Part shown: piece after piece, positions 1 through 64,000 of the stretch | Layout: every line of letters begins with the position of its first letter | How positions within the stretch are numbered: the first letter of the stretch is position 1 | Source: Thermodesulfovibrionales bacterium | GTDB lineage: Bacteria > Nitrospirota > Thermodesulfovibrionia > Thermodesulfovibrionales > SM23-35 | DNA length: 64,000 nucleotides | Direction of reading: 5' to 3' | NCBI GenBank assembly: GCA_963716185.1 | Contig: OY970295.1 | Location: 1,080,356-1,144,355 of the forward strand | Translations under genes and position numbers: made by a program | Notes under the pieces: generated by a model | Database searches by the model: none | Seen by the model: only the letters and a program-made list of their open reading frames with translations | What the model was told of the DNA's origin: nothing

Positions 1-184
1 AACCGGTAATTTTTGTTGCCGCGGGATTGACGAAAGTTGTGTTCCCCTCAGAATCGACGCCGTAAACACCCTCTCCCATTACGTCGAGGATCAACTTGAA
101 CTGTCCGGCTTCGCGTTCGAACCTTTTTCCCATCCGTTTGCGGTCGGCCCTTTTCTGTTCGCTCCTTACGGTTTTCTTTTCCAT
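1..184 (-). CDS. PAS-domain signalling protein, N-terminal part (gene runs off the window)
   Basis: ATG at 184..182 (minus) behind GAAAGGA. Translation MEKKTVRSEQKRADRKRMGKRFEREAGQFKLILDVMGEGVYGVDSEGNTTFVNPAATKITG shows the start of a PAS S-box. Absent from the ORF track because it is truncated and short. Confidence 0.6.
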   Translation of the reverse strand, partial: MEKKTVRSEQKRADRKRMGKRFEREAGQFKLILDVMGEGVYGVDSEGNTTFVNPAATKITG

Positions 185-321
185 ATTGTTATCCTTTCTC
201 CCAGGTTCATATTTCAGGTTTCGAATCCCGTCTTTCAAGTCTCAACTTCACTCATGCCCAAACTTTGACTCCACCTTAGACACAGGGTTTCTACTCAATT
301 TTCGACCCCGGTCAAAGTAGA

Positions 322-975
322 CTAAATCTCCTCGCGGACGATCAGTCTCTCGTCCGACAGAAGCTTTTCCCCATCAAGGACCACCGTTCTATCCCCGATA
401 ATCCCCTTTAAATATTCTTCCCTCACACCCGTAAATGTAATCGGAGCGGCCTGTAACTCGCTCGCCGCAATACTCCTCGTGCCAAGGATTGCATCCGCCA
501 GAATACCAAACTCCATCCAATCGGCACTGCTCATGGCGTGTCCCGAGTCAAGGATGATGACCTTGTTTAGATCACCCAGTCCTTTTTCCGGAAGGTCAAA
601 AAATTTCTTAATGTCGATGACCGACAATATCCGGCCGCGCACATTCACTATGCCTGCGACAAATGGCGGTAGGCCAGGAATCGGCGTGATGTCCTTGAGG
701 GAAAAGACCTCTCTCACATACGCCGACTCTATGCCGTATCTCTCCTGTGCAAGGAAGAATTCTATGACATCTAAGGAACCGCCGGTGTCTTCTTCTGTCT
801 TTTCCCCGGCAAGTTCTTTAGCGCGGGTTTTCAGGATTCTTTTCTTCTCTTCCGGCGAAGGCTCCCAGCCCCGTTCGAGAGCGCGGCCCGTTGTTTCGAG
901 GCGCTTGTAAATTTCTTTCCAGTCGACGGCCGACGTCCGTTTTTCACCGGCAAGATGCTTTTTATTCATATTCAT
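322..975 (-). CDS. cheW: CheW-like chemotaxis coupling protein
   Basis: 217 aa. CheW core LDVIEFFLAQERYGIESAYVREVFSLKDITPIPGLPPFVAGIVNVRGRILSVIDIKKFF. Start overlaps the cheR stop. Confidence 0.85.
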   Translation of the reverse strand: MNMNKKHLAGEKRTSAVDWKEIYKRLETTGRALERGWEPSPEEKKRILKTRAKELAGEKTEEDTGGSLDVIEFFLAQERYGIESAYVREVFSLKDITPIPGLPPFVAGIVNVRGRILSVIDIKKFFDLPEKGLGDLNKVIILDSGHAMSSADWMEFGILADAILGTRSIAASELQAAPITFTGVREEYLKGIIGDRTVVLDGEKLLSDERLIVREEI

Positions 976-2500
976 TACTCCTGCCGGAAGTCGAATTTAT
1001 TATCTCGATCAGCCTGCCAGCAGTAAGCCCTTCAGACGCCGCAAGTATTTCTTCCCTCCCGCGTCTGTTCAAAAGAGACAGGGCATTTTTAAAACATTTA
1101 TCCGCTTCCTTGCCTCTGCCCTGCCGCCTCATTAAATTTCCGAGCACAAAATGGGCGAGCGCAAAATCCTGATCAAGATAGAGTGACCGTTTGAGAGAGG
1201 TCACGGCCTCTCCGATTTTCCCCTGCTCCTGGAGTATGGTAGCAAGGAGATAATGCCGGTCGGGATTCGTCTTATCCAGGGACACAGCTTTCTCACTCCA
1301 CTCGAGTGCGCCGGAAAGTCTGCCCTGATTGGCATAGGTCATCGCCAGCAGCGCCATGGACTTTGAGTCGCTTTGATTCTCGGACAACAGCAGTTCAATT
1401 TTGGCAGCCGCTTCATCATAGCAGCCCCGCTCGTAAAAAACCAAAGCTTCTTCATACCTGTCCGTTAGTAATTCCACTTCGCGTTTTTCACCGGTCTCGG
1501 CAGTGACCTCCTGGGCTTTTCCGGAAAAATCAATTTCAGGCTGGAGAGCCCCGGCGTATTCAGGAGGCTCAACCCTTGCATCGAATGCGGCCCGGAACTG
1601 GTCTTCCACCGGAACAAGCGTTTCACGGGCCGGACAGTTTTTCATCTCTTTTCTAAAGAATGTTGCGCCGGGAAAGTTGACAGCCGCAAACTCCGGGAAA
1701 AGAGAACCCGATATTTCGCTCGGACTGACAATCAGCCAGCCGCTGTCGACAAGACACCTGTAAAGATTCTGAATGACCTTCCTCTGCATGCCGGGACTAA
1801 AATACATAAGCACGTTGCGGCAGAGGATGACATCCATTGCGTTTGTATTGCTTACCAGGGAGGGATAGGCATCTTCCGCGAGATTGTGATACTCAAAGGT
1901 TACCATCTCTTTAATATGACGTAATATATCGAAGCGGCTTCCTTTCGTCTTTCTGAAATACCTCTCCCGTACCCATGAAGGTGTGTCCCGGAAAGACCAT
2001 TCGCTGTATACTCCCTTTGCCGCCTTGCCGAGAAACCGCGGATTGATATCCGTGGCTAAGAGAAAGATGTTCCAGTTTTCCGGATCGGGGATCATCTTGC
2101 CGAGCAGTATGGCGATCGAATAGGGCTCCTCACCCGTGGCGCAACCCGCCGACCAGATCCTCAGGTAACGGCCGCTCCCCCGGCGGGAATCGATCAGCCG
2201 CGTCAGGACCTCCCATTCGAGAGTTTCAAAACTTTTCTTGTCGCGGAAGAAGTAGGTTTCCCCTACCGTGAGATGGCCCGCAAGAATCTCAACCTGCTCT
2301 CTTGTCAGAGGGGACGACATAAGCCATCTCGCGCAGGTTTCCTTGCTTTCGAAACCGAACTCCTTTGCCGCCGAGCCGAGCCCTCTCTCCAGGTCATGCA
2401 GACGCTCTTTCGTAAAATAAAGCCCCATCTTCCCGGCGACAAATTCACTCAGGCCGGCAAGAAGTGCATCTGCAATACTATTTGTAATATCGGGGCCCAT
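962..2500 (-). CDS. cheR: CheR-type MCP methyltransferase with C-terminal TPR repeats
   Basis: 512 aa. CheR SAM-binding region (LRIWSAGCATGEEPYSIAILL, DVILCRNVLMYF), then about 170 aa of TPR-like repeats (YEEALVFYERGCYDEAAAKIELLL ... ALAHFVLGNLMRRQGRGKEA). Confidence 0.85.
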   Translation of the reverse strand: MGPDITNSIADALLAGLSEFVAGKMGLYFTKERLHDLERGLGSAAKEFGFESKETCARWLMSSPLTREQVEILAGHLTVGETYFFRDKKSFETLEWEVLTRLIDSRRGSGRYLRIWSAGCATGEEPYSIAILLGKMIPDPENWNIFLLATDINPRFLGKAAKGVYSEWSFRDTPSWVRERYFRKTKGSRFDILRHIKEMVTFEYHNLAEDAYPSLVSNTNAMDVILCRNVLMYFSPGMQRKVIQNLYRCLVDSGWLIVSPSEISGSLFPEFAAVNFPGATFFRKEMKNCPARETLVPVEDQFRAAFDARVEPPEYAGALQPEIDFSGKAQEVTAETGEKREVELLTDRYEEALVFYERGCYDEAAAKIELLLSENQSDSKSMALLAMTYANQGRLSGALEWSEKAVSLDKTNPDRHYLLATILQEQGKIGEAVTSLKRSLYLDQDFALAHFVLGNLMRRQGRGKEADKCFKNALSLLNRRGREEILAASEGLTAGRLIEIINSTSGRSNEYE

Positions 2501-2503
2501 TTT

Positions 2504-2974
2504 CTAATCCCTTCCTGTTGTCTTTCGCATCGCGCGCTCCAATGCCTTCTCCTCTTTCAGCGAGAGGAACCCGTCGAGGTCGTGAATGAGAACCATTCCG
2601 TCATCGAGCTTCAGCACGCCCTCCACATATTCCGTGCCCGGCACAATTTTTTCAGCCCGGACAATTCTGTCTTTAGATTGTTCAGTGACGCCGTTTACGG
2701 AATCCACGATGAGCGCTACCGCCCTCGTGGCTGTATTAGCTATAATCAATTGATCACTCAGACCTATTTCGCACTCTTTCAGACGGAACCGCTTACGAGT
2801 GTCGACCACGGGGATGATGCGTCCGTGCATGTTGATCACGCCAAGAACGATCTCCGGGGCTTTAGGCAGCGGCGTTATTTCGATGACGCGGACCACTCGT
2901 TCGACTGCAGACAGATGAAGCGCATACTTCTGTTCATCCAGGGTAAAAACGAGTAATTGTTCAGCCTCTTCCAT
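2504..2974 (-). CDS. cheW: CheW chemotaxis coupling protein
   Basis: 156 aa. LVFTLDEQKYALHLSAVERVVRVIEITPLPKAPEIVLGVINMHGRIIPVVDTRKRF. Confidence 0.85.
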   Translation of the reverse strand: MEEAEQLLVFTLDEQKYALHLSAVERVVRVIEITPLPKAPEIVLGVINMHGRIIPVVDTRKRFRLKECEIGLSDQLIIANTATRAVALIVDSVNGVTEQSKDRIVRAEKIVPGTEYVEGVLKLDDGMVLIHDLDGFLSLKEEKALERAMRKTTGRD

Positions 2975-3010
2975 TTTTCAAATGATATCCTACAACAAAA
3001 AAAAAGAAAA

Positions 3011-3219
3011 GTTAATCCAAAAACTGCAATTCACTGAATATCCGGGGAGGCATAGTGGCAGAAAAAGCTTGACAGCAGCACCTTTGTGGGCGCTCAGATA
3101 TCAAGGTAGCCCGAATATTTTTATTCAGAAGAAATATATGGTAGAAAACCCAAATTCTGCATCGTCAAGATTTTTGTGTCACTATGCCTGCCTGAATCTG
3201 AGATCAACCGCATTTTTCG
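3011..3219 (+). repeat. Structured intergenic repeat family, full copy 1 (candidate sRNA or MITE)
   Basis: About 85% identical over its flanks to 57175..57392. Promoter-like TTAATC-N17-TGAATA (3011-3039). 5' arm GGCATAGTGGCAGAAAAAGCTTGAC (3048-) pairs with GTCAAGATTTTTGTGTCACTATGCC (-3187), with a G.U pair valid only on the plus strand. Confidence 0.6.
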
Positions 3220-3277
3220 GTCAATAATTTATTTTACTTGGATACTCGAATGATAAACAGGAAATCGGTTTCCCTCA

Positions 3278-4000
3278 TCATTTCCTTCCGCCGTAGACGC
3301 AGAATATCCCGTATTTGTAAAAGCAATCCACATCCCTGAACCCTGTTTCACACAGCGCATTCAGCTGATCCTTCAGGGTATCGGGTTTATTGTCTTTGTT
3401 TTCTTTATATCTGTAAATGATGTCGTCATAAGAACCATTTTCTATCCCCAGAGAGGTTTTCTTTTCATTTATCCATTCTTTCCATAGCGGCATATACCAT
3501 TGATCAAGAGCTTCCGAGGGCGCAAGGACGACATCGATATTCGCGAAACAACCGCCGGGACTGAGATGCGAATAAACCTTCCTGAAAAGAGATCTTTTCT
3601 CAGCCATCATCAGATGGTGTATCGCCAGTGATGAGACGACAAAATCAAAACGCTCTTTTAAAATATCCTTGTACAAAACATCCTGAAAGCTTGCGCGGAC
3701 GTACCGGACATTCTCAAACTTCTTCAACCGCTCCCTGGCACTGTTCAACATATCCTCGGAGCCGTCAAGCAGCGTGGCCGACACCGGACCTTCAACCTTT
3801 AAGATCTCCTGCGTAACAACGCCGTCTCCGCACCCGAGATCAAGCATCGTTCTTTGCTGCCTTTCTTTCATGAAATACCGGTAGAAGGACTGCACAACGG
3901 CAAACAACCTTCTCCGTTCTATTACAAAAACTTCGGCGTTGTCCCTGTATGCCCGGGCAAAATCCGGCTTGGCCCACTGGGAGTTATTGAAGTCTGTCAT
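3278..4000 (-). CDS. class I SAM-dependent methyltransferase
   Basis: 240 aa. Motif I MLDLGCGDGVVTQEIL and post-I/II spacing typical of Methyltransf_11/25 proteins. Confidence 0.75.
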   Translation of the reverse strand: MTDFNNSQWAKPDFARAYRDNAEVFVIERRRLFAVVQSFYRYFMKERQQRTMLDLGCGDGVVTQEILKVEGPVSATLLDGSEDMLNSARERLKKFENVRYVRASFQDVLYKDILKERFDFVVSSLAIHHLMMAEKRSLFRKVYSHLSPGGCFANIDVVLAPSEALDQWYMPLWKEWINEKKTSLGIENGSYDDIIYRYKENKDNKPDTLKDQLNALCETGFRDVDCFYKYGIFCVYGGRK

Positions 4001-4016
4001 AATTTATTCACTCCTT

Positions 4017-4790
4017 TCATAATTTCTCCGCAAAGGCGAAGAGTCTCCTGAAGTCGAATTCAATCCCCTTTTCCGTCCTGTTGTTCTCATCGCTCATCGA
4101 AACGGCATATTTGAAATATTCCTGCTCTTTGGGAGGCAGCATCTCAAGGAATGGCCTCAGACCCGCCGATGTCCACCAGTCAAGGACTCCATTAATAGAA
4201 TCGAATATGATCCTGTAATCCTTGCAGAAGACGTCGGTCTTCCCGAACCCCGCTTCTTTCAGAATAGTCTCATATTCCTCTTTGTCCGGCAGATACCATG
4301 GCGACCGCCATTCTTCAAAGTATCTCTCAAAGCCGAGCATCGATATTGCCTCACCGGTATAATCGAAAAATTCCTTGCAGAAATTTTTTGCAGGAAGCTG
4401 AAAAGCGATCCACCCACCCGTCTTCAGCGACCGATGAATTAATCCGATTGCCTTCTTTTGGTTTTCCACCCACTGCAATGCCGAATTCGAAAATGCGAGG
4501 TCGAATTCTCCGGCAAAATCCATCGACTCCGCAGCAACTTGCACAAAGTTTATATTTCCGGTTTCTGCGGAAACATTTTTTGCTTTTTCAAGCATGTCCT
4601 GAGATGGATCAATTCCTGTTACAAAGCCATTTGACGCGAGACGGGCGAGTTCAATTGTAAGTTTTCCAGTGCCGCAGCCGATGTCGAGCACCGAATCGGT
4701 CTCCCGTACCTCTGCCATCGCGACAAGCTCTCTGCCCGCATCGACCTGAGGAGCTTTCACCGAGTCATATTTTTCAGCGTCCCATCTCAT
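4017..4790 (-). CDS. SAM-dependent methyltransferase (trans-aconitate-MTase-like)
   Basis: MRWDAEKYDSVKAPQVDAGRELV...VLDIGCGTGKLTIELA. Start placed at ATG 4790, directly behind GGAGGTG, rather than the track start at 4817. Confidence 0.75.
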   Translation of the reverse strand: MRWDAEKYDSVKAPQVDAGRELVAMAEVRETDSVLDIGCGTGKLTIELARLASNGFVTGIDPSQDMLEKAKNVSAETGNINFVQVAAESMDFAGEFDLAFSNSALQWVENQKKAIGLIHRSLKTGGWIAFQLPAKNFCKEFFDYTGEAISMLGFERYFEEWRSPWYLPDKEEYETILKEAGFGKTDVFCKDYRIIFDSINGVLDWWTSAGLRPFLEMLPPKEQEYFKYAVSMSDENNRTEKGIEFDFRRLFAFAEKL

Positions 4791-4810
4791 GCTGCACCTC
4801 CAAAATAAAA

Positions 4811-4835
4811 AGGCCACGGGTTAATTCCGTGGCCT
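4811..4835 (-). terminator. Hairpin terminator downstream of the RND operon (bidirectional shape)
   Basis: AGGCCACGG-N7-CCGTGGCCT, 9-bp GC-rich stem. On the minus strand it is followed by TTTTATTTTG, on the plus strand by TTAAGTTTTTT. Confidence 0.55.
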
Positions 4836-4989
4836 TTAAGTTTTTTCTATTTATCCGACTAACAGCTAATAGAAGCCCCCTTCGGCCACGGCATTAAAAT
4901 GCCATGGATTTCTGAGAAGTCTTTTTGCTATCAGTCGATTGCAACACATGATTTAAAATATACCCGCTTCAATTTTATGTCAAGAAAAA

Positions 4990-5019
4990 TTGATCCAAAA
5001 CTGCAATTCACTCAAATAT
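4990..5019 (+). promoter_or_regulatory. Partial copy of the conserved promoter-like module (site B)
   Basis: TTGATC-CAAAACTGCAATTCAC-TCAAATAT. The spacer is identical to sites at 3017, 57181 and 58980 (minus) apart from one missing A. It points antisense into the 3' end of the RND pump gene. Confidence 0.4.
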
Positions 5020-5034
5020 CCGCCATCGCTTTTT

Positions 5035-8000
5035 TTACGAGATATCGCCGCTCTTGGCACCTGGAGGCCCGGTTTCTGAAGACGGTTTTTTGCGATTTCT
5101 CAGCCGTTCGCTCAGGCTCTCCATGACCACGTAAAAAACGGGCACAAACGGGATGGCCAGAAGAGTGGAAGCGAGCATGCCGCCGAACACAACAGTACCG
5201 ATGGCTCGTTGGCCGGCTGATCCCGCCCCGAAGGCGATTACGAGCGGCGCCACGCCCAAAATAAAGGCAAATGAAGTCATTACTATTGGACGGAACCGCC
5301 TGCGTGTTGCCTCAATGGCTGCCTCGGCTATGGACATTCCTCCATGGTGCAGGTCGCGTGCAAATTCTACGATGAGAATTGCGTTTTTGCTTGCCAGGGC
5401 GATCATCAGCACCAAGCCAACCTGCGTGTAAAGGTTGTTGTCGTAACCCCGGGTGATAAGGGCCAGAAGGACCCCGACCAGCGCCATTGGTACAACCAGG
5501 ATGACCGCTGCCGGCGAAGTCCAGCTTTCGTATAGGGCGGCAAGCACCATGTATACAAGGATAATAGACAATGCATAAATAAAGTAAGCCTGGGAGCCTA
5601 CCTTTTTCTCCTGGTAGCTCGTGGACGTCCATTCATAGGCCATGCCCTCAGGCAGCGTTTTGTCGGCCTCCTGCTCCATCAGGCTGAGGGCCTGGCCGGA
5701 GCTGAATCCGGGAGCGGCTGAGCCGAAAATGGTTGCCGCCGGGTAGAGGTTGTAACGAGTGATCAGCTCGGACCCCTGGACACGCTTGACATCTATGAGT
5801 GATCCCATGGGTACCATCTCCCCCACCTGGTTGCGGACGTAGAGATTTCTTATGTCCTCGGACCGCAGGCGATAACGGTTGTCGGCTTGGATGTAGACCT
5901 GGAACACCTGGTTGTATTTATTGAACAGGTTGACAAACGAGGAGCCGAGATAAGACTGAAGGGTGTCGAACACATCCGACAGGGGGACTTGCAGGGACTC
6001 CGCCTTGGTGCGGTTGATATTCAGATAGATCTGGGGGCTGCCGACGCTTAAGGTAGTGGCAAGGCCCCCGAGACTCGATTGAGAATTTCCCGCCTGGACG
6101 AGCTCGTCCGTTGCGCGCTTGAGTTCAGCCAGACCGAGGCTGCCGCGGTCTTCAACCATCATCTGGAAACCGCCTGTCTGGCCCAGCCCCCTGATCGGCG
6201 GCGGTATCACTATAAAAGCCTGCGCGTCCTGCAGCCGGAAAAGTTCACGGTTGATGCTCGAGATAATCCTGTCCTGGCTCAGCGCGGTGCTGCGATCTTG
6301 CCAGTCTTTATAAACAACAAAAGTCGTAGAAACGTTAGAGACGTTGGCGCCGTCCAGTATCGACAGTCCCCCTATGGTCACCCAAAAATCGACTCCGGCT
6401 GTCTTCTTGAGGATGTCGTTGATCTGCTCTGCCAACTCCTGCAACCTCGGCTGTGATGCGCCTTCGGGCAAACGCGCTACCAGGACGCCGTAACCCTGGT
6501 CCTCAGTCGGCAGGAAACCTGTGGGGCGTGTGAGAAACAACATGAATGATAGGGTGATGATGATTAAAAAGACAATGACAGACAGCGCCGGATGCCTGAC
6601 CATCCGACTTACGGCTCCTATATAGACATTAGTCATGGACTGAAAGACCCTGTTGAACCCCCGGTAAAACCAATTCACAGGTTTCTCCCCACGGGGCTTC
6701 AACCAGAAAGCGCATTGCACCGGTTTCAAAGTAAGAGCGTTAATGGCGCTGATAACGGCAATAGAAGCGATGACCAACGCAAACTGGCGGAAAATCTGTC
6801 CTGTGATGCCCGGCAGGAAAGCCGCGGGCAGGAAGACTGAAACAAGGGCAAGCGTTATCCCCATCACCGGTCCGGTCAGTTCCTGCATGGCCTTGATAGT
6901 GGCCTCCTTGGGAGGCAACCCCCTTTCTATATAGTAGGAGCTGTTCTCCACGATTACGATAGCGTCGTCCACTACGATGCCGATGGCCAGAACCAGCGCG
7001 AACAAGGTCATGAGGTTTATAGTGAAACCGAGAGCGGCTATGGCTATGAACGTGCCGATGAGGGTGACGGGGACTGTAGTTGCCGGTACCAGCATCGCCC
7101 GGAAGTTCTGCAAAAAGAGAAGGATTACGATAAGCACAAGCGCCGCTGCTATGAACAGCGTCTCATACACCTTGGTGATCGCTTCCCGGACAAATCTGGT
7201 GGTGTCGTAGCGGATCGCATATTTCAGGCCGTCTGGAAATTTTTTGCTCATCTCTGCCATGGCTTTGTAAACACTATCGGCGACCTGGATGGCGTTTGCA
7301 TCAGGCAGGGAGAAGATCACAATCTGGGCCGACTTGTGACCGGTGAATTTCGAAAAATTGCTGAAGCTTTGCTGGCTCAGGTCGACCCGGGCTATGTCGC
7401 GCAGCCGCACGATCTGCGCTGCAGATCCGGTCGCTGTTTTGACGATGATATCTTCAAACTGACTCGCATCGGACAGGCGGCCAAGAGCGGTAATGGTCAA
7501 TTGAAAAAGTTGATCTTTCGGGACCGGCGGAGCGCCGAGCTGCCCGGCGGCAACCTCCACGTTCTGGCCCTTTATGGCCGTTAGAACATCGGCTGTCGTA
7601 AGCCCGAAGGACTGAAGTCTCTTGGGGTCCAGCCAAACCCGCATACTGTAAGGGCCGGCGCCAAAGACCCTCACCTGGCCGATGCCCGGAAGCCGGGCCA
7701 GAGGATTTTGCAGGCTGATGACGCCGTAGTTGGAAAGAAAAATCTCTTTGAACCGTTCGTCATCCGAATAGAGGCTGACCACCAGTAAAATGTTTGGCGA
7801 GACCTTTCTGACCGTGACTCCCTGCTGCTGGGCTCCTCCGGGTAACTGTGACAGGGAACCGTTAACAAGGTTTTGCACCAAAGTGAGAGATCTGTCGAGG
7901 TCCGTCCCGACGTCGAAGGTAATCGTCAACGCGTATGAGCCGTCGCTGCCGCTCGTGGAAGACATATAGATAGACCCCTCGACGCCGTTGACCGCCTGTT

Positions 8001-8199
8001 CGATTGGGACGCCGATGGTAGCCGCTACTACATCTGCGCTGGCTCCGGGATAACGGGATGTCACCTGAATAGTAGGCGGAACGATCTGGGGATACTGGGC
8101 CACAGGCAGACGGTTGAGAAAAACAAGCCCGATGATGACCGTCACAAGCGCTATAACGTTCGCCAGTATGGGCCGCTCAATAAAAAATTTGGAGATCAC
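5035..8199 (-). CDS. RND efflux transporter permease (AcrB/HAE1 type)
   Basis: 1054 aa. N-terminus MISKFFIERPILANVIALV, two large periplasmic loops and 12 predicted TM segments. Operon with adaptor and outer-membrane factor. Confidence 0.9.
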   Translation of the reverse strand: MISKFFIERPILANVIALVTVIIGLVFLNRLPVAQYPQIVPPTIQVTSRYPGASADVVAATIGVPIEQAVNGVEGSIYMSSTSGSDGSYALTITFDVGTDLDRSLTLVQNLVNGSLSQLPGGAQQQGVTVRKVSPNILLVVSLYSDDERFKEIFLSNYGVISLQNPLARLPGIGQVRVFGAGPYSMRVWLDPKRLQSFGLTTADVLTAIKGQNVEVAAGQLGAPPVPKDQLFQLTITALGRLSDASQFEDIIVKTATGSAAQIVRLRDIARVDLSQQSFSNFSKFTGHKSAQIVIFSLPDANAIQVADSVYKAMAEMSKKFPDGLKYAIRYDTTRFVREAITKVYETLFIAAALVLIVILLFLQNFRAMLVPATTVPVTLIGTFIAIAALGFTINLMTLFALVLAIGIVVDDAIVIVENSSYYIERGLPPKEATIKAMQELTGPVMGITLALVSVFLPAAFLPGITGQIFRQFALVIASIAVISAINALTLKPVQCAFWLKPRGEKPVNWFYRGFNRVFQSMTNVYIGAVSRMVRHPALSVIVFLIIITLSFMLFLTRPTGFLPTEDQGYGVLVARLPEGASQPRLQELAEQINDILKKTAGVDFWVTIGGLSILDGANVSNVSTTFVVYKDWQDRSTALSQDRIISSINRELFRLQDAQAFIVIPPPIRGLGQTGGFQMMVEDRGSLGLAELKRATDELVQAGNSQSSLGGLATTLSVGSPQIYLNINRTKAESLQVPLSDVFDTLQSYLGSSFVNLFNKYNQVFQVYIQADNRYRLRSEDIRNLYVRNQVGEMVPMGSLIDVKRVQGSELITRYNLYPAATIFGSAAPGFSSGQALSLMEQEADKTLPEGMAYEWTSTSYQEKKVGSQAYFIYALSIILVYMVLAALYESWTSPAAVILVVPMALVGVLLALITRGYDNNLYTQVGLVLMIALASKNAILIVEFARDLHHGGMSIAEAAIEATRRRFRPIVMTSFAFILGVAPLVIAFGAGSAGQRAIGTVVFGGMLASTLLAIPFVPVFYVVMESLSERLRNRKKPSSETGPPGAKSGDIS

Positions 8200-9566
8200 T
8201 TTGCCCTTGTTTCTCCGGAGGACGCGGAGTTTTTTCCGGAAGGAACATTTTCTCGCTCCGGTGAGACCCGCCGTCCGGGGGCGGCTTTCAGCAAGCCTTT
8301 AACTATGACCCATTCCTTTCCGGTGAGGCCTTCTTCGATGACACGCATCTGTTCCACAAGGGGGCCGGACTTCACGCCTCGGCGCTCTACCAGACTCTTG
8401 TCGTTGACAATGAGGACATATGATCCCTGCTGGTCGCTGCCGAGAGCCGCATCAGGCACCAGCAGTGCAATCTGCTTCTCAAGAGGCACACGCACGCGGG
8501 CGTACAAACCGGGCAGAATCTTCCCTGCAGGATTTCGAAAGACCCCCCGCATCAACAGGGTACCGGTAGTGGAGGTGAGGCTGGTAGCGGCAAAATCGAG
8601 ACGGCCCCTGTGCGGATAGTCATCTTCTTTGACCAGGCCGATAAATACAGGCCATTTTTTTGCGTTTGCCAGTCCCGGTATCCCGTGCGTACTTTTCATC
8701 AGGCGGGCCAGGTCGACGTCACTGATTGTGAAATAGACATAGATGGGGTCGATCTGGCTAAGCTGGGCCAGCACCGTATTGTTTGCCGCGGATCCGACCA
8801 GATTGCCCGGGTCCTGCAATCTTCGGTCTATCCTGCCGTCAAAAGGAGATGTGACCCGGGTATAATCCAGGTTAAGTCTGGCCAGGTCCCTGGCAGCTTC
8901 TGCCGCCTTCAGGTTGGCTCTGGCGGAATCCCGCTGATACCGCCAATTGTCAACGTCCGTTTGTGCGGCAGCCTTCTCAGGCAATAGATTGGTGTAACGG
9001 TCAAATTGGCTCTGGGCGTACGCCATCTGGGCTTTTAGAGCGGATACCTGGCCCTCAGCCTGCTCAAGTCCTGCTATATAAGTATTCTGCTGGATGAGAA
9101 AAAGCAATTCGCCTTTTTTGACCATTTGTCCGTCTTGAAAGAAAACTTTGTCGAGATACCCCGGGACGCGGGCTACCAACTGCGCCGTATTAACCGCCTG
9201 CGTATTGCCGGTCAACTCCAAATAATCCGTTACTTCACGCTGCACGGGCTGGGAGACGGTGACTTCCGGCGGAGGGGGGGGCGCCTGAGTCTTCTTTCCA
9301 CAGCCGGCCGGTAGGAGAAGGAAAAACAATAATATGGCGCAGGTCGTGATGACGTGAAACGGATAGCGAGCGCATTCCCCATTGCTTGTGCTTGATAAGG
9401 GGTTAGTGAGCGAATATGATAAAGAAGGATTCCTTACGTTAAGATACCCTGTGGTCTTGCAGGGTTCTTCATTCTGCTGTAAGGTCCTTTTTTTTCCGCA
9501 AGCCATTATTTTACCTCCGTGCTTACTTCGCTCACGCTGCTCCGATCTATCATTCACCGTTACCAA
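8196..9566 (-). CDS. RND efflux periplasmic adaptor (membrane fusion protein)
   Basis: Lipobox LLLPAGCG followed by an HlyD/AcrA-type coiled-coil and barrel region (VARVPGYLDKVFFQDGQMVKKGELLFLIQ). Stop overlaps the pump start. The track start is a TTG overlapping the OMF stop, so the true start is uncertain. Confidence 0.8.
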   Translation of the reverse strand: MVTVNDRSEQRERSKHGGKIMACGKKRTLQQNEEPCKTTGYLNVRNPSLSYSLTNPLSSTSNGECARYPFHVITTCAILLFFLLLPAGCGKKTQAPPPPPEVTVSQPVQREVTDYLELTGNTQAVNTAQLVARVPGYLDKVFFQDGQMVKKGELLFLIQQNTYIAGLEQAEGQVSALKAQMAYAQSQFDRYTNLLPEKAAAQTDVDNWRYQRDSARANLKAAEAARDLARLNLDYTRVTSPFDGRIDRRLQDPGNLVGSAANNTVLAQLSQIDPIYVYFTISDVDLARLMKSTHGIPGLANAKKWPVFIGLVKEDDYPHRGRLDFAATSLTSTTGTLLMRGVFRNPAGKILPGLYARVRVPLEKQIALLVPDAALGSDQQGSYVLIVNDKSLVERRGVKSGPLVEQMRVIEEGLTGKEWVIVKGLLKAAPGRRVSPERENVPSGKNSASSGETRAK

Positions 9567-11161
9567 TCCGGAAGCCGTGCCGGGGATTTCGGCTTCTCGA
9601 AGACAGGAGGATTATATGATTCGGGAGCGAGCAGGTCTCCCCAGTTAGTGCGTTTTGCCATTTCCTTCCTGATGTCGGGGGGCACCAAATCTTTTCCTTC
9701 CCGGATCTCCCAGCCTCCGCCCAGTGCCCTGTAAACTCCGACCAGACTGCTTGAGATGCTGCCCAGCGTAGCGGCCAGATTATCTTGTTCGTTCAGTAGA
9801 GACTGCTGCGCAGTCAAGACAGTGGTAAAATCCCTGACCCCTTCCCGATATTGCTTGACCGCAAGATCGAGAGCGTTCCTGGCAGCCGTTGTACTCCGGG
9901 CCAAAAACCGGGCCCGTTCCTGCGCCCTCAGGAAAGCGACCAGATTGTCCTCTACCTCCTGTTGGGCCTTGAGAACAGCGTTCTGATAAGTGATGAGCAG
10001 CTCCTGCAGCCGTGCGTCCTGAAGCCGGACATTGTTTGTGATCCGGCCATAATTAAAGATGCTCCACTGGAATAAGGGACCGGCCTGGATATCGCGACTG
10101 CTCCATTTGAACATATCGATAAGCCTGGATTTCCCTATATCAGTCGAGAGAAAACTGAAACTTCCGGCAAGTGAGAAAGCAGGATACAGGTCGGCTTTGG
10201 CAACACCGATTTGTGCACTTTGGGCTGCTGCCTGGTATTCGGCGCTCCTGATATCAGGGCGGCGCCGGAGGAGATCAGCGGGGATGCCGACTGCAACCTG
10301 GGGCGGGGAAACAGGAATCTCTGAAGGACCTTTCAGATAATCCGACAGGTCGCCCGGTGCTAAACCCAGCAAGACACTGAGGGCATGACCGGCCTGACGG
10401 AGTTGCGCTTCGAGAGATGGTATTGCTGCAAGCGTATTATCGAGCACTGTTTTCGCCTGCTCCACATCCAATTGTGTGACAGTACCATATTTAAAACGGG
10501 CCTCGGCGATCTTCAAACTCTCTCTCTGGGTCTCCGCATTCTCACGGGCAATTCTGATCCGCTTTTCGAGAGTCCTGATCGTGATATAGGAATTTGCAAC
10601 ATCCGCCGTAAGGCTCACCAATGCGTTGTCATAGTCGGCAACTGTTGCATGCCAGCCCGCATCCGCTGATTCGATCGCCCGCCTGAACCTCCCCCAAAAG
10701 TCGAGCTCCCATGCGGCATTTGCGCCTATCTGAGACTCGTGGTACTCAGGGAAGGGGAAGGCCCCTCCCGCACTCGGCCTGTTATACTGTAAGGAACCGG
10801 AGGCCTGCTGGGTCTGCGGGTAGAATTCCCCAACCGCGATGCCTAGCTGCGCCCTCGCCTCCAGCACACGGACGCCGGCAATCCGGATGGAGAGGTTCTC
10901 CCTGTACGCCTTGTCGATAAGACGGTCCAGGACAGGGTCTTTGAATGTCTTCCACCAGTTGCGGTAGTCCGCTGACTCACTTTTTACCCTTTCATCCCCC
11001 GCCTCCATCCAATTCCGGGAAATCGAAACCTCGGGCCGCTGAAAGTTCGGCCCCACCTTCATGCAGCCTGGGAGGGAAAAAACAAAAATGAGCAGCGCGT
11101 ACCAAAAATGTTTTTCAGGCGAACGCGTAAATTCCGCGGCGCGAAGAATACATTTTCTCAC
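9560..11161 (-). CDS. Efflux outer-membrane factor lipoprotein (NodT family)
   Basis: 533 aa. Lipobox FSLPGCMKVGPNFQRPE and two OEP repeats. Confidence 0.85.
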   Translation of the reverse strand: MRKCILRAAEFTRSPEKHFWYALLIFVFSLPGCMKVGPNFQRPEVSISRNWMEAGDERVKSESADYRNWWKTFKDPVLDRLIDKAYRENLSIRIAGVRVLEARAQLGIAVGEFYPQTQQASGSLQYNRPSAGGAFPFPEYHESQIGANAAWELDFWGRFRRAIESADAGWHATVADYDNALVSLTADVANSYITIRTLEKRIRIARENAETQRESLKIAEARFKYGTVTQLDVEQAKTVLDNTLAAIPSLEAQLRQAGHALSVLLGLAPGDLSDYLKGPSEIPVSPPQVAVGIPADLLRRRPDIRSAEYQAAAQSAQIGVAKADLYPAFSLAGSFSFLSTDIGKSRLIDMFKWSSRDIQAGPLFQWSIFNYGRITNNVRLQDARLQELLITYQNAVLKAQQEVEDNLVAFLRAQERARFLARSTTAARNALDLAVKQYREGVRDFTTVLTAQQSLLNEQDNLAATLGSISSSLVGVYRALGGGWEIREGKDLVPPDIRKEMAKRTNWGDLLAPESYNPPVFEKPKSPARLPDW

Positions 11162-11281
11162 AACAATCTCCTGTTTTTAACTATAAGAACAATTATGACT
11201 TCAAGCCGCGCTTTGTCAAGTAACGGCACCGGGCAGAACGCATTTCCCTCACGATCCGGCGCGACCTGACGAGTGAAAAAA

Positions 11282-11310
11282 TTGACATGGCTCATATCCC
11301 GTGCTATAAG
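11282..11310 (+). promoter_or_regulatory. sigma70-type promoter candidate for yceI
   Basis: TTGACA (11282-87), 17-nt spacer, TATAAG (11305-10), about 60 nt upstream of the ATG. Confidence 0.45.
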
Positions 11311-11371
11311 GGATATATATTTGAAAAACTAATTTCTTGTCGTCTGATATCGCGGTAGCTAGGAGGCAAAA

Positions 11372-11905
11372 ATGGCAAAATGGGTCATCGATCCTGATCA
11401 TACCGTAGCGGCTTTTGTTGTCAGACATATGATGATTTCGGATGTGCACGGGCAGTTTAACAGAATATCCGGCTTAATTCAGCTCGATACATCCGATATT
11501 GCCCATTCATCCGTTGAAGCGGAAATCGATGTCTCGGGGGTCTATACCGGCATTCCAAAGCGCGATGAACACCTGCGCAGTCCGGACTTTTTTGATGTCG
11601 CAAGATATCCGAAGATTACATTCAGGAGCGACAAGGTGGAAAGCCTGGGGGGCAGCCGTCTTAAGGTCACCGGCGGTCTGACCATCCGGGGGATTACGAA
11701 ACCGGTCTCTTTGGATGCCGAATATTCCGGCCCGGTAAAAGATCCGTTTGAAGAAGGCGGAATGAGTATCGGCTTTACCGCCTCTGCGAATATCAATCGT
11801 GAAGACTATGGTATTATGTGGAACGCCGATATGGATGGCGGGGTCATAGTCGGAAGAGATGTACGGATTATCCTGAACATCGAGGCTGACCGGACCGCAG
11901 ATTGA
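11372..11905 (+). CDS. yceI: YceI family polyisoprenoid-binding protein
   Basis: 177 aa. WVIDPDHTVAAFVVRHMMISDVHGQFN...YPKITFRS...L.VTGGLTIRGITKPV, typical YceI motifs. Confidence 0.8.
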   Translation: MAKWVIDPDHTVAAFVVRHMMISDVHGQFNRISGLIQLDTSDIAHSSVEAEIDVSGVYTGIPKRDEHLRSPDFFDVARYPKITFRSDKVESLGGSRLKVTGGLTIRGITKPVSLDAEYSGPVKDPFEEGGMSIGFTASANINREDYGIMWNADMDGGVIVGRDVRIILNIEADRTAD

Positions 11906-11924
11906 AGACTGTCGGATTATCCTT

Positions 11925-12062
11925 ATGAGTGAAACTCTCTCCAAAAGGCAGATGGAAATGATGAACGCTTACTGCGCACTTATCGACCATAAGGAGTACA
12001 TTGCCAGGTATGGTCAGGACATGCCGGAGATCAGGGGATGGACATGGAAGGGGAACGGATAG
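11925..12062 (+). pseudogene. xfp: Relic of the 3' end of a phosphoketolase (xfp) gene
   Basis: 45-codon ORF MSETLSKRQMEMMNAYCALIDHKEYIARYGQDMPEIRGWTWKGNG*. It matches the conserved extreme C-terminus of phosphoketolases (..HKEYI..YG.DMPEIR.W.W), sits where xfp precedes ackA in intact operons, and overlaps the ackA start. Confidence 0.65.
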
Positions 12063-13228
12063 AAGGCGTCACCCACCCCATTCTCTGCCTCAACAGCGGG
12101 TCCTCTTCCCTCAAATTTGCACTGTACGAATTAGGGAATAAAAAAGAAGAACTTTTCGTCGAGGGGGCCGCCGAATCTATAGGTCTGCAAGGCGGAAGGC
12201 TGTGGGTCTGCGATGTGACAAAAAAAATTATAGCGGACAAGCGCCGCGATTTCAGCGGACATAAGGCGGCTGTCAGAGCGGTTTTCGATGTAATAGAGGA
12301 GCTGAGCCTTCCGTTGCCTTACGGCGTGGGTCACCGGATCGTCCACGGAGGCCCGAACTACAGCAGTCCCGTCAAAGTTGACGAAGATGTCATTAAGGCG
12401 CTCCGGAAATTGATACCTTTTGCGCCCCTCCATCTGCCTGATGAGATATTAGGCATTGAGGCCGTGTCCGGCCACTTTCCCGAGTTGCCGCAGGTCGCCT
12501 GCTTCGACACGGCCTTCCACAGGAGCATGCCGGAGATATCCCAGCGTTTCCCGCTCCCCCGCTATTTCTGGGACGAAGGTGTGCGGCATTATGGGTTTCA
12601 CGGGCTTTCTTATGAATACATCCTGAGTGTGCTAGGGACAGAAGCTTCAGGCCGGGTTATAATCGCTCACCTCGGCAACGGCGCGAGCATGGCAGCTGTA
12701 AAGAACGGCCGGCCTATGGACACGACCATGGGGTTTTCACCTACAGGAGGTTTTATGATGAGTACGCGCAGCGGGGACCTGGACCCCGGTATCCTTCTAT
12801 ACCTGATGAAGGAGAAAGGGTACGATGCCGGCAAAATAGAGCATCTTGTAAACCACGAGTCAGGGCTTCTCGGGGTTTCATCGATCAGCCCGGACATGAA
12901 GACATTGCTCGATAACAGGAAAGACCCTAAAGCATATCAGGCCGTAAAGATGTTTTGTTATCAGCTTCGTAAATATATCGGGTCTCTGGCTGCAGCGCTT
13001 GAAGGTGTCGACGTCCTCGTCTTTACAGGCGGCATCGGGGAGAAGGCGGCGCCGGTACGCCGGAACGTCTGTCAGGGTCTCAGGCACTTAGGCGTTCATC
13101 TTGACGATGGACTAAACGAAATCCATGCCGGAACTATCACGACACCACAGAGTCCCTGCACTGTCAGGGTCATACCGACCAACGAGGACCTTGTTATCGC
13201 CCGACATACTCATAAGTTACTGCTGTAA
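12038..13228 (+). CDS. ackA: acetate kinase
   Basis: 396 aa. ILCLNSGSSSLKFALY, VGHRIVHGG, FDTAFH, IIAHLGNGASM, VFTGGIGE motifs. Confidence 0.9.
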   Translation: MDMEGERIEGVTHPILCLNSGSSSLKFALYELGNKKEELFVEGAAESIGLQGGRLWVCDVTKKIIADKRRDFSGHKAAVRAVFDVIEELSLPLPYGVGHRIVHGGPNYSSPVKVDEDVIKALRKLIPFAPLHLPDEILGIEAVSGHFPELPQVACFDTAFHRSMPEISQRFPLPRYFWDEGVRHYGFHGLSYEYILSVLGTEASGRVIIAHLGNGASMAAVKNGRPMDTTMGFSPTGGFMMSTRSGDLDPGILLYLMKEKGYDAGKIEHLVNHESGLLGVSSISPDMKTLLDNRKDPKAYQAVKMFCYQLRKYIGSLAAALEGVDVLVFTGGIGEKAAPVRRNVCQGLRHLGVHLDDGLNEIHAGTITTPQSPCTVRVIPTNEDLVIARHTHKLLL

Positions 13229-13239
13229 ACATCAGCCCT

Positions 13240-13458
13240 TCACTTCGCCGGGGTATTCATACTGAGGATTGGAATCCCGGCCCGTTTTGTCCCGGGTGTT
13301 AAATCAATACTTTTTGAGGCATTAAGCTCAAAAATAGGACAGAGGAAATTTTCTTTCAAACAGTAACGCTCCATCTCGGCTATGCCGGGTACATGATTTG
13401 ATTCAGAAGCGGTGCATACTCCGAAATATCCCTTTTTGAAATAGCGACAAAAGCCCAT
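13240..13458 (-). CDS. small Cys-containing hypothetical protein
   Basis: 72 aa, MGFCRYFKKGYFGVCTASESNHVPGIAEMERYCLKENFLCP. Strong RBS AAAGGAGG 8 nt upstream of the ATG. Family not recognised. Confidence 0.5.
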   Translation of the reverse strand: MGFCRYFKKGYFGVCTASESNHVPGIAEMERYCLKENFLCPIFELNASKSIDLTPGTKRAGIPILSMNTPAK

Positions 13459-14373
13459 AAGAAGTTCCTCCTTTGAATAAAGATGCTAAAGACAGATAGA
13501 AACGCGCCTGTGATACGACTTGCGATTTTATCGTTGCGACCATGCAGTGAGTCGTTTTCATAAAAGTATGAATTCGCAAAATGGATGCCAGGATTTAACG
13601 CATTGATTTCTTAAGGGTTAAAGATTTGAGAGTGAAAATTCTCTCTGGAAAATTGCCTTGCAAGCGGGAATAATGCCCGAAGTGGATTATCAAGCCGGAT
13701 ACATCTGCATCATGGCCCCAGTACCAGCGAAGCTGTAAACCATCCGCAACGTAGCTGTAACCCCACGATAGTTAAAGACGTTTTTGAGGTTAATTTCAGC
13801 CAAATGCGCAATTTACCGATATCTGATTGCATTTGGTCGCAGAGAAGTCGGAATAAACAGCACGATGAGGCCATAAAAAGCTGTCATAATGGCCCGGAAT
13901 TTCTTCTCAGATGATTTTTCTTAATAGAGACGGATCGAACGGATAAAGTTCGGATAAGATTTTGTGACTTTTTTCTGGTAATGTTGCGGAGAAATGTTTA
14001 CGTTAGCCACGAACATAAACATAGTAGTCCTCAATTTCAAAAGCTTCTATCCCTGTTGATTACTGCTTATACTCATAGCCCGATGTTCAGCGACCGGTGT
14101 CGAAGCGTTTCAAGCACTCGACACCTCTGGAACCTGTTATAATGTGCTAATTATAAAAGATAATCGATAACATAGTTTGTAACTGTTCTCTTATTAAAAA
14201 TAACTTTTAACAAAGGGAGAAATGACAGTCGATCAACTGTTTCATACTCTCTAACATAATGTTTTTTTAAGAAATTATTAAAGAAGCAGCGGTGACGATG
14301 AATTCTTATAAATTTTTAAGAAACAGTTTTATCCGTTGCCACGGATCAAGGCTTTTTAAAATTTGAAGCTATT

Positions 14374-15401
14374 GTGAAGGAACAAGGATATCTGCAAACA
14401 GGCCAAATAACGTGTCATGATGTGTCAGGCAACGAGATTCCTTGCCAGGGAAGCGGACAGGATGCAGAGTTCAAAAAGGGCATACCATGGCCGTCACCTC
14501 GATTTGAGCCAAAGGGCGAGACTGTTTTAGATAACCTGACCGGGTTGACATGGCCGCAAAATGCTAACCTTGCAGAGTTTCCCTTGACATGGCAAGAGGC
14601 GTTAGATTATGTCTCCTCTATGAATCGTGAGAAAGCCTTTGGCTACTTTGATTGGCACCTTCCTAACCGTCGTGAACTCCGCAGTCTCATGAGCCATCAG
14701 ACAGGAAAACCTGCCCTGCCGGAGAGCCACCCTTTTAGTAATGTTTTCCTTGGATGGTATTGGACGTCCACGACTGCTGCTATAAATACTGCTTACGCCT
14801 GGTATATACATATGGAAGGTGCCCGCACATTTTATGGTGGTAAAAAACAGTTCTTTTTATTATGGCCATGCCGTGGTGAAGGATACAAAATTTTTGCCCT
14901 CCACCGGACAGACGCAGTGTTATGACGCAAGCGGACGTATTATCCCTTGCATCGGCACTGGTCAAGACGGAGAGTTCCATTTCGGACAGGAGTGGCCTAA
15001 ACCGCGTTTCAAAGTCTTTGATGAGTTCGTTATTGATCGCCTTACAGATTTGTGCTGGTTCAAAAAAGCAGACCTGACAGGTGGGCTGGTGACATGGAGC
15101 GAAGCCTTTGAAGCTGTAGCAACATTAAATCTAAATTCAAAGGAAGAGGTTTTGTGGCGGCTTCCCAATATCAATGAGCTGGAGTCTTTAGTAGACTGCA
15201 ATGTGCGTAGTCCTGCACTCCCTTGCCGGGCATCCATTCAAGGACGTTCAAGAGGGCTACTGGTCGTCGACCACAAGCATGTTCGAACCTGACTGGGCAT
15301 GGGCATTATACCTCACTAAGGGAGCCATAGGAGTTGGACAGAAATGGGGTGCTCATTTCTCTGTATGGACGATGTGCGATGCTCATAAGATTAAGGTTTA
15401 A
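14374..15401 (+). pseudogene. Two-domain DUF1566 (Lcl C-terminal-like) protein gene disrupted by two frameshifts
   Basis: Three consecutive ORFs in different frames (14374-14925, 14819-15292, 15201-15401) together encode two tandem DUF1566-like units (TGQ..C.D..G..I.C.G.GQD.EF ... L.WRLPN..EL.SL ... GYWSSTT ... W). Frame changes near 14885 and 15225. Confidence 0.7.
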
Positions 15402-15444
15402 AAATGTCCGGGGTGAAGTTAGTTAGTATGGGGGCTAAGGGAGT

Positions 15445-15893
15445 ATGAAGAAAAAGGTTGCAGAAGTCATATTGGTTTTTCTATTTATTTTTGCAATTTC
15501 ATTTTTGCTCAATTTTGTTTGGGAATCATTTCATTCAGCTTTCCTTTACGAGGGGATGGATTTTGCAGCAAAAAAATATGTTTTAATGGTCAGCTATGTC
15601 TCTGCCGTGGATGGTTCCCTCATTTTAGGGGTCTATCTGTTCATATCTCTTCTATGGAAGGACATATTTTGGCTTCGAAAAATGAACAGGAAACAGGTTA
15701 TACTGCATTTGCGGCAGGGCTGGTAATAGCAGCGATAACAGAGTATAGAAGAGTCTTTATATCAATGACATGGAGTTACAATCAGCTTATGCCTACTATA
15801 TTCGGAATTGGACTATCACCACTGCTTCAATTAAGTATTACAGGGTTAATAGCTTTTTGGTTAACACGAAGAATTTTTTGTATGGAAGAATAA
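15445..15893 (+). pseudogene. small polytopic membrane protein gene with a frameshift
   Basis: ORF 15445-15726 (MKKKVAEVILVFLFIFAISFLL...) continues sensibly only in the frame of ORF 15519-15893 (...GYTAFAAGLVIAAITEY...GLSPLLQLSITGLIAFWL). Frames join near 15700. Confidence 0.5.
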
Positions 15894-16137
15894 CCTGGTC
15901 AGGCAAATTGCCTAATTGCGGAGCGTATGTCACCAAAAAATTATTATATATTAAACTTTTATTTGCTGTTGGAGTGGATGGGGTATACGGCGTTGTTGCA
16001 AAGCATAATGAGGCCGTCCTTCAAAAAGAGGTATCCAATGTAATACATCAAGGCAATATACTTTAATAACAAGGCATATTGCCTGCTGGATCCACCTTTT
16101 TACCCCAGAATATCATTAAAATCAATAAGTTTCATTC

Positions 16138-16153
16138 TGGCATTTCTCTTGCT
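16138..16153 (+). promoter_or_regulatory. sigma54 (-24/-12) promoter candidate
   Basis: TGGCATTTCTCTTGCT matches TGGCAC-N5-TTGCW with correct GG/GC spacing, about 190 nt upstream of the cytochrome ATG. Confidence 0.6.
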
Positions 16154-16342
16154 TCCCTTTAAATAGTAATTAGACATTGGAATCTTTGAAGAAGGCAGAT
16201 ATATTTGACTGAATGTAAAGGCGCTGCCTTGCTTGTGACAACCCGGCTTTTTTATTTTACGGCGTATGGAAGATCCTTCCTTGACGGGTTAGCTGGCTCC
16301 ATCTATACTTGATACGCAACTCGTATTAAGGAAAACATTCAG

Positions 16343-17833
16343 ATGAGAATCCATACTTCCCGGAACATGATATTAATACTTTCAGCAATCTTTTTTGTTT
16401 TATTTAGTCCCGCTATCTTATCTGCCCAGCCTTCAGAGAGTGAATATGTCGGGGCTGAAGTATGCATGGGATGCCACCAAAAAGAATACGATCAATGGAA
16501 AACATCCGGCCATGCACAAATTCTTCATAAGCCAACTGAACAAAGAATTGAAGCTATCCCTTTTCCTGACGGCTTTAACAGGCAGAATACTTCGTATGTA
16601 ATCGGAGGTTACAGATGGAAGGCGCTATTCCTTAACAAGGATGGATATTTGATTACCTCAACGGCTGCAGAGCAAGGGAAAAACCAGTACAACCTGAAAA
16701 GTAAAATATGGGTTGATTATTTTCCAGGGCAAAAGATCCCTTATAATTGCGGCAGATGTCATACTACCGGCTTTTCATCCGAGGCCCATCAAAATGCACT
16801 TGAAGGTATTGAAGGAACCTGGAAGTTTGAAGACGTACAATGTGAAGTATGTCATGGTCCGGGTGCCCTCCATACTCAGTCGTCTCTTAAAACAGATATA
16901 AAGATAGACAGAAATATCTGTTCACAATGTCACGGCACAAAACCTTTGGATGTGATCCCACTTCAGGGTGTTTTCCTTGCACCATATACAGAGGCCAATC
17001 AATTGATGAAAAGCAGCATGAGAACATTCACGTGTATTGTCTGTCATAACCCCCACCTTCCCGCTGACAAGTCCATTAAACAATCATGTGAGTCATGCCA
17101 TCAGAAAACAGCGGCAGAATATAAAGGTAGCTACATGTATAAGCTTGGCGTTAAGTGCACGGATTGTCATATGCCCTCTGCCGGTATTATTGCTGAAGGA
17201 GACGCAAAAACGTTTAATGGTGATTTTAAAAGTCACTTATTCAAAATCGACCACCGAAAAGAATTCCCGGTTATAACAAAAAACGGCCAGAGGATAAATC
17301 CCGGGTATCTAAGTGTTGATTATGCCTGTATGAGATGCCACAGCCTTTATCACAACAGACAATGGGCTGAAAGTACAGCTATGTTTGCTCATAAAATAAG
17401 GATTACGACTGACATTAAAATAATGCGCCTTCAAATGATATTTGCCTATATTGGATTTATTTTTTCTGTTATAGCACTTGTATCTGCACTGTCTTTGAAG
17501 AACTGGCTCTTTCCAAAAGCAAATAAGAAAAAAATGCTGATTATTCATAGATTCGCCGCATGGATTAGCTTCGCAGTATACATATTTATTTCGACCATAT
17601 GTATCTATTTTCATACCCCTCTCGATAATCTTTCTGAAATGCTCAATCTTGGTTGGTTTCTTATACACCCTATTAACGGTATGATCGGGTTGATTATTTA
17701 TGGAGGCAAAATCATAACGGTGAGAAAATATAAATCGGGATGGAAAACCCACGGACTTTTGTGGGGAGTGGGAATATTTATTTTTTGGCTGATACAGATT
17801 AGCACCGTACTTGTTCATTTTCAGATATTTTGA
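16343..17833 (+). CDS. octahaem c-type cytochrome fused to a C-terminal 4-TM domain
   Basis: Signal peptide and eight CxxCH motifs (CMGCH, CGRCH, CEVCH, CSQCH, CIVCH, CESCH, CTDCH, CMRCH). From about aa 365, four hydrophobic helices with His in TM2/TM3 (IIHRFAAW, LIHPING). Confidence 0.8.
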   Translation: MRIHTSRNMILILSAIFFVLFSPAILSAQPSESEYVGAEVCMGCHQKEYDQWKTSGHAQILHKPTEQRIEAIPFPDGFNRQNTSYVIGGYRWKALFLNKDGYLITSTAAEQGKNQYNLKSKIWVDYFPGQKIPYNCGRCHTTGFSSEAHQNALEGIEGTWKFEDVQCEVCHGPGALHTQSSLKTDIKIDRNICSQCHGTKPLDVIPLQGVFLAPYTEANQLMKSSMRTFTCIVCHNPHLPADKSIKQSCESCHQKTAAEYKGSYMYKLGVKCTDCHMPSAGIIAEGDAKTFNGDFKSHLFKIDHRKEFPVITKNGQRINPGYLSVDYACMRCHSLYHNRQWAESTAMFAHKIRITTDIKIMRLQMIFAYIGFIFSVIALVSALSLKNWLFPKANKKKMLIIHRFAAWISFAVYIFISTICIYFHTPLDNLSEMLNLGWFLIHPINGMIGLIIYGGKIITVRKYKSGWKTHGLLWGVGIFIFWLIQISTVLVHFQIF

Positions 17834-17879
17834 TAAAAAAGGGACGGGTTGTTGAAAGAATTACACCAAAGGAGGTTAT

Positions 17880-18116
17880 ATGCATTGGGGAAACTATGGC
17901 TGGGGGATGGGATTCGGATTCGGGTGGCTTTTTATGATTGTTTTCTGGGTACTGCTTATTTTAGGAATTGTTTATCTTGTCAAAATGATTGCAGGAGGTG
18001 CAAAGAAAGAGGAGCCAACTGAGAACGCCCTTGACATTCTCAAGAACAGATATGCAAAAGGAGAGATAAGTAAAGAGGAATTCGAGAAGATCAAGGATGA
18101 TTTAATGAAAACCTGA
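17880..18116 (+). CDS. SHOCT-domain small membrane protein
   Basis: 78 aa. One TM helix, then [23 protein letters not shown] (SHOCT motif). Confidence 0.75.
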
Positions 18117-18206
18117 TTACTGCAATTGCGGCCTTCTCTACTAAAAAGCTTCTCATAATTATCATTAATAAATTAGAATGAAGTCGTTCTATAAAAAGAT
18201 TTCCCG

Positions 18207-19295
18207 ATGTCACAAAAATACACCAAATCAAAAATAGGCGTTGTAACATTGCTGGTGGTTGCTATCAGTTTCCTTCATTATTTCACCAGTATGCAGCATA
18301 TCTATTACCATATTTTCTACAGGGAACTTTATTTCCTTCCTTTGATCCTCGCCGGATTCTGGTTTGGCCTGAAAGGAGGGATAATCGCATCTCTCAGTGT
18401 GACCGTCCTCTATTTACCTTTTGTGATGATGCATTGGCAGAGTTTTTCTCCGGATGATTTTGATAAGATATTGGAAATTCTGCTTTTCAATATAGTGGCA
18501 GCGGGCTTGGGATTCATCTCAGATCGTGAAAAGTCTCATGAAAATGCCAGGATTGAGGCGGAGCATAAGGCAAGGGAGCAGGCAGAAAGCGCCGATCGAG
18601 TCAAAACAGATATCTTGTCAATAATGTCCCACGAACTTCGGACACCTCTCATCAGCATTATCGGCTATAACGATCTTCTACTTGATGGAGTTGCAGGCGT
18701 CATGAAAGAAGAACAGATTGACGCCTTGGAAAAAATAGACAGAAACTCAAAAAAATTACTGGAACTCATTAATGCGATGCTTGAGGTAAGCAGTCTTGAA
18801 GCTAAGGCTTTAGAGATGAAAGAAGTAACCCTCGATGTGCTATTAAAAGAATTAAGAGAGGAGACCAGAGAACTACAGGACAACTCAGGGCTCAATTTTA
18901 TATGGAAAATAGAGCCCTATCTCCATCTGCTGACAGATCCGGCAAAGTTAAAAGTGATCATCAAGAATATGATCAGTAATGCCGCGAAGTTCACAGAAAG
19001 AGGAAGTGTGACCATAGACGCGCATAAGAGTAGCCAAGGAATCGAGTTCGTAGTGATGGATACCGGTGTCGGCATTTCACAGGAGAATCTGCCCGTCATT
19101 TTCGAGCCATTTCGTCAGGTGGAAAGTCCCCTCACACGTCAGCATGGAGGAGCGGGTCTGGGTCTCTATATTGTCAAAAAACTGCTTGAACTTATGGACG
19201 GAAAGATCACGGTCGAGAGCACAGTTGGACGCGGCTCGGTCTTCCGTGTATGGATTCCGGTGGATAAAGGAATCAATTACGAAAGAAAAACCTGA
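18207..19295 (+). CDS. membrane sensor histidine kinase
   Basis: N-terminal TM helices, H-box ILSIMSHELRTPL, N and G boxes (NAAKFT, DTGVGI, GGAGLGL). No cognate response regulator adjacent. Confidence 0.85.
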   Translation: MSQKYTKSKIGVVTLLVVAISFLHYFTSMQHIYYHIFYRELYFLPLILAGFWFGLKGGIIASLSVTVLYLPFVMMHWQSFSPDDFDKILEILLFNIVAAGLGFISDREKSHENARIEAEHKAREQAESADRVKTDILSIMSHELRTPLISIIGYNDLLLDGVAGVMKEEQIDALEKIDRNSKKLLELINAMLEVSSLEAKALEMKEVTLDVLLKELREETRELQDNSGLNFIWKIEPYLHLLTDPAKLKVIIKNMISNAAKFTERGSVTIDAHKSSQGIEFVVMDTGVGISQENLPVIFEPFRQVESPLTRQHGGAGLGLYIVKKLLELMDGKITVESTVGRGSVFRVWIPVDKGINYERKT

Positions 19296-19319
19296 GGTTT
19301 ACGACAAAAAGGAGAAAAG

Positions 19320-20678
19320 ATGTCAGATAAAATAATGAGAGCACTTCTGGTCATCACGATCGGATTTCTATTTCTTATTTATTGTTCGGATGTCTTTGCG
19401 TTGCCGAGCTTTGCGCGACAGACGGGGATGGAGTGTACGGCATGTCATACTGTCTGGCCGGAGTTGACACCTTTCGGGCGTTTATTCAAGCTGAACGGTT
19501 ATGTACTCAGCAAGAGCACTAAGTCTTATGAATTCCCGCCGCCGATAACCGGAGGAACACAACTTTCATTCACTCATCTTGATAAGGCGCTGCCTCACGA
19601 TTTTGTTAATCGAAATTGGGCAACCCACACCCTTTCTTCAGGAAATGACTTCATGAACTTTCCGCAGATATTGACTGTCTATTATGGAGGCCGCATTTAC
19701 GACAAGATTGGGGCTTTTATACAGGGCACTTACGACGGCGCGGGTAATTCACTTATGCTCGACATGACGGATATTCGGTATGCGAACAGCACCAGTCTGT
19801 TCGGGAAGAATCTTGTTTATGGAGTCACGGTTAACAACAGCCCGACGCTTCAGGACGTATGGAACAGCACTCCTGCGTTCAGTTTTCCCTACGCAGTGTC
19901 GAGCGTCGCTCCCACACCTGCAGCTACACCGATTATAGCAGGGACTTTGAACCAGCAGGTGGGTGGGCTGGGACTCTACGGTTTATGGAACAATTTGGTA
20001 TACGGAGGGGTGGCTGTTTACCAAACGACAAAACATGGCATTGCGATACCTTTAGGAGTCGGCACTACGACCGATATGGTTGTACATGGCGCCGCACCAT
20101 ATTGGCGGTTAGTATTGCAGCATCAGTGGGGCGAACATTATCTGTCAGCCGGCACTTATGGGATGACCGCCGAAATCTATCCAGAAGGAAGGAGCAGCGG
20201 ACAGACAGACAGGTTCACCGATGCGGGCTTCGATGCCCAATATCAGTACTTTGGCCCCAAGCATAGTATTTCGGTACATACCACATGGATTCATGAGAAC
20301 CAAGACAGAGAAGCAAGTTTTGTCATGGGGGATGCTACTAACCAATCGGACTACCTCGATCAATTTATGATACACGGGCATTACTATTACAAAAGCAGTT
20401 TCGGAACTTTAGCCGGAACCGTTGGATTCTTTTCCACGACGGGAAGCAAAGACAAATTTCTCTACTCCCCGGGACAAATTGATGGGAGCAGGACGGGTAA
20501 TCCCGACAGTAATGGCTTTATACTCGAAGCCGATTATTTACCGATGAAACAGGTTAAGTTTTCCCTGCAATACACCATCTATAACAAATTCAACGGTGCG
20601 GGTTCAAACTATGACGGATTTGGCAGGGACGCCTCTGATAACAACACACTTTATGCGCTTATTTGGATTATGTTTTAA
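19320..20678 (+). CDS. outer-membrane beta-barrel protein with one N-terminal haem c site (Cyt572-like by recollection)
   Basis: Signal peptide and a single CTACH at about aa 38. The rest is rich in alternating aromatic/Gly beta-strand patterns and ends in ...IWIMF (terminal Phe typical of OMPs). Confidence 0.55.
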   Translation: MSDKIMRALLVITIGFLFLIYCSDVFALPSFARQTGMECTACHTVWPELTPFGRLFKLNGYVLSKSTKSYEFPPPITGGTQLSFTHLDKALPHDFVNRNWATHTLSSGNDFMNFPQILTVYYGGRIYDKIGAFIQGTYDGAGNSLMLDMTDIRYANSTSLFGKNLVYGVTVNNSPTLQDVWNSTPAFSFPYAVSSVAPTPAATPIIAGTLNQQVGGLGLYGLWNNLVYGGVAVYQTTKHGIAIPLGVGTTTDMVVHGAAPYWRLVLQHQWGEHYLSAGTYGMTAEIYPEGRSSGQTDRFTDAGFDAQYQYFGPKHSISVHTTWIHENQDREASFVMGDATNQSDYLDQFMIHGHYYYKSSFGTLAGTVGFFSTTGSKDKFLYSPGQIDGSRTGNPDSNGFILEADYLPMKQVKFSLQYTIYNKFNGAGSNYDGFGRDASDNNTLYALIWIMF

Positions 20679-21009
20679 GGTTGTATTTTTTTTGCGGCAA
20701 GATAATTTTTGATAGCGAGATACATGTCCTATGCAATTGAATTCGCTACTCCTTTTTTATAGATGTTTCGACCGGAATTCCTCATATTTCTGGTCGGTGC
20801 TATTCTACCGCTTGAACGTAAAATTGCAAACTTGATCTAATCTTGAAGATTGCGTATTTCAAAGTCCACTCCTCACTTGATGAAAAGTAGCTGACACGCG
20901 AATTAGATGAAGGAAATGATAAGAAGGTTACCCCTCTTAATTCTGCACATTTGTACCCGAATTCTGTTATTCGAGCACAAATAAAGAATAGAACCAAGGT
21001 CAAAAGAGA

Positions 21010-21270
21010 TCAATTTCCAAGTACTTCTTTGTGTGTACCCACAGCGGTGATAACGATTCCTTTTTCTGTCAGGAGATATGTCGCCCTGTAATTCATGGTT
21101 ATGCTGAATGCCCATTGCTCAGTACCTGACAGTTTTTCGTTTCTCAGGCTTGGATGAGCTGGATTTCCTACAAGATGTTCCAATTGATTCCAAAATTTTA
21201 GACGCACTTCTTTCGGCAGGTCATTTAGCAATTTAAGGACGGCCTCGGGAAGGATGATATCAGTCGCCAA
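21010..21270 (-). CDS. RelE/ParE-superfamily toxin
   Basis: FWNQLEHLVGNPAHPSLRNEKLSGTEQWAFSITMNYRATYLLTEKGIVITAVGTHKEV. Start set to TTG 21270, overlapping the antitoxin stop. The track ATG at 21333 would overlap by 74 nt. Confidence 0.6.
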   Translation of the reverse strand: MATDIILPEAVLKLLNDLPKEVRLKFWNQLEHLVGNPAHPSLRNEKLSGTEQWAFSITMNYRATYLLTEKGIVITAVGTHKEVLGN

Positions 21271-21535
21271 AATGCTTCTTTGCCGCTTTGACGGACTTGA
21301 ACACCTTAAATTTACCGGCCTTAATGTCTTCAATGGAATCAGAAACCGTTTTTTGCCATTCTTTTTCCCAAAACCATGCCTGTGTCCGGGGAACCTCTAC
21401 AACCGGGCGAATCACAATCTCGCCGTCTCTAACAACGACCTCTACTCGCTCGCCAATTTTCAGAGGTACCTTTTCTCTTACATCCTCCGGAATAGTAACC
21501 TGATATTTTTCTCTAATCTTTACAGTGCTGCTCAT
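21260..21535 (-). CDS. AbrB/MazE/SpoVT-type antitoxin
   Basis: 91 aa. VKIREKYQVTIPEDVREKVPLKIGERVEVVVRDGEIVIRP is a SpoVT-AbrB swapped-hairpin motif. Confidence 0.75.
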   Translation of the reverse strand: MSSTVKIREKYQVTIPEDVREKVPLKIGERVEVVVRDGEIVIRPVVEVPRTQAWFWEKEWQKTVSDSIEDIKAGKFKVFKSVKAAKKHFGD

Positions 21536-21635
21536 GATGAATTACTCCTTTAATACAGTATTACTTACTTACTATTATATTATCCTATAGTATTAAATAA
21601 ATACAATATCGCAGCCAGATTGCCTCGCAGAAACG

Positions 21636-22055
21636 TTAGACGTCGCACTTTATCAGGGGGAGAGTGATTATGAACTCCGTTGCATCGCCGCTCAAAACGG
21701 AAATCTTCCCGCCGTGTCTCATGATAATGGAATGAACATTTGCCAACCCCAGTCCGCTTCCGTCTATCTCGGACGTCCCGAATGGAGAAAATATGTCTTT
21801 TATTATATGCGGGTGAATCTGTTTGCCGTTATTAATGACCGATATCACAATCTCTTTCTGTTTCGGTTTCAGTTTGGTCTTTATCAGGGTCCTCGTAGCC
21901 GAAGCTTCGGCAGCATAACGAACAAGGTCTGCCAGGCATATTGAAAGCATATTTTTATCGAAAGCCGCATTTACTCCGTTCAGCCGTTTACTCAATTTCA
22001 GTATCGGTCTCGGGCTGGCCAAGACCATCCGGGCATCGGGATCATCTCCATGCAT
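21636..22055 (-). pseudogene. C-terminal HATPase_c fragment of a histidine kinase
   Basis: Only N/G1/G2 boxes are present (VISVINNGKQI, IFSPFGTSEIDGSGLGLANV, GGKISV). No HisKA or sensor part. Abuts the GH57 relic. Confidence 0.6.
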
Positions 22056-22485
22056 AAACCCATTTCAGGAGGCCAGAAGCCCTGAAGCTGATCCCGTCCA
22101 AGGAGATGCCTTCCAAGGCCGGTCCACCAGGATGTCTGGGCGTCCCAGTCGCTGTCAGGGATCAAGGGATAAACAGGATGATAAAGGCCGCTTCCGACAA
22201 ATTCGATGTTGGACCGCCTGTAACGATTAAGAAAGTCCTCTATATATCCACCACATCATGAAAGGTTTCCCTTATGGCAGGGTCTTCGAACTGCTTCAGC
22301 AGCGTGCCTGAAAAGCCCATATGGAGCCTTGCTATGTCTTCATAGCCTTCCAGCATCCGGGCCGGTCGGTCGTAACACCACAGAATCTGTCTTGCCTCCC
22401 ACCTTTCGTCGGAATTATGCAGGGCCAGAAGATTTCCGAGCGGCTGATGCATATTCAGTCCAAGTGCGTGATAGACTTCAGCCAT
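22001..22485 (-). pseudogene. N-terminal relic of a GH57 glycoside hydrolase gene (frameshifted and truncated)
   Basis: MAEVYHALGLNMHQPLGNL...GFSGTLLKQFEDP, then after a frame change at about 22243 ...NIEFVGSGLYHPVYPLIPDSDWDAQ...GFWPPEMG. These are GH57 N-terminal motifs. Reading ends at the junction with the kinase fragment. Confidence 0.6.
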
Positions 22486-22596
22486 CAGTATTCACCTCCA
22501 TATACTTTTACAAGGTATCACAAATCAGAGTTCGCCGCAACAAAAAGAAGAGATCTTCCGGTAGCCCTTCAGTGGAGCGTATGACGCGGCGAAGCA

Positions 22597-22677
22597 AGAA
22601 AGATTTCCGACGCGCTTGCGCTTGCGGGAATGACAACCGGAGTGAATTGTCATTCCGGCTTGTCCGGAATCTTTCTT
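22597..22677. repeat. REP-like composite hairpin repeat (units B then A)
   Basis: GATTTCCGACGCGCTTGCGCTTGCGGGAATGACA ... TGTCATTCCGGCTTGTCCGGAATCTTTC. Both units recur at 28190-28268. Confidence 0.8.
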
Positions 22678-22758
22678 AAATGCCACGATTGACTGAAGGG
22701 TTACGGTCTTCCGCTCTGATGCATGGACATAAGCCCTGATAGAAGATAAAATTATAGA

Positions 22759-25700
22759 ATGGCGTACAGCGAAACGATCACCACGGAAAGTGGTATTACA
22801 ATCAGGATAGAAAAAAGCGTTTTTGACAATGCTGCGGAAGTAGTTTTTCGAATTGAAGGCCATATGGATTGCCTGCTTCATTGGGGACTTCGTCGCAACC
22901 CGTATATGCCCTGGCAGGTCCCCCCGGAGCACGCCTGGCCCGAGGGCAGCAGGCCATTCGACCATACAGCGCTACAAAGCCCCTTTATCCGAAAAAACGG
23001 CTCCGGAGAAATCATTATCAGATTGGACCTTGCCACGGGTTTCAGGCTGCTTGATTTTGTCCTTTTTTTACCGGTACAAGGCCGCTGGGACAATAACCAT
23101 GGCAGGAACTACCGCGTCGAAATTCCATCTGCCGGGAAAGAAGCATCTCATGAACCGTCCCTTGGTAATCCGGACCTCGATCATATCGCGGGTGAAATCA
23201 TTGAGAAGGAAATGAGCCGGAACTCATGGACATTGATGCACCGTTTCAATCTCTGTCACGTCCTGCTGGATAAAATCAGGAGCACTGATCTTGACGGGAT
23301 GGCGCTTATCTTCGTGTGGCTGCGATTTTCGGCCATCAGGCAGCTGGACTGGCAGCGAAATTACAATACCAAGCCGAGGGAACTGGGACACGCCATGGAC
23401 CGGCTGACTCTTAAACTCGCGGACCGTTATGTAAAAGAGAAGGGCGAGCGTGAAATAATCAGGCTGATAATGACCACCCTCGGACGGGGAAGTAATGCGC
23501 AGCGTGTCCGGGACGAGGTCTTGAATATCATGCACCGCCATCATATCCATGAAGTAGCCGGCCACTTCATGGAGGAGTGGCATCAGAAACTGCACAACAA
23601 CACTACACCGGACGACATCGTTATTTGTGAAGCCTACCTCGAGTTTTTAAGAAGCAACGGGAACCTCAATCGGTTCTATCAAAGGCTCGGGGAAGGGGGC
23701 GTGACAAAGGAAAGGCTGGAAAGCTACGAACGCCCGATAAAATCCGATCCTGATTTTATTCCGTATCTGAAAGACGCGCTGACCGGTGATTTCGAACATT
23801 TCCTGGGGATCCTGAGGGAGGTGCATGCCGGCAGCGATCTCGGTGTGGCAATTCAGGCATCGCGGTACCTTTTCGATGCTGAAATGCACAGCCTCATGGA
23901 TTTTATCTGGTCACACCAGAATGACAGTGATATAAGCCTGATCTTGAAAAAGATCACGGAATCGCGCCTGCGTATGGCGACGCACGGGATCGAAGAGCCT
24001 TCATACAAAGTGCGTGACCTTCTCTTCCTCGACATCGCATTGGAAGATTTCCTGCGCGTTGTGGTAGAACGAAACCTCGGTCCTCAAATGAGCAGCGATC
24101 AACTTGTGGAGATGATTACGGAAGTTCTCGAAAACCTCTGTATCTCGAATAAAGATCCCGAGCTTCAAAACTGTCTGGACCAGTGGAAGCGTCTCAAAAA
24201 ACTTCCGCGTTCCGGAAAGGAGTGGCCGCTCCATGCACAAGCGGTCCTCGAACGCATAGGGCGCGCTCTTGGCTCCTTCAGCGACCGCTATAGCAGACTA
24301 CTGCAGCCTAAGGCGGAGTTCCTCGGCGGTGCCTTTCATGCAGATCCATGGACGATCGACCTTTTCAGCGAAGAAGTCCTGCGCGGTCGTCCCGCATTTG
24401 TTCTTTCGATGATTTTGCGCTACCTTGATCCTATCTTGCGAAAGAGCGCCGACCTTGGCAACTGGCAGGTGGTCAGCAGGGGGCGCGGTACAGGAGAAGT
24501 AAAAGTTGTAGATACTTTAAAAGATGTTCAGGGAGAAAGTTTTGCTCATCCTGTTGTCCTGATCACCGGGAAAATAACCGGGGATGAAGAAATACCACAG
24601 GGAGTTGCTGCAATTGTCACACCTTCGCTGATCGATAGTCTGTCCCATCTCGCTATCCGTGCGAGAAATGCCGGAGTGCTGTTTGCGATCTGTTATGATC
24701 CTGAGACCATCAGCAGATTAAAATCTCTTGGCGGCCGTGTGCTCAGGCTCAGCATCAGGAATTCCAACGACATCAGTTTTGAAGAAAGCCATGAGGAGAT
24801 AGGCGGTCTGCCGACCCGTCCAGTCGAAGTTCATGCGATTACAGCCCGGAGAGGTTTCACAGTTTATGCCCTGCCCATGGGTGATTTCAATGAGAGCAAC
24901 GTCGGATATAAATCAAACAAGCTCAGAAATATCCAGGGGAAGTTGCCGGCATGGATAGGTATTCCGGCTTCGGCAGCCCTGCCCTTCGGGGTTCTTGAAA
25001 AGGTACTTGCTGAAGAGAATAATAAAGATATTGCAGAGAAATATGCGGAACTGACAAGACAAATCGAGAACGCGCAGGGGAAAGAGAGGCTGGAGGCGCT
25101 TGCCGAACTGCGCAAGGTTATGCTGGCCATTAAGGCCCCGGAAGAACTTGTCACTTCTCTTCGAAGGGTTATGGAGGAAACAGGACTTGGATGGCCTTCC
25201 GAATGGGATGAGGCGTGGATGCGCATCAAACGCGTATGGAGTTCAAAATGGAACGAGAGGGCTTATCTGAGCCGGAAGGCCAACGGGATTCCCCACGATG
25301 CTCTCGCAATGTCAGTGCTCATTCAGCGAGTGGTCGAATCCGATTACAGTTTCGTAGTCCACACTGTCAACCCTCTTACAGGGGCAAAAGATGAGATTTA
25401 TGCGGAAGTAGTATCCGGTCTCGGTGAAACGCTCGCTGCAAACTATCCCGGAAGGGCGCTTGCCTTCACATGTAAAAAAGCAGGGAAAGAGCCCCATCTC
25501 CTGTCTTTCCCGAGCAAGAGTACGGGCCTGTACGGAGGCGGCCTTATTTTCCGTTCAGACTCAAATGGAGAAGATCTTGCGGGTTATGCAGGAGCGGGGC
25601 TATATGACAGTTTCATGCTTCCGCAGCCGCGCAGTGTTTCTCCGGACTATGCACGCGACAACCTTGTCTGGGATGAAAGTTTCCGCAAGGACCTCCTTAC

Positions 25701-25830
25701 TGCCATAGCAGACATCGGCAGGATTGTTGAAGATGTGATGAAATTTCCCCAGGACATCGAGGGAGCATACTCAAGAGGTCAATATTCCGTTGTACAGACT
25801 CGTCCGCAGGTGGGGATAGAGAATGATTGA
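22759..25830 (+). CDS. alpha-glucan,water dikinase (GWD)-like protein with CBM45-like N-terminus
   Basis: 1023 aa. Phosphohistidine loop GDEEIPQGVAAIVTPSLIDSLSHLAIRARNAGVLFAICYD. ATP-grasp part VWSSKWNERAYLSRKANGIPHDALAMSVLIQRVVESDYSFVVHTVNPLTG..EIYAEVVSGLGETLAANYPGRALAF...IFRSDSNGEDLAGYAGAGLYDS. N-terminus LLHWGL....PWQVPP..WPEGS...RWDNNHGRNYRVEI. Confidence 0.75.
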   Translation: MAYSETITTESGITIRIEKSVFDNAAEVVFRIEGHMDCLLHWGLRRNPYMPWQVPPEHAWPEGSRPFDHTALQSPFIRKNGSGEIIIRLDLATGFRLLDFVLFLPVQGRWDNNHGRNYRVEIPSAGKEASHEPSLGNPDLDHIAGEIIEKEMSRNSWTLMHRFNLCHVLLDKIRSTDLDGMALIFVWLRFSAIRQLDWQRNYNTKPRELGHAMDRLTLKLADRYVKEKGEREIIRLIMTTLGRGSNAQRVRDEVLNIMHRHHIHEVAGHFMEEWHQKLHNNTTPDDIVICEAYLEFLRSNGNLNRFYQRLGEGGVTKERLESYERPIKSDPDFIPYLKDALTGDFEHFLGILREVHAGSDLGVAIQASRYLFDAEMHSLMDFIWSHQNDSDISLILKKITESRLRMATHGIEEPSYKVRDLLFLDIALEDFLRVVVERNLGPQMSSDQLVEMITEVLENLCISNKDPELQNCLDQWKRLKKLPRSGKEWPLHAQAVLERIGRALGSFSDRYSRLLQPKAEFLGGAFHADPWTIDLFSEEVLRGRPAFVLSMILRYLDPILRKSADLGNWQVVSRGRGTGEVKVVDTLKDVQGESFAHPVVLITGKITGDEEIPQGVAAIVTPSLIDSLSHLAIRARNAGVLFAICYDPETISRLKSLGGRVLRLSIRNSNDISFEESHEEIGGLPTRPVEVHAITARRGFTVYALPMGDFNESNVGYKSNKLRNIQGKLPAWIGIPASAALPFGVLEKVLAEENNKDIAEKYAELTRQIENAQGKERLEALAELRKVMLAIKAPEELVTSLRRVMEETGLGWPSEWDEAWMRIKRVWSSKWNERAYLSRKANGIPHDALAMSVLIQRVVESDYSFVVHTVNPLTGAKDEIYAEVVSGLGETLAANYPGRALAFTCKKAGKEPHLLSFPSKSTGLYGGGLIFRSDSNGEDLAGYAGAGLYDSFMLPQPRSVSPDYARDNLVWDESFRKDLLTAIADIGRIVEDVMKFPQDIEGAYSRGQYSVVQTRPQVGIEND

Positions 25831-28009
25831 AACAAAGCAGGTCCGCATCGGCAGTCAGAGCTCTTTCTCCGCGCATCCATTATTGCAGCCGTTTGAATAT
25901 GCCGTGGCTCATGGTTTCGACGCCTTTGAGTGGCTCCCTGACAAAAAAGAGTCCGGAGAAGGCTGGACCGAAGAGGACATGTCGAAGGAAACGCGGGTCG
26001 TCGTCAGGGAAACCGCACGCGCAAGAGACATCGACCTTTCAGTTCATGCTTCTCTTCAGACAAACGCCGGGAAACAAGGGGCAGGCGGATTATTCGAAAA
26101 AAGTGTTGAGTTTGCCCTGGATATCGGCGCAAAACTTTTCAATATTCATTTTCATCCGGGTGAAGGGATCGAGGCTTACGTCGAATCAATCACGCCGTTA
26201 ATGGAGATCTTATCACAGGCAGGCATCAGGCTTTCTGTTGAGAATACCCCGGACACGGCCCCCCAGGATTTCAACAGACTGTTCAGATATCTCATCAATC
26301 TGCGTCCTCCTTATCTTTCTTCCATCGGGATGTGCCTGGACATCGGCCATGCCAACCTCTGCGAACAGACCCGGAACGACTATCTCAAATACATTGACCT
26401 GCTCGATCCCATTGTACCGGTCACTCACATTCATATGCATGAAAACTACGGGGATTATGACAGCCACCTCACGATTTTTACCGGCCCGGCGGGGAGGGAC
26501 CCATCAGGAATAAGGGGCCTCATAGAACGCATGAAGAAGCGGGGGTTTTCGGGCTCTGTCATCCTTGAGCAATGGCCTGAGCCTCCTGACTTGCTCGACA
26601 ATGCCCGAAACAGACTTCTTGATATGATCGCCGGTTCTCCTGAGTTTTTCAGGACACATACTCATGGGTTCTTATATCGGCAGCGTGCCGGTGAAAAAGA
26701 GGGCACGAAAAAGGGCAAGGGGATGATCATCTATAATTTATTCCCTCTCCTCGCCGGCAAATTTACTGGATGGGAAAGTCATTTATCGAGGGCGTCAGAG
26801 ATGGGCTTTACCTGGGTCTTTGTTAATCCCATTCAGCTTCCCGGGTCTTCCGGAAGCATCTATTCTATAAAAGATTATTTCAGTTTCAACCCCCTTTTGA
26901 TCGATTCAAAAAGTGCGGAAACTCCTCAGAAACAGATAGAGGAGACGATAAAGACCGCTGAAAAGCTGGGTCTCAAGATGATGGTAGACCTTGTGATAAA
27001 CCACTGTGCAGCCGATTCGGATCTGATCAGATCACATCCCGAATGGTTCCTCCGTGATGGAAAGGGCCGTATCGCTCATCCCTTTGCAAGCGAGGACGGG
27101 AAGAAGGTGGTATGGAAAGACCTCGCGCAGTTCGACCATAGAAATACGAGGGACAAAGAGGGTATCTTCCTTTTTTCCCTCGGTGTAGTGAAGTTTCTTG
27201 CCGAGCTCGGTTTTAAGGGGTTCAGGTGTGATGCCGCGTATCAAATTCCTGCGAGTCTGTGGGAAAGGCTCATTAGGGAAGCGAAGAAGACATACCCTGA
27301 CCTTATCTTTTTTGCCGAGACGCTCGGGTCCACTCCCGACTTGACAAGAAAAACTGCCGCATCCGGTTTTGATTATATATTCAATAGTTCAAAGTGGTGG
27401 GATTTCAACAGCCAATGGCTGATGCAGCAATATGATCTTACGCGCGGAATCGCCCTTTCCATCAGCTTCCCTGAAAGCCACGATACGGCGAGACTCAGCG
27501 AGGAATTGAACGGGAACACGGACGGGCTTAAACAGCGGTACCTTTTTTCCGCCTTGTTTTCGGCAGGAGTGATGATGCCTGTTGGGTTCGAATTCGGTTT
27601 TCGGAAGAGACTGCACGTCGTGAAAACAAGGCCCGAAGATTGGGAAGAAACAGGCATTGACCTGACCTCTTATATAACCGAAGTGAACAAGATTAAGGCG
27701 GAGCACGCGATCTTTCAGGAAGATGCCCCGACACAGATACTTCGTCACAGGAACGCGGGAGTCTTGCTCATGTGGAAGGCATCCACTCACATACAGGAAG
27801 AATCCCTGCTTATTCTCAATAAGGACATTTACAACAAGCAACATTTTTACGAAGAAAACCTTCAAAAATATTTACAGGCTAGGGCCCCCCTCATTGACGT
27901 CTCTCCCGAATATCCACTGGACTATATCCCTGTGCCTTTTTCCTACGAACTGCAGCCGGGACAGGGCATCGTGATGATAACTTCAAGAGACAACGTATCC
28001 GAAGATTGA
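25823..28009 (+). CDS. fusion of a xylose-isomerase-like TIM-barrel domain and a GH13 alpha-amylase-family (GlgE-like) catalytic domain
   Basis: ATGATTGA overlap with the upstream stop. aa 1-290: LDIGHANL, THIHMHENYGDYDSHL, ILEQWP (AP_endonuc_2/sugar-phosphate isomerase fold). aa 300-728: IIYNLFPLLAG...MGFTWVFVNPIQ, VDLVINHCA, GFRCDAAYQIP, FFAETLG, ESHDTARL (GH13 regions I-IV). Confidence 0.7.
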   Translation: MIETKQVRIGSQSSFSAHPLLQPFEYAVAHGFDAFEWLPDKKESGEGWTEEDMSKETRVVVRETARARDIDLSVHASLQTNAGKQGAGGLFEKSVEFALDIGAKLFNIHFHPGEGIEAYVESITPLMEILSQAGIRLSVENTPDTAPQDFNRLFRYLINLRPPYLSSIGMCLDIGHANLCEQTRNDYLKYIDLLDPIVPVTHIHMHENYGDYDSHLTIFTGPAGRDPSGIRGLIERMKKRGFSGSVILEQWPEPPDLLDNARNRLLDMIAGSPEFFRTHTHGFLYRQRAGEKEGTKKGKGMIIYNLFPLLAGKFTGWESHLSRASEMGFTWVFVNPIQLPGSSGSIYSIKDYFSFNPLLIDSKSAETPQKQIEETIKTAEKLGLKMMVDLVINHCAADSDLIRSHPEWFLRDGKGRIAHPFASEDGKKVVWKDLAQFDHRNTRDKEGIFLFSLGVVKFLAELGFKGFRCDAAYQIPASLWERLIREAKKTYPDLIFFAETLGSTPDLTRKTAASGFDYIFNSSKWWDFNSQWLMQQYDLTRGIALSISFPESHDTARLSEELNGNTDGLKQRYLFSALFSAGVMMPVGFEFGFRKRLHVVKTRPEDWEETGIDLTSYITEVNKIKAEHAIFQEDAPTQILRHRNAGVLLMWKASTHIQEESLLILNKDIYNKQHFYEENLQKYLQARAPLIDVSPEYPLDYIPVPFSYELQPGQGIVMITSRDNVSED

Positions 28010-28189
28010 AACAATTTGTTACATCCGGAATGTTGTATCGGCACCTCACTTTTAATCGGGCACGGTACGGGCTTAACTCACATCACCTAAATGCAAATAA
28101 ATCGGGACAGGTGCTGCAAGTCCATACCCACATTAGTACAGCGCGACGAAATAGTGTCTATTTATAAACTCGATTAGTTACCATTTATC

Positions 28190-28268
28190 TGTCATTCCGG
28201 CTTGTCCGGAATCTTTCCGATGGCGTCTAAGAAGGATTCCCGACGCGCTTCACTTGCGGGAATGACAG
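28190..28268. repeat. REP-like composite hairpin repeat (units A then B)
   Basis: TGTCATTCCGGCTTGTCCGGAATCTTTC-N17-GATTCCCGACGCGCTTCACTTGCGGGAATGACA. Same units and orientation as 22597-22677 but in swapped order. Confidence 0.8.
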
Positions 28269-28339
28269 TTTTCTGAGTTTCTGGGTACCTTATGAACAGA
28301 GACTAAATATTCAGCTTTGTCGGAGGAAATATACCTATT

Positions 28340-28513
28340 TCAGCGCGCCCCCAATTTCTCTAATATTGCTTTTAATGTAGCCTCTTCAACCTTCAGTTCC
28401 TCTTTAAACTCGTGTTTGCCGCCCGAAGCAATCTCACCCCTAAGCTCGGGTATATAGTCCTTAAGCACTGATACAAGAGCATCCTTTTCTTTGTCCGTCA
28501 GATCTAAGTTCAT
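28340..28513 (-). CDS. small hypothetical protein (57 aa)
   Basis: MNLDLTDKEKDALVSVLKDYIPELRGEIASGGKHEFKEELKVEEATLKAILEKLGAR. ATG at 28513 behind AAGAGGAGG. The longer track ORF start was rejected. Confidence 0.5.
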   Translation of the reverse strand: MNLDLTDKEKDALVSVLKDYIPELRGEIASGGKHEFKEELKVEEATLKAILEKLGAR

Positions 28514-28666
28514 GTCTAAACCTCCTCTTAAAAAATTTAAATTCAGACCACGTGGGCTCATTTATCATATTGCCTGAACCCTTAATTACACTTCTATCAT
28601 GAAAATTAAGGCAAGTCAAGGTCATGAACTTTGATTGGGATATTCATGTATCATTTGAGCGGAATA

Positions 28667-29335
28667 TTATTCAGAAAACATGCTCAATTTATCCGGGTCG
28701 GGAATGATTATCGTATTGTCCTTCTCGCTGATAAGCCCTCTCTGCTTCAGGAATGCCAATGCCCTCGATAAGGTCTCAGGGATTGTCCCGAGCAACGATG
28801 AGAGTTCCTTTTTTGAATACTTTAACCTGCAAAGCGTGATGCCGTTTTCGACTGTGCTGTTTTTTAATAAATACCCGGCGAGTCTCGCCTTAATGTCCTT
28901 TAGGGATAATTCCTCGATCCTGGAAACAAACTGCCTGAGCCTCTTCGAATAACCGCTCATCATCTTCAAGGCCAGTTCGGGATGTTCTTTTATGAGGTTG
29001 ATTATTCCCTCTCTTGAAACGCGCACCAGGACCGAATCCTCAAGAGCTGCACAGGATGCAGGATAAACCATGGAGTCGAATATCGCCGCTTCTGCCACAA
29101 GGTCTCCGGGATCATGGATATGCAGAGTATGTTCTTTGCCGTCCGCAGAAATTTTATAAATCTTGACCTTTCCCGAGACAACGATAAAGAAACCGGAGGC
29201 ATCAAGTCCTTCGGCGAATATCTCCTCTCCTTTCCCGACTTTTTTCAGAGAGGTAGATGTCAACAATAGATCTATTTCTTTTCCGGTGAAGGAACTGAAT
29301 AAGAAAGTGTTTAAGAGGAATCTCCGTACATCCAT
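28667..29335 (-). CDS. Crp/Fnr family transcriptional regulator
   Basis: 222 aa. cNMP-binding beta-roll (GEEIFAEGLDASGFFIVVSGKVKIYK) and C-terminal HTH (ELSSLLGTIPETLSRALAFLKQRGLI). Confidence 0.85.
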   Translation of the reverse strand: MDVRRFLLNTFLFSSFTGKEIDLLLTSTSLKKVGKGEEIFAEGLDASGFFIVVSGKVKIYKISADGKEHTLHIHDPGDLVAEAAIFDSMVYPASCAALEDSVLVRVSREGIINLIKEHPELALKMMSGYSKRLRQFVSRIEELSLKDIKARLAGYLLKNSTVENGITLCRLKYSKKELSSLLGTIPETLSRALAFLKQRGLISEKDNTIIIPDPDKLSMFSE

Positions 29336-29499
29336 ACCTTTAGATTCATTTTATATGATTTCATCTCATATCAAAAGCAGAATCCGGTGGACTATCGGGG
29401 CATCCGACCAATTTCTGCGACCCGGCCTAAAATCTGTGTTTGCTTTTTCCTGAGGTAATTTTTTATGCTAAATTATTAAACTTTTGGAGGTATTTAGGA

Positions 29500-29856
29500 A
29501 TGACTATAACGGATAAGGCTGCGGAAAAGGCAAAGGCCATACTGGCCGGCGAAGGTAAAAATAACTGGGGCATCAAGATATACGTTGCCGGAGAAGGCTG
29601 CTGCGGGCCGTCGTACGGGCTCAATTTACAGGAAGAGAAAACTCCTGAGGACGAGGTAATTGAGAAAAATGGTTTAAAGGTATATATGGATAAGCAGACC
29701 CTGCAATCTCTTACGGACAAAGAACTCGACTATTATGCCGGGACAGAGGGAGAGGGTTTTATATTCACAGGCGGCGCATCAACCTGCGGTTCTTCATCTT
29801 GCGGTTCAGGCGGTTCTTCCTCATCCTGCGGCTCAGGCTGCGGCTCGTGCGGATAG
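29500..29856 (+). CDS. HesB/IscA-like Fe-S assembly protein with Cys/Gly/Ser-rich tail
   Basis: ATG 29500 behind GGAGG. MTITDKAAEKAKAIL...IKIYVAGEGCCGPSYGL...GLKVYMDKQ (IscA fold), then GGASTCGSSSCGSGGSSSSCGSGCGSCG in place of the usual C-terminal CxC motif. Confidence 0.7.
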   Translation: MTITDKAAEKAKAILAGEGKNNWGIKIYVAGEGCCGPSYGLNLQEEKTPEDEVIEKNGLKVYMDKQTLQSLTDKELDYYAGTEGEGFIFTGGASTCGSSSCGSGGSSSSCGSGCGSCG

Positions 29857-29874
29857 AAAATATTTGTTAGATCA

Positions 29875-30846
29875 ATGTTTCCAATCCACAGACCGAGAAG
29901 ACTAAGGAAAAACGAAGTTATCAGGAGAATGGTGAGGGAGACCCGTCTTTCTCCTGATAATCTTATCTGTCCCCTTTTTGTCACATTCGGCATGGGAGTA
30001 AGAAAAGAGATTTCATCAATGCCCGGATGTTTTCAGGAATCCGTCGATGAGATAGTCAAACATGCCAAAGAGGTCTATTCCCTCAGCATACCATCCATAC
30101 TTCTCTTCGGCATCCCGGAGCATAAAGACGAAATCGGTTCATCCGCCTATGATGAGCACGGGGTGGTTCAGGAGGCTGTCCGGGCCATTAAGGACAAGTT
30201 ACCTGACTTGTTCGTGATTACAGACGTCTGCATGTGTGAGTATACGAGCCACGGCCACTGCGGGGTCATAAAAAATGGCGAAGTCCTGAACGACGAAACA
30301 CTCGAACTTTTATCTAAGGAGTCTGTTTCACATGCCAGGGCAGGGGCTGATATGGTTGCGCCTTCTGATATGATGGACGGCAGGGTCGAGGCAGTGCGGA
30401 TTGCCCTTGATGAAGAAGGATTCCCGGAAGTTCCGATCATGTCCTATGCTGCGAAATACGCCTCCGCTTTTTACGGCCCATTCAGGGAGGCGGCAGAATC
30501 CACTCCTCAATTCGGCGACAGGCGCTCATACCAGATGGACCCGGCAAACAGGAGGGAGGCATTGAAAGAGGTCGCCCTCGATATAGAGGAAGGCGCCGAT
30601 ATCGTTATGGTAAAACCGGCCCTCGCATATCTCGATATTATCTCTGATGTGAGAGATTCCTTTGATGTCCCTGTCGCTGCTTATAATGTAAGCGGAGAAT
30701 ATTCTCTGATAAAAGCTGCGGGGAAGCTGGGCTGGATTGATGAACAGCGTGTCATGATGGAGATACTCACATCGATAAAGCGTGCCGGCGCCGATTTGAT
30801 CCTCACCTATTTTGCGGAGGACGCAGCGAGGGTTCTGGGGAAATAA
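29875..30846 (+). CDS. hemB: porphobilinogen synthase (delta-aminolevulinate dehydratase)
   Basis: 323 aa. [45 protein letters not shown] (Cys-rich Zn site), [18 protein letters not shown]. Confidence 0.9.
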
Positions 30847-30871
30847 GCCGGCAGTAAACCGACTGCATCTG

Positions 30872-31915
30872 TTATTCTACGAATATCCTCTTATTGTCTT
30901 TCATGCTGCCCGAAAGTACATCACCGATATGAGCTGAGAGAATACCTTCTTTTTGCAGGGCGCTGACGAGCCTGTCCTTGTTCTCACCCGGGACAAAGAC
31001 AAGGAGCCCGCCGGATGTCTGCGCGTCGTTCAATAGAAATTTTTCCGTATCCGACATCCCACTGGACCAGGACACATACGGCTCGAAATTCTTGAAGTTG
31101 GCAATTGAACCGCCCGGCACTTTTTTCATTTCCGCCAGCCTTACCGCTTCCACGAAAAACGGCACCCGGTTCGAGTAGATGTGAGCGCTCAGGTTGCTGG
31201 CGGAAAGCACTTCGTACAAATGTCCTAGGAGACCAAAACCCGTTATATCTGTCGCCGTACTAATACCGATCCCGACCATAATCTCACTGGTCCTCCTGTT
31301 TAAAGCCGCCATGGATTTTGTAAATTCTTCTATGGTGGCTTCACTGCAAAGGTTTGCTTTGACACCCGTAGAAATTATGCCTGTTCCAATCTTTTTGGTA
31401 AGAATCAGGGCATCTCCCGGTCTGGCCTTTGAATTATCAAGGATTTTATCAGGGTGAATAATCCCGAGAACAGCAAACCCGAATTTCGGCTCTTTATCTT
31501 TAATAGTATGGCCCCCGATGATCGACACTCCCGCTTCGGCCATTTTATCGATGCCGCCCTGCATGATTTTCTTCAGATATGGAAAAAATTCCGGCTGACT
31601 GGGGAACATTGCGATATTCAACGCGGCCAACGGTTTCCCGCCCATTGCATATATATCCGAGAGCGAATTCGCAGCGGCAATGGCGCCGAACCAGTACGGA
31701 TCATCGACGATCGGTGTAAAGAAATCCGTGGTCAAGACAACTGCGACATCATCCGTGATGCGATATACACCCGCATCATCAGCGTTGGATGAATCAACCA
31801 GTACGTTCTTATCTGTTATCTTAGGCAGCTGCCCCAGCACCTGGAGCAGGTCCGAAGGACTGAATTTCGAAGCTCAGCCGGAGCAAGTTGCAAGACTTGT
31901 GAGTTTGATGTCCAT
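30872..31915 (-). CDS. selD: selenide,water dikinase, selenocysteine-containing
   Basis: The track ORF (30872-31840) extends in frame upstream through TGA at 31876..31874 to ATG 31915: MDIKLTSLATCSG-U-ASKFSPSDLLQVLGQLP. U aligns with the catalytic Cys/Sec of SelD (GxG[CU]xxK). Downstream core DDAGVY, TTDFFTP, AANSLSDIYAMGG. Confidence 0.85.
31847..31862 (-). promoter_or_regulatory. candidate bacterial SECIS hairpin for selD
   Basis: CAGUCCUUCGGACCUG, a 6-bp stem with one bulged C, starting 12 nt 3' of the UGA. Confidence 0.45.
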
Positions 31916-32020
31916 TTCGCCTCCTAAAATTAATACCCTACCATATTCTATCAGAGTTGAAAGGCGTGATGTTAGTTCTCAGAAAAGGGATATCATAAAC
32001 GTATCAAGTCCGTTTAATGC

Positions 32021-32821
32021 TTAATGTCCCGTCAGCACCTGATACCACATCCTTATGCCGGTGATAGCAATGATGACCGCTATCAGGAACCGCAGGTTTC
32101 TGGTATTGGTCTTCTTGCTCACCCTCCCGCCTATCTGGGCGCCCGGGATGGTGCCGATAACCAGAGCAATCGCATACGGCCAGATTATCTGGCCTGTCAC
32201 CATCTTTCCGATTGTGCCGGTGACTGCTCCCAGCAGGACAATACCGAGGGTGCTGCCGATCACGATTCGTGTCGGGATATTCAGGAGATATATCATCGCC
32301 GGTATGTAAATAAAAGCACCGGGCGCGCCCACCATTCCGCCAAAGCTCCCGATCAGCAGGCTCACTCCTACCGCAAGCGGCTTGTTATAGTGAAGCTCGT
32401 AGGGCGAAATGTTTTCCCCCTGTTCACGCTTGGGAATAAACATGACAACAGCGGCAATAACGGCCATTGACGCGAATATCGCCAGCAAAAAAGCGCTTTT
32501 TGTCTGTTTGGAAAATAGGGACCCCCCTAAATTTCCGGCTGCATTGGCTATCCCCATGTAAAGCAGGAGAGATTTACTGACAAAGCGGTTCCTGTGATGA
32601 ACTATGAGCCCTGAGAGGGAAGCGGAAAGGACCTGGACCATGCTGACTGCTGCCACCTGCTTCATGTCAAGATGTCCGACCCCCAGCAGAGGAGGCACAT
32701 AAAGAAGAAGAGGTATCATGAAAATTGCTCCGCCGAGTCCAAGGAGACCTGAGAGGAAACCTCCTCCTAATCCGAGGAACAAGAGTGTTGTGAGAAACAA
32801 AACATCCATACTACACCTCAA
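32021..32821 (-). CDS. TauE/SafE (DUF81) family anion exporter/permease
   Basis: 266 aa, about 8 TM. GLGGGFLSGLLGLGGAIFMIPLL and a repeated Gly-rich half. Confidence 0.75.
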   Translation of the reverse strand: MRCSMDVLFLTTLLFLGLGGGFLSGLLGLGGAIFMIPLLLYVPPLLGVGHLDMKQVAAVSMVQVLSASLSGLIVHHRNRFVSKSLLLYMGIANAAGNLGGSLFSKQTKSAFLLAIFASMAVIAAVVMFIPKREQGENISPYELHYNKPLAVGVSLLIGSFGGMVGAPGAFIYIPAMIYLLNIPTRIVIGSTLGIVLLGAVTGTIGKMVTGQIIWPYAIALVIGTIPGAQIGGRVSKKTNTRNLRFLIAVIIAITGIRMWYQVLTGH

Positions 32822-33144
32822 AAACAGACAAGCTTGTCGCTAGTCATGACCATTTCATACAGGTCTTTCTGGCTGCCCTTATGACAGACTTCATTTTCTT
32901 CCAGTCCCCTGAAGCCGAGGCACTTGCCGCACGCCAGCAGTTTGCCTTCGCTCAGAACAAAGGCTTTAGCCAGTTCTTTGATGTTGAATTTTTCAGTCTC
33001 GAAGCTCTCATAAGCCACTGCTTTTGAATTCAGAAAGATCGAGACTTCATTTGTAACATCAGCGTTCAAACAGAGGTTTGCAAAACGAAAAGCATTCCAG
33101 AGAGTCTCAGGATCGTTTGTCGATATAAGTATTCCTATTTTCAC
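32818..33144 (-). CDS. DsrE/DsrF-like family protein
   Basis: 108 aa. MKIGILISTNDPETLWNAFRFANLCL...LLACGKCLGFRG, a DsrE-fold pattern. Stop overlaps the tauE start. Confidence 0.55.
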   Translation of the reverse strand: MKIGILISTNDPETLWNAFRFANLCLNADVTNEVSIFLNSKAVAYESFETEKFNIKELAKAFVLSEGKLLACGKCLGFRGLEENEVCHKGSQKDLYEMVMTSDKLVCF

Positions 33145-33177
33145 ACTTTCCTCCTCCTATGAATGAAATATATTAAT

Positions 33178-33519
33178 TTATCTTCTCCTTTCGCCGGGAT
33201 ATGTCCCTTTCTTTGTTATGGGACAACACTCGGGTCCGGGGAGCGATTCAGGGTAATCCTTTTTCAGTATAGCGAGGAGATCGGGGATTATCGAGTCAAT
33301 AAGGAAATAACATCTTAATCTTCCGTCGATATAGTAATCGATGATGCGGTGATTTTTTAGTAATGAGAGGTGCTGTGAAATATTCGGCTGACTTATCTCT
33401 AAGAAATCCTCAAAATCACTGACACACTTAACGCCTTTCGACAGTTCTTCAAGTATCCTTATCCTTACAGGATGGGCGATGACCCTGAGCAATTCTATTC
33501 TCTGACCGAGTGTTTTCAT
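33178..33519 (-). CDS. ArsR/SmtB family transcriptional regulator
   Basis: 113 aa. HPVRIRILEELSKGVKCVSDFEDFLEISQPNISQHLSLLKNHRII, a winged HTH. Confidence 0.85.
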   Translation of the reverse strand: MKTLGQRIELLRVIAHPVRIRILEELSKGVKCVSDFEDFLEISQPNISQHLSLLKNHRIIDYYIDGRLRCYFLIDSIIPDLLAILKKDYPESLPGPECCPITKKGTYPGERRR

Positions 33520-33651
33520 ATAATCCTCATTTCACGTTTAAACATATGCTAATATTATTATATTTTTATGTATAAGTCAAGAGTCAGTACAAGCAGGCCA
33601 AGGATATCAGCGTACCACCGTATAAAGGAATTCAACTCTATTTTTATGTGA

Positions 33652-33704
33652 TTGACAAAACACGTTTACCGCCTTACGATGTAAGTAAGGATAATATTCC
33701 TTAC
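33652..33704 (+). promoter_or_regulatory. vapBC promoter with palindromic operator candidate
   Basis: TTGACA (33652-57), 17 nt, TACGAT (33675-80). Perfect palindrome GTAAGGA-N6-TCCTTAC at 33685-33704 just before the RBS. Confidence 0.5.
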
Positions 33705-33715
33705 AGGAGGTAGGC

Positions 33716-33943
33716 ATGCTGATGGCAAAGGTAACATCCAAGGGACAGGTTACTATACCAAAACAAGTGAGGGATAAACTCGGAGTGCAACCAGGCGAAG
33801 GCATAGGTTTCGAGGAAAAAGACGGCATTTTTATTATCAAAAAAGCCGTGAAGAAATCCCCTTTCGATAAATGGATTGGAAAACTTAAAAAGCTCAAGGG
33901 CGAGAAATCCGATGCAGTAATAGACGAGCTGAGAGGGAAATGA
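33716..33943 (+). CDS. vapB: AbrB/SpoVT-type antitoxin
   Basis: 75 aa. AKVTSKGQVTIPKQVRDKLGVQPGEGIGFEEKDGIFIIKK. ATGA overlap with the toxin gene. Confidence 0.8.
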   Translation: MLMAKVTSKGQVTIPKQVRDKLGVQPGEGIGFEEKDGIFIIKKAVKKSPFDKWIGKLKKLKGEKSDAVIDELRGK

Positions 33944-34407
33944 TAACAGCGGTAGATACGAATATCCTACTTGATATCCTTATCCCTGATGAAGCTTTTT
34001 TAAAATCCTCGAAAGAATTACTCGACCGGCATATTTCCAAGGGTCAGCTGATCATTTGTGAACTTGTATATGCCGAACTATCTTCTCAGTTTTTGGATGA
34101 AGAGGAATTGCGTTCTTTCATTGCGGGCACCGGTATACGACTCGTGCCGTCTGACCAACGTGTTTTGAATCTTGCGGGAAGAACGTGGAGAGAATATATA
34201 CGAAATAAGAAAGCTCTATTACAGTGCCCCTCCTGCGGGAAATCCGTACCCATTGCCTGTCCATCATGCAATTCCGCGCTTAAAATAAGGCAGCACATCA
34301 TTAGTGATTTTATGATAGGCGCCCATGCTCTTCACACTGCAGAAATTCTCCTCTCCAGAGATCATGGTTTCTACAAGACATACTTCAAAGGGTTGAGAAT
34401 TGAATAA
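33940..34407 (+). CDS. vapC: PIN-domain toxin with an inserted 4-Cys zinc-ribbon-like segment
   Basis: 155 aa. MITAVDTNILLDIL (first acidic PIN residue), ICELVYAEL, ISDFMIGAHAL. Insert CPSCGKSVPIACPSCNS at aa 96-112. Confidence 0.75.
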   Translation: MITAVDTNILLDILIPDEAFLKSSKELLDRHISKGQLIICELVYAELSSQFLDEEELRSFIAGTGIRLVPSDQRVLNLAGRTWREYIRNKKALLQCPSCGKSVPIACPSCNSALKIRQHIISDFMIGAHALHTAEILLSRDHGFYKTYFKGLRIE

Positions 34408-34494
34408 TTACCTCTGGAGCGAATTTTCGACGTACCGATGAGAATAAAATCTGAATTAATGACGATAAATATCTCTGACATCACAAACAGCCTC

Positions 34495-35082
34495 TTAATG
34501 AAAAAATGGCACGCGGAATATTAGTAAATAACCATTAAGCATAAGTAAGCTTCCCAATCCCGCAGGTATTAAAGCAAAATAGAACATGTATCTGGAAACT
34601 GCGAGAATAGAGATTGAAGCCATAACAATAGAAATTTGGAGTAGAACCTCTGCATAGTCGAAGTAAGGATCTTTGCTCCGATTTATATCACGCTCACGTT
34701 CAAGATCTTTAGCATCCTGTTCGATCTTTTTCTTCTCGACATTATAGCGCAGTTCTTCGTCGCTTATTGTTCTCAGCATTGTTTCATATTTTTCTCTGAC
34801 TTCTGGTTTCATTGAAGCTCCCCATTGGTGAAGGTCTGCTTCTATGCGCATCTTCTCGATTTTATAGAAATGTTCCCGGATCACCTTAGACTGGTAAAAT
34901 GCCCACTGGTCAGAAGATTGCTGTTGTGCAAGTAGCATCTCCTTCATCGCATTATTGCCGCCCAATGACGTGATAGCAAGAATAACAGCAAAAATAGCCG
35001 TAGTAAGTGCGACTCGTTTAGTAAACCGTTTACCCCTTACTTCTTCGAGTTCTTCAGTATTCGGAAGTTCAACTTCGGGCAT
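34495..35082 (-). CDS. DUF4337-like membrane protein
   Basis: Start at ATG 35082 behind GGAG. RVALTTAIFAVILAITSLGGNNAMKEMLLAQQQSSDQWAFYQSKVIRE and a C-terminal TM helix. Confidence 0.55.
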   Translation of the reverse strand: MPEVELPNTEELEEVRGKRFTKRVALTTAIFAVILAITSLGGNNAMKEMLLAQQQSSDQWAFYQSKVIREHFYKIEKMRIEADLHQWGASMKPEVREKYETMLRTISDEELRYNVEKKKIEQDAKDLERERDINRSKDPYFDYAEVLLQISIVMASISILAVSRYMFYFALIPAGLGSLLMLNGYLLIFRVPFFH

Positions 35083-35198
35083 TAAATTTACTCCTTCCCC
35101 AAGACATTTATTAAACATTATATGACTTTATTCCAAAAATTTACATTGAAGTGATAGGCAAAACCGAATATATGATGAATATTGAACGCTAACAACTG

Positions 35199-35246
35199 CG
35201 AATAAGTGTCATTCCGCAACTGGCGCAGCGGAATGACGCTTATTCG
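35199..35246. repeat. REP-like hairpin (19-bp stem)
   Basis: CGAATAAGTGTCATTCCGC-N10-GCGGAATGACGCTTATTCG. Shares the GTCATTCC/GGAATGAC core with the repeats at 22.6 and 28.2 kb. Confidence 0.7.
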
Positions 35247-35291
35247 AAATAAATAGGCCCAAATTCTTGGAGAGTGCGGATTTTCCTTGAG

Positions 35292-35707
35292 TCAGGTAGC
35301 ATTAAAGCCGAAGGATATTGCCACAAACTTTTCCAAATCGAGGGGCTTTATCAGATAGCAATCTGCCCCCAGTTCTTTTGCCTTTTCAATGTCCTCAATT
35401 GATTCTGATGTGGTGAGGATACACACCGGGATGGTTTTTATAGCTTCGGTACTCTTTTAATCAGAGCAAGCAAATCGAACCCATGCATCCTGGGAAGATT
35501 AAGGTCGAGTAAGATAAGATCGGGTTGAGGGGATTGCTCGTAGCCATTTATCCCTTGCAGGAATGACAGAGCATCGAGGCCATCGTTTACGGTAGAGATT
35601 TTGTAAAAGTTTTTTTCGTTGTCCGAGAGTATCTCTCTGGTGAGAAAAGCATCAATTGCGTTATCCTCGACCATCAGAATATTAATAGTCTTTCTTTCCT
35701 CAATCAC
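35292..35707 (-). pseudogene. CheY-like response regulator receiver with a frameshift
   Basis: ORF 35438-35707 (ILMVEDNAIDAFL...DLILLDLNLPRMHGFDLLALIK) stops at CTATAAAAACC. The remainder (KTIPVCILTTSESIEDIEKAKELGADCYLIKPLDLEKF) continues in another frame to the stop at 35292. Confidence 0.7.
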
Positions 35708-36017
35708 TTTTGCCCTTGCCTATTTCAGTATCAGCAATAGGGAGGATACCTTGAGATTTCACCGGCTTTTGATTTGGTTAGCACGAGCCTTGACTAATAT
35801 TTTTCAGTCTATCATGAAAAAAGGTGATACACAAATTAGCCATTCAGCAGATCGTTATAACCACGGGCGGCAATGATGGCACAATAGGGCAACGCTCCTT
35901 TCTGAAATACGCGCATTGTTATGCCCTACTCAGGTAGGATTGACTCCCTGGTCAGGAAGGATAGACTCAGAATGTGGCCGCTATTTATACCTCAAAATCA
36001 TAAAAGGGGAATCACAA

Positions 36018-37886
36018 ATGCCTTACAGTGTTGAAGTGAGGGGGAAAATCGGCATTGTTTCTGCCGAACCGGGTGAACCTATTAAGGAAGGCACCGAAGG
36101 ACCAAGAAACATCAACGAATTATTACAATCTAAAATTGCAGAGCACGAGAGAACGGAAGAAGCGCTGCGGGCGTCAGAGGCAGAACTCCATGACAACTAC
36201 TTTACCCAGTCCGCGATTAATATGATACTAAGCGAGTCACTTGAAGACATACCTTTGGAAGAAATTTTACAGAAGGCATTGAACATGATACTCTCAATTC
36301 CCTGGATTTCCTTCGAATCAATCGGAAGCATACACCTTGTTGAAGATGAGCCGGGAATCCTGGCGATGAAGGCCCAAAACAGTCTTCCCGAGGCGCTAAT
36401 AAAATCATGCGCTAAAATTCCTTTTGGAATATGCCTTTGCGGACGAGCGGCGTTGACTCAGGGAATAGAGTTTTCCGGCCATGTCGATGAGCGGCATGAA
36501 ATCTGCTATGAAGGGATGACTCCTCACGGTCATTATGCTGCGCCTATTCTGTTTGGCGGCAGGACACTGGGTGTGCTGAACATCTATCTGAAAGAAGGAC
36601 ACATCAGAAACAAGAAAGAGGAAGAATTCCTGCTCGCTGTTGTTAATACGCTGGCCGGAATCATTGTGCGCAAACAGGTAGAAAATGAGAAGGAGAAGCT
36701 GCACCACCAACTTCTGCAGGCTCAGAAAATGGAGGCGGTCGGTCAACTTGCGGGAGGTATCGCCCATGATTTCAATAATATACTTACAGCAATAATATCA
36801 TACGGTTCTCTTTTAAAGATGAAGATGAAAGAGGATGACCCTTTAAGCAGTTATGCGGACCACATTCTTTCGTCTTCAGAGAAGGCTGCGAATCTGACCC
36901 AAAGCCTACTGGCCTTCAGCAGGAAACAGATAGTAAATAAAAAATCAGTAGATATTAATGGAATTATAAGGAAATCGGAGAATCTACTGGTAAGGATTAT
37001 CAGCGAGGACATTGAGCTGAAGACTGTGCTTACTGAAGGAGATTTGACCGCAATGGCAGACCCCTTACAGATAGAGCAAATATTTATGAATCTTGCAACA
37101 AATGCAAGGGATGCTATGCCTCACGGTGGGAAATTAGAGATCGAGACAAAGATTGTAGACCTCGATGAAACCTTTGTGAAGACACATGGATACGGAAAGA
37201 TAGGGAGGTACGCCCTTATTTCAGTTAGTGATACCGGCATAGGAATGGATGAACGGATAAGGGATAAGATATTTGAGCCCTTCTTTACAACAAAGGAAGT
37301 AGGCAAGGGGACGGGACTTGGGCTCTCCATAGTATACGGGATAATCAAGCAGCATGGTGGATATATTGGTGTTTATGGTGAACCTGAGAAAGGAACGACA
37401 TTCAATATTTATTTGCCACTGATACGCACAGAAGCAGAAGAGGCACAGCCTAAAGTTGTCGATATAATTAAGAGGGGCATAGAGACAATACTTTTAGCAG
37501 ATGATAATAGTGAAGTGAGAGCAGGCGCCAAAGCGATGCTTGAGGAATTCGGATATAAAATTATCGAGGCAACTGACGGAGAAGACGCAATAGTCAAATT
37601 CAAGAGATATAAAGATAGAATTAAGCTTGTAATACTCGACGTGATAATGCCAAAGAAAAATGGCAAAGAGGCATATAAGGAGATAAGAAGGATAAGTCCT
37701 GACATAAAAGTGATCTTTACAAGTGGGTATACCGCTGACATTATTCAACAGAAGGGAATTCTCTCTGAGGGTTCCGGGTTTGTTCACAAGCCGATCACAC
37801 CTCAGGTTCTTTTGAATAAGGTGAGAGAGATTCTTGATAGAGTAGCAGTTCATACTTCCGACCAGATTTCAAGGCTGCCTATATAG
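36018..37886 (+). CDS. hybrid sensor histidine kinase (GAF-HisKA-HATPase-receiver)
   Basis: ATG 36018 behind AAAGGGGA. GAF region (ILFGGRTLGVLNIYL), H-box GGIAHDFNNILT, G boxes DTGIGM/GTGLGLS, C-terminal receiver (ILLADDNSEV...VILDVIMPKKNG...KP). Confidence 0.85.
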   Translation: MPYSVEVRGKIGIVSAEPGEPIKEGTEGPRNINELLQSKIAEHERTEEALRASEAELHDNYFTQSAINMILSESLEDIPLEEILQKALNMILSIPWISFESIGSIHLVEDEPGILAMKAQNSLPEALIKSCAKIPFGICLCGRAALTQGIEFSGHVDERHEICYEGMTPHGHYAAPILFGGRTLGVLNIYLKEGHIRNKKEEEFLLAVVNTLAGIIVRKQVENEKEKLHHQLLQAQKMEAVGQLAGGIAHDFNNILTAIISYGSLLKMKMKEDDPLSSYADHILSSSEKAANLTQSLLAFSRKQIVNKKSVDINGIIRKSENLLVRIISEDIELKTVLTEGDLTAMADPLQIEQIFMNLATNARDAMPHGGKLEIETKIVDLDETFVKTHGYGKIGRYALISVSDTGIGMDERIRDKIFEPFFTTKEVGKGTGLGLSIVYGIIKQHGGYIGVYGEPEKGTTFNIYLPLIRTEAEEAQPKVVDIIKRGIETILLADDNSEVRAGAKAMLEEFGYKIIEATDGEDAIVKFKRYKDRIKLVILDVIMPKKNGKEAYKEIRRISPDIKVIFTSGYTADIIQQKGILSEGSGFVHKPITPQVLLNKVREILDRVAVHTSDQISRLPI

Positions 37887-38095
37887 AATTGTAATCCGCA
37901 TTTTATGGAAAGTATCCGGAGTGCGACTTTGATGAGGAAATTTTGAATCGTCAAGCTTTTCCGACTTTAACACGTTGTAGGTGATACAAACAGAATTATC
38001 CTATTACCTGCCGAGCATCTTTGATGAAGTACTGTTGTAGGGGCAGACGCAGAGGCCGGGCAACAATGGAAATCGTAAAAAAACTGAGGTAGACT

Positions 38096-38126
38096 AAAGA
38101 AAGATTCCGGATGAGACTGAATGACA
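38096..38126. repeat. degenerate REP-like unit
   Basis: AAAGAAAGATTCCGGATGAGACTGAATGACA resembles the reverse complement of unit A (AAGAAAGATTCCGGACAAGCCGGAATGACA) but has lost one stem arm. Confidence 0.4.
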
Positions 38127-38188
38127 GGCGCGACAACCTGCAACTCTGCTGAAGGTAGTTTGTCACATAAGATCTGAGAGCATATAAT

Positions 38189-38644
38189 GTGAAAGTATTA
38201 ATTTTAGGCATGGGAAATTTGCTCCGCTCCGACGACGGGGTAGGTCTGCACATAATCGAGGCGCTCAGGGAAGAGAATTTAGGAGGCGATGTAGATTTAA
38301 GAGAAGGGTTGTCCGGTCTCGATATCCTCGATGCAGTAAAGGGATACGACAGGATTGTCCTCGTTGATGCGATAAAGAGCGGAGGCAGGCCCGGAAGAGT
38401 CTATAAGCTTTTACCTGAAGATTTTCTAAACATGCATACCGTTCATTCATTCTCGACACATCTCAATATGGATTTCCACTCGATGCTTGAACTGGGCAAG
38501 ACTCTTTTCCCAGGAAAAATGCCGGACGATATAATCATTGTCGCCATAGAGGCGGAAGACATAACAACAATTTCGGACAAGTGTACGCCGGAAGTTGAAA
38601 AGGGAATGAAGCAGGCTGTTGAGTTAATCAAGAGGCTGGTCTAA
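38189..38644 (+). CDS. hydrogenase maturation endopeptidase (HyaD/FrhD family)
   Basis: 151 aa, GTG start. ILGMGNLLRSDDGVGLHI, VLVDAIKSGGRPG, HSFSTHL. Confidence 0.8.
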   Translation: MKVLILGMGNLLRSDDGVGLHIIEALREENLGGDVDLREGLSGLDILDAVKGYDRIVLVDAIKSGGRPGRVYKLLPEDFLNMHTVHSFSTHLNMDFHSMLELGKTLFPGKMPDDIIIVAIEAEDITTISDKCTPEVEKGMKQAVELIKRLV

Positions 38645-38671
38645 TAGCCGGGATCAAAAGAAAATATCCTA

Positions 38672-39103
38672 CTAAAGCCGTTTTCCGGATGGGCCGTTCA
38701 CGAGCATTTTCCCCCGCAAAGCCTCGAGAAACCTTGTAGCGGAATATTTGGCGTGATCATACGTATAAGCGGATTTTATCTTCTTTTTCCATTTTTGAAA
38801 TGTTCTCATGTCGTTGGAAGCGACCGTTCCGCCGTTTTTGTATAAAAAAACAATGGCCCTTTCAATGCTCTTCAAAGTGAAATCTATCGGCAGTTCAACA
38901 ACTAAAGTCACTATGGACTCTTCTTCCCTGTAAATATCGAACTCATAATAGACGGACTTCAAAACACTCGAAATCTGAACACACCGGCTGACGCCGTAAT
39001 TAATCAAATCTCCGAGCATATATGAAGCCTTGTTGCTAAGCGGCAGCTCATCGGCTTCCCAGAAAAACTTTCTTATCTGCCTGTCCGTTATTCTCTTTTT
39101 CAT
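38672..39103 (-). CDS. hypothetical protein
   Basis: 143 aa, 4 nt downstream of the MurU::AmgK-like gene. No recognisable motif. Confidence 0.45.
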   Translation of the reverse strand: MKKRITDRQIRKFFWEADELPLSNKASYMLGDLINYGVSRCVQISSVLKSVYYEFDIYREEESIVTLVVELPIDFTLKSIERAIVFLYKNGGTVASNDMRTFQKWKKKIKSAYTYDHAKYSATRFLEALRGKMLVNGPSGKRL

Positions 39104-39107
39104 AAAA

Positions 39108-41087
39108 TTATTTTACAACATTTGCCCATGAAAAATGACCAGGCAAGATTTTATTTGTTTCCGCGTGAAGTCCTTCCACAATTCTTTTAACGAGACCGGC
39201 CAGGACGGGATATTCACCGTTTGTAATATCCAGGTCCTCTTTGAGTAGTCTCAACCCCTCAGGGATATATTTCCTGAAATATTTTTTCCCTTTGACCGCA
39301 GACAGAAAGCCATAAGCGCCGAGGGCCTGCATATGACGCTGAAGACGGCAGGAGAGCAGGGTTTCCATGAATTCATTCTCTTCGAAAGATTTCACGGCGA
39401 CCCTGATTTTGCGGATGAAATAGTCTAACAGCCGCGCCCTTAGATCATCTTCAAGGCGGTAATAGGGGTCCCAGAGTATCGATGCGACGTCATAGGCGGG
39501 CGGGCCCATTCTCGCACCCTGGTAATCCAGAAGCCTCGGTATCCCGCCTTTCGTAATCATGATATTCTGCGACTGGAAATCACGGTGGATTATTGTCCTG
39601 GGAAAAGTATCCACCTTCACGGCTAAACGGTGGAACTCCTCATTCAGTAAATCGACATTTCCGACCAGTATATTAACGACGCCGGACACGAATCTATCCA
39701 GGAAATAACCCGTCTCCCACCTGAGATGTCCATAATCGAAAACTCTTTCCAGAAGGAGAGGACATTCCGAGACATGCTCGGTCGCTCCTCCGTGCATCAG
39801 GATCAAAATATCGAGCACTCTTTTATACGTTTCTTCCATCTCTTCATGTTTACGCCGGCAGCTGAGCCAGCTGTAGAGAGACAGATCGCCGAGATCTTCA
39901 AAAACAGCGCGCATCCTTTCAGGTTCTGCTTCTATAAGTTCCGGAACAGGGACGGAGTGTTTACGGAAAAAAAGTGTATATTCAATGTGACGAAGGAAAT
40001 CAGGATCGTTGTCCGCGCACTGCATAAGGACCGCAGAACGGCCGTTTCTTTTCACCCGATAGTAGGTCCTGTCGGACCCCCCCGTGCCGATGACTACAGT
40101 ACCCGCCTCGACGGATAAGCCAAGCATCCCGGTTGGAGTGAGGTCTAATTTGAAACCGGGGCCGAGGATGCAATCCTCATAATGACGGCCGTTCTCGATC
40201 TCGCTACCCGGGAGCATGATGCAATTCCTGACGGCAATACCATTCTTTATTGTTGCATTTTTTGAAACGACCGTTTCTTTTTCTATAACAATGTATCCGT
40301 CCAGCTCAATATTCTCACACAGACTTTCGGAGGGGTCTATATAGACGGTTTCTCCATTTTCTCTCAGGTTATGAATGACGGTCCTTGCATAGGAAACAGG
40401 CGTCCCGATATCACTCCAGAAGCAGCCGGTAAAATCCAGGGTCCCGATTCTGTGACCCGCTGCGACAGCCCTGAACCAGGCATCAACAACGCTTGACACT
40501 CCGCCGGGCAGAAAATTCAAGAACTCCGGCTGATACACCGCTATGCCGGTAAAAGCCACATGTTTTGATGTTTCGTGACCACCTCGCCCGTGCCCCTTCC
40601 CCGATGACGGGGCGGCATGGACGTGATTAATAATCCCTTCAAGAAAGCCCTTGCCATCTACCGCAAGCTTGTTGAACTCTGCATAGTCGTGCACGGCAAG
40701 AGTTGCAATATTATTGGATGAAAGATGGCAGTCAACCAGTTTTTTTAATTCCATGTCGCTGACTATGTCCGAATTGTGGACAAGAAAAATATCGTCTTTC
40801 AGAAAAGCCCCGGCATTTTTCAGTGCCCCTCCGGTACCGAGGATAGGTTCTTCGGGGAAAAGCCGGACCCTTTTGTTGAATGATGACCGGCTTAACCAGT
40901 CTCCGATTTCATCTTTTTTGTAGTGAAGATTTATTCCTGTTTTGCCCGCCACGGCCGATACCTTTTCGAGAAGCGATTCCAAAACGGGCTTGCCGAGGAC
41001 CGGGAGAAGAGGTTTGGGAATATGGTCGGTGATCGGGCGCAACCTTTCACCCCGTCCGGCAGCTAAAATAAATACCGAGAGGTTCAC
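39108..41087 (-). CDS. bifunctional sugar-1-phosphate nucleotidyltransferase / sugar kinase (MurU::AmgK-like fusion)
   Basis: 659 aa. N-terminal NTP-transferase (FILAAGRGERLRPITDHIPKPLLPV), a short left-handed beta-helix segment, and a C-terminal APH-type kinase (IIHRDFQSQNIM..., LDYQGARMGPPAYDVASIL). Confidence 0.65.
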   Translation of the reverse strand: MNLSVFILAAGRGERLRPITDHIPKPLLPVLGKPVLESLLEKVSAVAGKTGINLHYKKDEIGDWLSRSSFNKRVRLFPEEPILGTGGALKNAGAFLKDDIFLVHNSDIVSDMELKKLVDCHLSSNNIATLAVHDYAEFNKLAVDGKGFLEGIINHVHAAPSSGKGHGRGGHETSKHVAFTGIAVYQPEFLNFLPGGVSSVVDAWFRAVAAGHRIGTLDFTGCFWSDIGTPVSYARTVIHNLRENGETVYIDPSESLCENIELDGYIVIEKETVVSKNATIKNGIAVRNCIMLPGSEIENGRHYEDCILGPGFKLDLTPTGMLGLSVEAGTVVIGTGGSDRTYYRVKRNGRSAVLMQCADNDPDFLRHIEYTLFFRKHSVPVPELIEAEPERMRAVFEDLGDLSLYSWLSCRRKHEEMEETYKRVLDILILMHGGATEHVSECPLLLERVFDYGHLRWETGYFLDRFVSGVVNILVGNVDLLNEEFHRLAVKVDTFPRTIIHRDFQSQNIMITKGGIPRLLDYQGARMGPPAYDVASILWDPYYRLEDDLRARLLDYFIRKIRVAVKSFEENEFMETLLSCRLQRHMQALGAYGFLSAVKGKKYFRKYIPEGLRLLKEDLDITNGEYPVLAGLVKRIVEGLHAETNKILPGHFSWANVVK

Positions 41088-41129
41088 TTATGTAGTTTAC
41101 CAAAACGTTGGGAAAAACAATTTCTCATT

Positions 41130-41293
41130 ACAAGGGCAGATAGGTTGAAAAAAGCCTGTAGCAGCACCTTATGGCCGCATAAACCGGCCTGCCAGCCTTT
41201 GATATAATGCACGGACTATGAGATTTGCATTCATGTGTATAATAAATAAAATCTTGTTGCATTACAGGGGTTTTTCAACCTGTCTGCCCTTGT
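41130..41293 (+). repeat. Structured intergenic repeat family, copy 3 (covarying arms)
   Basis: 23-nt arms ACAAGGGCAGATAGGTTGAAAAA / TTTTTCAACCTGTCTGCCCTTGT (one U.G pair, valid on the plus strand only). Core AAAAAGCCTGTAGCAGCACCTTATGGCCGC resembles AAAAAGCTTGACAGCAGCACCTTTGTGGGCGC of copies 1 and 2. Confidence 0.55.
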
Positions 41294-41311
41294 TTTATGC
41301 ACCGGATGGCC

Positions 41312-42505
41312 TCATTTATAAATCAAATACCTTTTCCTAAACCGCTTATCAAATTTGTCACACTGCCCTTGCCACCATTCCTCCATCCTGTCGAGAGTCT
41401 TCCCGTCTTCGATATCCGTCCTCAGCCGGTCTGTCCCGGCAAGGATATCAATAGGCATTTTCTCAGTCTCATATTCATAGGGGGGCTTTTTCCATTCAAA
41501 AAATTCCGGGTAGATATCATGGATTATCTTAAGGACCGCAACCCCTGTTTTGAAAGACCTGAATCTTTCCCTGTTGATCACATGGAACTGTGCGCCTCCG
41601 CACAGTTTTCCCGCATATTTCTGGAAGGTCGGCTGAAAGTACAAAGGCCTGAAAACAGCGCCCGGAAGTTTCAACGTCTTAATGTGATGAATCACCCTTT
41701 CCGGTTCTATGAAAGGAGCTCCGAATATCTCGAACGGACGCGTCGTGCCCCGTCCTTCGCTGATGTTTGTGGCCTCAAGGAGACACATGCCGGGGTATAC
41801 CGTGGCCGTATCCAGGGCCGGCATATTCGGGGAAGGCATGACCCATGGGAAGCCGGTTTCATCGAACCATAACTTCCTCCTCCAGCCGTCCATGGGGACA
41901 ACATGATAATCCAGGGAGGGATAGAATTCATTCCGGAGATAACAGCCTATTTCACCTATTGTCATTGCGTGCCGGACCGGCAGCGGACGCTGCCCGACAA
42001 AGGAGGCATAATCCTGGCCCAGTACGGGGCCTTCGACGATACGGCCCCCTATCGGATTAGGCCTGTCAAGTATTACCATGGACTTGCCGGTTTCCGTGCA
42101 TACCTGCATGCAAAGTTCCATTGTCCATATGAACGTGTAATAGCGGGAGCCGACATCCTGAACGTCTATTGCCAGCACATCAATATCTTTTAACATCCAC
42201 GGTTCGGGTTTTCTGGTATGTCCGTAAAGACTGAAAACAGGAAGGCCTGTAATGGGATCGATAAAGCCCTCCCATTCAACCATGTTATCCTGAGTTTCTC
42301 CCCGGATTCCATGCTGCGGACCGAAGAGAGCTTTCAAAACAAACTTTTTTGATCTGACGAAAAGACTGACGGAATGCTCCAGTTTTCTATTTACAGACGC
42401 CGGATGTACAAGGAGGCCTACGCGGGAGCCTCTTAGCCTTTTCGGCCATTTCTCCGCCAACAGATCAAGTCCAACCCGGACCGGGCCGTCAGACATTTTC
42501 CTCAA
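41312..42505 (-). CDS. DUF1343 family protein (exo-beta-N-acetylmuramidase NamZ-like)
   Basis: 397 aa. RVGLLVHPASVN, LFGPQHGIRGE.QDNM, DIDVLAIDVQDVGSRYYT, ILDRPNP. Confidence 0.7.
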   Translation of the reverse strand: MRKMSDGPVRVGLDLLAEKWPKRLRGSRVGLLVHPASVNRKLEHSVSLFVRSKKFVLKALFGPQHGIRGETQDNMVEWEGFIDPITGLPVFSLYGHTRKPEPWMLKDIDVLAIDVQDVGSRYYTFIWTMELCMQVCTETGKSMVILDRPNPIGGRIVEGPVLGQDYASFVGQRPLPVRHAMTIGEIGCYLRNEFYPSLDYHVVPMDGWRRKLWFDETGFPWVMPSPNMPALDTATVYPGMCLLEATNISEGRGTTRPFEIFGAPFIEPERVIHHIKTLKLPGAVFRPLYFQPTFQKYAGKLCGGAQFHVINRERFRSFKTGVAVLKIIHDIYPEFFEWKKPPYEYETEKMPIDILAGTDRLRTDIEDGKTLDRMEEWWQGQCDKFDKRFRKRYLIYK

Positions 42506-42974
42506 TTGTATAAGTCACCCTGATGTCCATATCTTTTCTCAGCGAGTGATATACGGAACAATATTTTTCCCGGGAAAGCGAGATCGCCCTGTCAAGCTTT
42601 TTGGGAGTGACGCCCTTGCCGGCTATATGGATTTCCATATGCACGGCCTTGAAATACTTTGGCGGGACAGGGTTTCTTTCGCCTACGGTCTCTATCTCGA
42701 ATCTGTTGATCTCAGCCTTCATCTTCTTTAAGAATAATACGATATCTATAGCCATACAACCCGGCAGGCTCATCAAAAGACTGTCGGTCGGGATGCACCC
42801 CTCCTTCGCTTCAGCGTCAAAATCAATTGCATATCCGCGGATCCTCGCGGTAAAGACCAGGTCCTTTTCCCAGGTCAAAATCCCTCTGCTCATATTGGCA
42901 ACATTTTCTTTATACCCTTCGGAAGAGAATGATGTTCCCAACCCGGCGGCGGGTTCGGTTTCTTTTGCCTCCAT
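42489..42974 (-). CDS. OsmC/Ohr family protein
   Basis: 161 aa. GCIPTDSLLMSLPGCMAID and SLSREKYCSVYHSL, typical OsmC Cys pair context. Confidence 0.7.
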   Translation of the reverse strand: MEAKETEPAAGLGTSFSSEGYKENVANMSRGILTWEKDLVFTARIRGYAIDFDAEAKEGCIPTDSLLMSLPGCMAIDIVLFLKKMKAEINRFEIETVGERNPVPPKYFKAVHMEIHIAGKGVTPKKLDRAISLSREKYCSVYHSLRKDMDIRVTYTIEENV

Positions 42975-43106
42975 TCAGCTGTTCTCCTTTTATATGATTT
43001 GGATTTTCGCAACGAATATTATAAAAAAGATTTCAAGCCCGGATATAGTCCGGACATAGTATAGAAATTTAGGTCAAGATCAAACAAGAAGCAAGGAGAC
43101 CGTCGA

Positions 43107-43862
43107 TCACGGAATTGTATCAACCGAGGCGAACTTAGGCTCATGGAGCGGTATCAATATGTCCGCCATATCCCTCACTTTCATCACAATGTCATACGCC
43201 TCATAAACATTCACATGAGTTCCGGGGGGTATGACTTCCATTTCCATCGCCTTTACCCTCGGAGGCGGATCGAAATTCTCCATAATGAGACAGAATCCAG
43301 TTATTACGGCCTTCCCCTGAGCGGTTTCAATGATTACACTCAATCCCCCCTCCGTGTGAGCAGGCGTGTGCATAACTCTTATGCCGGGAAGAATTTCGGC
43401 ATCTCCGGTAACCTTTTTAATCTGACCGTTTTTTTCCACATCCAGGATGAAGTCTTCATTATAACGAAAATCCAGCGGATGGGGGTTGTGGATCCTTTCC
43501 AATTCCTTCTCATGTATGAAGAACGTTGCGTTGGCGCATTTGTAATCATTTTCACAATGGTCGTTGTGTAAATGGGTATGAATCACGATGTCGATGTCTT
43601 CAGGCTTTAATCCCCAGCGGGCCAGACCTTCCTCGAACTTATAGATCTTGCCACCAATCGCACTTTCTCTCTCCTTCGACTGGAGCGGGGCCAATTCTCC
43701 CGTATCCACCAGTATCTTTTTATCGCCGCCTTCCAAATACCAGCTACAAATGGGAATAGTATAGGGTTTTCCATAGTCGTGCTGGTACGTCATCATGCCC
43801 TTATCAAATGCCTTTGTACCCACTACAATGGGATGTATTTTGTACTGACCCGAATTACCCAT
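43107..43862 (-). CDS. MBL-fold metallo-hydrolase (N-acyl-homoserine-lactonase-like)
   Basis: 251 aa. VIHTHLHNDHCEN (HxHxDH), later TPAHTEG and conserved Asp/His. Confidence 0.7.
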   Translation of the reverse strand: MGNSGQYKIHPIVVGTKAFDKGMMTYQHDYGKPYTIPICSWYLEGGDKKILVDTGELAPLQSKERESAIGGKIYKFEEGLARWGLKPEDIDIVIHTHLHNDHCENDYKCANATFFIHEKELERIHNPHPLDFRYNEDFILDVEKNGQIKKVTGDAEILPGIRVMHTPAHTEGGLSVIIETAQGKAVITGFCLIMENFDPPPRVKAMEMEVIPPGTHVNVYEAYDIVMKVRDMADILIPLHEPKFASVDTIP

Positions 43863-43964
43863 GTTTTTCCTCCATGATAATATATTATTTTCTTATTATA
43901 GTATTTTAATTAGTAAAAAAAATTAATAGAAAAATGGAATGTTTCTCAGCCTCTTCACTGCAAA

Positions 43965-44009
43965 GGTTCATAAGTTTTGCCTTGACAGGTTCATAAGTTT
44001 TGCTTGACG
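43965..44009 (+). repeat. tandem duplication of a 22-23-nt unit containing a -35-like TTGAC box
   Basis: GGTTCATAAGTTTTGCCTTGACA followed directly by GGTTCATAAGTTTTGCTTGACG. Confidence 0.7.
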
Positions 44010-44158
44010 TATTCCTGTTTTCAAAGTTAAAATTCTCTCAAACATAAATTTATAATTATTATATCATTTAATAATAGGGAGGGGATTAAATATGAAAAAA
44101 AGTAAGGGGCAATTAAATAAACTTGCTCAGCCCAGGCAATAGAAAGGGAGAAAATAAA

Positions 44159-44404
44159 GTGCCTATCTATGAATATCTTTGTGACGGTTGCGGAAGACGA
44201 TTCGATATAAGTCAGTCAATGCATGATCTTCCGATCAGTGTTTGTCCCGAGTGCAAAGGGAATGTGCGGAGAATCATTTCAGGGGGAAGCGGCTTTGTTG
44301 TAAAGAACGCAGGCTCCGGGTCCTCCTCTCAGCCCCGCTGCGGTAAATCCCAGACATGCTGCGGCAGCAAGACGCCTTGTGCAACTCCTTCCTGCGAATC
44401 CTGA
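44159..44404 (+). CDS. FmdB-family zinc-ribbon protein
   Basis: GTG 44159, 8 nt behind AGGGAG. (M)PIYEYLCDGCGRRFDISQSMHDLPISVCPECKGNVRRIISG, with a Cys/Ser/Gly-rich tail. Confidence 0.7.
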   Translation: MPIYEYLCDGCGRRFDISQSMHDLPISVCPECKGNVRRIISGGSGFVVKNAGSGSSSQPRCGKSQTCCGSKTPCATPSCES

Positions 44405-44412
44405 GAAGGTTA

Positions 44413-44607
44413 TCAAAATCTTCTATACTTCTGCGCCTTCGCCCTTGTCTTGCGTGCCTCTGCGCGTTTTCGTTTTTCCTTTACTGAAGGCTTTTCATGG
44501 AAACTTCTTCTCCTGACTTCTTTGAGGAGACCTTCAGTCTGAACTTTGCGCTTCAGAATTTTGATGGCTTTTTCTATATCATTATCGACTACTCTTATCT
44601 CTATGAT
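44413..44607 (-). CDS. rpsU: 30S ribosomal protein S21, no canonical start codon
   Basis: Reading frame ...TAA ATT ATC ATA GAG... gives (I)IEIRVVDNDIEKAIKILKRKVQTEGLLKEVRRRSFHEKPSVKEKRKRAEARKTRAKAQKYRRF*, a clear S21. There is no in-frame ATG/GTG/TTG anywhere in the ORF. ATC 44607 lies 7 nt behind the GGAG core of AGGAGA. In frame with rbp, separated by one TAA. Confidence 0.75.
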   Translation of the reverse strand: MIEIRVVDNDIEKAIKILKRKVQTEGLLKEVRRRSFHEKPSVKEKRKRAEARKTRAKAQKYRRF

Positions 44608-44610
44608 AAT

Positions 44611-44943
44611 TTATCTCCTGTCCCTTCCGTAACCTGATCCTCTTCCCTGGCCGTACCCTCCTCTGCCTCCGCCGAATCCTCGCCCATCCCTTGGCTGCTG
44701 CGGTCTTGCCTCATTAACGGTCAAAGAACGCTCCATAAATTTTGTGCCGTTTAATTGTTCTATGGCTTTTTTAGCGTCCTCCGCGGATGACATTTCAACA
44801 AAGCCAAAGCCTTTGGAACGCCCGGTGTCCGCATCGGTAATTATTTTTACCGACTCCACCTCTCCAATACTTGTGAAAAGATCTCGGAGCGATTCTTCTG
44901 TTGCATTGAACGGGATACTTCCTACATACAGTTTTTTGCCCAT
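44611..44943 (-). CDS. rbp: RRM-type RNA-binding protein with RGG tail
   Basis: 110 aa. KLYVGSIPFNATEESLRDLF (RNP2), KGFGFVEM (RNP1), C-terminal GRGFGGGRGGYGQGRGSGYGRDRR. Confidence 0.9.
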   Translation of the reverse strand: MGKKLYVGSIPFNATEESLRDLFTSIGEVESVKIITDADTGRSKGFGFVEMSSAEDAKKAIEQLNGTKFMERSLTVNEARPQQPRDGRGFGGGRGGYGQGRGSGYGRDRR

Positions 44944-45343
44944 AATTTAACACCTCTTGATAGAATAAAATTCCCTAACTCCTTAAAGCTTTGAGGCTTC
45001 TCTGACTTCAAAGGCAGGATGCTATACAATACCACTTCACGGCGTTAAAAAACAGAAGAAAATAAACATGCCTAATCCAACGCTTTCGTTCTTTTGGTAT
45101 TTGAAAAACTCGATAAGACTATAGAACTCCTGAAATCGTATAGCATGAAATCTTCAACATCCAATTTGTGCCTAACAAATAGAGCAAATAGAGGGTCGAA
45201 TCTTCATTATTCACACAAACGGAGGCGATAAGAACGGAAGGGTTTATAAACAGTTGCCGGCGTGCTGAGCCCGCATCGCGTCACCAACGTTTTTCGAACG
45301 AACCCGGTATCCCGCAGGGCCGCGTACTGCGATGAGGAAGAAT

Positions 45344-45715
45344 CTATGTATATTGTATGGCAACTTCGTAGACAATAGTCGAGTGGTTGGCAGAAGGAGA
45401 ATCACCTTCACAGCTGAGCTCTCCTTTGGCGGCCTCTTTGCGGTTTCTGATCATCCCGGTGATAACCTGACTGAGATCAAACCCGCCATCGACACATTCC
45501 TTGTTCAAGCAGTCTATCCTGAACAACGCATAACTGTCGGGAAAGAAATTGACAACCCGCGGCAATGGTTTCTGCACGCCCCTCTGATTGTACATCATGC
45601 TGATGGCAATGCCTGCAACCTCTGGAAATTGGGCATTCACGAAGCCCGCGTCGAGCTTCCGCTGCTGATTTTCTATCCTTGCTGCATTCCTTCTGCTGTT
45701 CATGGTGTTGTTCAC
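45344..45715 (-). CDS. hypothetical protein
   Basis: 123 aa. No recognised motif. An antisense ORF of similar size overlaps it, so coding status is uncertain. Confidence 0.35.
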   Translation of the reverse strand: MNNTMNSRRNAARIENQQRKLDAGFVNAQFPEVAGIAISMMYNQRGVQKPLPRVVNFFPDSYALFRIDCLNKECVDGGFDLSQVITGMIRNRKEAAKGELSCEGDSPSANHSTIVYEVAIQYT

Positions 45716-45770
45716 CTTCCCTCTCTAATGAGGAGGCCCCTCCACCAGGAAGAGGCCTTCTTCCTCTTAA

Positions 45771-45971
45771 TTACAGTTTAACGACATTGATCGCCCTGGG
45801 GCCTTTCGGGCCTTTTTCGGTATCAAAGCTGACCTTGTCACCCTCAGCAAGACTCTTAAAGCCATTACCCTGGATGGAAGTATGATGGACAAAAGCTTCA
45901 CTTCCGTCATCACTCGTGATGAATCCAAAACCTTTGCTGTCATTAAACCATTTCACAGTTCCTTGTTCCAT
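45771..45971 (-). CDS. cold-shock protein (CspA family)
   Basis: 66 aa. [15 protein letters not shown] (RNP1), FVHHTSI (RNP2). Confidence 0.95.
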
Positions 45972-46019
45972 TTCCTTTTCCCTCCTTATCTACAGACTCA
46001 AATCTCAGAAAGTCTCAAT

Positions 46020-46052
46020 AAAAAAAGCCACAAAGTCAAAAGTCTTTGTGGC
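46020..46052 (-). terminator. rho-independent terminator after infC
   Basis: Minus strand: GCCACAAAG-N8-CTTTGTGGC followed by TTTTTTT. Confidence 0.7.
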
Positions 46053-46131
46053 CTCATAAACTGCAAAAACTTCTAAAATTCTATGTATAGAATAGCACGG
46101 CCCTGTGTATTAAATCAAGGAAGAAATGGTG

Positions 46132-46677
46132 TCACGAAGCCCTGAGAATCATCACCATCTGGCGTCCGTCCATCTTTGGCTGCATTTCTACTTTTGCAAT
46201 ATCCTGCAGATCCAAGGCCAACCTGTTCAGAATAATAGTCCCCAGATCCTGACGACTGAATTCCCGTCCCCTGAACCGAATGGTCACTTTAACCTTGTCC
46301 CCATTATCTATGAACTTCCGCGCATTACGCTTTTTGAACTCATAATCGTGGGTATTGATCATCGGCCGCATCCTGATTTCTTTGAGGTTGAGAGTCGTTT
46401 GTTGTTTTTTGGCCTTCCGCTGTTTCTTGCCTTGCTCGAATTTGAACTTTTTGTAATCCATGATCTTACATACCGGTGGCTCAGCGTCCGGGCTGATTTC
46501 AACGAGATCCAAATCCCTCTCTTCGGCCATCTTCAACGCTGAATCGATATCCATTATGCCGATTTGCCCCTCATCGGCGACAACCCGTATCTCTTTTGCC
46601 TTGATCAGATGGATCTGGTTGTTTACTCGGGTCTTGTCGACAACCCTCCCTGGCGGTACTCGTCTTTGATTAACTAT
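46132..46677 (-). CDS. infC: translation initiation factor IF-3, non-canonical (AUA/AUC) start
   Basis: The track ORF (140 aa) is only the C-terminal part. The frame stays open upstream to TAA at 46701..46699 with no ATG/GTG/TTG. (M)VNQRRVPPGRVVDKTRVNNQIHLIKAKEIRVVADEGQIGIM... is the IF-3 N-domain. ATA 46677 lies 7 nt behind GGAGG. Confidence 0.85.
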   Translation of the reverse strand: MVNQRRVPPGRVVDKTRVNNQIHLIKAKEIRVVADEGQIGIMDIDSALKMAEERDLDLVEISPDAEPPVCKIMDYKKFKFEQGKKQRKAKKQQTTLNLKEIRMRPMINTHDYEFKKRNARKFIDNGDKVKVTIRFRGREFSRQDLGTIILNRLALDLQDIAKVEMQPKMDGRQMVMILRAS

Positions 46678-46991
46678 GATGTGTCCTCCTTTTTTCTCGG
46701 TGAGTTTTGCTTACGGCTTGCACGTCCAGTACGCACAATCACCATTTATTATAGTGTAGCACATTTAGACAATAAGACTATATTATTATAGAGAATAGTC
46801 TCTTTGAAAGAGGCCCGAAACCGGGATGGAAAAAACGGAAGGCAATTCTTCAAAAATCCTTAAACCCTCAATAGAAAAAAAGTGGAATATCGGGGAAGCT
46901 AACTCCGATAGACAACTTACACCACCAAATGCCTGCGACAAATTTCTCAGCGTACGAATTGCGCTTTCCGGGTCAAACCGAAACTGGAAAG

Positions 46992-47067
46992 ATGGTGGAG
47001 CTGACCGGGATCGAACCGGCGACCCCAACGTTGCGAACGTTGTGCTCTCCCAGCTGAGCTACAGCCC
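46992..47067 (-). tRNA. tRNA-Ala (anticodon CGC), CCA encoded
   Basis: GGGGCTGTAGCTCAGCTGGGAGAGCACAACGTTCGCAACGTTGGGGTCGCCGGTTCGATCCCGGTCAGCTCCACCA. Folds as a cloverleaf by hand. G3:U70 identity pair, anticodon loop TTCGCAA. Confidence 0.9.
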
Positions 47068-47185
47068 CCCTTTTTAGCTCCAAGGATTCCGAAGCAATTA
47101 AAAATTATATCATAGCGAAGCTGCAACCCGCCAGCACCACCGCTAAATCACCCTGCAGGAACTTCAGTTTATCCATTATATTTTA

Positions 47186-47216
47186 TTGACATTTTGGCGG
47201 GCATTGATACTATAAT
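47186..47216 (+). promoter_or_regulatory. sigma70-type promoter candidate for the hdrA-mvh operon
   Basis: TTGACA (47186-91) and TATAAT (47211-16). The spacer is 19 nt (long). An alternative TACTAT sits at 16 nt. Confidence 0.4.
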
Positions 47217-47293
47217 TATCTGAGAATTCCGTAAAAAAAACAGTAAGGATCAAAGAGGCATGGTCACCTGATGGGAGGAAACAAGCGGGATTT

Positions 47294-49321
47294 ATGAAGC
47301 TGAGAGTCGGTGTCTATATCTGCAGTTGCGGGACGAATATCTCAGAAAATTTAGATATCGACGAACTTGTTAAATTTTCCTCCGGTCTGGAGACCGTTGC
47401 ATATGCAAAATCTCACGGTCTTCTCTGTTCCGAAGAAGGCAAAAGTTTTCTCGCCGAAGATATAATCAGGCAAAAACCTGACCGTGTGGTTATAGCAGCC
47501 TGCACGCCGAAGGAACACGAAAAGACCTTCAGAAATGTCCTCCAGAAGGCCGGCGTCAACCCATACCTTTTTCAGATGGTGAACATCAGGGAACAGGTCG
47601 CGTGGGTCACTGCAGACAAGGTTGCAGCCACTGAGAAAGCAAAGGCGTACGTCCGCGCCGCGGTGAGGCGCGTCGCGCTGCAAGAGTCTTTCGATAAAAA
47701 GGAGATCGACTGCAATACCGATGTGCTTGTTATCGGCGCCGGTCCCGCCGGCATTGAGGCCGCACTCGTGCTCGCCAGGTCGGGAAGGAAAGTCTGCCTT
47801 GTCGAGAAAACTTCTTTCATCGGGGGCAGGGTCGCCAGGTATGAGGATGTGTTCCCAAAGATGGAGTGTGCTTCCTGCATGCTTGAACCGAAGATGGATG
47901 AGGTCCTGCATGATGAGAATATCGAACTGCTGACCAGCAGCGAAGTGCAGGAAGTTCTCGGTTTTCTGGGGAATTTCGTGGTAAAGATCCGCAAAAAAGC
48001 TACTTTTGTCGATAGAGAAAAATGCATCGGCTGCGGCGCATGTTACGAGCAATGTCCTGTTAAAACAAAGAACGAATTCGACTATAACCTCAGCGAGCGC
48101 AAGGCAATCTACACCCCCTATGCGGGAGCGCTGCCTAACGTCCCGGTCATCGACACAAAAACCTGCCTCCGGTTTGGAGGACGGGTGGAACTCTATAAGG
48201 AAGCGTTTGAGGCCGGCCTGATCAATAAAGAAGAATTCGAGATGTTCAAGGGGCAGGATTGCCGGATCTGTAAACAGGCGTGCGCTTTCGACGCGGTCGA
48301 CTATGAAGATTCAGACAATGTCCTTGAAAGAAGTGTCGGCGGGATTATCGTTGCAACGGGGTTTGATCTCTTCGATACATCGGTCCTTCCGCAATACGGA
48401 TATGGCAATCTCCCCGAGGTTTACACGGGCCTCGAATTCGAGCGTGTCCTCTCCCAGACAGGGTCCACTGCCGGAAAGCTCCTTATGAAGAACGGGGGAG
48501 AACCCGAATCGGTCGCGATCATTCATTGCATCGGGAGCAGGGACAAGGATTTCAACGATTACTGTTCCGGCGTCTGCTGTCTTTATGCGCTCAAATTCAG
48601 CCACTTGATCAGGAAGCATTCGCCCGCAGTGAAGGTCTACGACATCTATGCCGACTGGTGCGTTCCCGGAAAGGACAATCAGGCTTTTCTGGATTCGATT
48701 AAAGACTGGGAAAATATTCAATTTATTCATACGGGCCTTCCCATGAATGTGGTACTGAAACACAGAGGCGGGAAAATCGATCTTTCCTGCAATGATGTCT
48801 CTGAGAAGACGCGGCAGATTTCAGCGGATATGGTTGTGCTATGCCCTGCGATAATCCCTTCGAAAGACTCGCCGAAACTGTCTGAACTTCTCTTGATATC
48901 ACGCGACAAAACCGGGTTTTTCGCCGAAGGACACACTAAGCTCGCGCCGGTGTCCACGAACATCGAAGGCATATTCATCGCAGGCTGCTCACAAGGACCA
49001 AAGGACATCCAGAGTTCGGTCGCCCAGGCCGCTGCCGCAGCCGGGCAGGTCCTTTCCCTGCTTGTTCCCGGAAGAAAACTGGAGCTCGATGTTATAACAG
49101 CCGAGATCGATGAGAAGGCCTGCGCGGAATGCAAGATATGCATCGGTCTCTGTCCTTACAAGGCGATCGTTCTTGACAGGGAAAAGAATGTCGCAGTGGT
49201 GAATACGGTCCTGTGCAAAGGGTGTGGGACCTGTGTGGCCGCCTGCCCGAGCGGTTCTGCAAAGAGCAGGCATTTCACGACCGAACAGATATACGCCGAG
49301 ATCGAGGAGGTATTGAAATAA
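47294..49321 (+). CDS. hdrA: heterodisulfide reductase subunit A-like flavoprotein
   Basis: 675 aa. FAD motif VLVIGAGPAGIEAALVLARSGRKVCLVEK, ECASCMLEPK, several CxxCxxCxxxCP ferredoxin motifs, HCIGSRD. Confidence 0.85.
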   Translation: MKLRVGVYICSCGTNISENLDIDELVKFSSGLETVAYAKSHGLLCSEEGKSFLAEDIIRQKPDRVVIAACTPKEHEKTFRNVLQKAGVNPYLFQMVNIREQVAWVTADKVAATEKAKAYVRAAVRRVALQESFDKKEIDCNTDVLVIGAGPAGIEAALVLARSGRKVCLVEKTSFIGGRVARYEDVFPKMECASCMLEPKMDEVLHDENIELLTSSEVQEVLGFLGNFVVKIRKKATFVDREKCIGCGACYEQCPVKTKNEFDYNLSERKAIYTPYAGALPNVPVIDTKTCLRFGGRVELYKEAFEAGLINKEEFEMFKGQDCRICKQACAFDAVDYEDSDNVLERSVGGIIVATGFDLFDTSVLPQYGYGNLPEVYTGLEFERVLSQTGSTAGKLLMKNGGEPESVAIIHCIGSRDKDFNDYCSGVCCLYALKFSHLIRKHSPAVKVYDIYADWCVPGKDNQAFLDSIKDWENIQFIHTGLPMNVVLKHRGGKIDLSCNDVSEKTRQISADMVVLCPAIIPSKDSPKLSELLLISRDKTGFFAEGHTKLAPVSTNIEGIFIAGCSQGPKDIQSSVAQAAAAAGQVLSLLVPGRKLELDVITAEIDEKACAECKICIGLCPYKAIVLDREKNVAVVNTVLCKGCGTCVAACPSGSAKSRHFTTEQIYAEIEEVLK

Positions 49322-49785
49322 AGGAGTTCGAACCGAAGATAGTCGGTTTCTTGTGCAACTGGTGCTCCTACGCAGGAGCCGATGCTGCGGGCAGCGCACG
49401 GAAAACATATCCGCCCAATGTTAGGGTTATCCGGGTCATGTGCACGGGCAGGATAGATCCGCAATTTGTTCTCAAGGCTTTTCAATCCGGCGCCGACGGT
49501 GTCATGATACTCGGCTGTCATCCGGGCGACTGCCATTACAAGGAAGGAAATTACAAGGCCCTCCGGAGGTTCCATCTTTTAAGGCGGGTGTTGGGCCAAT
49601 TCGGGATTGAAGAAGACAGATTCCGTCTCGATTGGGTCTCTGCAAGCGAGGCCGACAAATTTGTCGACGTCATAAAGGACATGGTAAAAAAGATTAAGGC
49701 GCTCGGGCCGGTGAAAACAATCCCAGTTCACTCCTCTTTGGAAAAAGGGGGAAGCGTTGTATTCCCGGAGGAGGCGCATGGCTAA
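49318..49785 (+). CDS. mvhD: methyl-viologen-reducing hydrogenase delta subunit (MvhD); start unresolved
   Basis: Core EFEPKIVGFLCNWCSYAGADAAG...VIRVMCTGRIDP...GADGVMILGCHPGDCHY. No ATG/GTG/TTG between the hdrA stop and the conserved core. ATA 49318 overlaps the hdrA TAA (ATAA). The only canonical start is ATG 49213, 109 nt inside hdrA. Confidence 0.7.
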   Translation: MKEFEPKIVGFLCNWCSYAGADAAGSARKTYPPNVRVIRVMCTGRIDPQFVLKAFQSGADGVMILGCHPGDCHYKEGNYKALRRFHLLRRVLGQFGIEEDRFRLDWVSASEADKFVDVIKDMVKKIKALGPVKTIPVHSSLEKGGSVVFPEEAHG

Positions 49786-50752
49786 ACCGAAGGTGGCGTT
49801 TTACTGGTGCGCCTCCTGCGGCGGATGCGAAGAGTCGATCGTCGATCTGGCCGAAAACATCCTGAAGGTGGCCGAAGCGGTAGAGTTTGTTTTGTTTCCC
49901 GTGGCGATGGACTTCAAGGTGAAGGATGTCGAGGCTTTGCGGGATGGAGAAATCGCGGTCAGTTTCATCAACGGCGGGATACGGACCGGGGAGCAGGAAC
50001 ATATGGCGAAACTGCTCAGGAAAAAATCCGGTCTTGTCGTCGCATACGGGGCGTGTGCGCATTTGGGGGGCACTCCCGGTCTGGCAAATTTCTTCAACAG
50101 GGACATGATCTTTGATTATGTATATCATAAATCCCCGTCAGTCGAAAACCCTCACGGAACAACTCCCCAGCTGAAAACAACGGTTCACCAGGGAGAATTG
50201 ACATTACCGAAATTTTACGATACCGTCTATACCTTAGACCAGGTGATCGATGTAGACTATTATCTGCCGGGATGTGCGCCTCCGCCCGACCTGATCATGA
50301 AGGCGATTGAAGCCATTCTGTCCGGTAATCTCCCTCCGAAAGGCTCTGTGCTTGCCCCCGATAAGTCGTTATGCGATACATGCAAACGGAAACCGACGAA
50401 ACCTGAAAAAGCGGTCTTAAAAGAGATCAAAAGGGTCCACGAAGTCATGCTCGATCCCGAACGCTGTTTTTTAGACCAGGGCATTATCTGCCTGGGCCCC
50501 GCTACCCGTGACGGCTGCGGCGAGCGGTGCATCAATGCTAATATGCCGTGCCGGGGCTGCTTCGGGTCTACAAGCAGAGTTGAGGACCAGGGCGCGAAAT
50601 TCCTCTCCGCCCTCGCATCGATCATTGATGCTGAAGATGAAGATGAAATAAAGAAGATAACCGATTCGATCGTGGATCCCGCTGGCATCTTTTACTTTTA
50701 TTCATTGGCGGCGTCGATGCTGAGAAGGAGAATAGACATAGCGAATGAGTAA
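49778..50752 (+). CDS. mvhG: [NiFe] hydrogenase small subunit (MvhG type)
   Basis: ATG 49778 behind GGAGGAGG. MAKPKVAFYWCASCGGCEESIVDL plus distal Cys clusters. ATGGCTAA overlap with mvhD. Confidence 0.85.
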   Translation: MAKPKVAFYWCASCGGCEESIVDLAENILKVAEAVEFVLFPVAMDFKVKDVEALRDGEIAVSFINGGIRTGEQEHMAKLLRKKSGLVVAYGACAHLGGTPGLANFFNRDMIFDYVYHKSPSVENPHGTTPQLKTTVHQGELTLPKFYDTVYTLDQVIDVDYYLPGCAPPPDLIMKAIEAILSGNLPPKGSVLAPDKSLCDTCKRKPTKPEKAVLKEIKRVHEVMLDPERCFLDQGIICLGPATRDGCGERCINANMPCRGCFGSTSRVEDQGAKFLSALASIIDAEDEDEIKKITDSIVDPAGIFYFYSLAASMLRRRIDIANE

Positions 50753-52205
50753 ACGTATCACTATAGACCCCATCACGAGGCTTGAAGGCCACGGAAAGAT
50801 CGAAATTTTCCTTGACGATAAAGGAGACGTCGAGAAGACCTATTTCCAGGTACCCGAACTGAGGGGTTTTGAGGTCTTCTCTGTCGGTCGTCCTGCAGAG
50901 GAAATGCCGAGGATCACGCCGAAAATATGCGGGGTCTGCCCGACGACCCATCACATCTGCTCAACAAAGGCGCTTGATGATCTGTATAAAATCGAGCCCC
51001 CGCCTGCGGCCAAGAAATTGCGTGAACTGATGTATTCCGCTTTTATGCTTGAGGACCATACGCTCCACTTCTTCTTCCTCGGAGGGCCTGACTTTGTCGT
51101 GGGTCCGGCTGCGCCGCCGGCTGAACGGAACATCCTCGGCGTCATTTCCAAAGTGGGATTGGAGATCGCGGGGAAAGTGATCAGACTGAGGAGAGAGTGC
51201 CGCGAGGTCATCATACACTTCGGCGGCAGGGTCATCCACCCTGTCTGCGGGCTTCCGGGCGGGATATCCAAGCCACTCAAGGAAGAGGACAGACTTAAGA
51301 TCGAGGACGTTGCAAAGAACGGTGTGGAATTCGCACAGTTCGCGCTGAAGATATTTGAAGACGTTGTGCTCAGGAACAAAGAGTATGTCGATCTCGTGAC
51401 AGGCGATGTATATAAACATGTCACGTATTACATGGGCATGGTGGACAAAAATAATAAGGTAAACTTTTACGACGGAGATGTCCGCATCGTGACGCCCGAA
51501 GGCAAGGAATTTGCGAGGTTTAAACCGCACGAGTATCTCAGTCATATCGCTGAACGGGTCGAACCATGGAGTTACATCAAATTCCCCTATCTGAAGAACG
51601 TCGGATGGAAAGGGTTTGTCGATGGGACAGACAGCGGCGTTTATCGTGTTGCGCCGCTGGCGAGATTGAATGTTTCGGACGGCATGGCGACTCCGCTCGC
51701 ACAGGCCGAATATGAAAAGATGTATGCAACCCTCGGAGGGAAACCGGTCCATAATACGCTGGCATTTCACTGGGCACGCCTGATAGAAGCTCTGTATGCC
51801 GCCGAACGCATGCTCGAACTTGCACGGGACAAGGAAATTACGGACCCGCATGTGAGGAACATTCCGACCGCAGTACCCGAGGAGGGCATCGGCGTTGTGG
51901 AAGCGCCGCGCGGCACCCTCATCCATCATTATAAAACTGACAAAAACGGCATCATAACTGAAGCCAACCTGATTGTGGCAACAGTGAACAATGCAGCGGC
52001 AATCTGCATGTCTATCGAGAAAGCCGCGAGAAGTCTTATAAAAGGCGGCGAGGTGTCGGATGGCCTCCTCAATATGGTGGAAATGGCATTCCGTGCTTAT
52101 GACCCATGTCTTGCCTGCGCCACGCACACCCTGCCGGGGGAAATGTCTTTATTCATCAATATCCGGAATAAGCACGGCGACATAATTCGGACTCTGAAAA
52201 AATAA
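50745..52205 (+). CDS. mvhA: [NiFe] hydrogenase large subunit (MvhA type)
   Basis: 486 aa. RLEGHGKI, N-terminal RxCGVCPTTH, C-terminal DPCLACATH (all Cys, so NiFe not NiFeSe). Confidence 0.9.
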   Translation: MSKRITIDPITRLEGHGKIEIFLDDKGDVEKTYFQVPELRGFEVFSVGRPAEEMPRITPKICGVCPTTHHICSTKALDDLYKIEPPPAAKKLRELMYSAFMLEDHTLHFFFLGGPDFVVGPAAPPAERNILGVISKVGLEIAGKVIRLRRECREVIIHFGGRVIHPVCGLPGGISKPLKEEDRLKIEDVAKNGVEFAQFALKIFEDVVLRNKEYVDLVTGDVYKHVTYYMGMVDKNNKVNFYDGDVRIVTPEGKEFARFKPHEYLSHIAERVEPWSYIKFPYLKNVGWKGFVDGTDSGVYRVAPLARLNVSDGMATPLAQAEYEKMYATLGGKPVHNTLAFHWARLIEALYAAERMLELARDKEITDPHVRNIPTAVPEEGIGVVEAPRGTLIHHYKTDKNGIITEANLIVATVNNAAAICMSIEKAARSLIKGGEVSDGLLNMVEMAFRAYDPCLACATHTLPGEMSLFINIRNKHGDIIRTLKK

Positions 52206-52269
52206 TAGAATTATATTGATTGCAGCACGGATTTCTTGTAAAAATATTCCGAAAAGGAGGTGAAGTTCT

Positions 52270-52494
52270 ATGGCAACAAGTAACCTGGATTGCCTTGGGC
52301 TCAGGTGTCCGCAGCCCATATTGAAAATTGCCGCAAAATCGGCCGAGCTGAGACCGGGTGACACCCTGGAAGTGATAGCCGACTGCCCCACATTTGAAAA
52401 AGATGTCCGCCAGTGGTGTGAGAGAACGAAAAAAACGCTCATGTGGGTGAAAGATGAAGGAGGCAATAAAAGACGCTGTCAGATACAATTTTAA
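52270..52494 (+). CDS. tusA: TusA/SirA family sulfur carrier
   Basis: 74 aa. LDCLGLRCPQPILK (CPxP motif). Confidence 0.8.
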   Translation: MATSNLDCLGLRCPQPILKIAAKSAELRPGDTLEVIADCPTFEKDVRQWCERTKKTLMWVKDEGGNKRRCQIQF

Positions 52495-52518
52495 TGTTAA
52501 ATGCCATTAGAAGGATGA

Positions 52519-54690
52519 ATGATGAACCCCATTAAGAACCTGTCGGTAGGTAAGAAGCTGTCTTTGAGCTTTGGTTTTACACTTGTTGTGATACTGATCC
52601 TGGGAATTCTATGGCAAAAAGGGATAGTATCTCTGAAGGACATCGAGGGGAAGAAGAATAATTTAATTGAACTCAAAGAAAAACTTCGTGAGATGCAGGT
52701 GGCCCATTACAAGTGGGTGGACAATTTGAGAGATGCCGCAAGAGGAAAGGTTAAATTTGAAGGCGAACTCGATCCGGACAAATGTGTTTTCGGCCAATGG
52801 TATCACTCCTATAAATTGCCTTATCCCGAACTGGAGTCTCTGTTCAAAGCACTGGATGAACCGCACCGCAGGCTTCATCAATCGGCCGTACCGGTCATAA
52901 AGGCGATAGAAAAAGGAAATTACGCAGAGGCGCAAAAGCTCTCGCTTTATACCCGGGAGGTGGCGCTCACCAACCTCATGAAGGCATACGACCCGTTCAT
53001 TGCAGCTATCGGTGAAGTCTACGAAAAATATAAAGAGGATTCGGAAAAATCTGTTCAAAGACAAGGAATAATTTCGAAGAGCATCATAAGTCTTTCCTTG
53101 ATATTTGTTATTGCGTTGGCGGTTTTATTAACAAGAGGAATTGTGGGTCCCCTGAAGAAGGTGAAGGATATCGCCGATAAGATTGCAGAAGGTGAAATCC
53201 CGGATATAACTCGTGAAGAGTTCAGGAAAGAGAGCAATAATGAGATAGCCCAGATGGAAGACGCTTTTATCAGGATGGCGGCGTCATTGAATGAGTTGAC
53301 TGCGGCGGCGGACAAGATAGCCTCCGGAGATCTGGATGCCGCCGTAAAGATAAGGTCGGAGAAAGACATTCTCGCCAACGCCATCTCGAAAATGGTCGAG
53401 AAACTCAAAAACAGCCTCGAAGAATTGCACACGAATTCGATGAACCTTGCCCTGGGCATGAGTGATTATTTCAATGTTATCTCTGAACTGGCCCTCGGCA
53501 ATCTGGATGTCAGGGCTTCTGAAGATACAGGTGATGATCTGCTGAACCAGCTCGGCAAGATAACAAACGGTATGATTGCCGAATTCAAGAAACTGGCTGA
53601 ATGTATAGAAGAAGTGAAAAAGGGCAACCTCGACGTGGAAGTCCACATTCGCTCGGACAAGGACTACCTCGGTATAGGGTTTGAACATATGATCGAGCAT
53701 CTCAGGGAAACATCGGAACAACTGCACACAACCTCGATGAATCTTGCCATGGGACTCACAGATTACTTCATGATCCTCCAGCAGGTTGCCGCCGGTGACT
53801 TGACTGTCTGCGCCAGTGAGGATACCGGTGATGATCTGTTGAATCAGTTAGGCAAGGCAACAAATTCGATGATCTCTTCCCTGAAGGAACTGACGGTAAG
53901 GATCCGGGAGCAGGCGGACCTTCTGGCAAGCTCCTCAAACTCGATGGCTACCGTTACAAAGCAGTCGACAAGGGCACTGTCCGAGCTTTCATCCGCCATT
54001 TCTCTTATATCGTCGGCGGCATCCTCGGTTGCAGAAAATTCTCAGGCTGCATCAGCGGCGTCGCAAGCTGCGAATGATTCGACGCAGGAAGGAAATGACC
54101 TGATGTCGAAACTCTCGGACAAGACAAAGATGCTCCAGGTTGCGAGCATAAGGTCGGTTGATGCGATGAAAGGTCTTACGGCCCGCTCGTCAGAGATCGG
54201 CCAGATCGTCAGTGTCATAACAAAGATAGCTTTCCAGACAAACCTCTTGTCGTTAAACGCCGCTATCGAAGCTGCAAGGGCCGGAGAATCGGGACACGGT
54301 TTTGCCGTAGTGGCCGACGAAGTCCGAAAACTAGCGGAGAGTTCTGCAAATTCCGCCCGCGAGATATCCAAAATAATCAAAGAAGTTCAAAACGAAACGG
54401 AAGAGGCTATGGCTTCAGTGCAGGAGGGAGAAAAAGAGATGGAGTCGGGCGCGGTCCTGATCCGTAAGATCAGCGACCAGTTCACGGAGATCGCCTCCCA
54501 GGTGGGAAATATCGTTAAGCAGATAGGGAATATAGTCGCTTCTGCAGCAGATACCGCGTCTTCTGCCGAAGAGGCAACCGCTTCATCGGAAGAACAGACA
54601 GCGGCTATGGAAGAGCTTTCGGCTTCGGCTGTCCAGCTTTCGAGCACGGCACAGATCCTGCAAGACACCATGGCCCGGTTTAAAGTATAG
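52519..54690 (+). CDS. methyl-accepting chemotaxis protein with CZB-like sensor segment and repeated HAMP-like units
   Basis: 723 aa. TM1, then HYKWVDNL...[10 protein letters not shown]...HRRLH between TM1 and TM2. Two ~99-aa repeats (53.3-53.9 kb). C-terminal signalling hairpin [37 protein letters not shown]. Confidence 0.85.
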
Positions 54691-54697
54691 CCATATC

Positions 54698-55906
54698 ATG
54701 CAGGCATTGATCAAAAACTTAATACAGAATAACAACACAAAAATTCTCCTCATTGTCCTTGACGGACTGGGCGGTCTTCCTTTGGAAGGGAAGACAGAGA
54801 TGGACGCTGCGGTCAAGCCGCATCTTGATGACCTTGCGCTGAAGTCTGCGTGCGGCCTCCATATACCTGTCGGCATGGGGATAACTCCCGGAAGCGGTCC
54901 GGGTCATTTGTCTCTCTTCGGTTACGATCCTGTCGAGTGGCAGATAGGCAGGGGCGCGCTCGAAGCGCTCGGCCTCGGCATAGAACTGAGAAAGACCGAT
55001 GTAGCTGTCCGTATCAATTACGCCACTGTCGAGAACGGTGTCATTAAAGACAGGCGTGCCGGAAGAATCCCCACGGATGTCAGCAGAAAGATTACGGAAA
55101 GGCTTCAGGACAAGATTCGGAAGATAGATGACGCCGAGGTGATATTCAGCCCAGGCATGGAACACCGTTTCGCTGCCGTAATAAGATTCCCCGGGCCTCT
55201 TCCCCAGGGCTCGGCCTCAATAAAAGACACGGACCCGCAAAAGGAAGGAGAGGCTCCTGTCCCCGTTATTCCTGAAACACCCCAGGCCGGAAAAGTTGCG
55301 GCGGTTGTTGAGAAATTGATATCTTCTATTACCGGTATCATAAAAAATGAACAAAGGGCAAACTTCGTCCTCCTTCGCGGGTTTTCTCAGGCGCCTGACA
55401 TTCCGCATTTCGGAGAAGTCTATGGACTGAAATCTCTCTGCATCGCTGTTTATCCCATGTACCGGGGCCTTGCACGGCTGCTCGGGATGGAGGCGCCTGT
55501 ATTAAAGGGAGACATAAAAGAGGAACTAGACTTTCTGAAGATGAATTATAATGATTATGATTTTTTCTTTATGCACGTGAAGAAAGTCGATTCCTATGGT
55601 GAAGATGGAAACTTTGAAGGCAAGGCGTCAAAGATAGGGGAGTTCGATAAAGCTTTGCCCGAGATACTGGGTCTTAACCCGGATGTCTTAATTATAACCG
55701 GAGACCATTCTACACCTTCTGTTCTTAAAGGCCACAGCTGGCACCCGGTACCCGTCCTTTTAAGATCGCCCTATGTGCTCGGCAACACCTGCAAAGGTTT
55801 CTCTGAAAGGGAGTGTATAAAAGGCGAACTGGGGATCTTCCCCACAGTCAACCTCATGCCTTTGGCCCTCGCCAACGCAGGCAGACTCAAGAAATTCGGG
55901 GCGTAG
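54698..55906 (+). CDS. apgM: cofactor-independent phosphoglycerate mutase, archaeal type
   Basis: 402 aa. ILLIVLDGLGGLP...GKTEMDAA.KPHLDDLA, PGSGPGHLSLFGYDP, ITGDHSTP. Confidence 0.8.
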   Translation: MQALIKNLIQNNNTKILLIVLDGLGGLPLEGKTEMDAAVKPHLDDLALKSACGLHIPVGMGITPGSGPGHLSLFGYDPVEWQIGRGALEALGLGIELRKTDVAVRINYATVENGVIKDRRAGRIPTDVSRKITERLQDKIRKIDDAEVIFSPGMEHRFAAVIRFPGPLPQGSASIKDTDPQKEGEAPVPVIPETPQAGKVAAVVEKLISSITGIIKNEQRANFVLLRGFSQAPDIPHFGEVYGLKSLCIAVYPMYRGLARLLGMEAPVLKGDIKEELDFLKMNYNDYDFFFMHVKKVDSYGEDGNFEGKASKIGEFDKALPEILGLNPDVLIITGDHSTPSVLKGHSWHPVPVLLRSPYVLGNTCKGFSERECIKGELGIFPTVNLMPLALANAGRLKKFGA

Positions 55907-55960
55907 TCCCCTGCTTGTTCTGAAACAATTTGCATCGGGCTAGTACCGGGAATAACAGAA

Positions 55961-56305
55961 ATGAAAAAAGCGATCCTTTCCTTATGCCTTGGAGCAGCTA
56001 TAGCATCTTCAACCGGCTGTCCTGTAATTACCGCGCCCTATCATGTTGCCAGGGATGTGGTGCGGGGAGGGGTATGGGTAGTAAAAACGACATGTGAGGT
56101 CACCGCTGGAACTACAAAAATAATCTACAAGATTGGTGGATTCACATACGAGGTTGTAAAGGCGCCCATTGAATGGACATTGACACACGAGGAAATTGAG
56201 AGCATCGACGGTCTTCCGGTAAAAGAGGCTATACGCCAGGGAAGGGTAAAAACCGCGCCCTATTCGGTCGAAGGAAGACAGTACATTCCTATGTCGCCCG
56301 CGTGA
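55961..56305 (+). CDS. small lipoprotein, function unknown
   Basis: 114 aa. Signal peptide and lipobox LGAAIASSTGC. Confidence 0.55.
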   Translation: MKKAILSLCLGAAIASSTGCPVITAPYHVARDVVRGGVWVVKTTCEVTAGTTKIIYKIGGFTYEVVKAPIEWTLTHEEIESIDGLPVKEAIRQGRVKTAPYSVEGRQYIPMSPA

Positions 56306-56571
56306 GGGTAGAGGCAATAGATGTGAAAGAAGAGTGGTCTATCCGGGACAGGTGTGTCGGGTTTGATATTGATAATTCTTCCCATTTCATCCCAACTATA
56401 ATGTTCCAGCAGTTGAGTAAGAATCATTTCCAAAGTGATGCTCGTGAAGAGTATCGTTGGATTGTTGGTCAAACATTTCTCAGCCCGCTTAATAGATTAT
56501 TTCTGCCTTTAGTGCTGATTCATTCGGCTACTGAAAACACAACGCTTTTTATTGGATTCATCATATGAGTA

Positions 56572-56856
56572 TTAGCTAAGGTGTTTATTGACTAATTTGG
56601 TCATTTCGAACATCGAGACTTGGTTCTTACCGTCGAATACAGCCAAGAGGTTCTCATCTGCATTGATATTTCTCCTATTCTTTGCATCTTGGAGATTATT
56701 TTTCTTTATATATTCCCATAGCTTCTTGGTCATTTCTGACCTTGGAAGAGGTTCATTCCCCACTATCTTAGCCAGCGCCTCACTGGGTTTCATAGCCTTC
56801 ATAAATGCTGAGTTGGGGGTTCTCTCCTTTGCAACTTTTTTCTTCTTCTCTGCCAT
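56572..56856 (-). CDS. SWIB/MDM2 domain protein
   Basis: 94 aa. Lys-rich N-terminus, then ALAKIVGNEPLPRSEMTKKLWEYIKKNNLQD..NRRNINADENLLAVF, the SWIB fold signature. Confidence 0.75.
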   Translation of the reverse strand: MAEKKKKVAKERTPNSAFMKAMKPSEALAKIVGNEPLPRSEMTKKLWEYIKKNNLQDAKNRRNINADENLLAVFDGKNQVSMFEMTKLVNKHLS

Positions 56857-57174
56857 CGTTCTCCTCCTTATTTTTGCGGTTTTAGAGCCTTAAAGCTTCT
56901 ATTTCAGAACGCGCGTCTCTAAAGTATACACTAATTCGGCTTTAAATCCAGATATTCTTTCACTAAGCGCGGGCATCCATTTTACATATATTACCATTGT
57001 TAATCCTAACATTTGTCAATATGCTGAAACGCTCTAGTTGTACCCATATAGAGGGCAGGTGTCTTCAGGAAAACTTCCATCTTTGTTACAGTACATACTC
57101 AGCAGGTTCCTTTATTTGCGCACGATAGGCAAGCTTTCGTACGGATATCCACACAATTTTTAGATAATTTTGCA

Positions 57175-57392
57175 TTCATCCAAAAACTGCAATTCACTAA
57201 ATATGCGGGGAGGCATAGTGGCAGAAAAAACTTGACAGCAGCACCTTTGTGGGCGGTCAGATATCAAGACCGCGCGGATATTTTTAATCAGAAAAATATC
57301 TGGCGTAGAAAAACCCAAATTCTGTCCCGAAGGCTTTCGGGATTTTTATGTCACTATACCTGCCTGAATCTGAGATCAATCGCATTTTTCGG
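57175..57392 (+). repeat. Structured intergenic repeat family, full copy 2
   Basis: TTCATC-N17-TAAATA promoter-like module. 5' arm GGCATAGTGGCAGAAAAA (57212-), 3' arm TTTTTATGTCACTATACC (-57360). Internal terminator-like CCCGAAGGCTTTCGGGATTTTT (57326-47). Shared 3' tail TGCCTGAATCTGAGATCAA.CGCATTTTTCGG. Confidence 0.6.
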
Positions 57393-57479
57393 GTTCATAA
57401 TTCTTTCATATTTCCTTCGACATTTCTTCATATTTTCAATGTAAACTTAAATGTAGAAAATAACTTTCTTCATTTTTAG

Positions 57480-57508
57480 GGCAGCCAGTACCCCTCCTAC
57501 TGGCTGCC
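57480..57508 (+). other. perfect 11-bp hairpin with CCCCTCC loop
   Basis: GGCAGCCAGTA-CCCCTCC-TACTGGCTGCC. No flanking T-run on either strand. Confidence 0.6.
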
Positions 57509-57646
57509 AACCTCCAAACCAAAAAAATGAAATGTTCTTACTAAAGCAGACAATTGAATTAACTTCAAAATAAATGTATGTTTTAGCCTATAATTATGTT
57601 CAGTACATGGAAGAAGAGAATACACAAAAGCAAAGGTCGAAGTGAA

Positions 57647-58000
57647 ATGAAAACTTTCAAAGTTTTTAAGCATCCTACTCTTGGTTATCGAGCCGTGAAG
57701 GTTGGATTCTCATGGCCGGGGTTCTTATTTTCTCTCATTTGGCTCCTAATAAAGAAGCTTTGGGGGCATGCACTTATCTTTATATCCAGCATCATTCTGC
57801 TCGCTTTAATCGAAATGTTTTTTGATAACACACAAACCTCTGTGATGGTGATTCTATTAGAGTTTGGCGTTTATATTTTTGTTGGAATCAATTGTAACGA
57901 ATGGTGTGTGACCAATTTGCAGGAACGTGGTTTCGAGCTTACAAATACATTGCAGGCGAAGACACCTGATGCGGCAATCGGGAAAATAGCTAAAGCGTGA
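57647..58000 (+). CDS. DUF2628-like small membrane protein
   Basis: ATG 57647. MKTFKVFKHPTLGYRAVKVGFSWPGFLFSLIWLLIKKLW plus two more TM helices. Confidence 0.5.
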   Translation: MKTFKVFKHPTLGYRAVKVGFSWPGFLFSLIWLLIKKLWGHALIFISSIILLALIEMFFDNTQTSVMVILLEFGVYIFVGINCNEWCVTNLQERGFELTNTLQAKTPDAAIGKIAKA

Positions 58001-58833
58001 GTTTTAGAGATACGCAAATGCCTTTTGTATCAGCTTTTTTGCCGACAGAGGAACAGTCCGCCTCAGACTGGTGGTTTGTCTTTCGCGGAGATGAACTATT
58101 AGTCAAAGCGACAGCGGCCGGCGCTATCATGCCGTGTTACTCGGATGTGGCTGATATAAAACAAAACCTCTTGAAGACTCACTATCTTGGGAAATTCAAA
58201 GGAATCCCCTGCTACGTAGGCGAAGTAGACGAACATCTTCACAATATTGAGAGAATGACCTTTATGGGACTAAGACCACTCCTTGGATTTCTCGATGAGG
58301 ATATTTTTTCGGTCGCCGGCAGGGCTTTTCAAATCCTTTACTGGGACCGATCTCACCAGTTTTGCGGCAGGTGTGGAAGACGTTTTGAACCAAAAGGTGA
58401 TGAACGTGCGAAAAAGTGTACGCAGTGCGGTCTCATCAGTTATCCTGCAGTATCTCCGGCAATAATAGTAGCGGCCATAAAGGATTCCGAGATACTTCTT
58501 GCCCGGTCTCCCAGGTTCCAGGCTGTCTTTTATAGTGTACTGGCAGGATTTGTAGAACCCGGCGAAACTTTCGAGCAATGTGTCAGGAGAGAGGTCAAAG
58601 AAGAAGTGGGGATAGATGTTGAGAATATACGCTACTTCGCAAGCCAGCCCTGGCCATTTCCGCATACAATAATGGTCGGATTTACAGCCGACTATGCCGG
58701 CGGTGTAATCACTATCGATAATGTGGAGATTACTGATGCTCAGTGGTTTAAAGCAGACGATCTTCCGGTGATCCCCCGTGCAGGTACAATTGCGCATCGC
58801 CTCATCGATTGGTTCGCTGAGAAATATAAGTAA
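57997..58833 (+). CDS. nudC: NAD+ diphosphatase (NADH pyrophosphatase)
   Basis: 278 aa. Zn ribbon CGRCGRRFEP...CTQCG, Nudix box GFVEPGETFEQCVRREVKEEVGI, SQPWPFP. Start may be ATG 58018. Confidence 0.8.
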   Translation: MSFRDTQMPFVSAFLPTEEQSASDWWFVFRGDELLVKATAAGAIMPCYSDVADIKQNLLKTHYLGKFKGIPCYVGEVDEHLHNIERMTFMGLRPLLGFLDEDIFSVAGRAFQILYWDRSHQFCGRCGRRFEPKGDERAKKCTQCGLISYPAVSPAIIVAAIKDSEILLARSPRFQAVFYSVLAGFVEPGETFEQCVRREVKEEVGIDVENIRYFASQPWPFPHTIMVGFTADYAGGVITIDNVEITDAQWFKADDLPVIPRAGTIAHRLIDWFAEKYK

Positions 58834-58942
58834 CCGGAGCACAGACTTTAAAGCGGAATAATCTCAGAGGAGTTATCGAACTGCGAATTATGGAAGAAAT
58901 GAGGAAACTTTGCGGCGAACTCAAATCGTAGTGCTTATTCTT

Positions 58943-58986
58943 CTATACCTCCCCGTATATTTAGTGAATTGCAGTTTTTGGGTCAA
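58943..58986 (-). promoter_or_regulatory. orphan copy of the conserved promoter-like module (site D)
   Basis: Minus strand: TTGACC-CAAAAACTGCAATTCAC-TAAATA-TACGGGGAGGTATAG. Best sigma70 match of the four sites (17-nt spacer). Shares the first ~15 transcribed nt with copies 1 and 2. Confidence 0.5.
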
Positions 58987-59007
58987 TCTATTATGTAAAA
59001 TATAGGC

Positions 59008-60159
59008 ATGCGATATTTTCTTTCCGGAGACGCGGTCCTCAAGCGGCTTGAAACTCCGTCTGTTTATCATGTTAAGAGGGACGAGCTTTATGAACTCGAT
59101 GATGATTCCTTTGAATTTTTGAAGGGCTGTGCATCTGAAACAGGGTCTGAAGCTGGGAGCAGCGATTTTATTGATTATTGTCTGAAGGAGGGGATATTAG
59201 CAGAGGGAACGACTTCATCGAAACGGCCTCTTATGATCAAATCCCCTGAGCCTTCATTGAGATATATCGAGTTGCAAATCACGAATAACTGCAACCTCAA
59301 ATGCAAACATTGTTACATAAATAAAAGATCTCATTCTGAACTTTCGGTAAATCAGGTGAGAAAAATTTTAAAAGAATTTGAAGAGATGCAGGGACTAAGA
59401 GTCATGGTTACCGGTGGGGAGCCTCTCACTCACGGAAAATTTGGAGAGATAAATGAAATGCTTCCCGAATTCGCTCTGAGGAAAGTTCTCTTTACCAACG
59501 GTTTATTGCTGAATAAAAGAGTCCTGAAAAAAATGAACGTGGACGAGATCCAGGTCAGTATAGACGGGCTTGAAGACTCCCATGACTCACTGAGAGGCGG
59601 GGGCACTTTCAGAAGGGCAATGGGTTCGATCAAGAAGGCCCTCGATTCGGGTTTCGAAGTTTCAGTGGCAACCATGATTCATCCCATGAACCTTGATGAT
59701 TTTGACGAGATGGAAAGATTGTTTAAACAGATGGAGATAAAGGACTGGACTGTGGATGTTCCGTGCATAACCGGGAGATTGACGGAAAATGTCGGATTTC
59801 AGATAATTCCCGAACAGGCGGGAAAATATCTCAGGTACGGCTACGGTAACGGGTTGCATTCCAGCTCGCCGGATTTTGCATGCGGTCTGCACCTTATGGC
59901 TGTCATGGCCGATGGGACGATTTCAAAGTGCACCTTTTATGCCGATAGTCCCGCCGGCCGGGTTGAAGACGGTCTAAGAGAATGCTGGGAAAGAATAAGG
60001 CCCGTCAGACTTGACGAATTAGCGTGCGACTGCCGGGATATCGAGTCCTGCAGAGGGGGCTGCAGGTACAGGGCGCAGCTTCTCGGCAATCCGGTGGGGA
60101 AAGATTATTACAGATGCGGGTTATATGCTATACTTAATTCAGAGTCAGGAAAGGCGTGA
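59008..60159 (+). CDS. radical SAM/SPASM enzyme with RRE(PqqD)-like N-terminal domain
   Basis: 383 aa. aa 1-90 LKRLETPSVYHVKRDELYELDDDSFEFLKGC...FIDYCLKEGIL. Cluster CNLKCKHCY. C-terminal Cys-rich SPASM region (CGLHLMAVMADGTISKC...CDCRDIESCRGGCRYRA). Confidence 0.75.
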   Translation: MRYFLSGDAVLKRLETPSVYHVKRDELYELDDDSFEFLKGCASETGSEAGSSDFIDYCLKEGILAEGTTSSKRPLMIKSPEPSLRYIELQITNNCNLKCKHCYINKRSHSELSVNQVRKILKEFEEMQGLRVMVTGGEPLTHGKFGEINEMLPEFALRKVLFTNGLLLNKRVLKKMNVDEIQVSIDGLEDSHDSLRGGGTFRRAMGSIKKALDSGFEVSVATMIHPMNLDDFDEMERLFKQMEIKDWTVDVPCITGRLTENVGFQIIPEQAGKYLRYGYGNGLHSSSPDFACGLHLMAVMADGTISKCTFYADSPAGRVEDGLRECWERIRPVRLDELACDCRDIESCRGGCRYRAQLLGNPVGKDYYRCGLYAILNSESGKA

Positions 60160-60191
60160 CTCCAGATTCCTCTAAGAAAGGGGGGATATAA

Positions 60192-60254
60192 TTGACAATC
60201 AGAAAGGTTTCAAAAAGGACATCAACAACCTGCAAATGCAAAAGTTCCTGCTGA
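60192..60254 (+). CDS. candidate 20-aa Cys-rich peptide (possible RiPP precursor)
   Basis: AAAGGGGGG, 6 nt, then TTG ACA ATC ... = MTIRKVSKRTSTTCKCKSSC*. 33 nt downstream of the rSAM stop and upstream of the shared terminator hairpin. Short, with a TTG start, so speculative. Confidence 0.25.
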   Translation: MTIRKVSKRTSTTCKCKSSC

Positions 60255-60311
60255 TAGAAATCCGGCTGTTTTTAAAGAGCATCTTTTAGAATCGGGGAAA
60301 AGCTGGAAACA

Positions 60312-60339
60312 GGAAAGGCTGATCTTCATCAGCCTTTCC
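60312..60339. terminator. hairpin between convergent transcription units
   Basis: GGAAAGGCTGA-N6-TCAGCCTTTCC, 11-bp stem. Weak U-tracts. Confidence 0.5.
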
Positions 60340-60353
60340 ATTCGAACCAGATA

Positions 60354-60539
60354 TTATTCTATGGTTATAGCCTGAACAGGACATGTATCGGCAGCTTCCT
60401 GACAATCGCAGGTATTGCATTTATCAACTCCTATAACATGTGCCTTACCGTCATCCTGCACTTTGAAGACCTCGGGACAGATCTCCTCGCACGTGGCGCA
60501 TCCTTCACATAAATCCTCATTAACTACCGGCTTTGGCAT
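60354..60539 (-). CDS. small [4Fe-4S]/[3Fe-4S] ferredoxin
   Basis: 61 aa. CEGCATCEEICP ... CNTCDCQEAADTCP. RBS AAGGAGG. Confidence 0.85.
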   Translation of the reverse strand: MPKPVVNEDLCEGCATCEEICPEVFKVQDDGKAHVIGVDKCNTCDCQEAADTCPVQAITIE

Positions 60540-60630
60540 ACCTATACCTCCTTACCATTAAATTTTTTAAAAGATATCCTCAATCTTCCGACTCATGAAT
60601 GGAGAGAATGAGGATTACTATATAATTTTT

Positions 60631-60966
60631 TCACTTTATCTCATATCCTGTCAACGTTGCAAGTTTCGGCAGCCCGGCAATCTTGGCCGCTATTACAGGA
60701 TCATGGAACTCCACGTATTCGCAATTCTTCGGCTGATGAACATTTCTGCACACGGCACGCACGATCGGCATAGACTGATACTTTTCATAATACTGCCGGA
60801 TAAATTTCAGGATATCCACCTGATGTTCATCGATCGGGCACTTTTTGCTGACCCCCTCTCTCCCGGCCAGAGCGCAGGCGACCTTCTCGTTCCAGGCGTT
60901 ATAATTGACAAGATAACCTTCTTCATCCACTTCGATTTTCATTCCTTCATGCTCAATGACAGGCAT
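60631..60966 (-). CDS. DsrC/TusE-family protein lacking the C-terminal cysteines
   Basis: ATG 60966 behind AAGGAGG. IEVDEEGYLVNYNAWNEKVA..LAGREGV....DEHQVDILKFIRQYY....MPIVRAV...AAKIAGLPKLATLTGYEIK*. The canonical family ends ...AGLPKPTGC[VI]. Confidence 0.7.
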   Translation of the reverse strand: MPVIEHEGMKIEVDEEGYLVNYNAWNEKVACALAGREGVSKKCPIDEHQVDILKFIRQYYEKYQSMPIVRAVCRNVHQPKNCEYVEFHDPVIAAKIAGLPKLATLTGYEIK

Positions 60967-60994
60967 AACAGAAACCTCCTTTGAAAGCCGCACC

Positions 60995-61249
60995 TTATTT
61001 TCTTATTTCGAAATTTTTAATGAATTGCCCGACCTGCACACCCAGGTAAACGCACTTTATATTATTCATACAATCATCGGCATCTTTTTTTTCAAGATGC
61101 GTAGTAAGCTCCTGCTTGTCCTTCTTGAGTTTCACGATATAGGCGTTCTTCCCTTCGTCAAAGTCGAGACTTATTGATAAGCCATGGCCCGCAATTTCCG
61201 GATACATCTCAAGAATTTTATTTTCTAAGGCGACCTTTGTATACCCCAA
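60995..61249 (-). CDS. small hypothetical protein (84 aa)
   Basis: MGYTKVALENKILEMYPEIAGHG...DADDCMNNIKCVYLGVQVGQFIKNF. RBS AAAGGAGGG. Family not recognised. Confidence 0.55.
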   Translation of the reverse strand: MGYTKVALENKILEMYPEIAGHGLSISLDFDEGKNAYIVKLKKDKQELTTHLEKKDADDCMNNIKCVYLGVQVGQFIKNFEIRK

Positions 61250-61340
61250 TGTTCCCTCCTTTCAATGACAAAGTTGATATTTATCTGCCCGCACTTGCGT
61301 CAAAGCCGCTACTCATTAAATCCTGTGTCGACATCACATA

Positions 61341-61841
61341 TCAGGCCCAGGGAGTACCTCCGTCAACAATGCTGTGCTCTTCCCACATGAACCAGCTTCC
61401 GGTATCGGAAAGAAAAAAATACGTATTTGAAAAAATACCGTAATGCTGATCTTCTTCTTTGATGAGCCTCTCAAAGAGGGCCTTCTCTTTTTCTTTTTGC
61501 GCCCCGGCCGCAGCCTTTTTATAAAACTCTATCCCTTCCTTTTCCATTTGCATCGCTATCTTGAAGACTTCAAGTTCGTCCTCAGTCGCCTGTATTTTCT
61601 TCATCATCATGTCTTTCATGGATTCAAAGATCGTCTTTACATTTTTCATCGGACTGACGTCGGCCATCTTTATGTCGACTTCCCTGAAAATCTGGGAAAG
61701 CGCCTGGAGATGCCTCTTTTCATCTTCCCTTACCGAAAGGAACATCTTTTTACCGACAGGATTTCTTGTCTTCTCCGCAGCCTCTGTATAAAAATCTATT
61801 GCGTCCTTCTCCATTTTTATAGCTATTTCGATAGCGTTCAT
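61341..61841 (-). CDS. ferritin-like/rubrerythrin-family diiron protein
   Basis: 166 aa. Two ExxH-type helices pairs: AIKMEKDAIDFY...REDEKRHLQAL and AMQMEKEGIEFY...IKEEDQHYGIF. Confidence 0.7.
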   Translation of the reverse strand: MNAIEIAIKMEKDAIDFYTEAAEKTRNPVGKKMFLSVREDEKRHLQALSQIFREVDIKMADVSPMKNVKTIFESMKDMMMKKIQATEDELEVFKIAMQMEKEGIEFYKKAAAGAQKEKEKALFERLIKEEDQHYGIFSNTYFFLSDTGSWFMWEEHSIVDGGTPWA

Positions 61842-61898
61842 ATCCTCCTCCAGGGCGTAATATTCGCCGGTTTAATCCTTTTTTGAAAGATAACATGT

Positions 61899-61913
61899 AA
61901 AATATTATCATTT
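61899..61913. promoter_or_regulatory. Fur/PerR-box-like 7-1-7 element in the divergent promoter region
   Basis: AAAATAT-T-ATCATTT (5/7 inverted match). Contains the ATTATCA half-site. Confidence 0.3.
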
Positions 61914-61941
61914 CCAGGAATAAAGTCAAGGGTGATTATAA

Positions 61942-62940
61942 TTGAACCAGCCGGCCTATCCCTCTTTTGTACAACTATATCCGACCCTCAGATGCAATCA
62001 AGACTGCCTGTTCTGTTTTAATCGGAGTTTCGCAGGTTCAGCCTCATATAAAGACATGAATGTCCGGGATGCATATGCTCTGAGCAGTCTGCTCACGGGA
62101 ATCGGCATTAGCGAGATCGATGTCCTCGGAGGAGAACCCATGTTAATCTCCTGGATGGAGGATTTTATGAGACACGTTGTCGATTCGGGTATCGCTTTAA
62201 ATATAAGTACAAACGGCAGCCTGCCCGATGCCCTCGATCGCATTTCTGAAATCCGGACGGATTTAATGAATATCGGGGTCTCCCTCCACGGTTTTTCCCG
62301 GACTCATAATGCCTTAACACGGGCGGATAATTTTTCGAAAACTGTTACGGGGATCAAGAAAATAATCGCGAAGGGCAAGGCCCCGATTGTGAAGAGTGTA
62401 CTGACAAGGGATAATATGGATGAAATCTCTGGTCTTATTCATTATCTCGCTGATCTCGGCGTAAAAAACTATTTTCTCTTGCATGAGGACATTATCGGAA
62501 CAAAAAAATTACTGTCATATTTTTCTTATCCCGAATTCCGGGAATTCTATGTAAAGTTAAGAGAGGAGTCGGCGGGGATTATGGACATCGGTTTTGTGGC
62601 TGCGTCGGGATTTTACAAGTACGGGACCCGGTCACCGGGACGATGTGACGCCGGTACAAGAAAATTTGCGGTGATGCCCGATGGTTCGGTGTTCCCGTGC
62701 AATTTATTTTCAGGCTTTAAAGAATTTTGCCTCGGCAATATATTCCGGGACGTTGTGGACAAAATATTGAAAAACCCGGTATTGGATTATTTCAGACAAT
62801 ACACGGGCAACAACAGATGCGAACTCTGCGGCTGCGAATATTATCCCGGGTGCACAGGCGGATGTCCGGCCCATAGTTATTTCTTTCATGGGACCCTCGA
62901 CACCGTTGACCCCCGCTGCGCACGCACAAAAAATATTTGA
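61942..62940 (+). CDS. radical SAM/SPASM enzyme
   Basis: 332 aa, TTG start behind AGGGTGA. CNQDCLFCF cluster. C-terminal CDAGTRKFAVMPDGSVFPC...CELCGCEYYPGCTGGCPAHS. Confidence 0.75.
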   Translation: MNQPAYPSFVQLYPTLRCNQDCLFCFNRSFAGSASYKDMNVRDAYALSSLLTGIGISEIDVLGGEPMLISWMEDFMRHVVDSGIALNISTNGSLPDALDRISEIRTDLMNIGVSLHGFSRTHNALTRADNFSKTVTGIKKIIAKGKAPIVKSVLTRDNMDEISGLIHYLADLGVKNYFLLHEDIIGTKKLLSYFSYPEFREFYVKLREESAGIMDIGFVAASGFYKYGTRSPGRCDAGTRKFAVMPDGSVFPCNLFSGFKEFCLGNIFRDVVDKILKNPVLDYFRQYTGNNRCELCGCEYYPGCTGGCPAHSYFFHGTLDTVDPRCARTKNI

Positions 62941-62974
62941 CAAGAAGATTTTTCCGTTTATAATTTTTTTAATC

Positions 62975-62989
62975 AAAGAATAATTCTAA
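62975..62989. promoter_or_regulatory. Fur/PerR-box-like palindrome upstream of the regulator gene
   Basis: AAAGAAT-A-ATTCTAA (core AGAAT-A-ATTCT perfect), 25 nt upstream of the ATG. Confidence 0.35.
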
Positions 62990-63013
62990 ATTGAAAACTG
63001 CGAAAAGAAATTT

Positions 63014-63397
63014 ATGAACAATTTTAAGCTGACCCCTCAAAGGCTTGCAATACTCGATCATCTTAAGGGGAATATCGAACACCCTTCTGTAGAAGATATT
63101 TATAATGCTGTTCTGAACAAGTTCCCATCAATGTCCCTTGCAACAGTATACAACACACTGGAGGCCCTGAAGAAAAGGGACAGGATATCGGAGCTGACCA
63201 TTGACCCTTATAAGAAACGTTTTGACCCGAACATTGTACCGCACCATCACCTCATCTGTGTCAAATGCAAGAAGATTGTCGATATCCATGCAAATTACGA
63301 TCTGCAAATCCCGCGGGCAATGAAAACGGGGTTCGAAATTAAGGGCAATCACATAGAATTTTACGGGATCTGTCCGCATTGTAGGAACAAAAACTGA
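63014..63397 (+). CDS. Fur family transcriptional regulator (PerR-like by context)
   Basis: 127 aa. LTPQRLAILDHL, SLATVYNTLEAL, HHHLICVKCKKI and CPHC (structural Zn CxxC pairs). Confidence 0.8.
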   Translation: MNNFKLTPQRLAILDHLKGNIEHPSVEDIYNAVLNKFPSMSLATVYNTLEALKKRDRISELTIDPYKKRFDPNIVPHHHLICVKCKKIVDIHANYDLQIPRAMKTGFEIKGNHIEFYGICPHCRNKN

Positions 63398-63529
63398 CCG
63401 GAAAAGATAGAGGAGGAGAATATGCAAGAACCAAAAGATTCGTGTGTAAAACCGGCTCGTGGACCTATTCTGCAACCAGAGGAAGGACCATTGACAGAGC
63501 AGGTTAAAGATGAAAAGGAGGTATTTAAA

Positions 63530-64000
63530 ATGATTGCTAAGGTGGGAAAAGCTGCGCCCGATTTTGAGGCGAGCGCATTCATCGACGGTGGCTTCAAAAA
63601 TATCAAACTGTCCGATTATAAGGGACAGTGGGTAGTGCTCTGTTTCTATCCCGGCGACTTTACTTTTGTCTGACCGACCGAACTGTCGGCAGTTGCTGTC
63701 AAATATGAGGAACTCAAGACACTCGGTGTTCAGATGCTGGCGATGAGCGCGGACAGCAGGTTCGTCCACAAGATATGGCAGGAGGATGAACTCTCCAAGA
63801 TGGTTTCCGGGGGCATCCCCTTTCCCATGCTCACAGACGCGGGGGGCAGGATCGGGAGTATTTACGGAATATACGATGAAGATGCGGGAGTGGATATCAG
63901 AGGTAGGTTCATCATCGACCCCGACGGGACCATTCAGGCAATGGAAGTATTGACACCGCCGGTGGGTCGCAACGTTGCTGAATTGATCCGACAGGTTAAA
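63530..64000 (+). CDS. 2-Cys peroxiredoxin (AhpC/Prx1 type) with selenocysteine at the peroxidatic position; 3' end outside the window
   Basis: ATG 63530 behind AAAGGAGG. ...[45 protein letters not shown]... The universally conserved FTFVCPTE has TGA (63671-73) in place of Cys, and the frame continues cleanly to the window end. Confidence 0.85.
63674..63689 (+). promoter_or_regulatory. candidate SECIS hairpin for the peroxiredoxin UGA
   Basis: CCGAC-CGAACT-GTCGG immediately 3' of the UGA. Extendable to CUGACCGAC/GUCGGCAG with one bulge. Confidence 0.4.

What the first reader, a model, noticed from the sequence alone, without database searches (positions are those of the whole stretch)
3011..3219. 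Family of intergenic elements closed by a 20-25-bp terminal stem (candidate structured sRNA or MITE)
Copies at 3011-3219 and 57175-57392 share these features in order:
- a promoter-like module
- a 5' arm GGCATAGTGGCAGAAAAA
- a conserved box GCTTGACAGCAGCACCTTTGTGGGCG
- a variable middle retaining a local hairpin (GAATATTT../..AAATAT versus GATATTTTT/AAAAATATC)
- a 3' arm TTTTT(G/A)TGTCACTAT(G/A)CC
- a shared tail TGCCTGAATCTGAGATCAA.CGCATTTTTCGG

In copy 1 the stem extends to 25 positions (22 paired). It includes a G.U pair that works only for a plus-strand RNA. The overlapping track ORFs (81 and 70 aa) are not conserved as protein, because the shared nucleotides are read in different frames. 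I cannot match the element to any RNA family I know.
Basis: seen in the sequence. Interest (0 to 1): 0.65.

Follow-up and report, generated by a model that had tools for sequence, protein, structure and literature searches.

The report
High-copy TTAA-inserting bacterial MITE family
The two look-alike intergenic elements are copies of a small mobile DNA repeat (a MITE) present in dozens of copies in freshwater-sediment bacteria, and its long "stem" is simply the transposon's inverted ends, not evidence of a new structured RNA.

Summary
Window 3016-3220 and 57179-57393 are about 86-89% identical and carry every listed block in the same order. They are not a two-copy sRNA family.

- **Copy number:** Logan contigs from four sediment and soil metagenomes pile up on exactly this interval at 20-100 times the depth of the flanks, with 48-99 contigs per run, sharp ends and varied flanks.
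- **More copies:** I recovered six more full copies in unrelated gene contexts, plus truncated copies.
- **Ends:** the terminal 62 nt are imperfect inverted repeats.
- **Flanks:** copies are flanked by TTAA-like 4-mers. Five of eight pairs match exactly, including the non-palindromic TTCA/TTCA and TCAA/TCAA.
- **Mobility:** a 92-95% identical relative (L010) carries a copy where the window (about 38644-38647) has an empty site whose length fits a 4-bp duplication.
- **RNA tests:** there is no Rfam hit, covariation equals the shuffled controls, both strands fold equally well, no copy gets a promoter call at the module, and no ORF is conserved. Transcription could not be tested.

Verdict: a new MITE family with TTAA|CCC...GGG|TTAA ends. 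The mobilising transposase was not found. Every informative copy lies antisense to its neighbouring genes (8 of 8), and I cannot explain this.

The parts
3016..3220 (+). Full MITE copy c1. Sub-parts: outer left inverted repeat 3016-3043, inner left arm 3044-3073, box plus hairpin 3074-3112, variable middle 3113-3163, inner right arm 3164-3188, outer right inverted repeat 3189-3220.
   Evidence: 94.8% identical to the family consensus. Logan contig depth rises and falls at 3012-3020 and 3217-3220.
3012..3015 (+). Left flanking tetranucleotide of c1 (TTAA). Its right partner is TCAA at 3221-3224, one mismatch.
57179..57393 (+). Full MITE copy c2. It belongs to a subfamily with a 7-nt longer, GC-rich local hairpin before the T-run. 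It is flanked by TTCA at 57175-57178 and TTCA at 57394-57397, an exact non-palindromic duplication.
57324..57350 (+). Canonical intrinsic-terminator-like hairpin plus T-run (GTCCCGAAGGCTTTCGGGAT TTTTAT) inside c2. The same variant occurs in a second copy, L012:4077-4003.
4994..5022 (+). Truncated copy c3. Only the outer left inverted repeat remains (TCCAAAACTGCAATTCACTCAAATATCCG), preceded by TTGA at 4990-4993.
58943..58982 (-). Truncated or decayed copy c4. Its left end matches the consensus 26/26 and runs through GGGGAGGTATAG. It is preceded by TTGA at 58986-58983. A degenerate right-end remnant may lie near 58850-58880.
38644..38647 (-). Empty insertion site. The orthologous position in the relative L010 carries a full copy flanked by TTAA/TTAA.
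   Evidence: L010 1-1956 and 2352-3005 match window 40601-38645 and 38642-37992 at 92-95% identity. The lengths agree only if 4 bp were duplicated.

Best explanation
The element is a non-autonomous DNA transposon (a MITE) of about 205-215 bp.

**Shown**
- It is a dispersed, high-copy, non-coding repeat with sharp ends.
- Its terminal 62 nt are imperfect inverted repeats. The outermost bases are CCC(A/G)AAAA.TGC at the left and GCATTTTTCGGG at the right. An inner 30-nt part is nearly perfectly matched.
- It is flanked by a 4-bp TTAA-like duplication.
- It is present at a site in one genome and absent from the same site in a close relative.

**Inferred**
- A transposase encoded elsewhere binds the ends and moves the element in trans. 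It inserts at T(T/C)(A/C)A sites, preferably TTAA, and duplicates 4 bp.
- The end signature TTAA|CCC...GGG|TTAA is the one known from piggyBac elements. Their distant prokaryotic relatives are the IS1380 family, so an IS1380-like enzyme is my leading candidate.
- The 20-35-bp 'terminal stem', the 'promoter module' and the 'tail' are simply the two inverted ends. They would pair in any read-through transcript or in single-stranded DNA.
- The pairing is inherited from the master copy. It is not maintained by selection on an RNA.

The consistent antisense orientation relative to neighbouring genes suggests either host-level filtering or a strand-biased insertion mechanism. One orientation may be polar, since the c2 subfamily carries a + strand terminator.
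For: - **Copy number and ends:** in four metagenome runs the element's summed contig depth is 130-1050, against 0-6.4 for the unique flanks. Between 48 and 99 contigs per run align at 80-99% identity. The alignments stop at 3012-3020 and 3217-3220 and run on into unrelated sequence. The c2 locus gives the same picture.
- **Independent copies:** full copies in unrelated contexts are L005, L009, L010, L011/L013 and L012, with partial copies in L012 and L014/L015.
- **Inverted ends:** 47 of the first 70 positions match the reverse complement of the other end without gaps. BLAST finds 63 nt at 73-78% in every copy.
- **Flanking 4-mers (left/right):** TTAA/TCAA, TTCA/TTCA, TTAA/TTGA, TTAA/TTAA, TTAA/TTAA, TGAA/TTAA, TCAA/TCAA, TTAA/TTAA. 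Five pairs are exact. Two of these are non-palindromic, so they cannot be extensions of the inverted repeat. The consensus of contig flanks is ...TTAAC|CC at the left and CGG|GTTAAT at the right.
- **Filled versus empty site:**
- **Non-coding:**
- **No structural selection:** 94.9% of cells are paired against 94.7% in shuffles. The covariation score is 0.087 against 0.085, reached by 137 of 500 shuffles. There is one compensatory pair, and the RNAalifold covariation term is +0.75. The + and - strands fold equally well.
- **Literature:** piggyBac TTAA duplications, CCC/GGG ends and the IS1380 relationship are described in PMC10140906. MITE characteristics, partial copies and empty/filled-site logic are described in PMC3184786 and PMC10969869.
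Against: - No autonomous element or transposase sharing these ends was found. None lies in the window, and pattern scans of the GTDB representatives, viral contigs, plasmids and phages found no family member.
- Three of eight flanking pairs differ by one base.
- The outer halves of the two ends are only about 60% alike, yet each is well conserved among copies.
- In the one orthologous pair (L011/L013) the element is 94% identical while the neighbouring intergenic DNA is 72-79% identical. This could mean constraint or gene conversion.
- The left inner arm is more conserved than the right one (2.8% against 6.7% divergence).
- The 8-of-8 orientation bias hints at some function or at a strand-specific mechanism.
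Confidence: 0.87

Rival explanations
1. The element is a mobile sRNA gene. It is a MITE, but it also carries its own inward-facing promoter (TTnAyC-N17-TAAATAT) and makes a 140-175-nt structured RNA from the + strand. That RNA acts in trans, as reported for the MITE-derived Cbsr sRNAs of Coxiella.
For: - The module resembles a weak sigma-70 promoter, best in c4 (TTGACC-17-TAAATA).
- The c2 and L012b subfamily has a canonical + strand terminator about 140 nt downstream.
- The G.U pairs at columns 54/242, 36/256 and 71/225 fit the + strand.
- The element is more conserved than the adjacent intergenic DNA in L011/L013.
- MITE-derived sRNAs are documented (PMC10969869).
Against: - No scanner call at the module in any copy.
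- No covariation beyond the shuffled controls.
- Both strands fold equally well.
- Several substitutions break + strand pairs but would be G.U on the - strand (c2 and L012).
- In the c2 subfamily the terminator lies upstream of the 3' arm, so the 'terminal stem' would not be part of the RNA.
- No indexed RNA run holds the element, although this is uninformative.
Confidence: 0.1
2. The element is an exapted cis-regulatory module. Copies persist because, in one orientation, they supply an outward promoter, a terminator or insulator, or an mRNA-stabilising hairpin to the neighbouring genes. This would explain why every copy is antisense to its neighbours, with the left end next to the start of the downstream gene.
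For: - The orientation is antisense at 8 of 8 informative loci.
- Left ends lie 14-42 nt from downstream start codons at c1, c4, L012 and L013.
- A GTGACA-17-CAGAAT site on the - strand of c1 points toward cheW.
- MITE-borne promoters are known from Correia and other elements.
Against: - The - strand promoter call is not reproduced in L005, L009 or L012. Its -10 hexamer is CAGGAT in about half of the copies.
- The number of calls does not exceed the shuffled expectation.
- The sample is small.
- A strand-biased insertion mechanism combined with gene-strand bias could give the same pattern.
Confidence: 0.2
3. The element is a REP/BIME-like or IS200/IS605-derived palindromic element (PATE), moved by a RAYT or TnpA Y1 transposase through single-stranded DNA. 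That mechanism would naturally give a strand or orientation bias.
For: - The orientation bias (8 of 8).
- A conserved TTnA(C/T) immediately 5' of the left end at all 8 full copies and both truncated left ends. This resembles the fixed target tetra- or pentanucleotides of IS608 and ISDra2 (from my own knowledge).
Against: - The element is about 205 bp, not 20-40 bp.
- It has long terminal inverted repeats and matching 4-mers on BOTH sides, and the empty-site lengths fit a 4-bp duplication. Y1 elements make no duplication and have no terminal inverted repeats.
- It has no GTAG or CGTC tag.
Confidence: 0.03

Closest known systems
Prokaryotic MITEs in general, such as Nezha (Anabaena/Nostoc) and Chunjie (Geobacter uraniireducens)
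   Same: - Size of 130-235 bp, non-coding and A+T-richer than the genome (42-43% against 47% GC).
- Terminal inverted repeats, flanking direct repeats and very stable predicted hairpins.
- Intergenic location, with many full and truncated copies.
- Mobility inferred from filled versus empty orthologous sites (PMC3184786, PMC10969869).
   Different: - No sequence similarity was found to any published element; a full-text search for its conserved blocks gave nothing relevant.
- Chunjie has 21-bp inverted repeats and 9-bp duplications. This element has a 62-nt bipartite inverted repeat and a 4-bp TTAA-type duplication.
- No partner IS has been identified, whereas Nezha shares its ends with ISNpu3.
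piggyBac superfamily / IS1380 family transposons
   Same: - Insertion at TTAA with a 4-bp duplication.
- Element ends of CCC...GGG directly abutting the TTAA.
- Asymmetric subterminal repeats internal to short terminal repeats (PMC10140906).
   Different: - piggyBac is eukaryotic, and its prokaryotic relatives are the IS1380 family.
- No transposase was found here, so the link rests on the end signature alone.
- Two copies sit in non-TTAA duplications (TTCA, TCAA), so target choice is looser than in classical piggyBac.
Correia elements (Neisseria) and Coxiella QMITE1/2
   Same: These are MITEs that carry sigma-70-like promoters, fold into long hairpins in transcripts, affect neighbouring genes or give rise to sRNAs.
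   Different: - Correia has TA duplications and 26-bp inverted repeats, with experimentally shown promoters, IHF sites and RNase III processing.
- Here there is no transcript evidence and no reproducible promoter call.
Structured sRNAs closed by a long 5'/3' helix (for example 6S RNA)
   Same: A length of about 180-200 nt, with a long irregular closing helix formed by the two ends.
   Different: - No Rfam hit.
- The interior is multi-branched, not a central bubble plus a terminal arm.
- High copy number with transposon-type flanks.
- No covariation.

Membership tests
MITE (non-autonomous DNA transposon) | Small (under about 500 bp) with no conserved coding capacity | tested here: met
   The element is 205-215 bp. 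All six frames are broken or frame-shifted among the 8 copies.
MITE (non-autonomous DNA transposon) | Terminal inverted repeats | tested here: met
   62-63 nt, 73-78% complementary, without gaps, in every full copy.
MITE (non-autonomous DNA transposon) | Target-site duplication flanking the element | tested here: met
   The flanks are 4-bp TTAA-like sequences. Five of eight pairs are exact, including TTCA/TTCA and TCAA/TCAA. The empty-site length fits a 4-bp duplication.
MITE (non-autonomous DNA transposon) | Many dispersed copies with unrelated flanks | tested here: met
   Between 48 and 99 contigs per run, at 20-100 times the flank depth. There are 8 full and at least 4 partial copies in distinct gene contexts.
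MITE (non-autonomous DNA transposon) | Presence/absence polymorphism at orthologous sites | tested here: met
   L010 is filled where window 38644-38647 is empty, with flanks 92-95% identical.
MITE (non-autonomous DNA transposon) | An autonomous IS with the same ends that supplies the transposase | tested here: inconclusive
   No matching end pair more than 300 bp apart in the window. No hit in the GTDB representatives, viral contigs, plasmids or phages.
piggyBac / IS1380-type transposon | TTAA target with 4-bp duplication and CCC...GGG termini | tested here: met
   The consensus is TTAA|CCC(A/G)AAAA...TTTTCGGG|TTAA. The family features are described in PMC10140906.
piggyBac / IS1380-type transposon | Mobilised by a DDD/DDE transposase of that family | not testable with these tools
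   No transposase gene linked to these ends could be retrieved.
Structured sRNA gene family | Match to a curated RNA family | tested here: not met
   cmscan against Rfam 15 found only a tRNA in the window. Nothing credible appeared at E<=10 in 2950-3300.
Structured sRNA gene family | Secondary structure maintained by compensatory change | tested here: not met
   One compensatory pair among 56. All measures equal the shuffled controls. The sample is only 8 sequences.
Structured sRNA gene family | Own promoter and terminator | tested here: inconclusive
   No + strand promoter call in five copies. A canonical terminator occurs only in the c2/L012b subfamily.
Structured sRNA gene family | A discrete transcript | not testable with these tools
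   No indexed RNA run holds the element or the neighbouring genes. Four metatranscriptomes gave 0 contigs.
REP/BIME or IS200/IS605-derived PATE | Short 20-40-nt palindromes with a GTAG/CGTC tag, or subterminal hairpins, with no inverted ends and no duplication | tested here: not met
   The element is about 205 bp with 62-nt inverted ends and 4-bp duplications.

The most novel reading that the evidence does not exclude
A bacterial MITE with a piggyBac-like end signature (TTAA|CCC...GGG|TTAA) is not just junk DNA. Under this reading it carries an orientation-dependent function. That function could be an internally promoted, roughly 140-175-nt structured RNA. It could also be a unidirectional promoter or terminator module. 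Either would explain why every copy sits antisense to its neighbours. It would also explain why the element is better conserved than the surrounding intergenic DNA.
Probability: 0.12. Interest if true: 0.55.

Novelty: new member of a known kind. Interest (0 to 1): 0.3.

Why it matters
- **Annotation:** the element explains the two conserved 'orphan' intergenic blocks and the spurious 50-100-aa ORFs called on them (P0001-P0005, P0014). It also explains why short-read assemblies of this organism break exactly here (L003 and L004 end inside the element).
- **Biology:** it adds a MITE family from uncultured freshwater-sediment, wetland and peat anaerobes; one relative carries dsrC and a dsrMKJOP-like gene set. 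Its TTAA/CCC-GGG ends point to an IS1380/piggyBac-like transposase. If the partner is found, that would give a tractable bacterial model for TTAA-specific transposition.
- **Open question:** the strict antisense orientation is a small but testable puzzle about how hosts filter MITE insertions.

Tried and rejected
- **Rfam:** searched at the gathering thresholds and at E<=10. Only noise.
- **Sigma-54 and sigma-70 readings of the 5' arm and box:** the spacing is wrong by hand inspection and the scanner makes no call.
- **Protein-coding reading:** the consensus - strand frame is open for 71 codons. It is frame-shifted in 4 of 6 copies, and the + strand ORFs differ between copies.
- **Retron, bridge-RNA or omega-RNA ideas:** dropped. 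No reverse transcriptase, recombinase or TnpB gene lies adjacent, and the element has transposon-type inverted ends and duplications.
- **Pattern scan of GTDB representative genomes:** two chance hits only.
- **Pattern scan of JGI metagenomes:** one true copy (L005) and three chance hits.
- **Other collections:** viral contigs (3 scans), plasmids and phages gave nothing.
- **Retrieving copies through spurious ORF translations:** three protein searches gave six proteins, which led to seven loci.
- **RNA evidence:** no indexed RNA run holds the element. Four same-study metatranscriptomes gave zero contigs.
- **Literature:** a full-text search for the conserved sequence blocks gave only irrelevant primer matches. 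The Chunjie paper (PMC2516098) is not held.
- **Taxon of the source genome:** could not be established. All that is known is that the window proteins lie on a 3,585,087-bp contig.

Full report
**1. The observation**

Window 3016-3220 and 57179-57393 (both + strand) align over their whole length at 85-89% identity (E 2.5e-68). Each copy folds into a very stable structure dominated by a long irregular closing helix (-60.8 and -68 kcal/mol, z -4.6 and -5.6). Rfam gives no match, either at the gathering thresholds for the whole window or at E<=10 for 2950-3300.

Two side statements do not hold.
- The 'promoter-like module' is never called as a sigma-70 site on the + strand.
- The 81-aa and 70-aa ORFs share a frame at both ends (31/54 identical residues).

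**2. It is a large repeat family**

- BLAST inside the window found two further truncated left ends, at 4994-5022 (+) and 58982-58943 (-). The second matches the consensus 26/26.
- Short-read contigs of the same strain end inside c1 at the positions expected for a repeat boundary: L003 at window 3046 and L004 at 3066.
- I laid the Logan contigs of four freshwater-sediment and soil metagenomes on 2950-3290.
  - Between 48 and 99 contigs per run aligned at 80-99% identity.
  - Summed depth reached 130-1050 over the element, against 0-6.4 on the unique flanks.
  - Alignments stopped at 3012-3020 and 3217-3220 and continued into mutually unrelated sequence.
  - c2 behaves the same way.
- A pattern scan of JGI metagenomes gave one more full copy, L005.
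- Translating the element's accidental ORFs and searching the protein collection gave six 'hypothetical proteins'. Their contigs carry five further full copies (L009, L010, L011, L012, L013) and partial ones (L012:4003-4077, L014/L015).
- The gene contexts are unrelated to one another: cytochrome c, NMO, HycI, ferredoxin with a DsrMKJOP-like set, and HisKA with RNase HII.

**3. Anatomy**

The 216-nt consensus is its own imperfect reverse complement at the ends. Of the first 70 positions, 47 match the other end without gaps, and BLAST reports 63 nt at 73-78% in every copy. The termini read CCC(A/G)AAAA.TGC at the left and GCATTTTTCGGG at the right.

Immediately outside the termini lie TTAA-like tetranucleotides.

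| Copy | Left / right flank |
|---|---|
| c1 | TTAA / TCAA |
| c2 | TTCA / TTCA |
| L005 | TTAA / TTGA |
| L009 | TTAA / TTAA |
| L010 | TTAA / TTAA |
| L011 | TGAA / TTAA |
| L012 | TCAA / TCAA |
| L013 | TTAA / TTAA |

Five of the eight pairs are exact. The two non-palindromic exact pairs can only be direct duplications, not extensions of the inverted repeat. The consensus of the contig flanks in the metagenomes is likewise ...TTAAC|CC and CGG|GTTAAT.

**4. Mobility**

L010 is orthologous to window 37992-40601 at 92-95% identity on both sides. Its copy sits exactly where the window has uninterrupted sequence.
- Filled site: GATCCTGG-TTAA-[element]-TTAA-GAGACCAG.
- Empty site: GATCCCGGCTATTAGACCAG.

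The lengths agree only if one TTAA is counted once, which means a 4-bp duplication.

The L010 copy itself carries a nested 175-nt insertion flanked by TAA/TAA. The L013 copy carries a 54-nt GC-rich insertion, also seen in X3 contigs. L011 and L013 share the right flank but not the left. The element is therefore a breakpoint either for recombination or for chimeric assembly.

**5. Tests of the RNA reading**

- On an 8-copy alignment, RNAalifold recovers the long helix, but the covariation term is +0.75 and only one pair is compensatory.
- For that structure, 94.9% of cells are paired against 94.7% after shuffling. The covariation score is 0.087 against 0.085, reached by 137 of 500 shuffles. The pairing is inherited, not maintained.
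- The + and - strands fold equally well in every copy.
- Substitutions in the arms are mixed. One is a G-C to A-U switch (L005) and two are G.U to G-C. Several break + strand pairs, and two of those would be G.U on the - strand.
- In the c2/L012b subfamily a canonical terminator hairpin plus T-run lies upstream of the 3' arm. A + strand RNA made there would lack the 'terminal stem'.
- Transcription could not be tested. No indexed RNA run holds the element or its neighbouring genes, and four same-study metatranscriptomes gave no contig.

**6. Best explanation**

The element is a MITE, mobilised in trans by an unidentified transposase that inserts at TTAA-like sites with a 4-bp duplication. The signature TTAA|CCC...GGG|TTAA, with asymmetric subterminal repeats, is that of piggyBac. 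Its distant prokaryotic relatives are the IS1380 family (PMC10140906). This makes an IS1380-like partner my leading guess, but it rests on the ends alone. No family member or partner was found in the GTDB representatives, viral contigs, plasmids or phages.

**7. What remains odd**

- **Orientation.** At all eight independent loci where the direction of a neighbouring gene is informative, the element is antisense to the co-directional genes. These loci are c1, c3, c4, L005, L009, L012a, L012b and L011/L013. The right end abuts the stop of the upstream gene. The left end lies near the start of the downstream gene, 14-42 nt away at c1, c4, L012 and L013. The one-sided probability is about 0.004. 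No reproducible promoter or terminator call explains this. Polarity of the + strand, an outward promoter, and a strand-biased insertion mechanism all remain possible.
- **Conservation.** In L011/L013 the element is 94% identical while the adjacent intergenic DNA is 72-79% identical.
- **A related family.** A second palindromic repeat family at window 41130-41300 is multi-copy in the same metagenomes. It shares a 23-nt internal block (AAAAAGCyTG.yAGCAGCACCTT) with this family.

**8. Comparison and verdict**

The element meets every testable MITE criterion except the identification of a partner IS. It resembles Nezha and Chunjie in size, copy structure and hairpin stability. It differs in its ends and in its duplication: Chunjie has 21-bp inverted repeats and 9-bp direct repeats (PMC3184786). 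MITE-borne promoters and sRNAs are documented for Correia and for the Coxiella QMITEs (PMC10969869). A transcript from this element would therefore not be unprecedented, but nothing here shows one.

It is a new member of a known kind and of modest interest.

Noticed in passing
window 41130-41300: A second palindromic repeat of about 165 nt, with 31-nt arms that are 90% complementary. It is multi-copy in the same metagenomes (10-13 contigs per run, at several times the flank depth). It shares a 23-nt internal block AAAAAGCyTG.yAGCAGCACCTT with the main family (local alignment score 29 against 18.1 +/- 2.2 in shuffles).
   Followed up: partly
window 57393-57540: The stretch directly to the right of c2 is itself repeated. 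In run X4 the depth is 22-83 where the unique flanks have 0, and long contigs align at about 90% from 57393/57394 to 57518-57538. It contains the hairpin GGCAGCCAGTACCCCTCCTACTGGCTGCC.
   Followed up: no
all copies (c1, c3, c4 in the window; L005, L009, L011/L013, L012 x2): Every copy whose neighbouring gene direction is informative lies antisense to those genes (8 of 8). The left end is next to the downstream gene's start and the right end next to the upstream gene's stop. This is unexplained.
   Followed up: partly
L010:1980-2156: A 175-nt unrelated element is nested inside the left inverted repeat of the L010 copy, flanked by TAA/TAA. It has an internal inverted repeat, GGATACAGTGTTTGAGC...GCTCAAACACTGTATC. 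A similar sequence follows a break in another copy in run X4 (loose end at 57226).
   Followed up: no
L013:7308-7361: A 54-nt GC-rich insertion (TTCTCCTCAGAGAATCCGCTCTCCTCGGCGAGCCGCCGGGGCGTCCGGGGCGGA) lies right after CTTGACAG in the L013 copy. Contigs of run X3 break at the same point with a similar sequence (TTCTCCTCGGC), so this may be a subfamily.
   Followed up: no
L011:1-78 versus L013:7428-7500: L011 and L013 share the element and 1.1 kb of right flank (about 90% identical) but have unrelated left flanks. This is either recombination at the repeat or a chimeric metagenome assembly.
   Followed up: partly
window 57035-57344: A roughly 95% identical relative in run X3 (a 773-nt contig) has 44 other letters in place of this stretch. 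It keeps the last 48 nt of the element and the right flank. The c2 locus is therefore structurally polymorphic, and contigs of the same strain also stop at 57051.
   Followed up: no
L014:1315-1402 and L015:1221-1308: A solo right half of the element (consensus positions 129-216) followed by TTAA, located between divergent genes.
   Followed up: no
L010:3390-3783 versus window 28310-28680: Beyond the syntenic block, the relative's contig continues into sequence that matches a window region 10 kb away at 85% identity. This is either a rearrangement or a paralogue.
   Followed up: no

Follow-up and report, generated by a model that had tools for sequence, protein, structure and literature searches.

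The locus and its two overlapping genes

Two overlapping genes lie on the forward strand of the 64-kb window, the whole stretch of DNA analyzed here. The first encodes GWD1, an alpha-glucan water dikinase homolog. The second is a single open reading frame, 728 aa plus stop, in which a TIM barrel (TIM1) is joined by a linker to a GH13 domain. The main features are:

22759..25830, + strand: GWD1, alpha-glucan water dikinase homolog, 1023 aa (Pfam, PDB profile match, His motif)
25809..25816, + strand: purine-rich, Shine–Dalgarno-like GGTGGGGA, 7–14 nt 5' of the fusion ATG, in the 3' end of the GWD1 coding sequence; putative function
25823..25830, + strand: 8-nt overlap of the GWD1 stop and the fusion start, ATGATTGA, a translational coupling signature
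25823..28009, + strand: fusion ORF (ORF reading; 13 full-length homologs, 59–83% identity)
25823..26635, + strand: TIM1 domain, aa 1–271, xylose-isomerase-like/AP-endonuclease-2 barrel of the MJ1311/endonuclease IV-like type (Pfam, alignment, hhalign, AF2)
26636..26722, + strand: interdomain linker, aa 272–300, predicted disordered; length and sequence vary among fusions
26648..26693, + strand: deletion scar, a 46-nt stretch that the five-module relative L002 lacks (blastn of the window against L002)
26723..28006, + strand: GH13 catalytic domain and C-domain, aa 301–728 (Foldseek and PDB matches to GlgE, AmyB, and 3dhu)

The fusion start codon, ATG at 25823–25825, sits within the last codons of the upstream ORF, which ends ...GAGAATGATTGA. 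A first-pass annotation had reported this overlap and read it as coupling to a GWD-like gene. The overlap is confirmed at 8 nt, and the same 8-nt overlap of GWD and TIM genes recurs in the relatives L002 (4555/4562) and L003 (3263/3270). The annotated start codon is correct, since homologs open with M-x-ETK-x-IRIGNQ. The fusion and the dikinase homolog are predicted to form a two-gene operon in which the fusion comes second. GWD1 itself combines an N-terminal Ig-like domain and a central GWD domain with phosphohistidine and ATP-grasp domains, with Pfam matches to Ig_N_CWD1, GWD1_pHisD, and PPDK_N (PF23166, PF22973, PF01326). Residues 154–564 match the chloroplast GWD structure (PDB 9ha9) with E 5e-90, and the phosphohistidine motif SLSHLAIRARN carries His 631. 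By family membership, GWD1 classifies as a true glucan water dikinase homolog.

The two-domain architecture of the fusion is borne out by Pfam. Specifically, AP_endonuc_2 (PF01261) matches aa 24–257 (E 9e-22; 78.3 bits versus a cut-off of 31.1), hDGE_amylase matches aa 306–407 (E 5e-23), and Alpha-amylase matches aa 301–421 (E 4e-9), the latter two (PF14701 and PF00128) also above curated cut-offs. The domain boundaries first drawn at aa 1–290 and 300–728 hold with a refinement, the TIM barrel spanning aa 1–271 and GH13 aa 301–728; between them, aa 272–298 have pLDDT values of 29–37. All of the motifs quoted in the first-pass annotation are located in the 728-aa protein, and the motif and Pfam evidence for the fusion and for GWD1 is far above chance. 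The first-pass annotation had not recognized the combination, which is indeed rare, being carried by about 15 protein clusters in 5.8 billion and by 2 of the 80 species loci.

A five-module cluster and the origin of the fusion

The window's fusion is a compacted form of a cluster, GWD1-TIM1-dikinase2-TIM2-GH13, that many uncultured Nitrospirota and Desulfobacterota carry. The GH13 family is held by 322 species genomes, and 80 genome loci were scanned solely for the cluster's own modules. Among the 48 loci where 8 kb or more of DNA precedes GH13, 24 carry GWD1-TIM1-DK2-TIM2-GH13 and 7 carry GWD1-TIM1-GH13. The earlier possibility that the architecture might be common and unlinked to GWD-like genes is countered by the presence of GWD1 at 34 of these 48 loci; a TIM gene is present at 37. 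TIM2 is a paralog of TIM1 (probability 99.65%), and stand-alone TIM1 genes of 268 aa are common. The modules are also fused in several ways in a Rosetta-stone pattern (TIM1=DK2, DK2=TIM2, TIM2=GH13, and TIM1=GH13). In the commonest of these, TIM1=DK2, TIM1 takes the place of the Ig-like glucan-binding N-domain of GWD1. The cluster often adjoins glycogen-synthesis genes: a GH57 branching enzyme, GlgA, or DUF4912 is present at 29 of the 57 loci with enough downstream DNA. No glycogen-synthesis gene occurs within the 64-kb window.

The fusion is the secondary product of a deletion of about 3.6 kb from the five-module cluster, by which dikinase 2 and TIM2 were lost. In blastn comparison, the scar replaces positions 5380–9036 of L002, which encode these two modules, and a near-identical natural deletion is found at another locus. 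Fusions are scattered among the other architectures at several places in a neighbor-joining tree, suggesting that the fusion arose and was retained repeatedly.

Could the gene be an assembly or sequencing artifact, or a decaying, functionless by-product of the deletion? Its origin through loss of two genes is compatible with decay, as is the makeup of the GH13 half. The latter opens at Met301, the ancestral start of a stand-alone 434-aa gene whose homologs begin ...MIIYNLFP, and a Shine–Dalgarno-like AAGGG is preserved about 7 nt before it. Internal initiation, which would yield a separate GH13 protein, is thus conceivable. However, a Logan contig from an independent metagenome run covers 25970–26830, junction included, with zero differences. 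All nine metal ligands and seven GH13 catalytic residues described below are kept in 13 of 13 full-length fusions, down to 59% identity, while linker sequences vary; the scattered tree positions likewise suggest retention. Given the junction-spanning contig and the homologs with every catalytic residue, the fusion is not a chimera, the outcome that the first-pass annotation had named as fatal to its reading, and we consider artifact or decay extremely improbable.

The two domains of the fusion

TIM1 is modeled by AF2 as eight beta/alpha repeats with pLDDT 85. Its motifs are LDIGHANL (aa 172–179), HIHMHENYGDYDSHL (aa 202–216), and ILEQWP (aa 247–252). Nine putative metal ligands, H75, H109, E140, D173, H176, H206, D213, H215, and E249, are invariant in 25 family members; H202, H204, E207, W37, W48, and W251 are likewise invariant in the family alignment. 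The trinuclear zinc ligands of Escherichia coli endonuclease IV we take to be H69, H109, E145, D179, H182, H216, D229, H231, and E261. All nine align with invariant residues when the TIM1 family is compared with endonuclease IV by hhalign (E 1.8e-5), with residues 85–183 of the E. coli sequence confirmed against a PDB profile match. TIM1 thus appears to keep the nine-ligand trinuclear metal site of endonuclease IV, which strengthens the first-pass suggestion that this half may act on a phosphate ester. The first-pass annotation had seen the metal pattern of the AP-endonuclease-2/sugar-phosphate isomerase fold; the fold stands by Pfam, and the generic isomerase pattern gives way to the complete endonuclease IV-type site.

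Membership in the endonuclease IV (Nfo) family proper is rejected. The NCBIfam Nfo model gives no match to the TIM half, PDB endonuclease IV chains reach only E 0.009–0.05 against the TIM1 profile, and the NCBIfam CbiR match is weak (E 9e-5) and below the family threshold. CbiR, a superfamily member, is a phosphodiesterase on a non-DNA substrate (PMC7733943) and provides a precedent within the TIM1 superfamily for phosphoester hydrolysis on non-DNA substrates. Unlike Nfo and CbiR, TIM1 has no DNA-repair or cobamide context, and its substrate is presumed to be phosphorylated glucan. The nearest relative of TIM1 is MJ1311 of Methanocaldococcus jannaschii (PDB 3wqo; sequence profile E 2.4e-11, fold E 8.5e-13), a "D-tagatose 3-epimerase-like protein" that shares the H.H.H[DE]N.G..D.HL block at about 18% identity. 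MJ1311 differs in being archaeal and stand-alone, with no assigned function or glucan context; all nine zinc ligands of endonuclease IV are reportedly retained in it, without the DNA-binding groove.

The fold alone does not discriminate function, since ketose 3-epimerases (E about 1e-10) rank beside AP endonucleases in Foldseek. TIM1 could be a sugar or sugar-phosphate isomerase, epimerase, or lyase that converts phosphorylated or keto sugars freed by GH13, and no phosphoesterase. Public sources call its relatives "sugar phosphate isomerase/epimerase," the structural matches include many ketose 3-epimerases, YcjR, and the C-glycoside deglycosidase DgpB-C (E 1e-9 to 1e-11), and the four core epimerase ligands (Glu, Asp, His, Glu) are present in TIM1. 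Ketose 3-epimerases (DTE/DPEase) use these four at a single Mn/Co site, together with a catalytic Glu pair and ketose-binding residues, and lack the two extra metal sites of endonuclease IV. By contrast, TIM1 has five additional invariant residues of metal-ligand type, foreign to the epimerase family, that match those two sites (H75, H109, H176, D213, H215). Its N-terminal fusion to a polymer-acting dikinase also points to a polymer rather than to small products. We regard such a role as unlikely.

TIM1 might instead be mainly a phosphoglucan-recognition or targeting module whose metal site binds phosphate with little or no turnover, directing DK2 or GH13 to GWD1-phosphorylated glucan. Its position in TIM1=DK2 proteins, where a carbohydrate-binding N-domain would be, fits this role, as does its alternative joining to GH13; plant PWD likewise requires pre-phosphorylated glucan (PMC13011383). 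The strict invariance of the nine ligands and of H202, H204, and E207 is, however, more typical of a catalytic site, and the stand-alone TIM1 genes also speak against a mainly targeting role, which we judge quite unlikely.

In the second half of the fusion, the N-terminal GH13 motifs IYNLFPLLAG (aa 303–312) and MGFTWVFVNPI (aa 327–337) are followed by:

26987..27010, + strand: GH13 region I, DLVINHCA, aa 389–396 (D389, N393, H394; sequence, 13-fusion comparison)
27098..27124, + strand: GKKVVWKDL loop, aligned by HMMER with the GlgE NPPKKYQD phosphate/-2 subsite loop and AmyB RKVPDWSDV
27218..27250, + strand: GH13 region II, GFRCDAAYQIP, aa 466–476 (R468, nucleophile D470; sequence, 13-fusion comparison)
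27308..27328, + strand: GH13 region III, FFAETLG, aa 496–502 (acid/base E499; sequence, 13-fusion comparison)
27473..27496, + strand: GH13 region IV, ESHDTARL, aa 551–558 (H553, transition-state D554; sequence, 13-fusion comparison)

Regions I–IV are thus intact with their catalytic residues, as originally claimed; D389/H394, R468/D470, E499, and H553/D554 are invariant in the 13 fusions, and this half classifies as a GH13 member. The original likening to GlgE holds for the fold: GlgE is the top Foldseek match (E 2.7e-25), with many other GH13 structures also matched. GlgE (GH13_3) has the KK..[YW].D loop and the catalytic Asp/Glu/Asp in common with this half at about 20% identity. Identity as GlgE does not hold. 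The GlgE maltose-1-phosphate site comprises N352, K355, Y357, and N395 (Streptomyces coelicolor numbering, PMC4526890). In the HMMER alignment only the Lys is kept, N352 being replaced by Asp/Glu, Y357 by Trp, and N395 by Ala. Region I (DLVINHC) has the canonical His394 rather than the GlgE Gln (Q324), and the N-terminal domains of GlgE, about 250 aa, are absent, the GH13 part beginning directly at the barrel. By sequence, the best matches, both above GlgE, are AmyB of Thermotoga neapolitana (PDB 4gkl; E 1.5e-20, profile 3e-22) and 3dhu of Lactobacillus plantarum (E 1.1e-18, profile 1e-23). These are compact intracellular GH13 proteins of about 420–450 aa, similar in size to the GH13 half, with resembling FRCD.A and KV..W.D motifs at about 20% identity. 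Both stand alone, and we know of no dikinase or TIM-barrel link for either.

These comparisons bear on the possibility that the system is biosynthetic: the dikinase and TIM modules would make or process a phosphosugar donor, which GH13, as a GlgE-type transferase, would use to lengthen a glucan. The top structural match, the Lys and Asp kept in the GKKVVWKD loop, and the neighboring glycogen-synthesis genes favor such a role, and JGI names relatives "starch synthase (maltosyl-transferring)." The replacement of three of the four phosphate-site residues, the region I His, the missing N-terminal domains, and the higher sequence scores of the AmyB and 3dhu amylases weigh against it. Moreover, GWD-type dikinases phosphorylate C6/C3 hydroxyls of the polymer, not anomeric carbons. 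We find biosynthesis rather improbable. TreS and Pep2, the usual genomic companions of GlgE, are absent from the gene tables of six loci (L001–L005 and L086), as is any second alpha-amylase-family or kinase gene that might be one of them; these tables show dikinases, TIM barrels, a GH57 branching enzyme, and GlgA.

A proposed bacterial glucan phosphorylation cycle and its plant counterpart

The reading that we tentatively favor is that the fusion protein is a genuine cytoplasmic bifunctional enzyme acting on glucan phosphorylated by its operon partner. Specifically, GWD1 would use ATP to place phosphate monoesters on a storage alpha-1,4-glucan. TIM1, through its endonuclease IV-type trinuclear metal center, would recognize and hydrolyze the glucan-bound phosphates, much as the nonhomologous glucan phosphatases SEX4, LSF2, and laforin do in plants and animals. 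Once the alpha-1,4 chains are loosened, GH13 on its flexible tether would cut them, probably one maltosyl unit at a time, like its nearest relatives GlgE, AmyB, and the Thermotoga maltosyltransferase. The notion is that the tethered phosphate-handling domain keeps the glucanase from stalling at phosphate groups. The sequence data establish how the protein is built, that its catalytic residues are conserved, that it is coupled to GWD1, that the cluster is conserved and lies near glycogen genes, and that the fusion arose by deletion; each module's substrate, the phosphoesterase chemistry, and the physiological role are inferred. One arrangement argues against this scheme: a phosphatase fused to a dikinase, as in TIM1=DK2, looks futile. 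Thus, TIM1 may have a role other than simple dephosphorylation, for example, phosphoglucan binding or transformation. In addition, glycogen in bacteria is as a rule soluble, which makes any need for a phosphorylation cycle there hypothetical.

Reversible phosphorylation of glucan is considered a hallmark of eukaryotes that store starch. The plant and algal system (GWD, PWD, SEX4/LSF2, and beta-amylase/ISA3) shares a GWD homolog, matched by the same Pfam families, with the bacterial cluster, and the full cluster adds a second, paralogous dikinase that lacks the N-terminal glucan-binding domain, as in the plant GWD/PWD pair. The plant-like likeness extends to co-encoding of the dikinases with a predicted alpha-glucan-cleaving enzyme and candidate phosphate-ester proteins, linked to glucan-synthesis genes. 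By contrast, the predicted bacterial system is operon-encoded in uncultured anaerobic Nitrospirota and Desulfobacterota, with its modules variously fused. Its glucanase is a GH13 rather than a GH14 beta-amylase, and its candidate phosphatase is a metal-dependent TIM barrel, whereas SEX4, LSF2, and laforin have the dual-specificity-phosphatase (DSP) fold, with a CX5R catalytic loop plus a CBM or glucan-binding sites on the surface. A Pfam scan of the fusion and GWD1 finds no DSP or CBM domain; membership in the SEX4/LSF2/laforin type is rejected, and the likeness is one of functional analogy only.

The coupling of a metal-barrel/GH13 fusion to a plant-like glucan kinase suggests that bacteria have a so far undescribed counterpart of the cycle by which plants phosphorylate starch. 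The view in the field has been that GWD originated together with Archaeplastida and that bacteria acquired their copies laterally (PMC6260743). The accessible part of a 2024 review of prokaryotic alpha-glucan enzymes makes no mention of water dikinases. Present in hundreds of species and variously fused, the cluster makes testable whether bacterial storage glucan is phosphorylated, whether there are glucan phosphatases of a new, non-DSP type, and where GWD originated. The window's two-gene version, a dikinase and a bifunctional enzyme, is the simplest for in vitro reconstitution, and such enzymes could find use in starch modification.

We speculate, considering it less likely than not, that anaerobic Nitrospirota and Desulfobacterota possess a complete operon-encoded cycle of glucan phosphorylation and dephosphorylation in which TIM1 and TIM2 would be trinuclear-metal glucan phosphatases, a previously unrecognized class, paired one to one with the two dikinases. 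If so, these bacteria would hold a poorly soluble, starch-like storage glucan, and bacteria would become candidate donors, not recipients, of the GWD/PWD machinery found in eukaryotes.

The fusion gene and its dikinase partner

The operon under study contains two overlapping ORFs:

22759-25830, + strand, GWD1, alpha-glucan water dikinase homologue, 1023 aa
25823-28009, + strand, fusion, 728 aa, joining a metallo-TIM barrel (TIM1, aa 1-271) through a linker (aa 272-300) to a GH13 domain (aa 301-728)

The fusion ATG (25823) falls eight bases ahead of the end of the GWD1 TGA (25830; ...GAGAATGATTGAAAC...), and a purine-rich GGTGGGGA is located 7-14 nt 5' of the ATG. The first-pass annotation had proposed both this overlap with a GWD-like stop and a two-domain TIM plus GH13 protein. 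ORFs, motifs, and Pfam bear out the proposal in full, and every peptide motif that it quoted is present in the fusion at its assigned position. Specifically, the Pfam match to PF01261 (xylose-isomerase-like TIM barrel) covers aa 24-257, and those to PF14701 and PF00128 (GH13) lie from aa 301 onward. GWD1 carries three GWD-specific families (Ig_N_CWD1, GWD1_pHisD, and PPDK_N) and the phosphohistidine motif SLSHLAIRARN, and its central domain matches chloroplast alpha-glucan water dikinase as seen in crystal structures (E 5e-90). Judged by its sequence, the coupled partner is a genuine GWD. A promoter and terminator scan of 21900-28800 gave uninformative counts at shuffle level, and Rfam returned only one tRNA for the whole window, with no match near the operon.

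Other genes in the window merit mention. About 700 nt upstream of GWD1, a 139-aa ORF (21636-22055, -) consists of HATPase_c alone, with neither sensor nor HisKA, and may be a truncated histidine kinase. An MtrC/MtrF-like multihaem cytochrome (16343-17833, +) and a 452-aa protein (19320-20678, +) flank a histidine kinase gene; the latter protein begins with what resembles a signal peptide, contains a single CxxCH (CTACH), and has no match in Pfam, and the two may work together in extracellular electron transfer as a module of the porin-cytochrome type. An IscA/HesB-type Fe-S biogenesis protein (PF01521; 29440-29856, +) ends in an unusual Cys/Gly/Ser-rich tail (GGASTCGSSSCGSGGSSSSCGSGCGSCG). Finally, a SelD-like selenophosphate synthetase (AIRS/AIRS_C; 30872-31915, -) has its annotated start at GTG 31840, upstream of which the frame reads MDIKLTSLATCSG*ASKFSPSDLL. 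The in-frame TGA (31876-31874) lies within the active-site GxG[C/U]xxK motif; thus, it is probably a selenocysteine codon, with the true start an ATG at about 31915.

Distribution and origin of the fusion

A search of 5.8 billion proteins revealed the TIM plus GH13 architecture in about 15 clusters at 59-83% identity, drawn from JGI, ENA, and NCBI metagenomes. Their linkers, measured from EQWP to MIIYNLFP, vary in sequence and in length (about 39 to 53 aa). All 13 of the 13 full-length fusions retain the nine putative TIM metal ligands and seven GH13 catalytic or structural residues. The first-pass annotation had named an assembly chimera at the ~26.69 kb junction as a possibility. An independently assembled freshwater-sediment contig spans 25970-26830 with zero differences from the window, and this contig, together with the residue conservation, rules the chimera out. 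An AlphaFold2 model, built from an input alignment of 48 sequences, shows two well-folded domains connected by a low-confidence segment (aa 272-298, pLDDT about 30). Two library representatives of 738 and 758 aa were dropped as candidate fusions, as Pfam gave a TIM domain only; they are probably truncated TIM1-dikinase proteins.

On homologue contigs, the genes recur in the order GWD1, TIM1, DK2, TIM2, GH13.

Modules of the cluster on relatives' contigs
GWD1, about 1015 aa
TIM1, about 268 aa, PF01261
DK2, second dikinase, about 880 aa, phosphohistidine and ATP-grasp domains without the Ig-like N-domain
TIM2, putative second metallo-TIM barrel, 356 aa, no Pfam hit on record
GH13, 434 aa

Except in the N-terminal domain, the full length of DK2 is paralogous to GWD1. 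TIM2 is likewise a paralogue of TIM1, though a diverged one (hhalign probability 99.65%), and its His, Asp, and Glu residues occupy equivalent positions. The full cluster thus resembles two dikinase/TIM pairs with a single GH13 added. With each species represented by a single genome, a scan for the GH13 family gave 322 genomes; the best 80 loci, none of them from a named cultured species, all belong to uncultured Nitrospirota (Thermodesulfovibrionia, Dissulfurispiraceae, Ca. Sulfobium) and Desulfobacterota. Mapping the five modules by tblastn gave the following architectures.

Architectures at the 48 loci that have 8 kb or more of upstream sequence
All five modules, 24
GWD1-TIM1-GH13, 7
TIM1-GH13, 4
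GWD1-GH13, 2
GWD1-TIM1-TIM2-GH13, 1
DK2-TIM2-GH13, 1
GH13 alone, 9

The link to GWD-like genes that had been marked for checking is upheld by the 34 of 48 loci that carry GWD1, among them the five-module (24/48) and GWD1-TIM1-GH13 (7/48) loci. Of the 57 loci whose downstream flank reaches 4 kb or more, 29 encode there one or more of GH57 branching enzyme, GT5 glycogen synthase, and DUF4912; no glycogen-synthesis genes lie within the 64-kb window itself. Together, the architecture counts and the downstream genes tie the GH13 family to GWD-like genes and alpha-glucan metabolism.

Modules are also fused in several ways ('=' denotes one protein). TIM1=DK2 is commonest: near-full-length TIM1 proteins in a 50%-identity representative library are mostly 1100-1230 aa, and one TIM1=DK2 is Pfam-confirmed. 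DK2=TIM2 and TIM2=GH13 occur as well, and TIM1=GH13 is seen in the window and at loci L001/L034 and L062.

Some loci show further peculiarities. DUF4912 sits between the GH13 gene and the GH57 branching enzyme (L001 10321-11157; 21 of the 57 loci with sufficient downstream sequence) and may be an uncharacterised partner in the glucan system. In a Desulfobulbaceae genome (L046), the four upstream modules (887-9739, -) diverge from GH13 (10001-11284, +), showing that module linkage survives inversion. GWD1 is in two ORFs in L002 (1510-4562; 337+680 aa) and L004 (225-3270; 768+248 aa); since it is intact in the near-identical contigs L003 and L005, the splits probably reflect either a frameshift error or a recent pseudogenisation event. 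Finally, a 5557-aa library entry, P0317, contains a TIM1-like stretch at residues 3781-3978 (E 9e-63).

Comparison with the five-module locus L002 reveals how the fusion came about. At the DNA level, window 22742-26647 aligns with L002 1475-5379 (76% identity) and window 26694-28010 with L002 9037-10356 (81% identity). Thus, L002 5380-9036, encoding DK2 and TIM2, is missing from the window, which carries only 46 unrelated bases there (26648-26693). A second metagenome contig, L086 (1-3150), compared with L002 4547-11204, is 97.3% identical on both sides and has lost L002 5494-8989 (3,496 bp; DK2 and TIM2); its GH13 ORF opens with 26 DK2 N-terminal residues followed by the final 26 TIM2 residues. 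L086 is a natural, recent instance of the same kind of deletion, a snapshot of the change from five modules to three. As further evidence of module loss, the otherwise three-module locus L066 keeps a DK2 remnant between TIM1 and GH13 (9649-9831; 39% identity to aa 535-603). All fusions retain the ancestral GH13 start codon, which is Met301 in the window's protein. In a crude neighbour-joining tree of GH13 domains, without support values, TIM1=GH13 proteins are scattered among TIM2=GH13 and stand-alone proteins; the tree lends no support to a single origin and suggests that the fusion arose repeatedly.

Chemistry of the two halves

In the TIM1 family alignment, H75, H109, E140, D173, H176, H202, H204, H206, E207, D213, H215, and E249 are invariant, as are several Trp, Asn, and Gln residues. 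We aligned the family by hhalign with E. coli endonuclease IV (E 1.8e-5, 200 columns), using a sequence whose residues 85-183 were confirmed by PDB profile search. H75, H109, E140, D173, H176, H206, D213, H215, and E249 align with its nine zinc ligands (H69, H109, E145, D179, H182, H216, D229, H231, and E261). The PDB profile search with TIM1 returned MJ1311 of Methanocaldococcus jannaschii (3wqo; E 2.4e-11), then endonuclease IV entries (E 0.009-0.05); MJ1311 has been listed as the endonuclease IV homologue of that species (PMC2770678). Phosphodiesterase activity is proven for some members of the superfamily, among them CbiR, whose substrate is not DNA (PMC7733943).

Foldseek with the TIM1 model (pLDDT 85) also ranks MJ1311 first, followed at similar scores by ketose 3-epimerases, the ASFV AP endonuclease, DgpB-C, and YcjR. 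With MJ1311, the epimerases, and the ASFV enzyme within two orders of magnitude, the modeled fold by itself cannot decide between candidate chemistries, a weakness of the phosphatase reading. An isomerase or epimerase role accommodates these fold matches, and we consider it the less likely reading next to the nine-ligand phosphoesterase-type site.

For the GH13 half, the closest solved relatives by sequence are the compact amylases 4gkl (AmyB) and 3dhu, followed by GlgE and 1gju, a Thermotoga maltosyltransferase. In the Foldseek comparison of folds, GlgE comes top (E 2.7e-25; AmyB 5.6e-22), and to this extent the earlier label "GlgE-like" stands. The details do not follow: of the GlgE phosphate-binding residues N352, K355, Y357, and N395 (PMC4526890), the fusion shares the Lys alone; where GlgE has Gln in region I, the fusion has the canonical His; and the GlgE N-terminal domains are absent. 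These differences rule out GlgE membership, placing the half in GH13 outside that subfamily, and make a GlgE-like biosynthetic role improbable despite the fold ranking. Because all of its nearest relatives work on maltosyl units, the GH13 half may release maltose or transfer maltosyl groups.

A proposed phosphoglucan cycle

The reading with most support is that GWD1 and the fusion may act in bacteria as an analogue of the cycle by which plants phosphorylate starch. The notion is that GWD1 would phosphorylate a storage alpha-glucan, the TIM domain would recognise and hydrolyse the phosphate esters, and the tethered GH13 domain would cleave the chains. Four features support this starch-cycle-like reading: the predicted GWD partner, the cluster's link to glycogen genes, the nine-ligand phosphoesterase-type site, and the fusion of TIM1 either to DK2, at the position of a glucan-binding domain, or to the glucanase. 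It is DK2 and the glucanase that would be expected to follow the first phosphorylation step. Against the reading, TIM1=DK2 would join a phosphatase to a dikinase, which seems paradoxical. We nonetheless think it doubtful that the TIM domain serves for binding only, a role to be set against its phosphoesterase-type site.

A 2018 study knew GWD only from starch accumulators and ascribed bacterial copies to lateral transfer (PMC6260743). In the literature, we found no published description of bacterial GWD clusters, TIM-barrel glucan phosphatases, or a TIM=GH13 fusion, and a broad 2024 review on the alpha-glucan enzymes of prokaryotes mentions, in its accessible part, neither water dikinases nor phosphoglucan. 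Although the folds are familiar, the system is new, and so is the suggestion that a metal TIM barrel acts as a glucan phosphate esterase.

Follow-up and report, generated by a model that had tools for sequence, protein, structure and literature searches.

The 164-nt hairpin at positions 41130–41293 of the window is the internal long palindrome of a MITE copy, not a regulatory RNA gene. The element that carries it, referred to here as copy 3, can be identified with high confidence as a non-coding MITE of ~210 nt with IS1380-family ends, inserted in the NamZ → MurU-AmgK operon. The window is the whole stretch of DNA that was analysed, 64,000 nucleotides corresponding to positions 1080356–1144355 of the genome (G000:C1), which consists of one contig of 3,585,087 bp with a G+C content of 45.9%. 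Positions refer to the window unless a genome position is indicated.

Structure of the element

The hairpin is formed by an inverted repeat with 31-nt arms (41130–41160 and 41263–41293, + strand), which are 90% complementary and separated by a spacer of 102 nt. It is the longest and best of the five inverted repeats found in the window (arms of at least 20 nt, no more than 400 nt apart). The 5′ arm includes an A5-6 tract and the 3′ arm a T5 tract, and both were delimited by the repeat search and by covariation. Read by hand, the 23-nt arms comprise 22 Watson–Crick pairs and one T.G pair; the sequence-only reading had described a 164-nt element with complementary arms, and its sequence, coordinates and all of these pairs were confirmed. 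As + strand RNA the 224-nt insert is predicted to fold with −75.4 kcal/mol (z −4.55), and as − strand RNA with −71.0 kcal/mol (z −4.24); none of 200 shuffles was as good in either case. Two more inverted repeats of the window are located at 49765–49821 (25-nt arms, 7 nt apart, 76%) and 22561–22704 (20-nt arms, 104 nt apart, 80%).

The 5′ arm runs into the box AGCAGCACCTT (41160–41170, + strand). Exact matches to the box are present at positions 3074, 41160 and 57237 of the window, and with up to one mismatch there are four matches against a chance mean of 1.07. The core of the box, CACCTT, is family-wide, being found in 22 of the 33 full-length copies described below, and it aligns with the box of the sister family to which copies 1 and 2 belong.

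In the alignment of the 33 copies, conservation extends beyond the hairpin to a left end, CCCATCAGTTGCATAAAAT, and a right end, TATGCAACrTTAaGG, which are mutually inverted repeats. In copy 3 the corresponding terminal inverted repeats, of IS1380 type, are CCAAAACGTTGGGAAAAACA on the left (41100–41119, + strand) and TTTATGCACCGGATGG on the right (41294–41309, + strand). The canonical unit thus delimited measures 210 nt (41100–41309) and the whole insert 220–224 nt, both within the size of MITEs, which stay below ~600 bp, and without a transposase ORF. The sole ORF of at least 60 aa that touches copy 3 (40942–41148, + strand, 68 aa) extends for the most part beyond the element and runs antisense to MurU-AmgK.

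Insertion between the NamZ and MurU-AmgK genes

Copy 3 is flanked by two minus-strand genes, and their Pfam domains agree with the assignment made in the sequence-only reading. Transcriptionally upstream of the insert is a NamZ-like gene (41312–42505, − strand) encoding a 397-aa protein with NamZ_N (PF07075, 8.4e-80) and NamZ_C (PF20732, 7.4e-55) domains. Transcriptionally downstream, a MurU::AmgK-like fusion of 659 aa (39108–41087, − strand) combines NTP_transferase (PF00483, 2.7e-19) and APH (PF01636, 5.4e-19) domains. Both genes are intact, with full-length domains, despite the insert.

The same junction is empty in three related genomes, G002, G009 and G017, where NamZ abuts MurU-AmgK, with an ATGA stop/start overlap in G009 and G017. 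In G002 and G009, which represent other genera of the same family, the + strand junction reads ..TTCATTTRTA.. and contains a single copy of the sequence that is directly repeated in the window. The window junction has 220 extra nt between TCACTTAT (41084–41091) and TCATTTAT (41312–41319), an 8-bp direct repeat matching at seven of eight positions. The right copy of the repeat provides the NamZ stop TGA (41312–41314, − strand), and the left copy the start of MurU-AmgK, which is now GTG (41085–41087, − strand). Filled and empty orthologous sites, which attest to past mobility, were found not only at this junction but also for the family member at genome position 3269188, with empty sites in G022 and G023.

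The junctions of copy 3 are atypical. The flanking repeat is 8 bp instead of 4–5 bp, and, by sequence reading, eight extra bases, GTAGTTTA (41092–41099), separate the direct repeat from the canonical MITE end on the left, and two do so on the right. The last four of the left extra bases, TTTA, stand at the place expected of a 4-bp target duplication and the right-side 4-mer is CCTC, so the 4-mers at the canonical ends (41100 and 41309) are unlike. This arrangement may reflect a duplication of 8 bp, a duplication of 4 bp (TTAT) combined with imprecise ends, or small changes that came later.

Other inserts occupy the orthologous junction in two further genomes. That of G001 (L010, ~1405–1500) is ~96 nt long and flanked by a TTCAT duplication, and no homology was found between it and copy 3. 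That of G014 (L013) is ~150 nt long, has family-1-like arms, GTAGGGCATAGTATT / AATACTATGCCCTAC, and is unrelated to copy 3. Insertions seem to recur at the T/A-rich stop/start overlap, and because the inserts of G001 and G014 are unrelated to that of the window, the site tolerates insertions seemingly without requiring copy 3. At the site orthologous to G000:C1:3269188–3269414, three genomes contain three different hairpin-plus-box elements (L029 in G001, L030 in G002, and that of the own genome), with arms GGCAGACAGATGTATAG.., GGTATAAGGGCAGG.. and the family-3 arms; the own-genome element is oriented opposite to those of G001 and G002.

Copy number and distribution

A search of the own genome with positions 41100–41320 gave 24 matches. 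Two rounds of nhmmer identified 46 hits of the family of copy 3 (hereafter family 3) at E ≤ 1e-3, and a profile that included the flanks identified 48 at E ≤ 1e-5, of which 33 are full-length copies of a repeat of ~210–220 nt. The copies are mainly intergenic, as is typical of MITEs: when genes were called crudely from ORFs, 27 of the 33 had no overlap above 20 bp with any called ORF; 26 lie between same-direction genes, four between convergent and three between divergent ones. The closest own-genome copy is no more than ~84% identical to copy 3, so there is no sign of its recent movement.

Among same-direction gene pairs, the plus orientation of the element is mostly antisense, both in family 3 (19 versus 7) and in family 1 (23 versus 11); pooled, the bias is 42 versus 18 (p = 0.0027, with crude ORF-based gene calls). 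Orientation relative to the chromosome halves, as a proxy of the replication strand, shows only a weak trend, with a GC skew that is itself untidy.

Across the order, the core of the element was found in 12 of 201 genomes including the own one; the others are distributed over the host families f1 (7 of 21) and f2 (4 of 22), with none in the 157 genomes of the other 11 families. In a separate sample of 31 relatives, copies were present in nine other f1 genomes. One copy in G003 is ~86–87% identical to copy 3, while the flanking genes are only 67–75% identical to their counterparts in other genera, and this gap in identity between the copy and the flanking genes hints at a spread of the element between genera. 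Searches of plasmid and phage collections for the element gave no match.

An 18-nt palindrome, TCCCGAAAGCTTTCGGGA, has 111 matches in the genome at no more than one mismatch (e.g. C1:171899, 238460 and 593804), where shuffled sequence has about one per Mb. Family-1 copies contain 42 of the matches and family-3 copies two; the remaining 67 are elsewhere, often within another repeat (GTCATTCCCGCAATCCCGAA..). The palindrome appears to be an independent REP-like element which inserts into MITEs as well.

Terminal repeats and the IS1380-family partner

The ISs of the IS1380 family have CC ends, generate duplications of 4–5 bp and are related to piggyBac, which has TTAA targets. The outer ends of family 3 (CC..GTTGCATAAA / TATGCAACGTTAGGG) match those of a resident 1520-bp IS of this family, CTTTGCAGTTGCATAAAT / AATGCAACGTTAGGG, the consensus ends of the MITE and the ends of the IS agreeing at 14–15 of 20 bases; family 3 has the IS-like terminal repeats of a MITE. 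The ends of copy 3 itself are more diverged than the family consensus, and in about eight of 31 family-3 copies the outer ends are poorly recognisable on both sides. With 232.9 bits on NF033539 (IS1380 family), the 458-aa protein of the resident IS exceeds the curated cut-off of 180 bits, and all four examined copies of the IS have identical 4-bp flanks (TTTA, TTTA, TTAT and TTAA). Its end sequences also flank relatives of the transposase in MAGs assigned to Nitrospirae, Nitrospiraceae and Thermodesulfovibrionales (76–88% amino acid identity), as well as a 52%-identical transposase in a Latescibacterota MAG.

The partner IS was reached through end pairs in G002 and then by searching the own genome with the protein found there. 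In the own genome, inverted pairs of the end motif 0.3–8 kb apart were chance pairs only, such as 596517/598130, which lies inside a gene, and none brackets a gene. Five relatives were scanned for the end motif of family 1, and G002 yielded ~17 inverted pairs spaced 1.63 kb apart. The unit that they delimit (e.g. C1:215442–217070 of G002; L074) is a 1621-bp IS, present there in ~17 copies and encoding a 460-aa protein (NF033539, 210 bits; PF13701, 2.5e-29), and its ends agree with those of the family-1 MITEs at 16 and 14 of 20 bases. The protein has seven matches in the own genome, belonging to the 24%-identical resident IS, and three of the seven are full-length open frames without stops. The 1621-bp IS itself is absent from the window's genome, though the family-1 MITEs of this genome match its ends. 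Each of the IS1380-family ISs found here carries one gene of a DDE transposase of ~460 aa in 1.5–1.6 kb.

Short duplications at the MITE copies are less regular than at the IS. By eye, three family-3 loci have identical flanking 4-mers (TCTA, TTTA and TCAA). Direct repeats of 8 nt were found around 18 of 31 family-3 copies, against 13–21 in shifted controls, and identical flanking 4-mers at eight of 30 family-1 copies, against 6.95 expected; neither is significant, and the family-1 test does not exceed expectation because TTAA dominates. Two other origins were considered for the outer GTTGCA motif, a sigma-54 promoter and an integron attC site; judged by eye, spacing and consensus fit neither.

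Since the ends of copy 3 copy those of the resident IS, copy 3 was probably moved in trans by the resident DDE transposase. In the proposed mechanism, the terminal inverted repeats of copy 3 would have been copied from the ends of this IS, and the transposase would make short duplications at T/A-rich targets. Copy 3 landed in the 4-base stop/start overlap of the NamZ → MurU-AmgK operon, and the formerly coupled genes are now 224 nt apart, each keeping a copy of the duplicated junction, with TGA in NamZ and GTG in MurU-AmgK. As a by-product, the operon mRNA would gain an intercistronic hairpin that is predicted to be very stable.

Relationship to copies 1 and 2

Copies 1 and 2 fall into another MITE family, larger than family 3 and termed family 1 here, for which nhmmer gave 135 hits, counting duplicates on both strands, and 55 distinct near-full loci. 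Copy 1 (3017–3220, + strand) has the ends CCAAAAACTGCAAT / GCATTTTTCGG and the flanks TTAA(T) and TCAA. Copy 2 (57180–57393, + strand) has the 5-bp sequence TTCAT on both sides (57175–57179 and 57394–57398), a perfect direct repeat and the clearest target duplication of the window.

The two families are separate at the level of profile searches. Among the 46 own-genome hits of the family-3 profile at E ≤ 1e-3 there was neither copy 1, copy 2 nor any family-1 locus. Conversely, the family-1 profile searched against 31 family-3 copies gave one weak colinear hit of 11.5 bits (shuffle maximum 2.3) and one chimera; nhmmer recovery at a significant level, by which the box similarity was to be distinguished from a chance match, therefore failed across the families. 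However, alignment of the interior consensus sequences gave a score of 89; shuffles scored 28.1 ± 9.1 with a maximum of 58, and the reverse complement also reached 58. The colinear blocks are GGGGAGGCA, GAAAAAG, CAGC, CACCTT, GGCC-GCC, TGTC, GCTTT and GGG-TTTTT. Since the interiors align above shuffles, the families are distant relatives, and the kinship of copy 3 with copies 1 and 2 that had been proposed from the box stands, supported by this alignment. Judged by their sequences, the termini of family 1 and family 3 track two IS1380 clades. Copies 1 and 2 represent a sister MITE family with ends that match another IS1380 clade and a distantly homologous interior.

A chimeric copy (G000:C1:3492129–3492358) consists of a family-1 outer end fused to a family-3 hairpin core at a common GGCAGG motif, which points to recombination between families 1 and 3. 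A third MITE family of ~180 nt (range ~170–210 nt) combines family-1-type ends (TTAACCCRAAAAATGC) with an unrelated AT-rich interior; its loci include G000:C1:1848283–1848462, 1876065–1876242, 2436812–2436991 and 2550070–2550252. Minimal end-to-end units of 38 nt (542041–542078) and 61 nt (957082–957142), were also observed.

Maintenance of the hairpin

RNAalifold predicted the long hairpin from the 33 copies, with a compensatory change in at least one copy at 20 of 29 pairs. Covariation was tested on these 29 pairs and five added inner pairs, that is, on 34 pairs and 1113 cells. Paired states occupy 93.4% of the cells, against 82.6 ± 0.6% in shuffles; two-sided changes were found in 23 of the 34 pairs, and the covariation score was 0.400, compared with no more than 0.113 for slid partners. 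None of 500 shuffles reached any of the covariation measures. Because the copies are related, 16 non-overlapping nearest-neighbour pairs of copies were also compared: of 34 two-sided differences, 27 preserve pairing, against at most 14.3 expected if the sites had changed independently. Copy 3 has two private compensated pairs, GGTTG/CAACC, compared with TGCTG/CAGCA in its nearest relatives, including the G003 copy. Arm-to-arm complementarity is actively maintained in transposing lineages, and the observation that the arms differ among members while their pairing is kept holds against all of these controls. The hairpin is kept either by selection or by arm-to-arm correction.

The likeliest reason for its conservation, to which we give about an even chance, is that folding back or cruciform formation brings the ends together or promotes mobilisation in another way; the alternative is correction between the arms. 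The ~160-nt interior, with the arms, the A5/T5 tracts and the CACCTT box, may be a conserved structured module in its own right, although we regard this as doubtful. The interior is common to two MITE families whose IS1380 clades have transposases only 24% identical, its pairing is kept by the excess of compensatory changes, and two more genomes, a congener and a member of another genus, have related interiors with other arms at one orthologous site. Such a module may be a structure needed by transposition, for example a fold-back joining the IS1380 ends, or alternatively an RNA or DNA signal used by the host between cistrons.

Alternative explanations

The sequence-only reading had taken the element for a dedicated structured RNA locus on the plus strand, that is, a small RNA or cis-regulatory element whose arms covary through selection on the RNA fold. 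This interpretation draws on a hairpin strength far beyond that of shuffles, on the extensive compensatory changes and, over all cells, on an excess of G.U-type over A.C-type states (65 versus 21), and is nevertheless very unlikely. The G.U excess stems from a few inherited positions and private states are symmetric (12 versus 10), so the arm changes show no strand asymmetry; the plus-strand orientation that had been read from the U.G pair is not borne out, and the minus strand folds nearly as well. The extended −10 string TGATATAAT is present as described (41200–41208, + strand), but is specific to this copy, TGnTATAAT being found in one of 33, and was not called by the promoter and terminator scan, which gave one unrelated promoter-like site, against 1.1 expected, and no terminators. 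With Rfam 15, only a tRNA (46996–47068) was detected in the window and nothing on the element at the gathering score; in E-value mode, positions 40900–41500 gave two chance-level snoRNA hits (E 5 and 9.8) and none with E < 5. The plus orientation in family 3 is, moreover, mostly antisense to same-direction genes. The 33 dispersed copies with IS1380-type terminal repeats, and the empty sites in relatives, speak against a dedicated locus. The alternative raised in that reading itself, a MITE terminus present in many unrelated contexts, is essentially what was found, with the hairpin forming the MITE interior in 33 unrelated, nearly all intergenic contexts.

A different role for RNA is envisaged if the host has recruited the MITE hairpin to signal processing or stability of the NamZ/MurU-AmgK mRNA, for example as an RNase III site. 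By analogy with what is described for Correia elements, it would uncouple or tune the expression of the two genes. The insert is located within the operon, both flanking genes are intact, and in the transcribed orientation the element folds to −71 kcal/mol; the orientation bias among same-direction pairs, as far as the crude gene calls allow, points the same way, and cleavage of Correia-containing transcripts by RNase III has been described (PMC10969869). However, G002, G009 and G017 manage without an insert at this junction, G001 and G014 carry unrelated ones, and compensatory evolution runs along transposing lineages and not at this locus alone. We consider co-option improbable.

Selection on a hairpin would likewise be accounted for if the element were REPIN-like and mobilised in single-stranded form by a tyrosine (Y1) transposase of the REP-associated type. 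REP sequences have the tetranucleotide GTAG at their 5′ ends, and the inserted DNA of copy 3 starts with GTAG; the own genome also has 12 matches to the Y1 transposase domain PF01797, and compensatory hairpin changes are described for REPINs (PMC3116915). Against such an origin, the terminal inverted repeats are of the DDE (IS1380) type, short direct repeats, which are not made by Y1 transposition, occur at some copies, and the orientation skew between chromosome halves is only weak. Five Y1 genes were checked, and no family-1 or family-3 copy flanks any of them, the closest lying 2.2 kb away, so a REPIN-type origin is unsupported, and we consider it exceedingly unlikely. The reading preferred here remains that of a MITE with IS1380-family ends, its mobilisation by the resident transposase being proposed from the match of the ends.

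Comparison with known elements and implications

Chunjie of Geobacter uraniireducens and Nezha of cyanobacteria are bacterial MITEs of ~130–235 bp without an ORF (PMC3184786, PMC10969869). As described there, they resemble the family of copy 3 in several respects: their terminal inverted repeats reproduce those of a resident IS, direct repeats flank the element (here at copy 3 and some other copies), the copies number in the dozens and lie mostly between genes, the predicted folds are very stable, and relatives have filled and empty sites. Chunjie, too, is found inside an operon. Chunjie differs in its target duplication of 9 bp, compared with the short T/A-rich duplications of 4–5 bp here. 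Unlike Chunjie and Nezha, the families described here have IS1380-family ISs as partners, and two sister families combine the ends of two IS1380 clades with one homologous palindromic interior. The IS1380 ISs themselves (NF033539, PF13701) make target duplications of 4 bp (or 5 bp) and have, like the family of copy 3, ends that start with CC(C), but copy 3 has the ends only and no transposase, and is a derivative and not a member of the IS1380 family.

The Correia/NEMIS elements of Neisseria are likewise small, co-transcribed inverted-repeat elements that form a long hairpin, which is cut by RNase III (PMC10969869). They differ from copy 3 in sequence, ends and partner, and the resemblance is one of functional analogy only; as such, their cutting by RNase III is the closest analogy for the possible fate of the operon mRNA. 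The REPINs of Pseudomonas fluorescens and bcr1 of the Bacillus cereus group are described as dispersed non-coding repeats in which a hairpin is kept by compensatory changes (PMC3116915, PMC3184786). REPINs, however, depend on a Y1 (RAYT) transposase and lack DDE-type terminal repeats, and no RAYT association was found at the five genes checked here.

In a literature search for IS1380 together with MITE, no title or abstract among the papers listed described an IS1380-derived MITE, and one full paper assigns its MITE to IS1182. IS1380 is also absent from the main text of a 2024 review (PMC10969869) and of a 2024 survey of 183,232 genomes, the supplements of which may list families. The families described here may thus be the first MITEs reported for IS1380. 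A fold-back of IS1380 ends by a hairpin interior was not described in the literature searched.

Copy 3 is a copy of a previously undescribed MITE family, an ordinary kind of mobile repeat whose hairpin is unusually well kept. Its identification disposes of a false lead: what had been noted as a covarying ‘third family member’ is a mobile repeat and not a regulatory RNA locus. For the annotation of Thermodesulfovibrionales-like Nitrospirota, it provides two defined MITE families and the sketch of a third, with their IS1380 partners; such repeats otherwise break assemblies and mimic small-RNA genes. It also presents a case in which a MITE split a translationally coupled peptidoglycan-recycling pair and neither gene was destroyed. 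Of remaining interest are the hairpin maintained in two families whose IS1380 ends differ, the clean split of the gene pair and the atypical junctions of copy 3. With their measurable excess of compensatory changes, these families can be used to ask why MITE hairpins are conserved.
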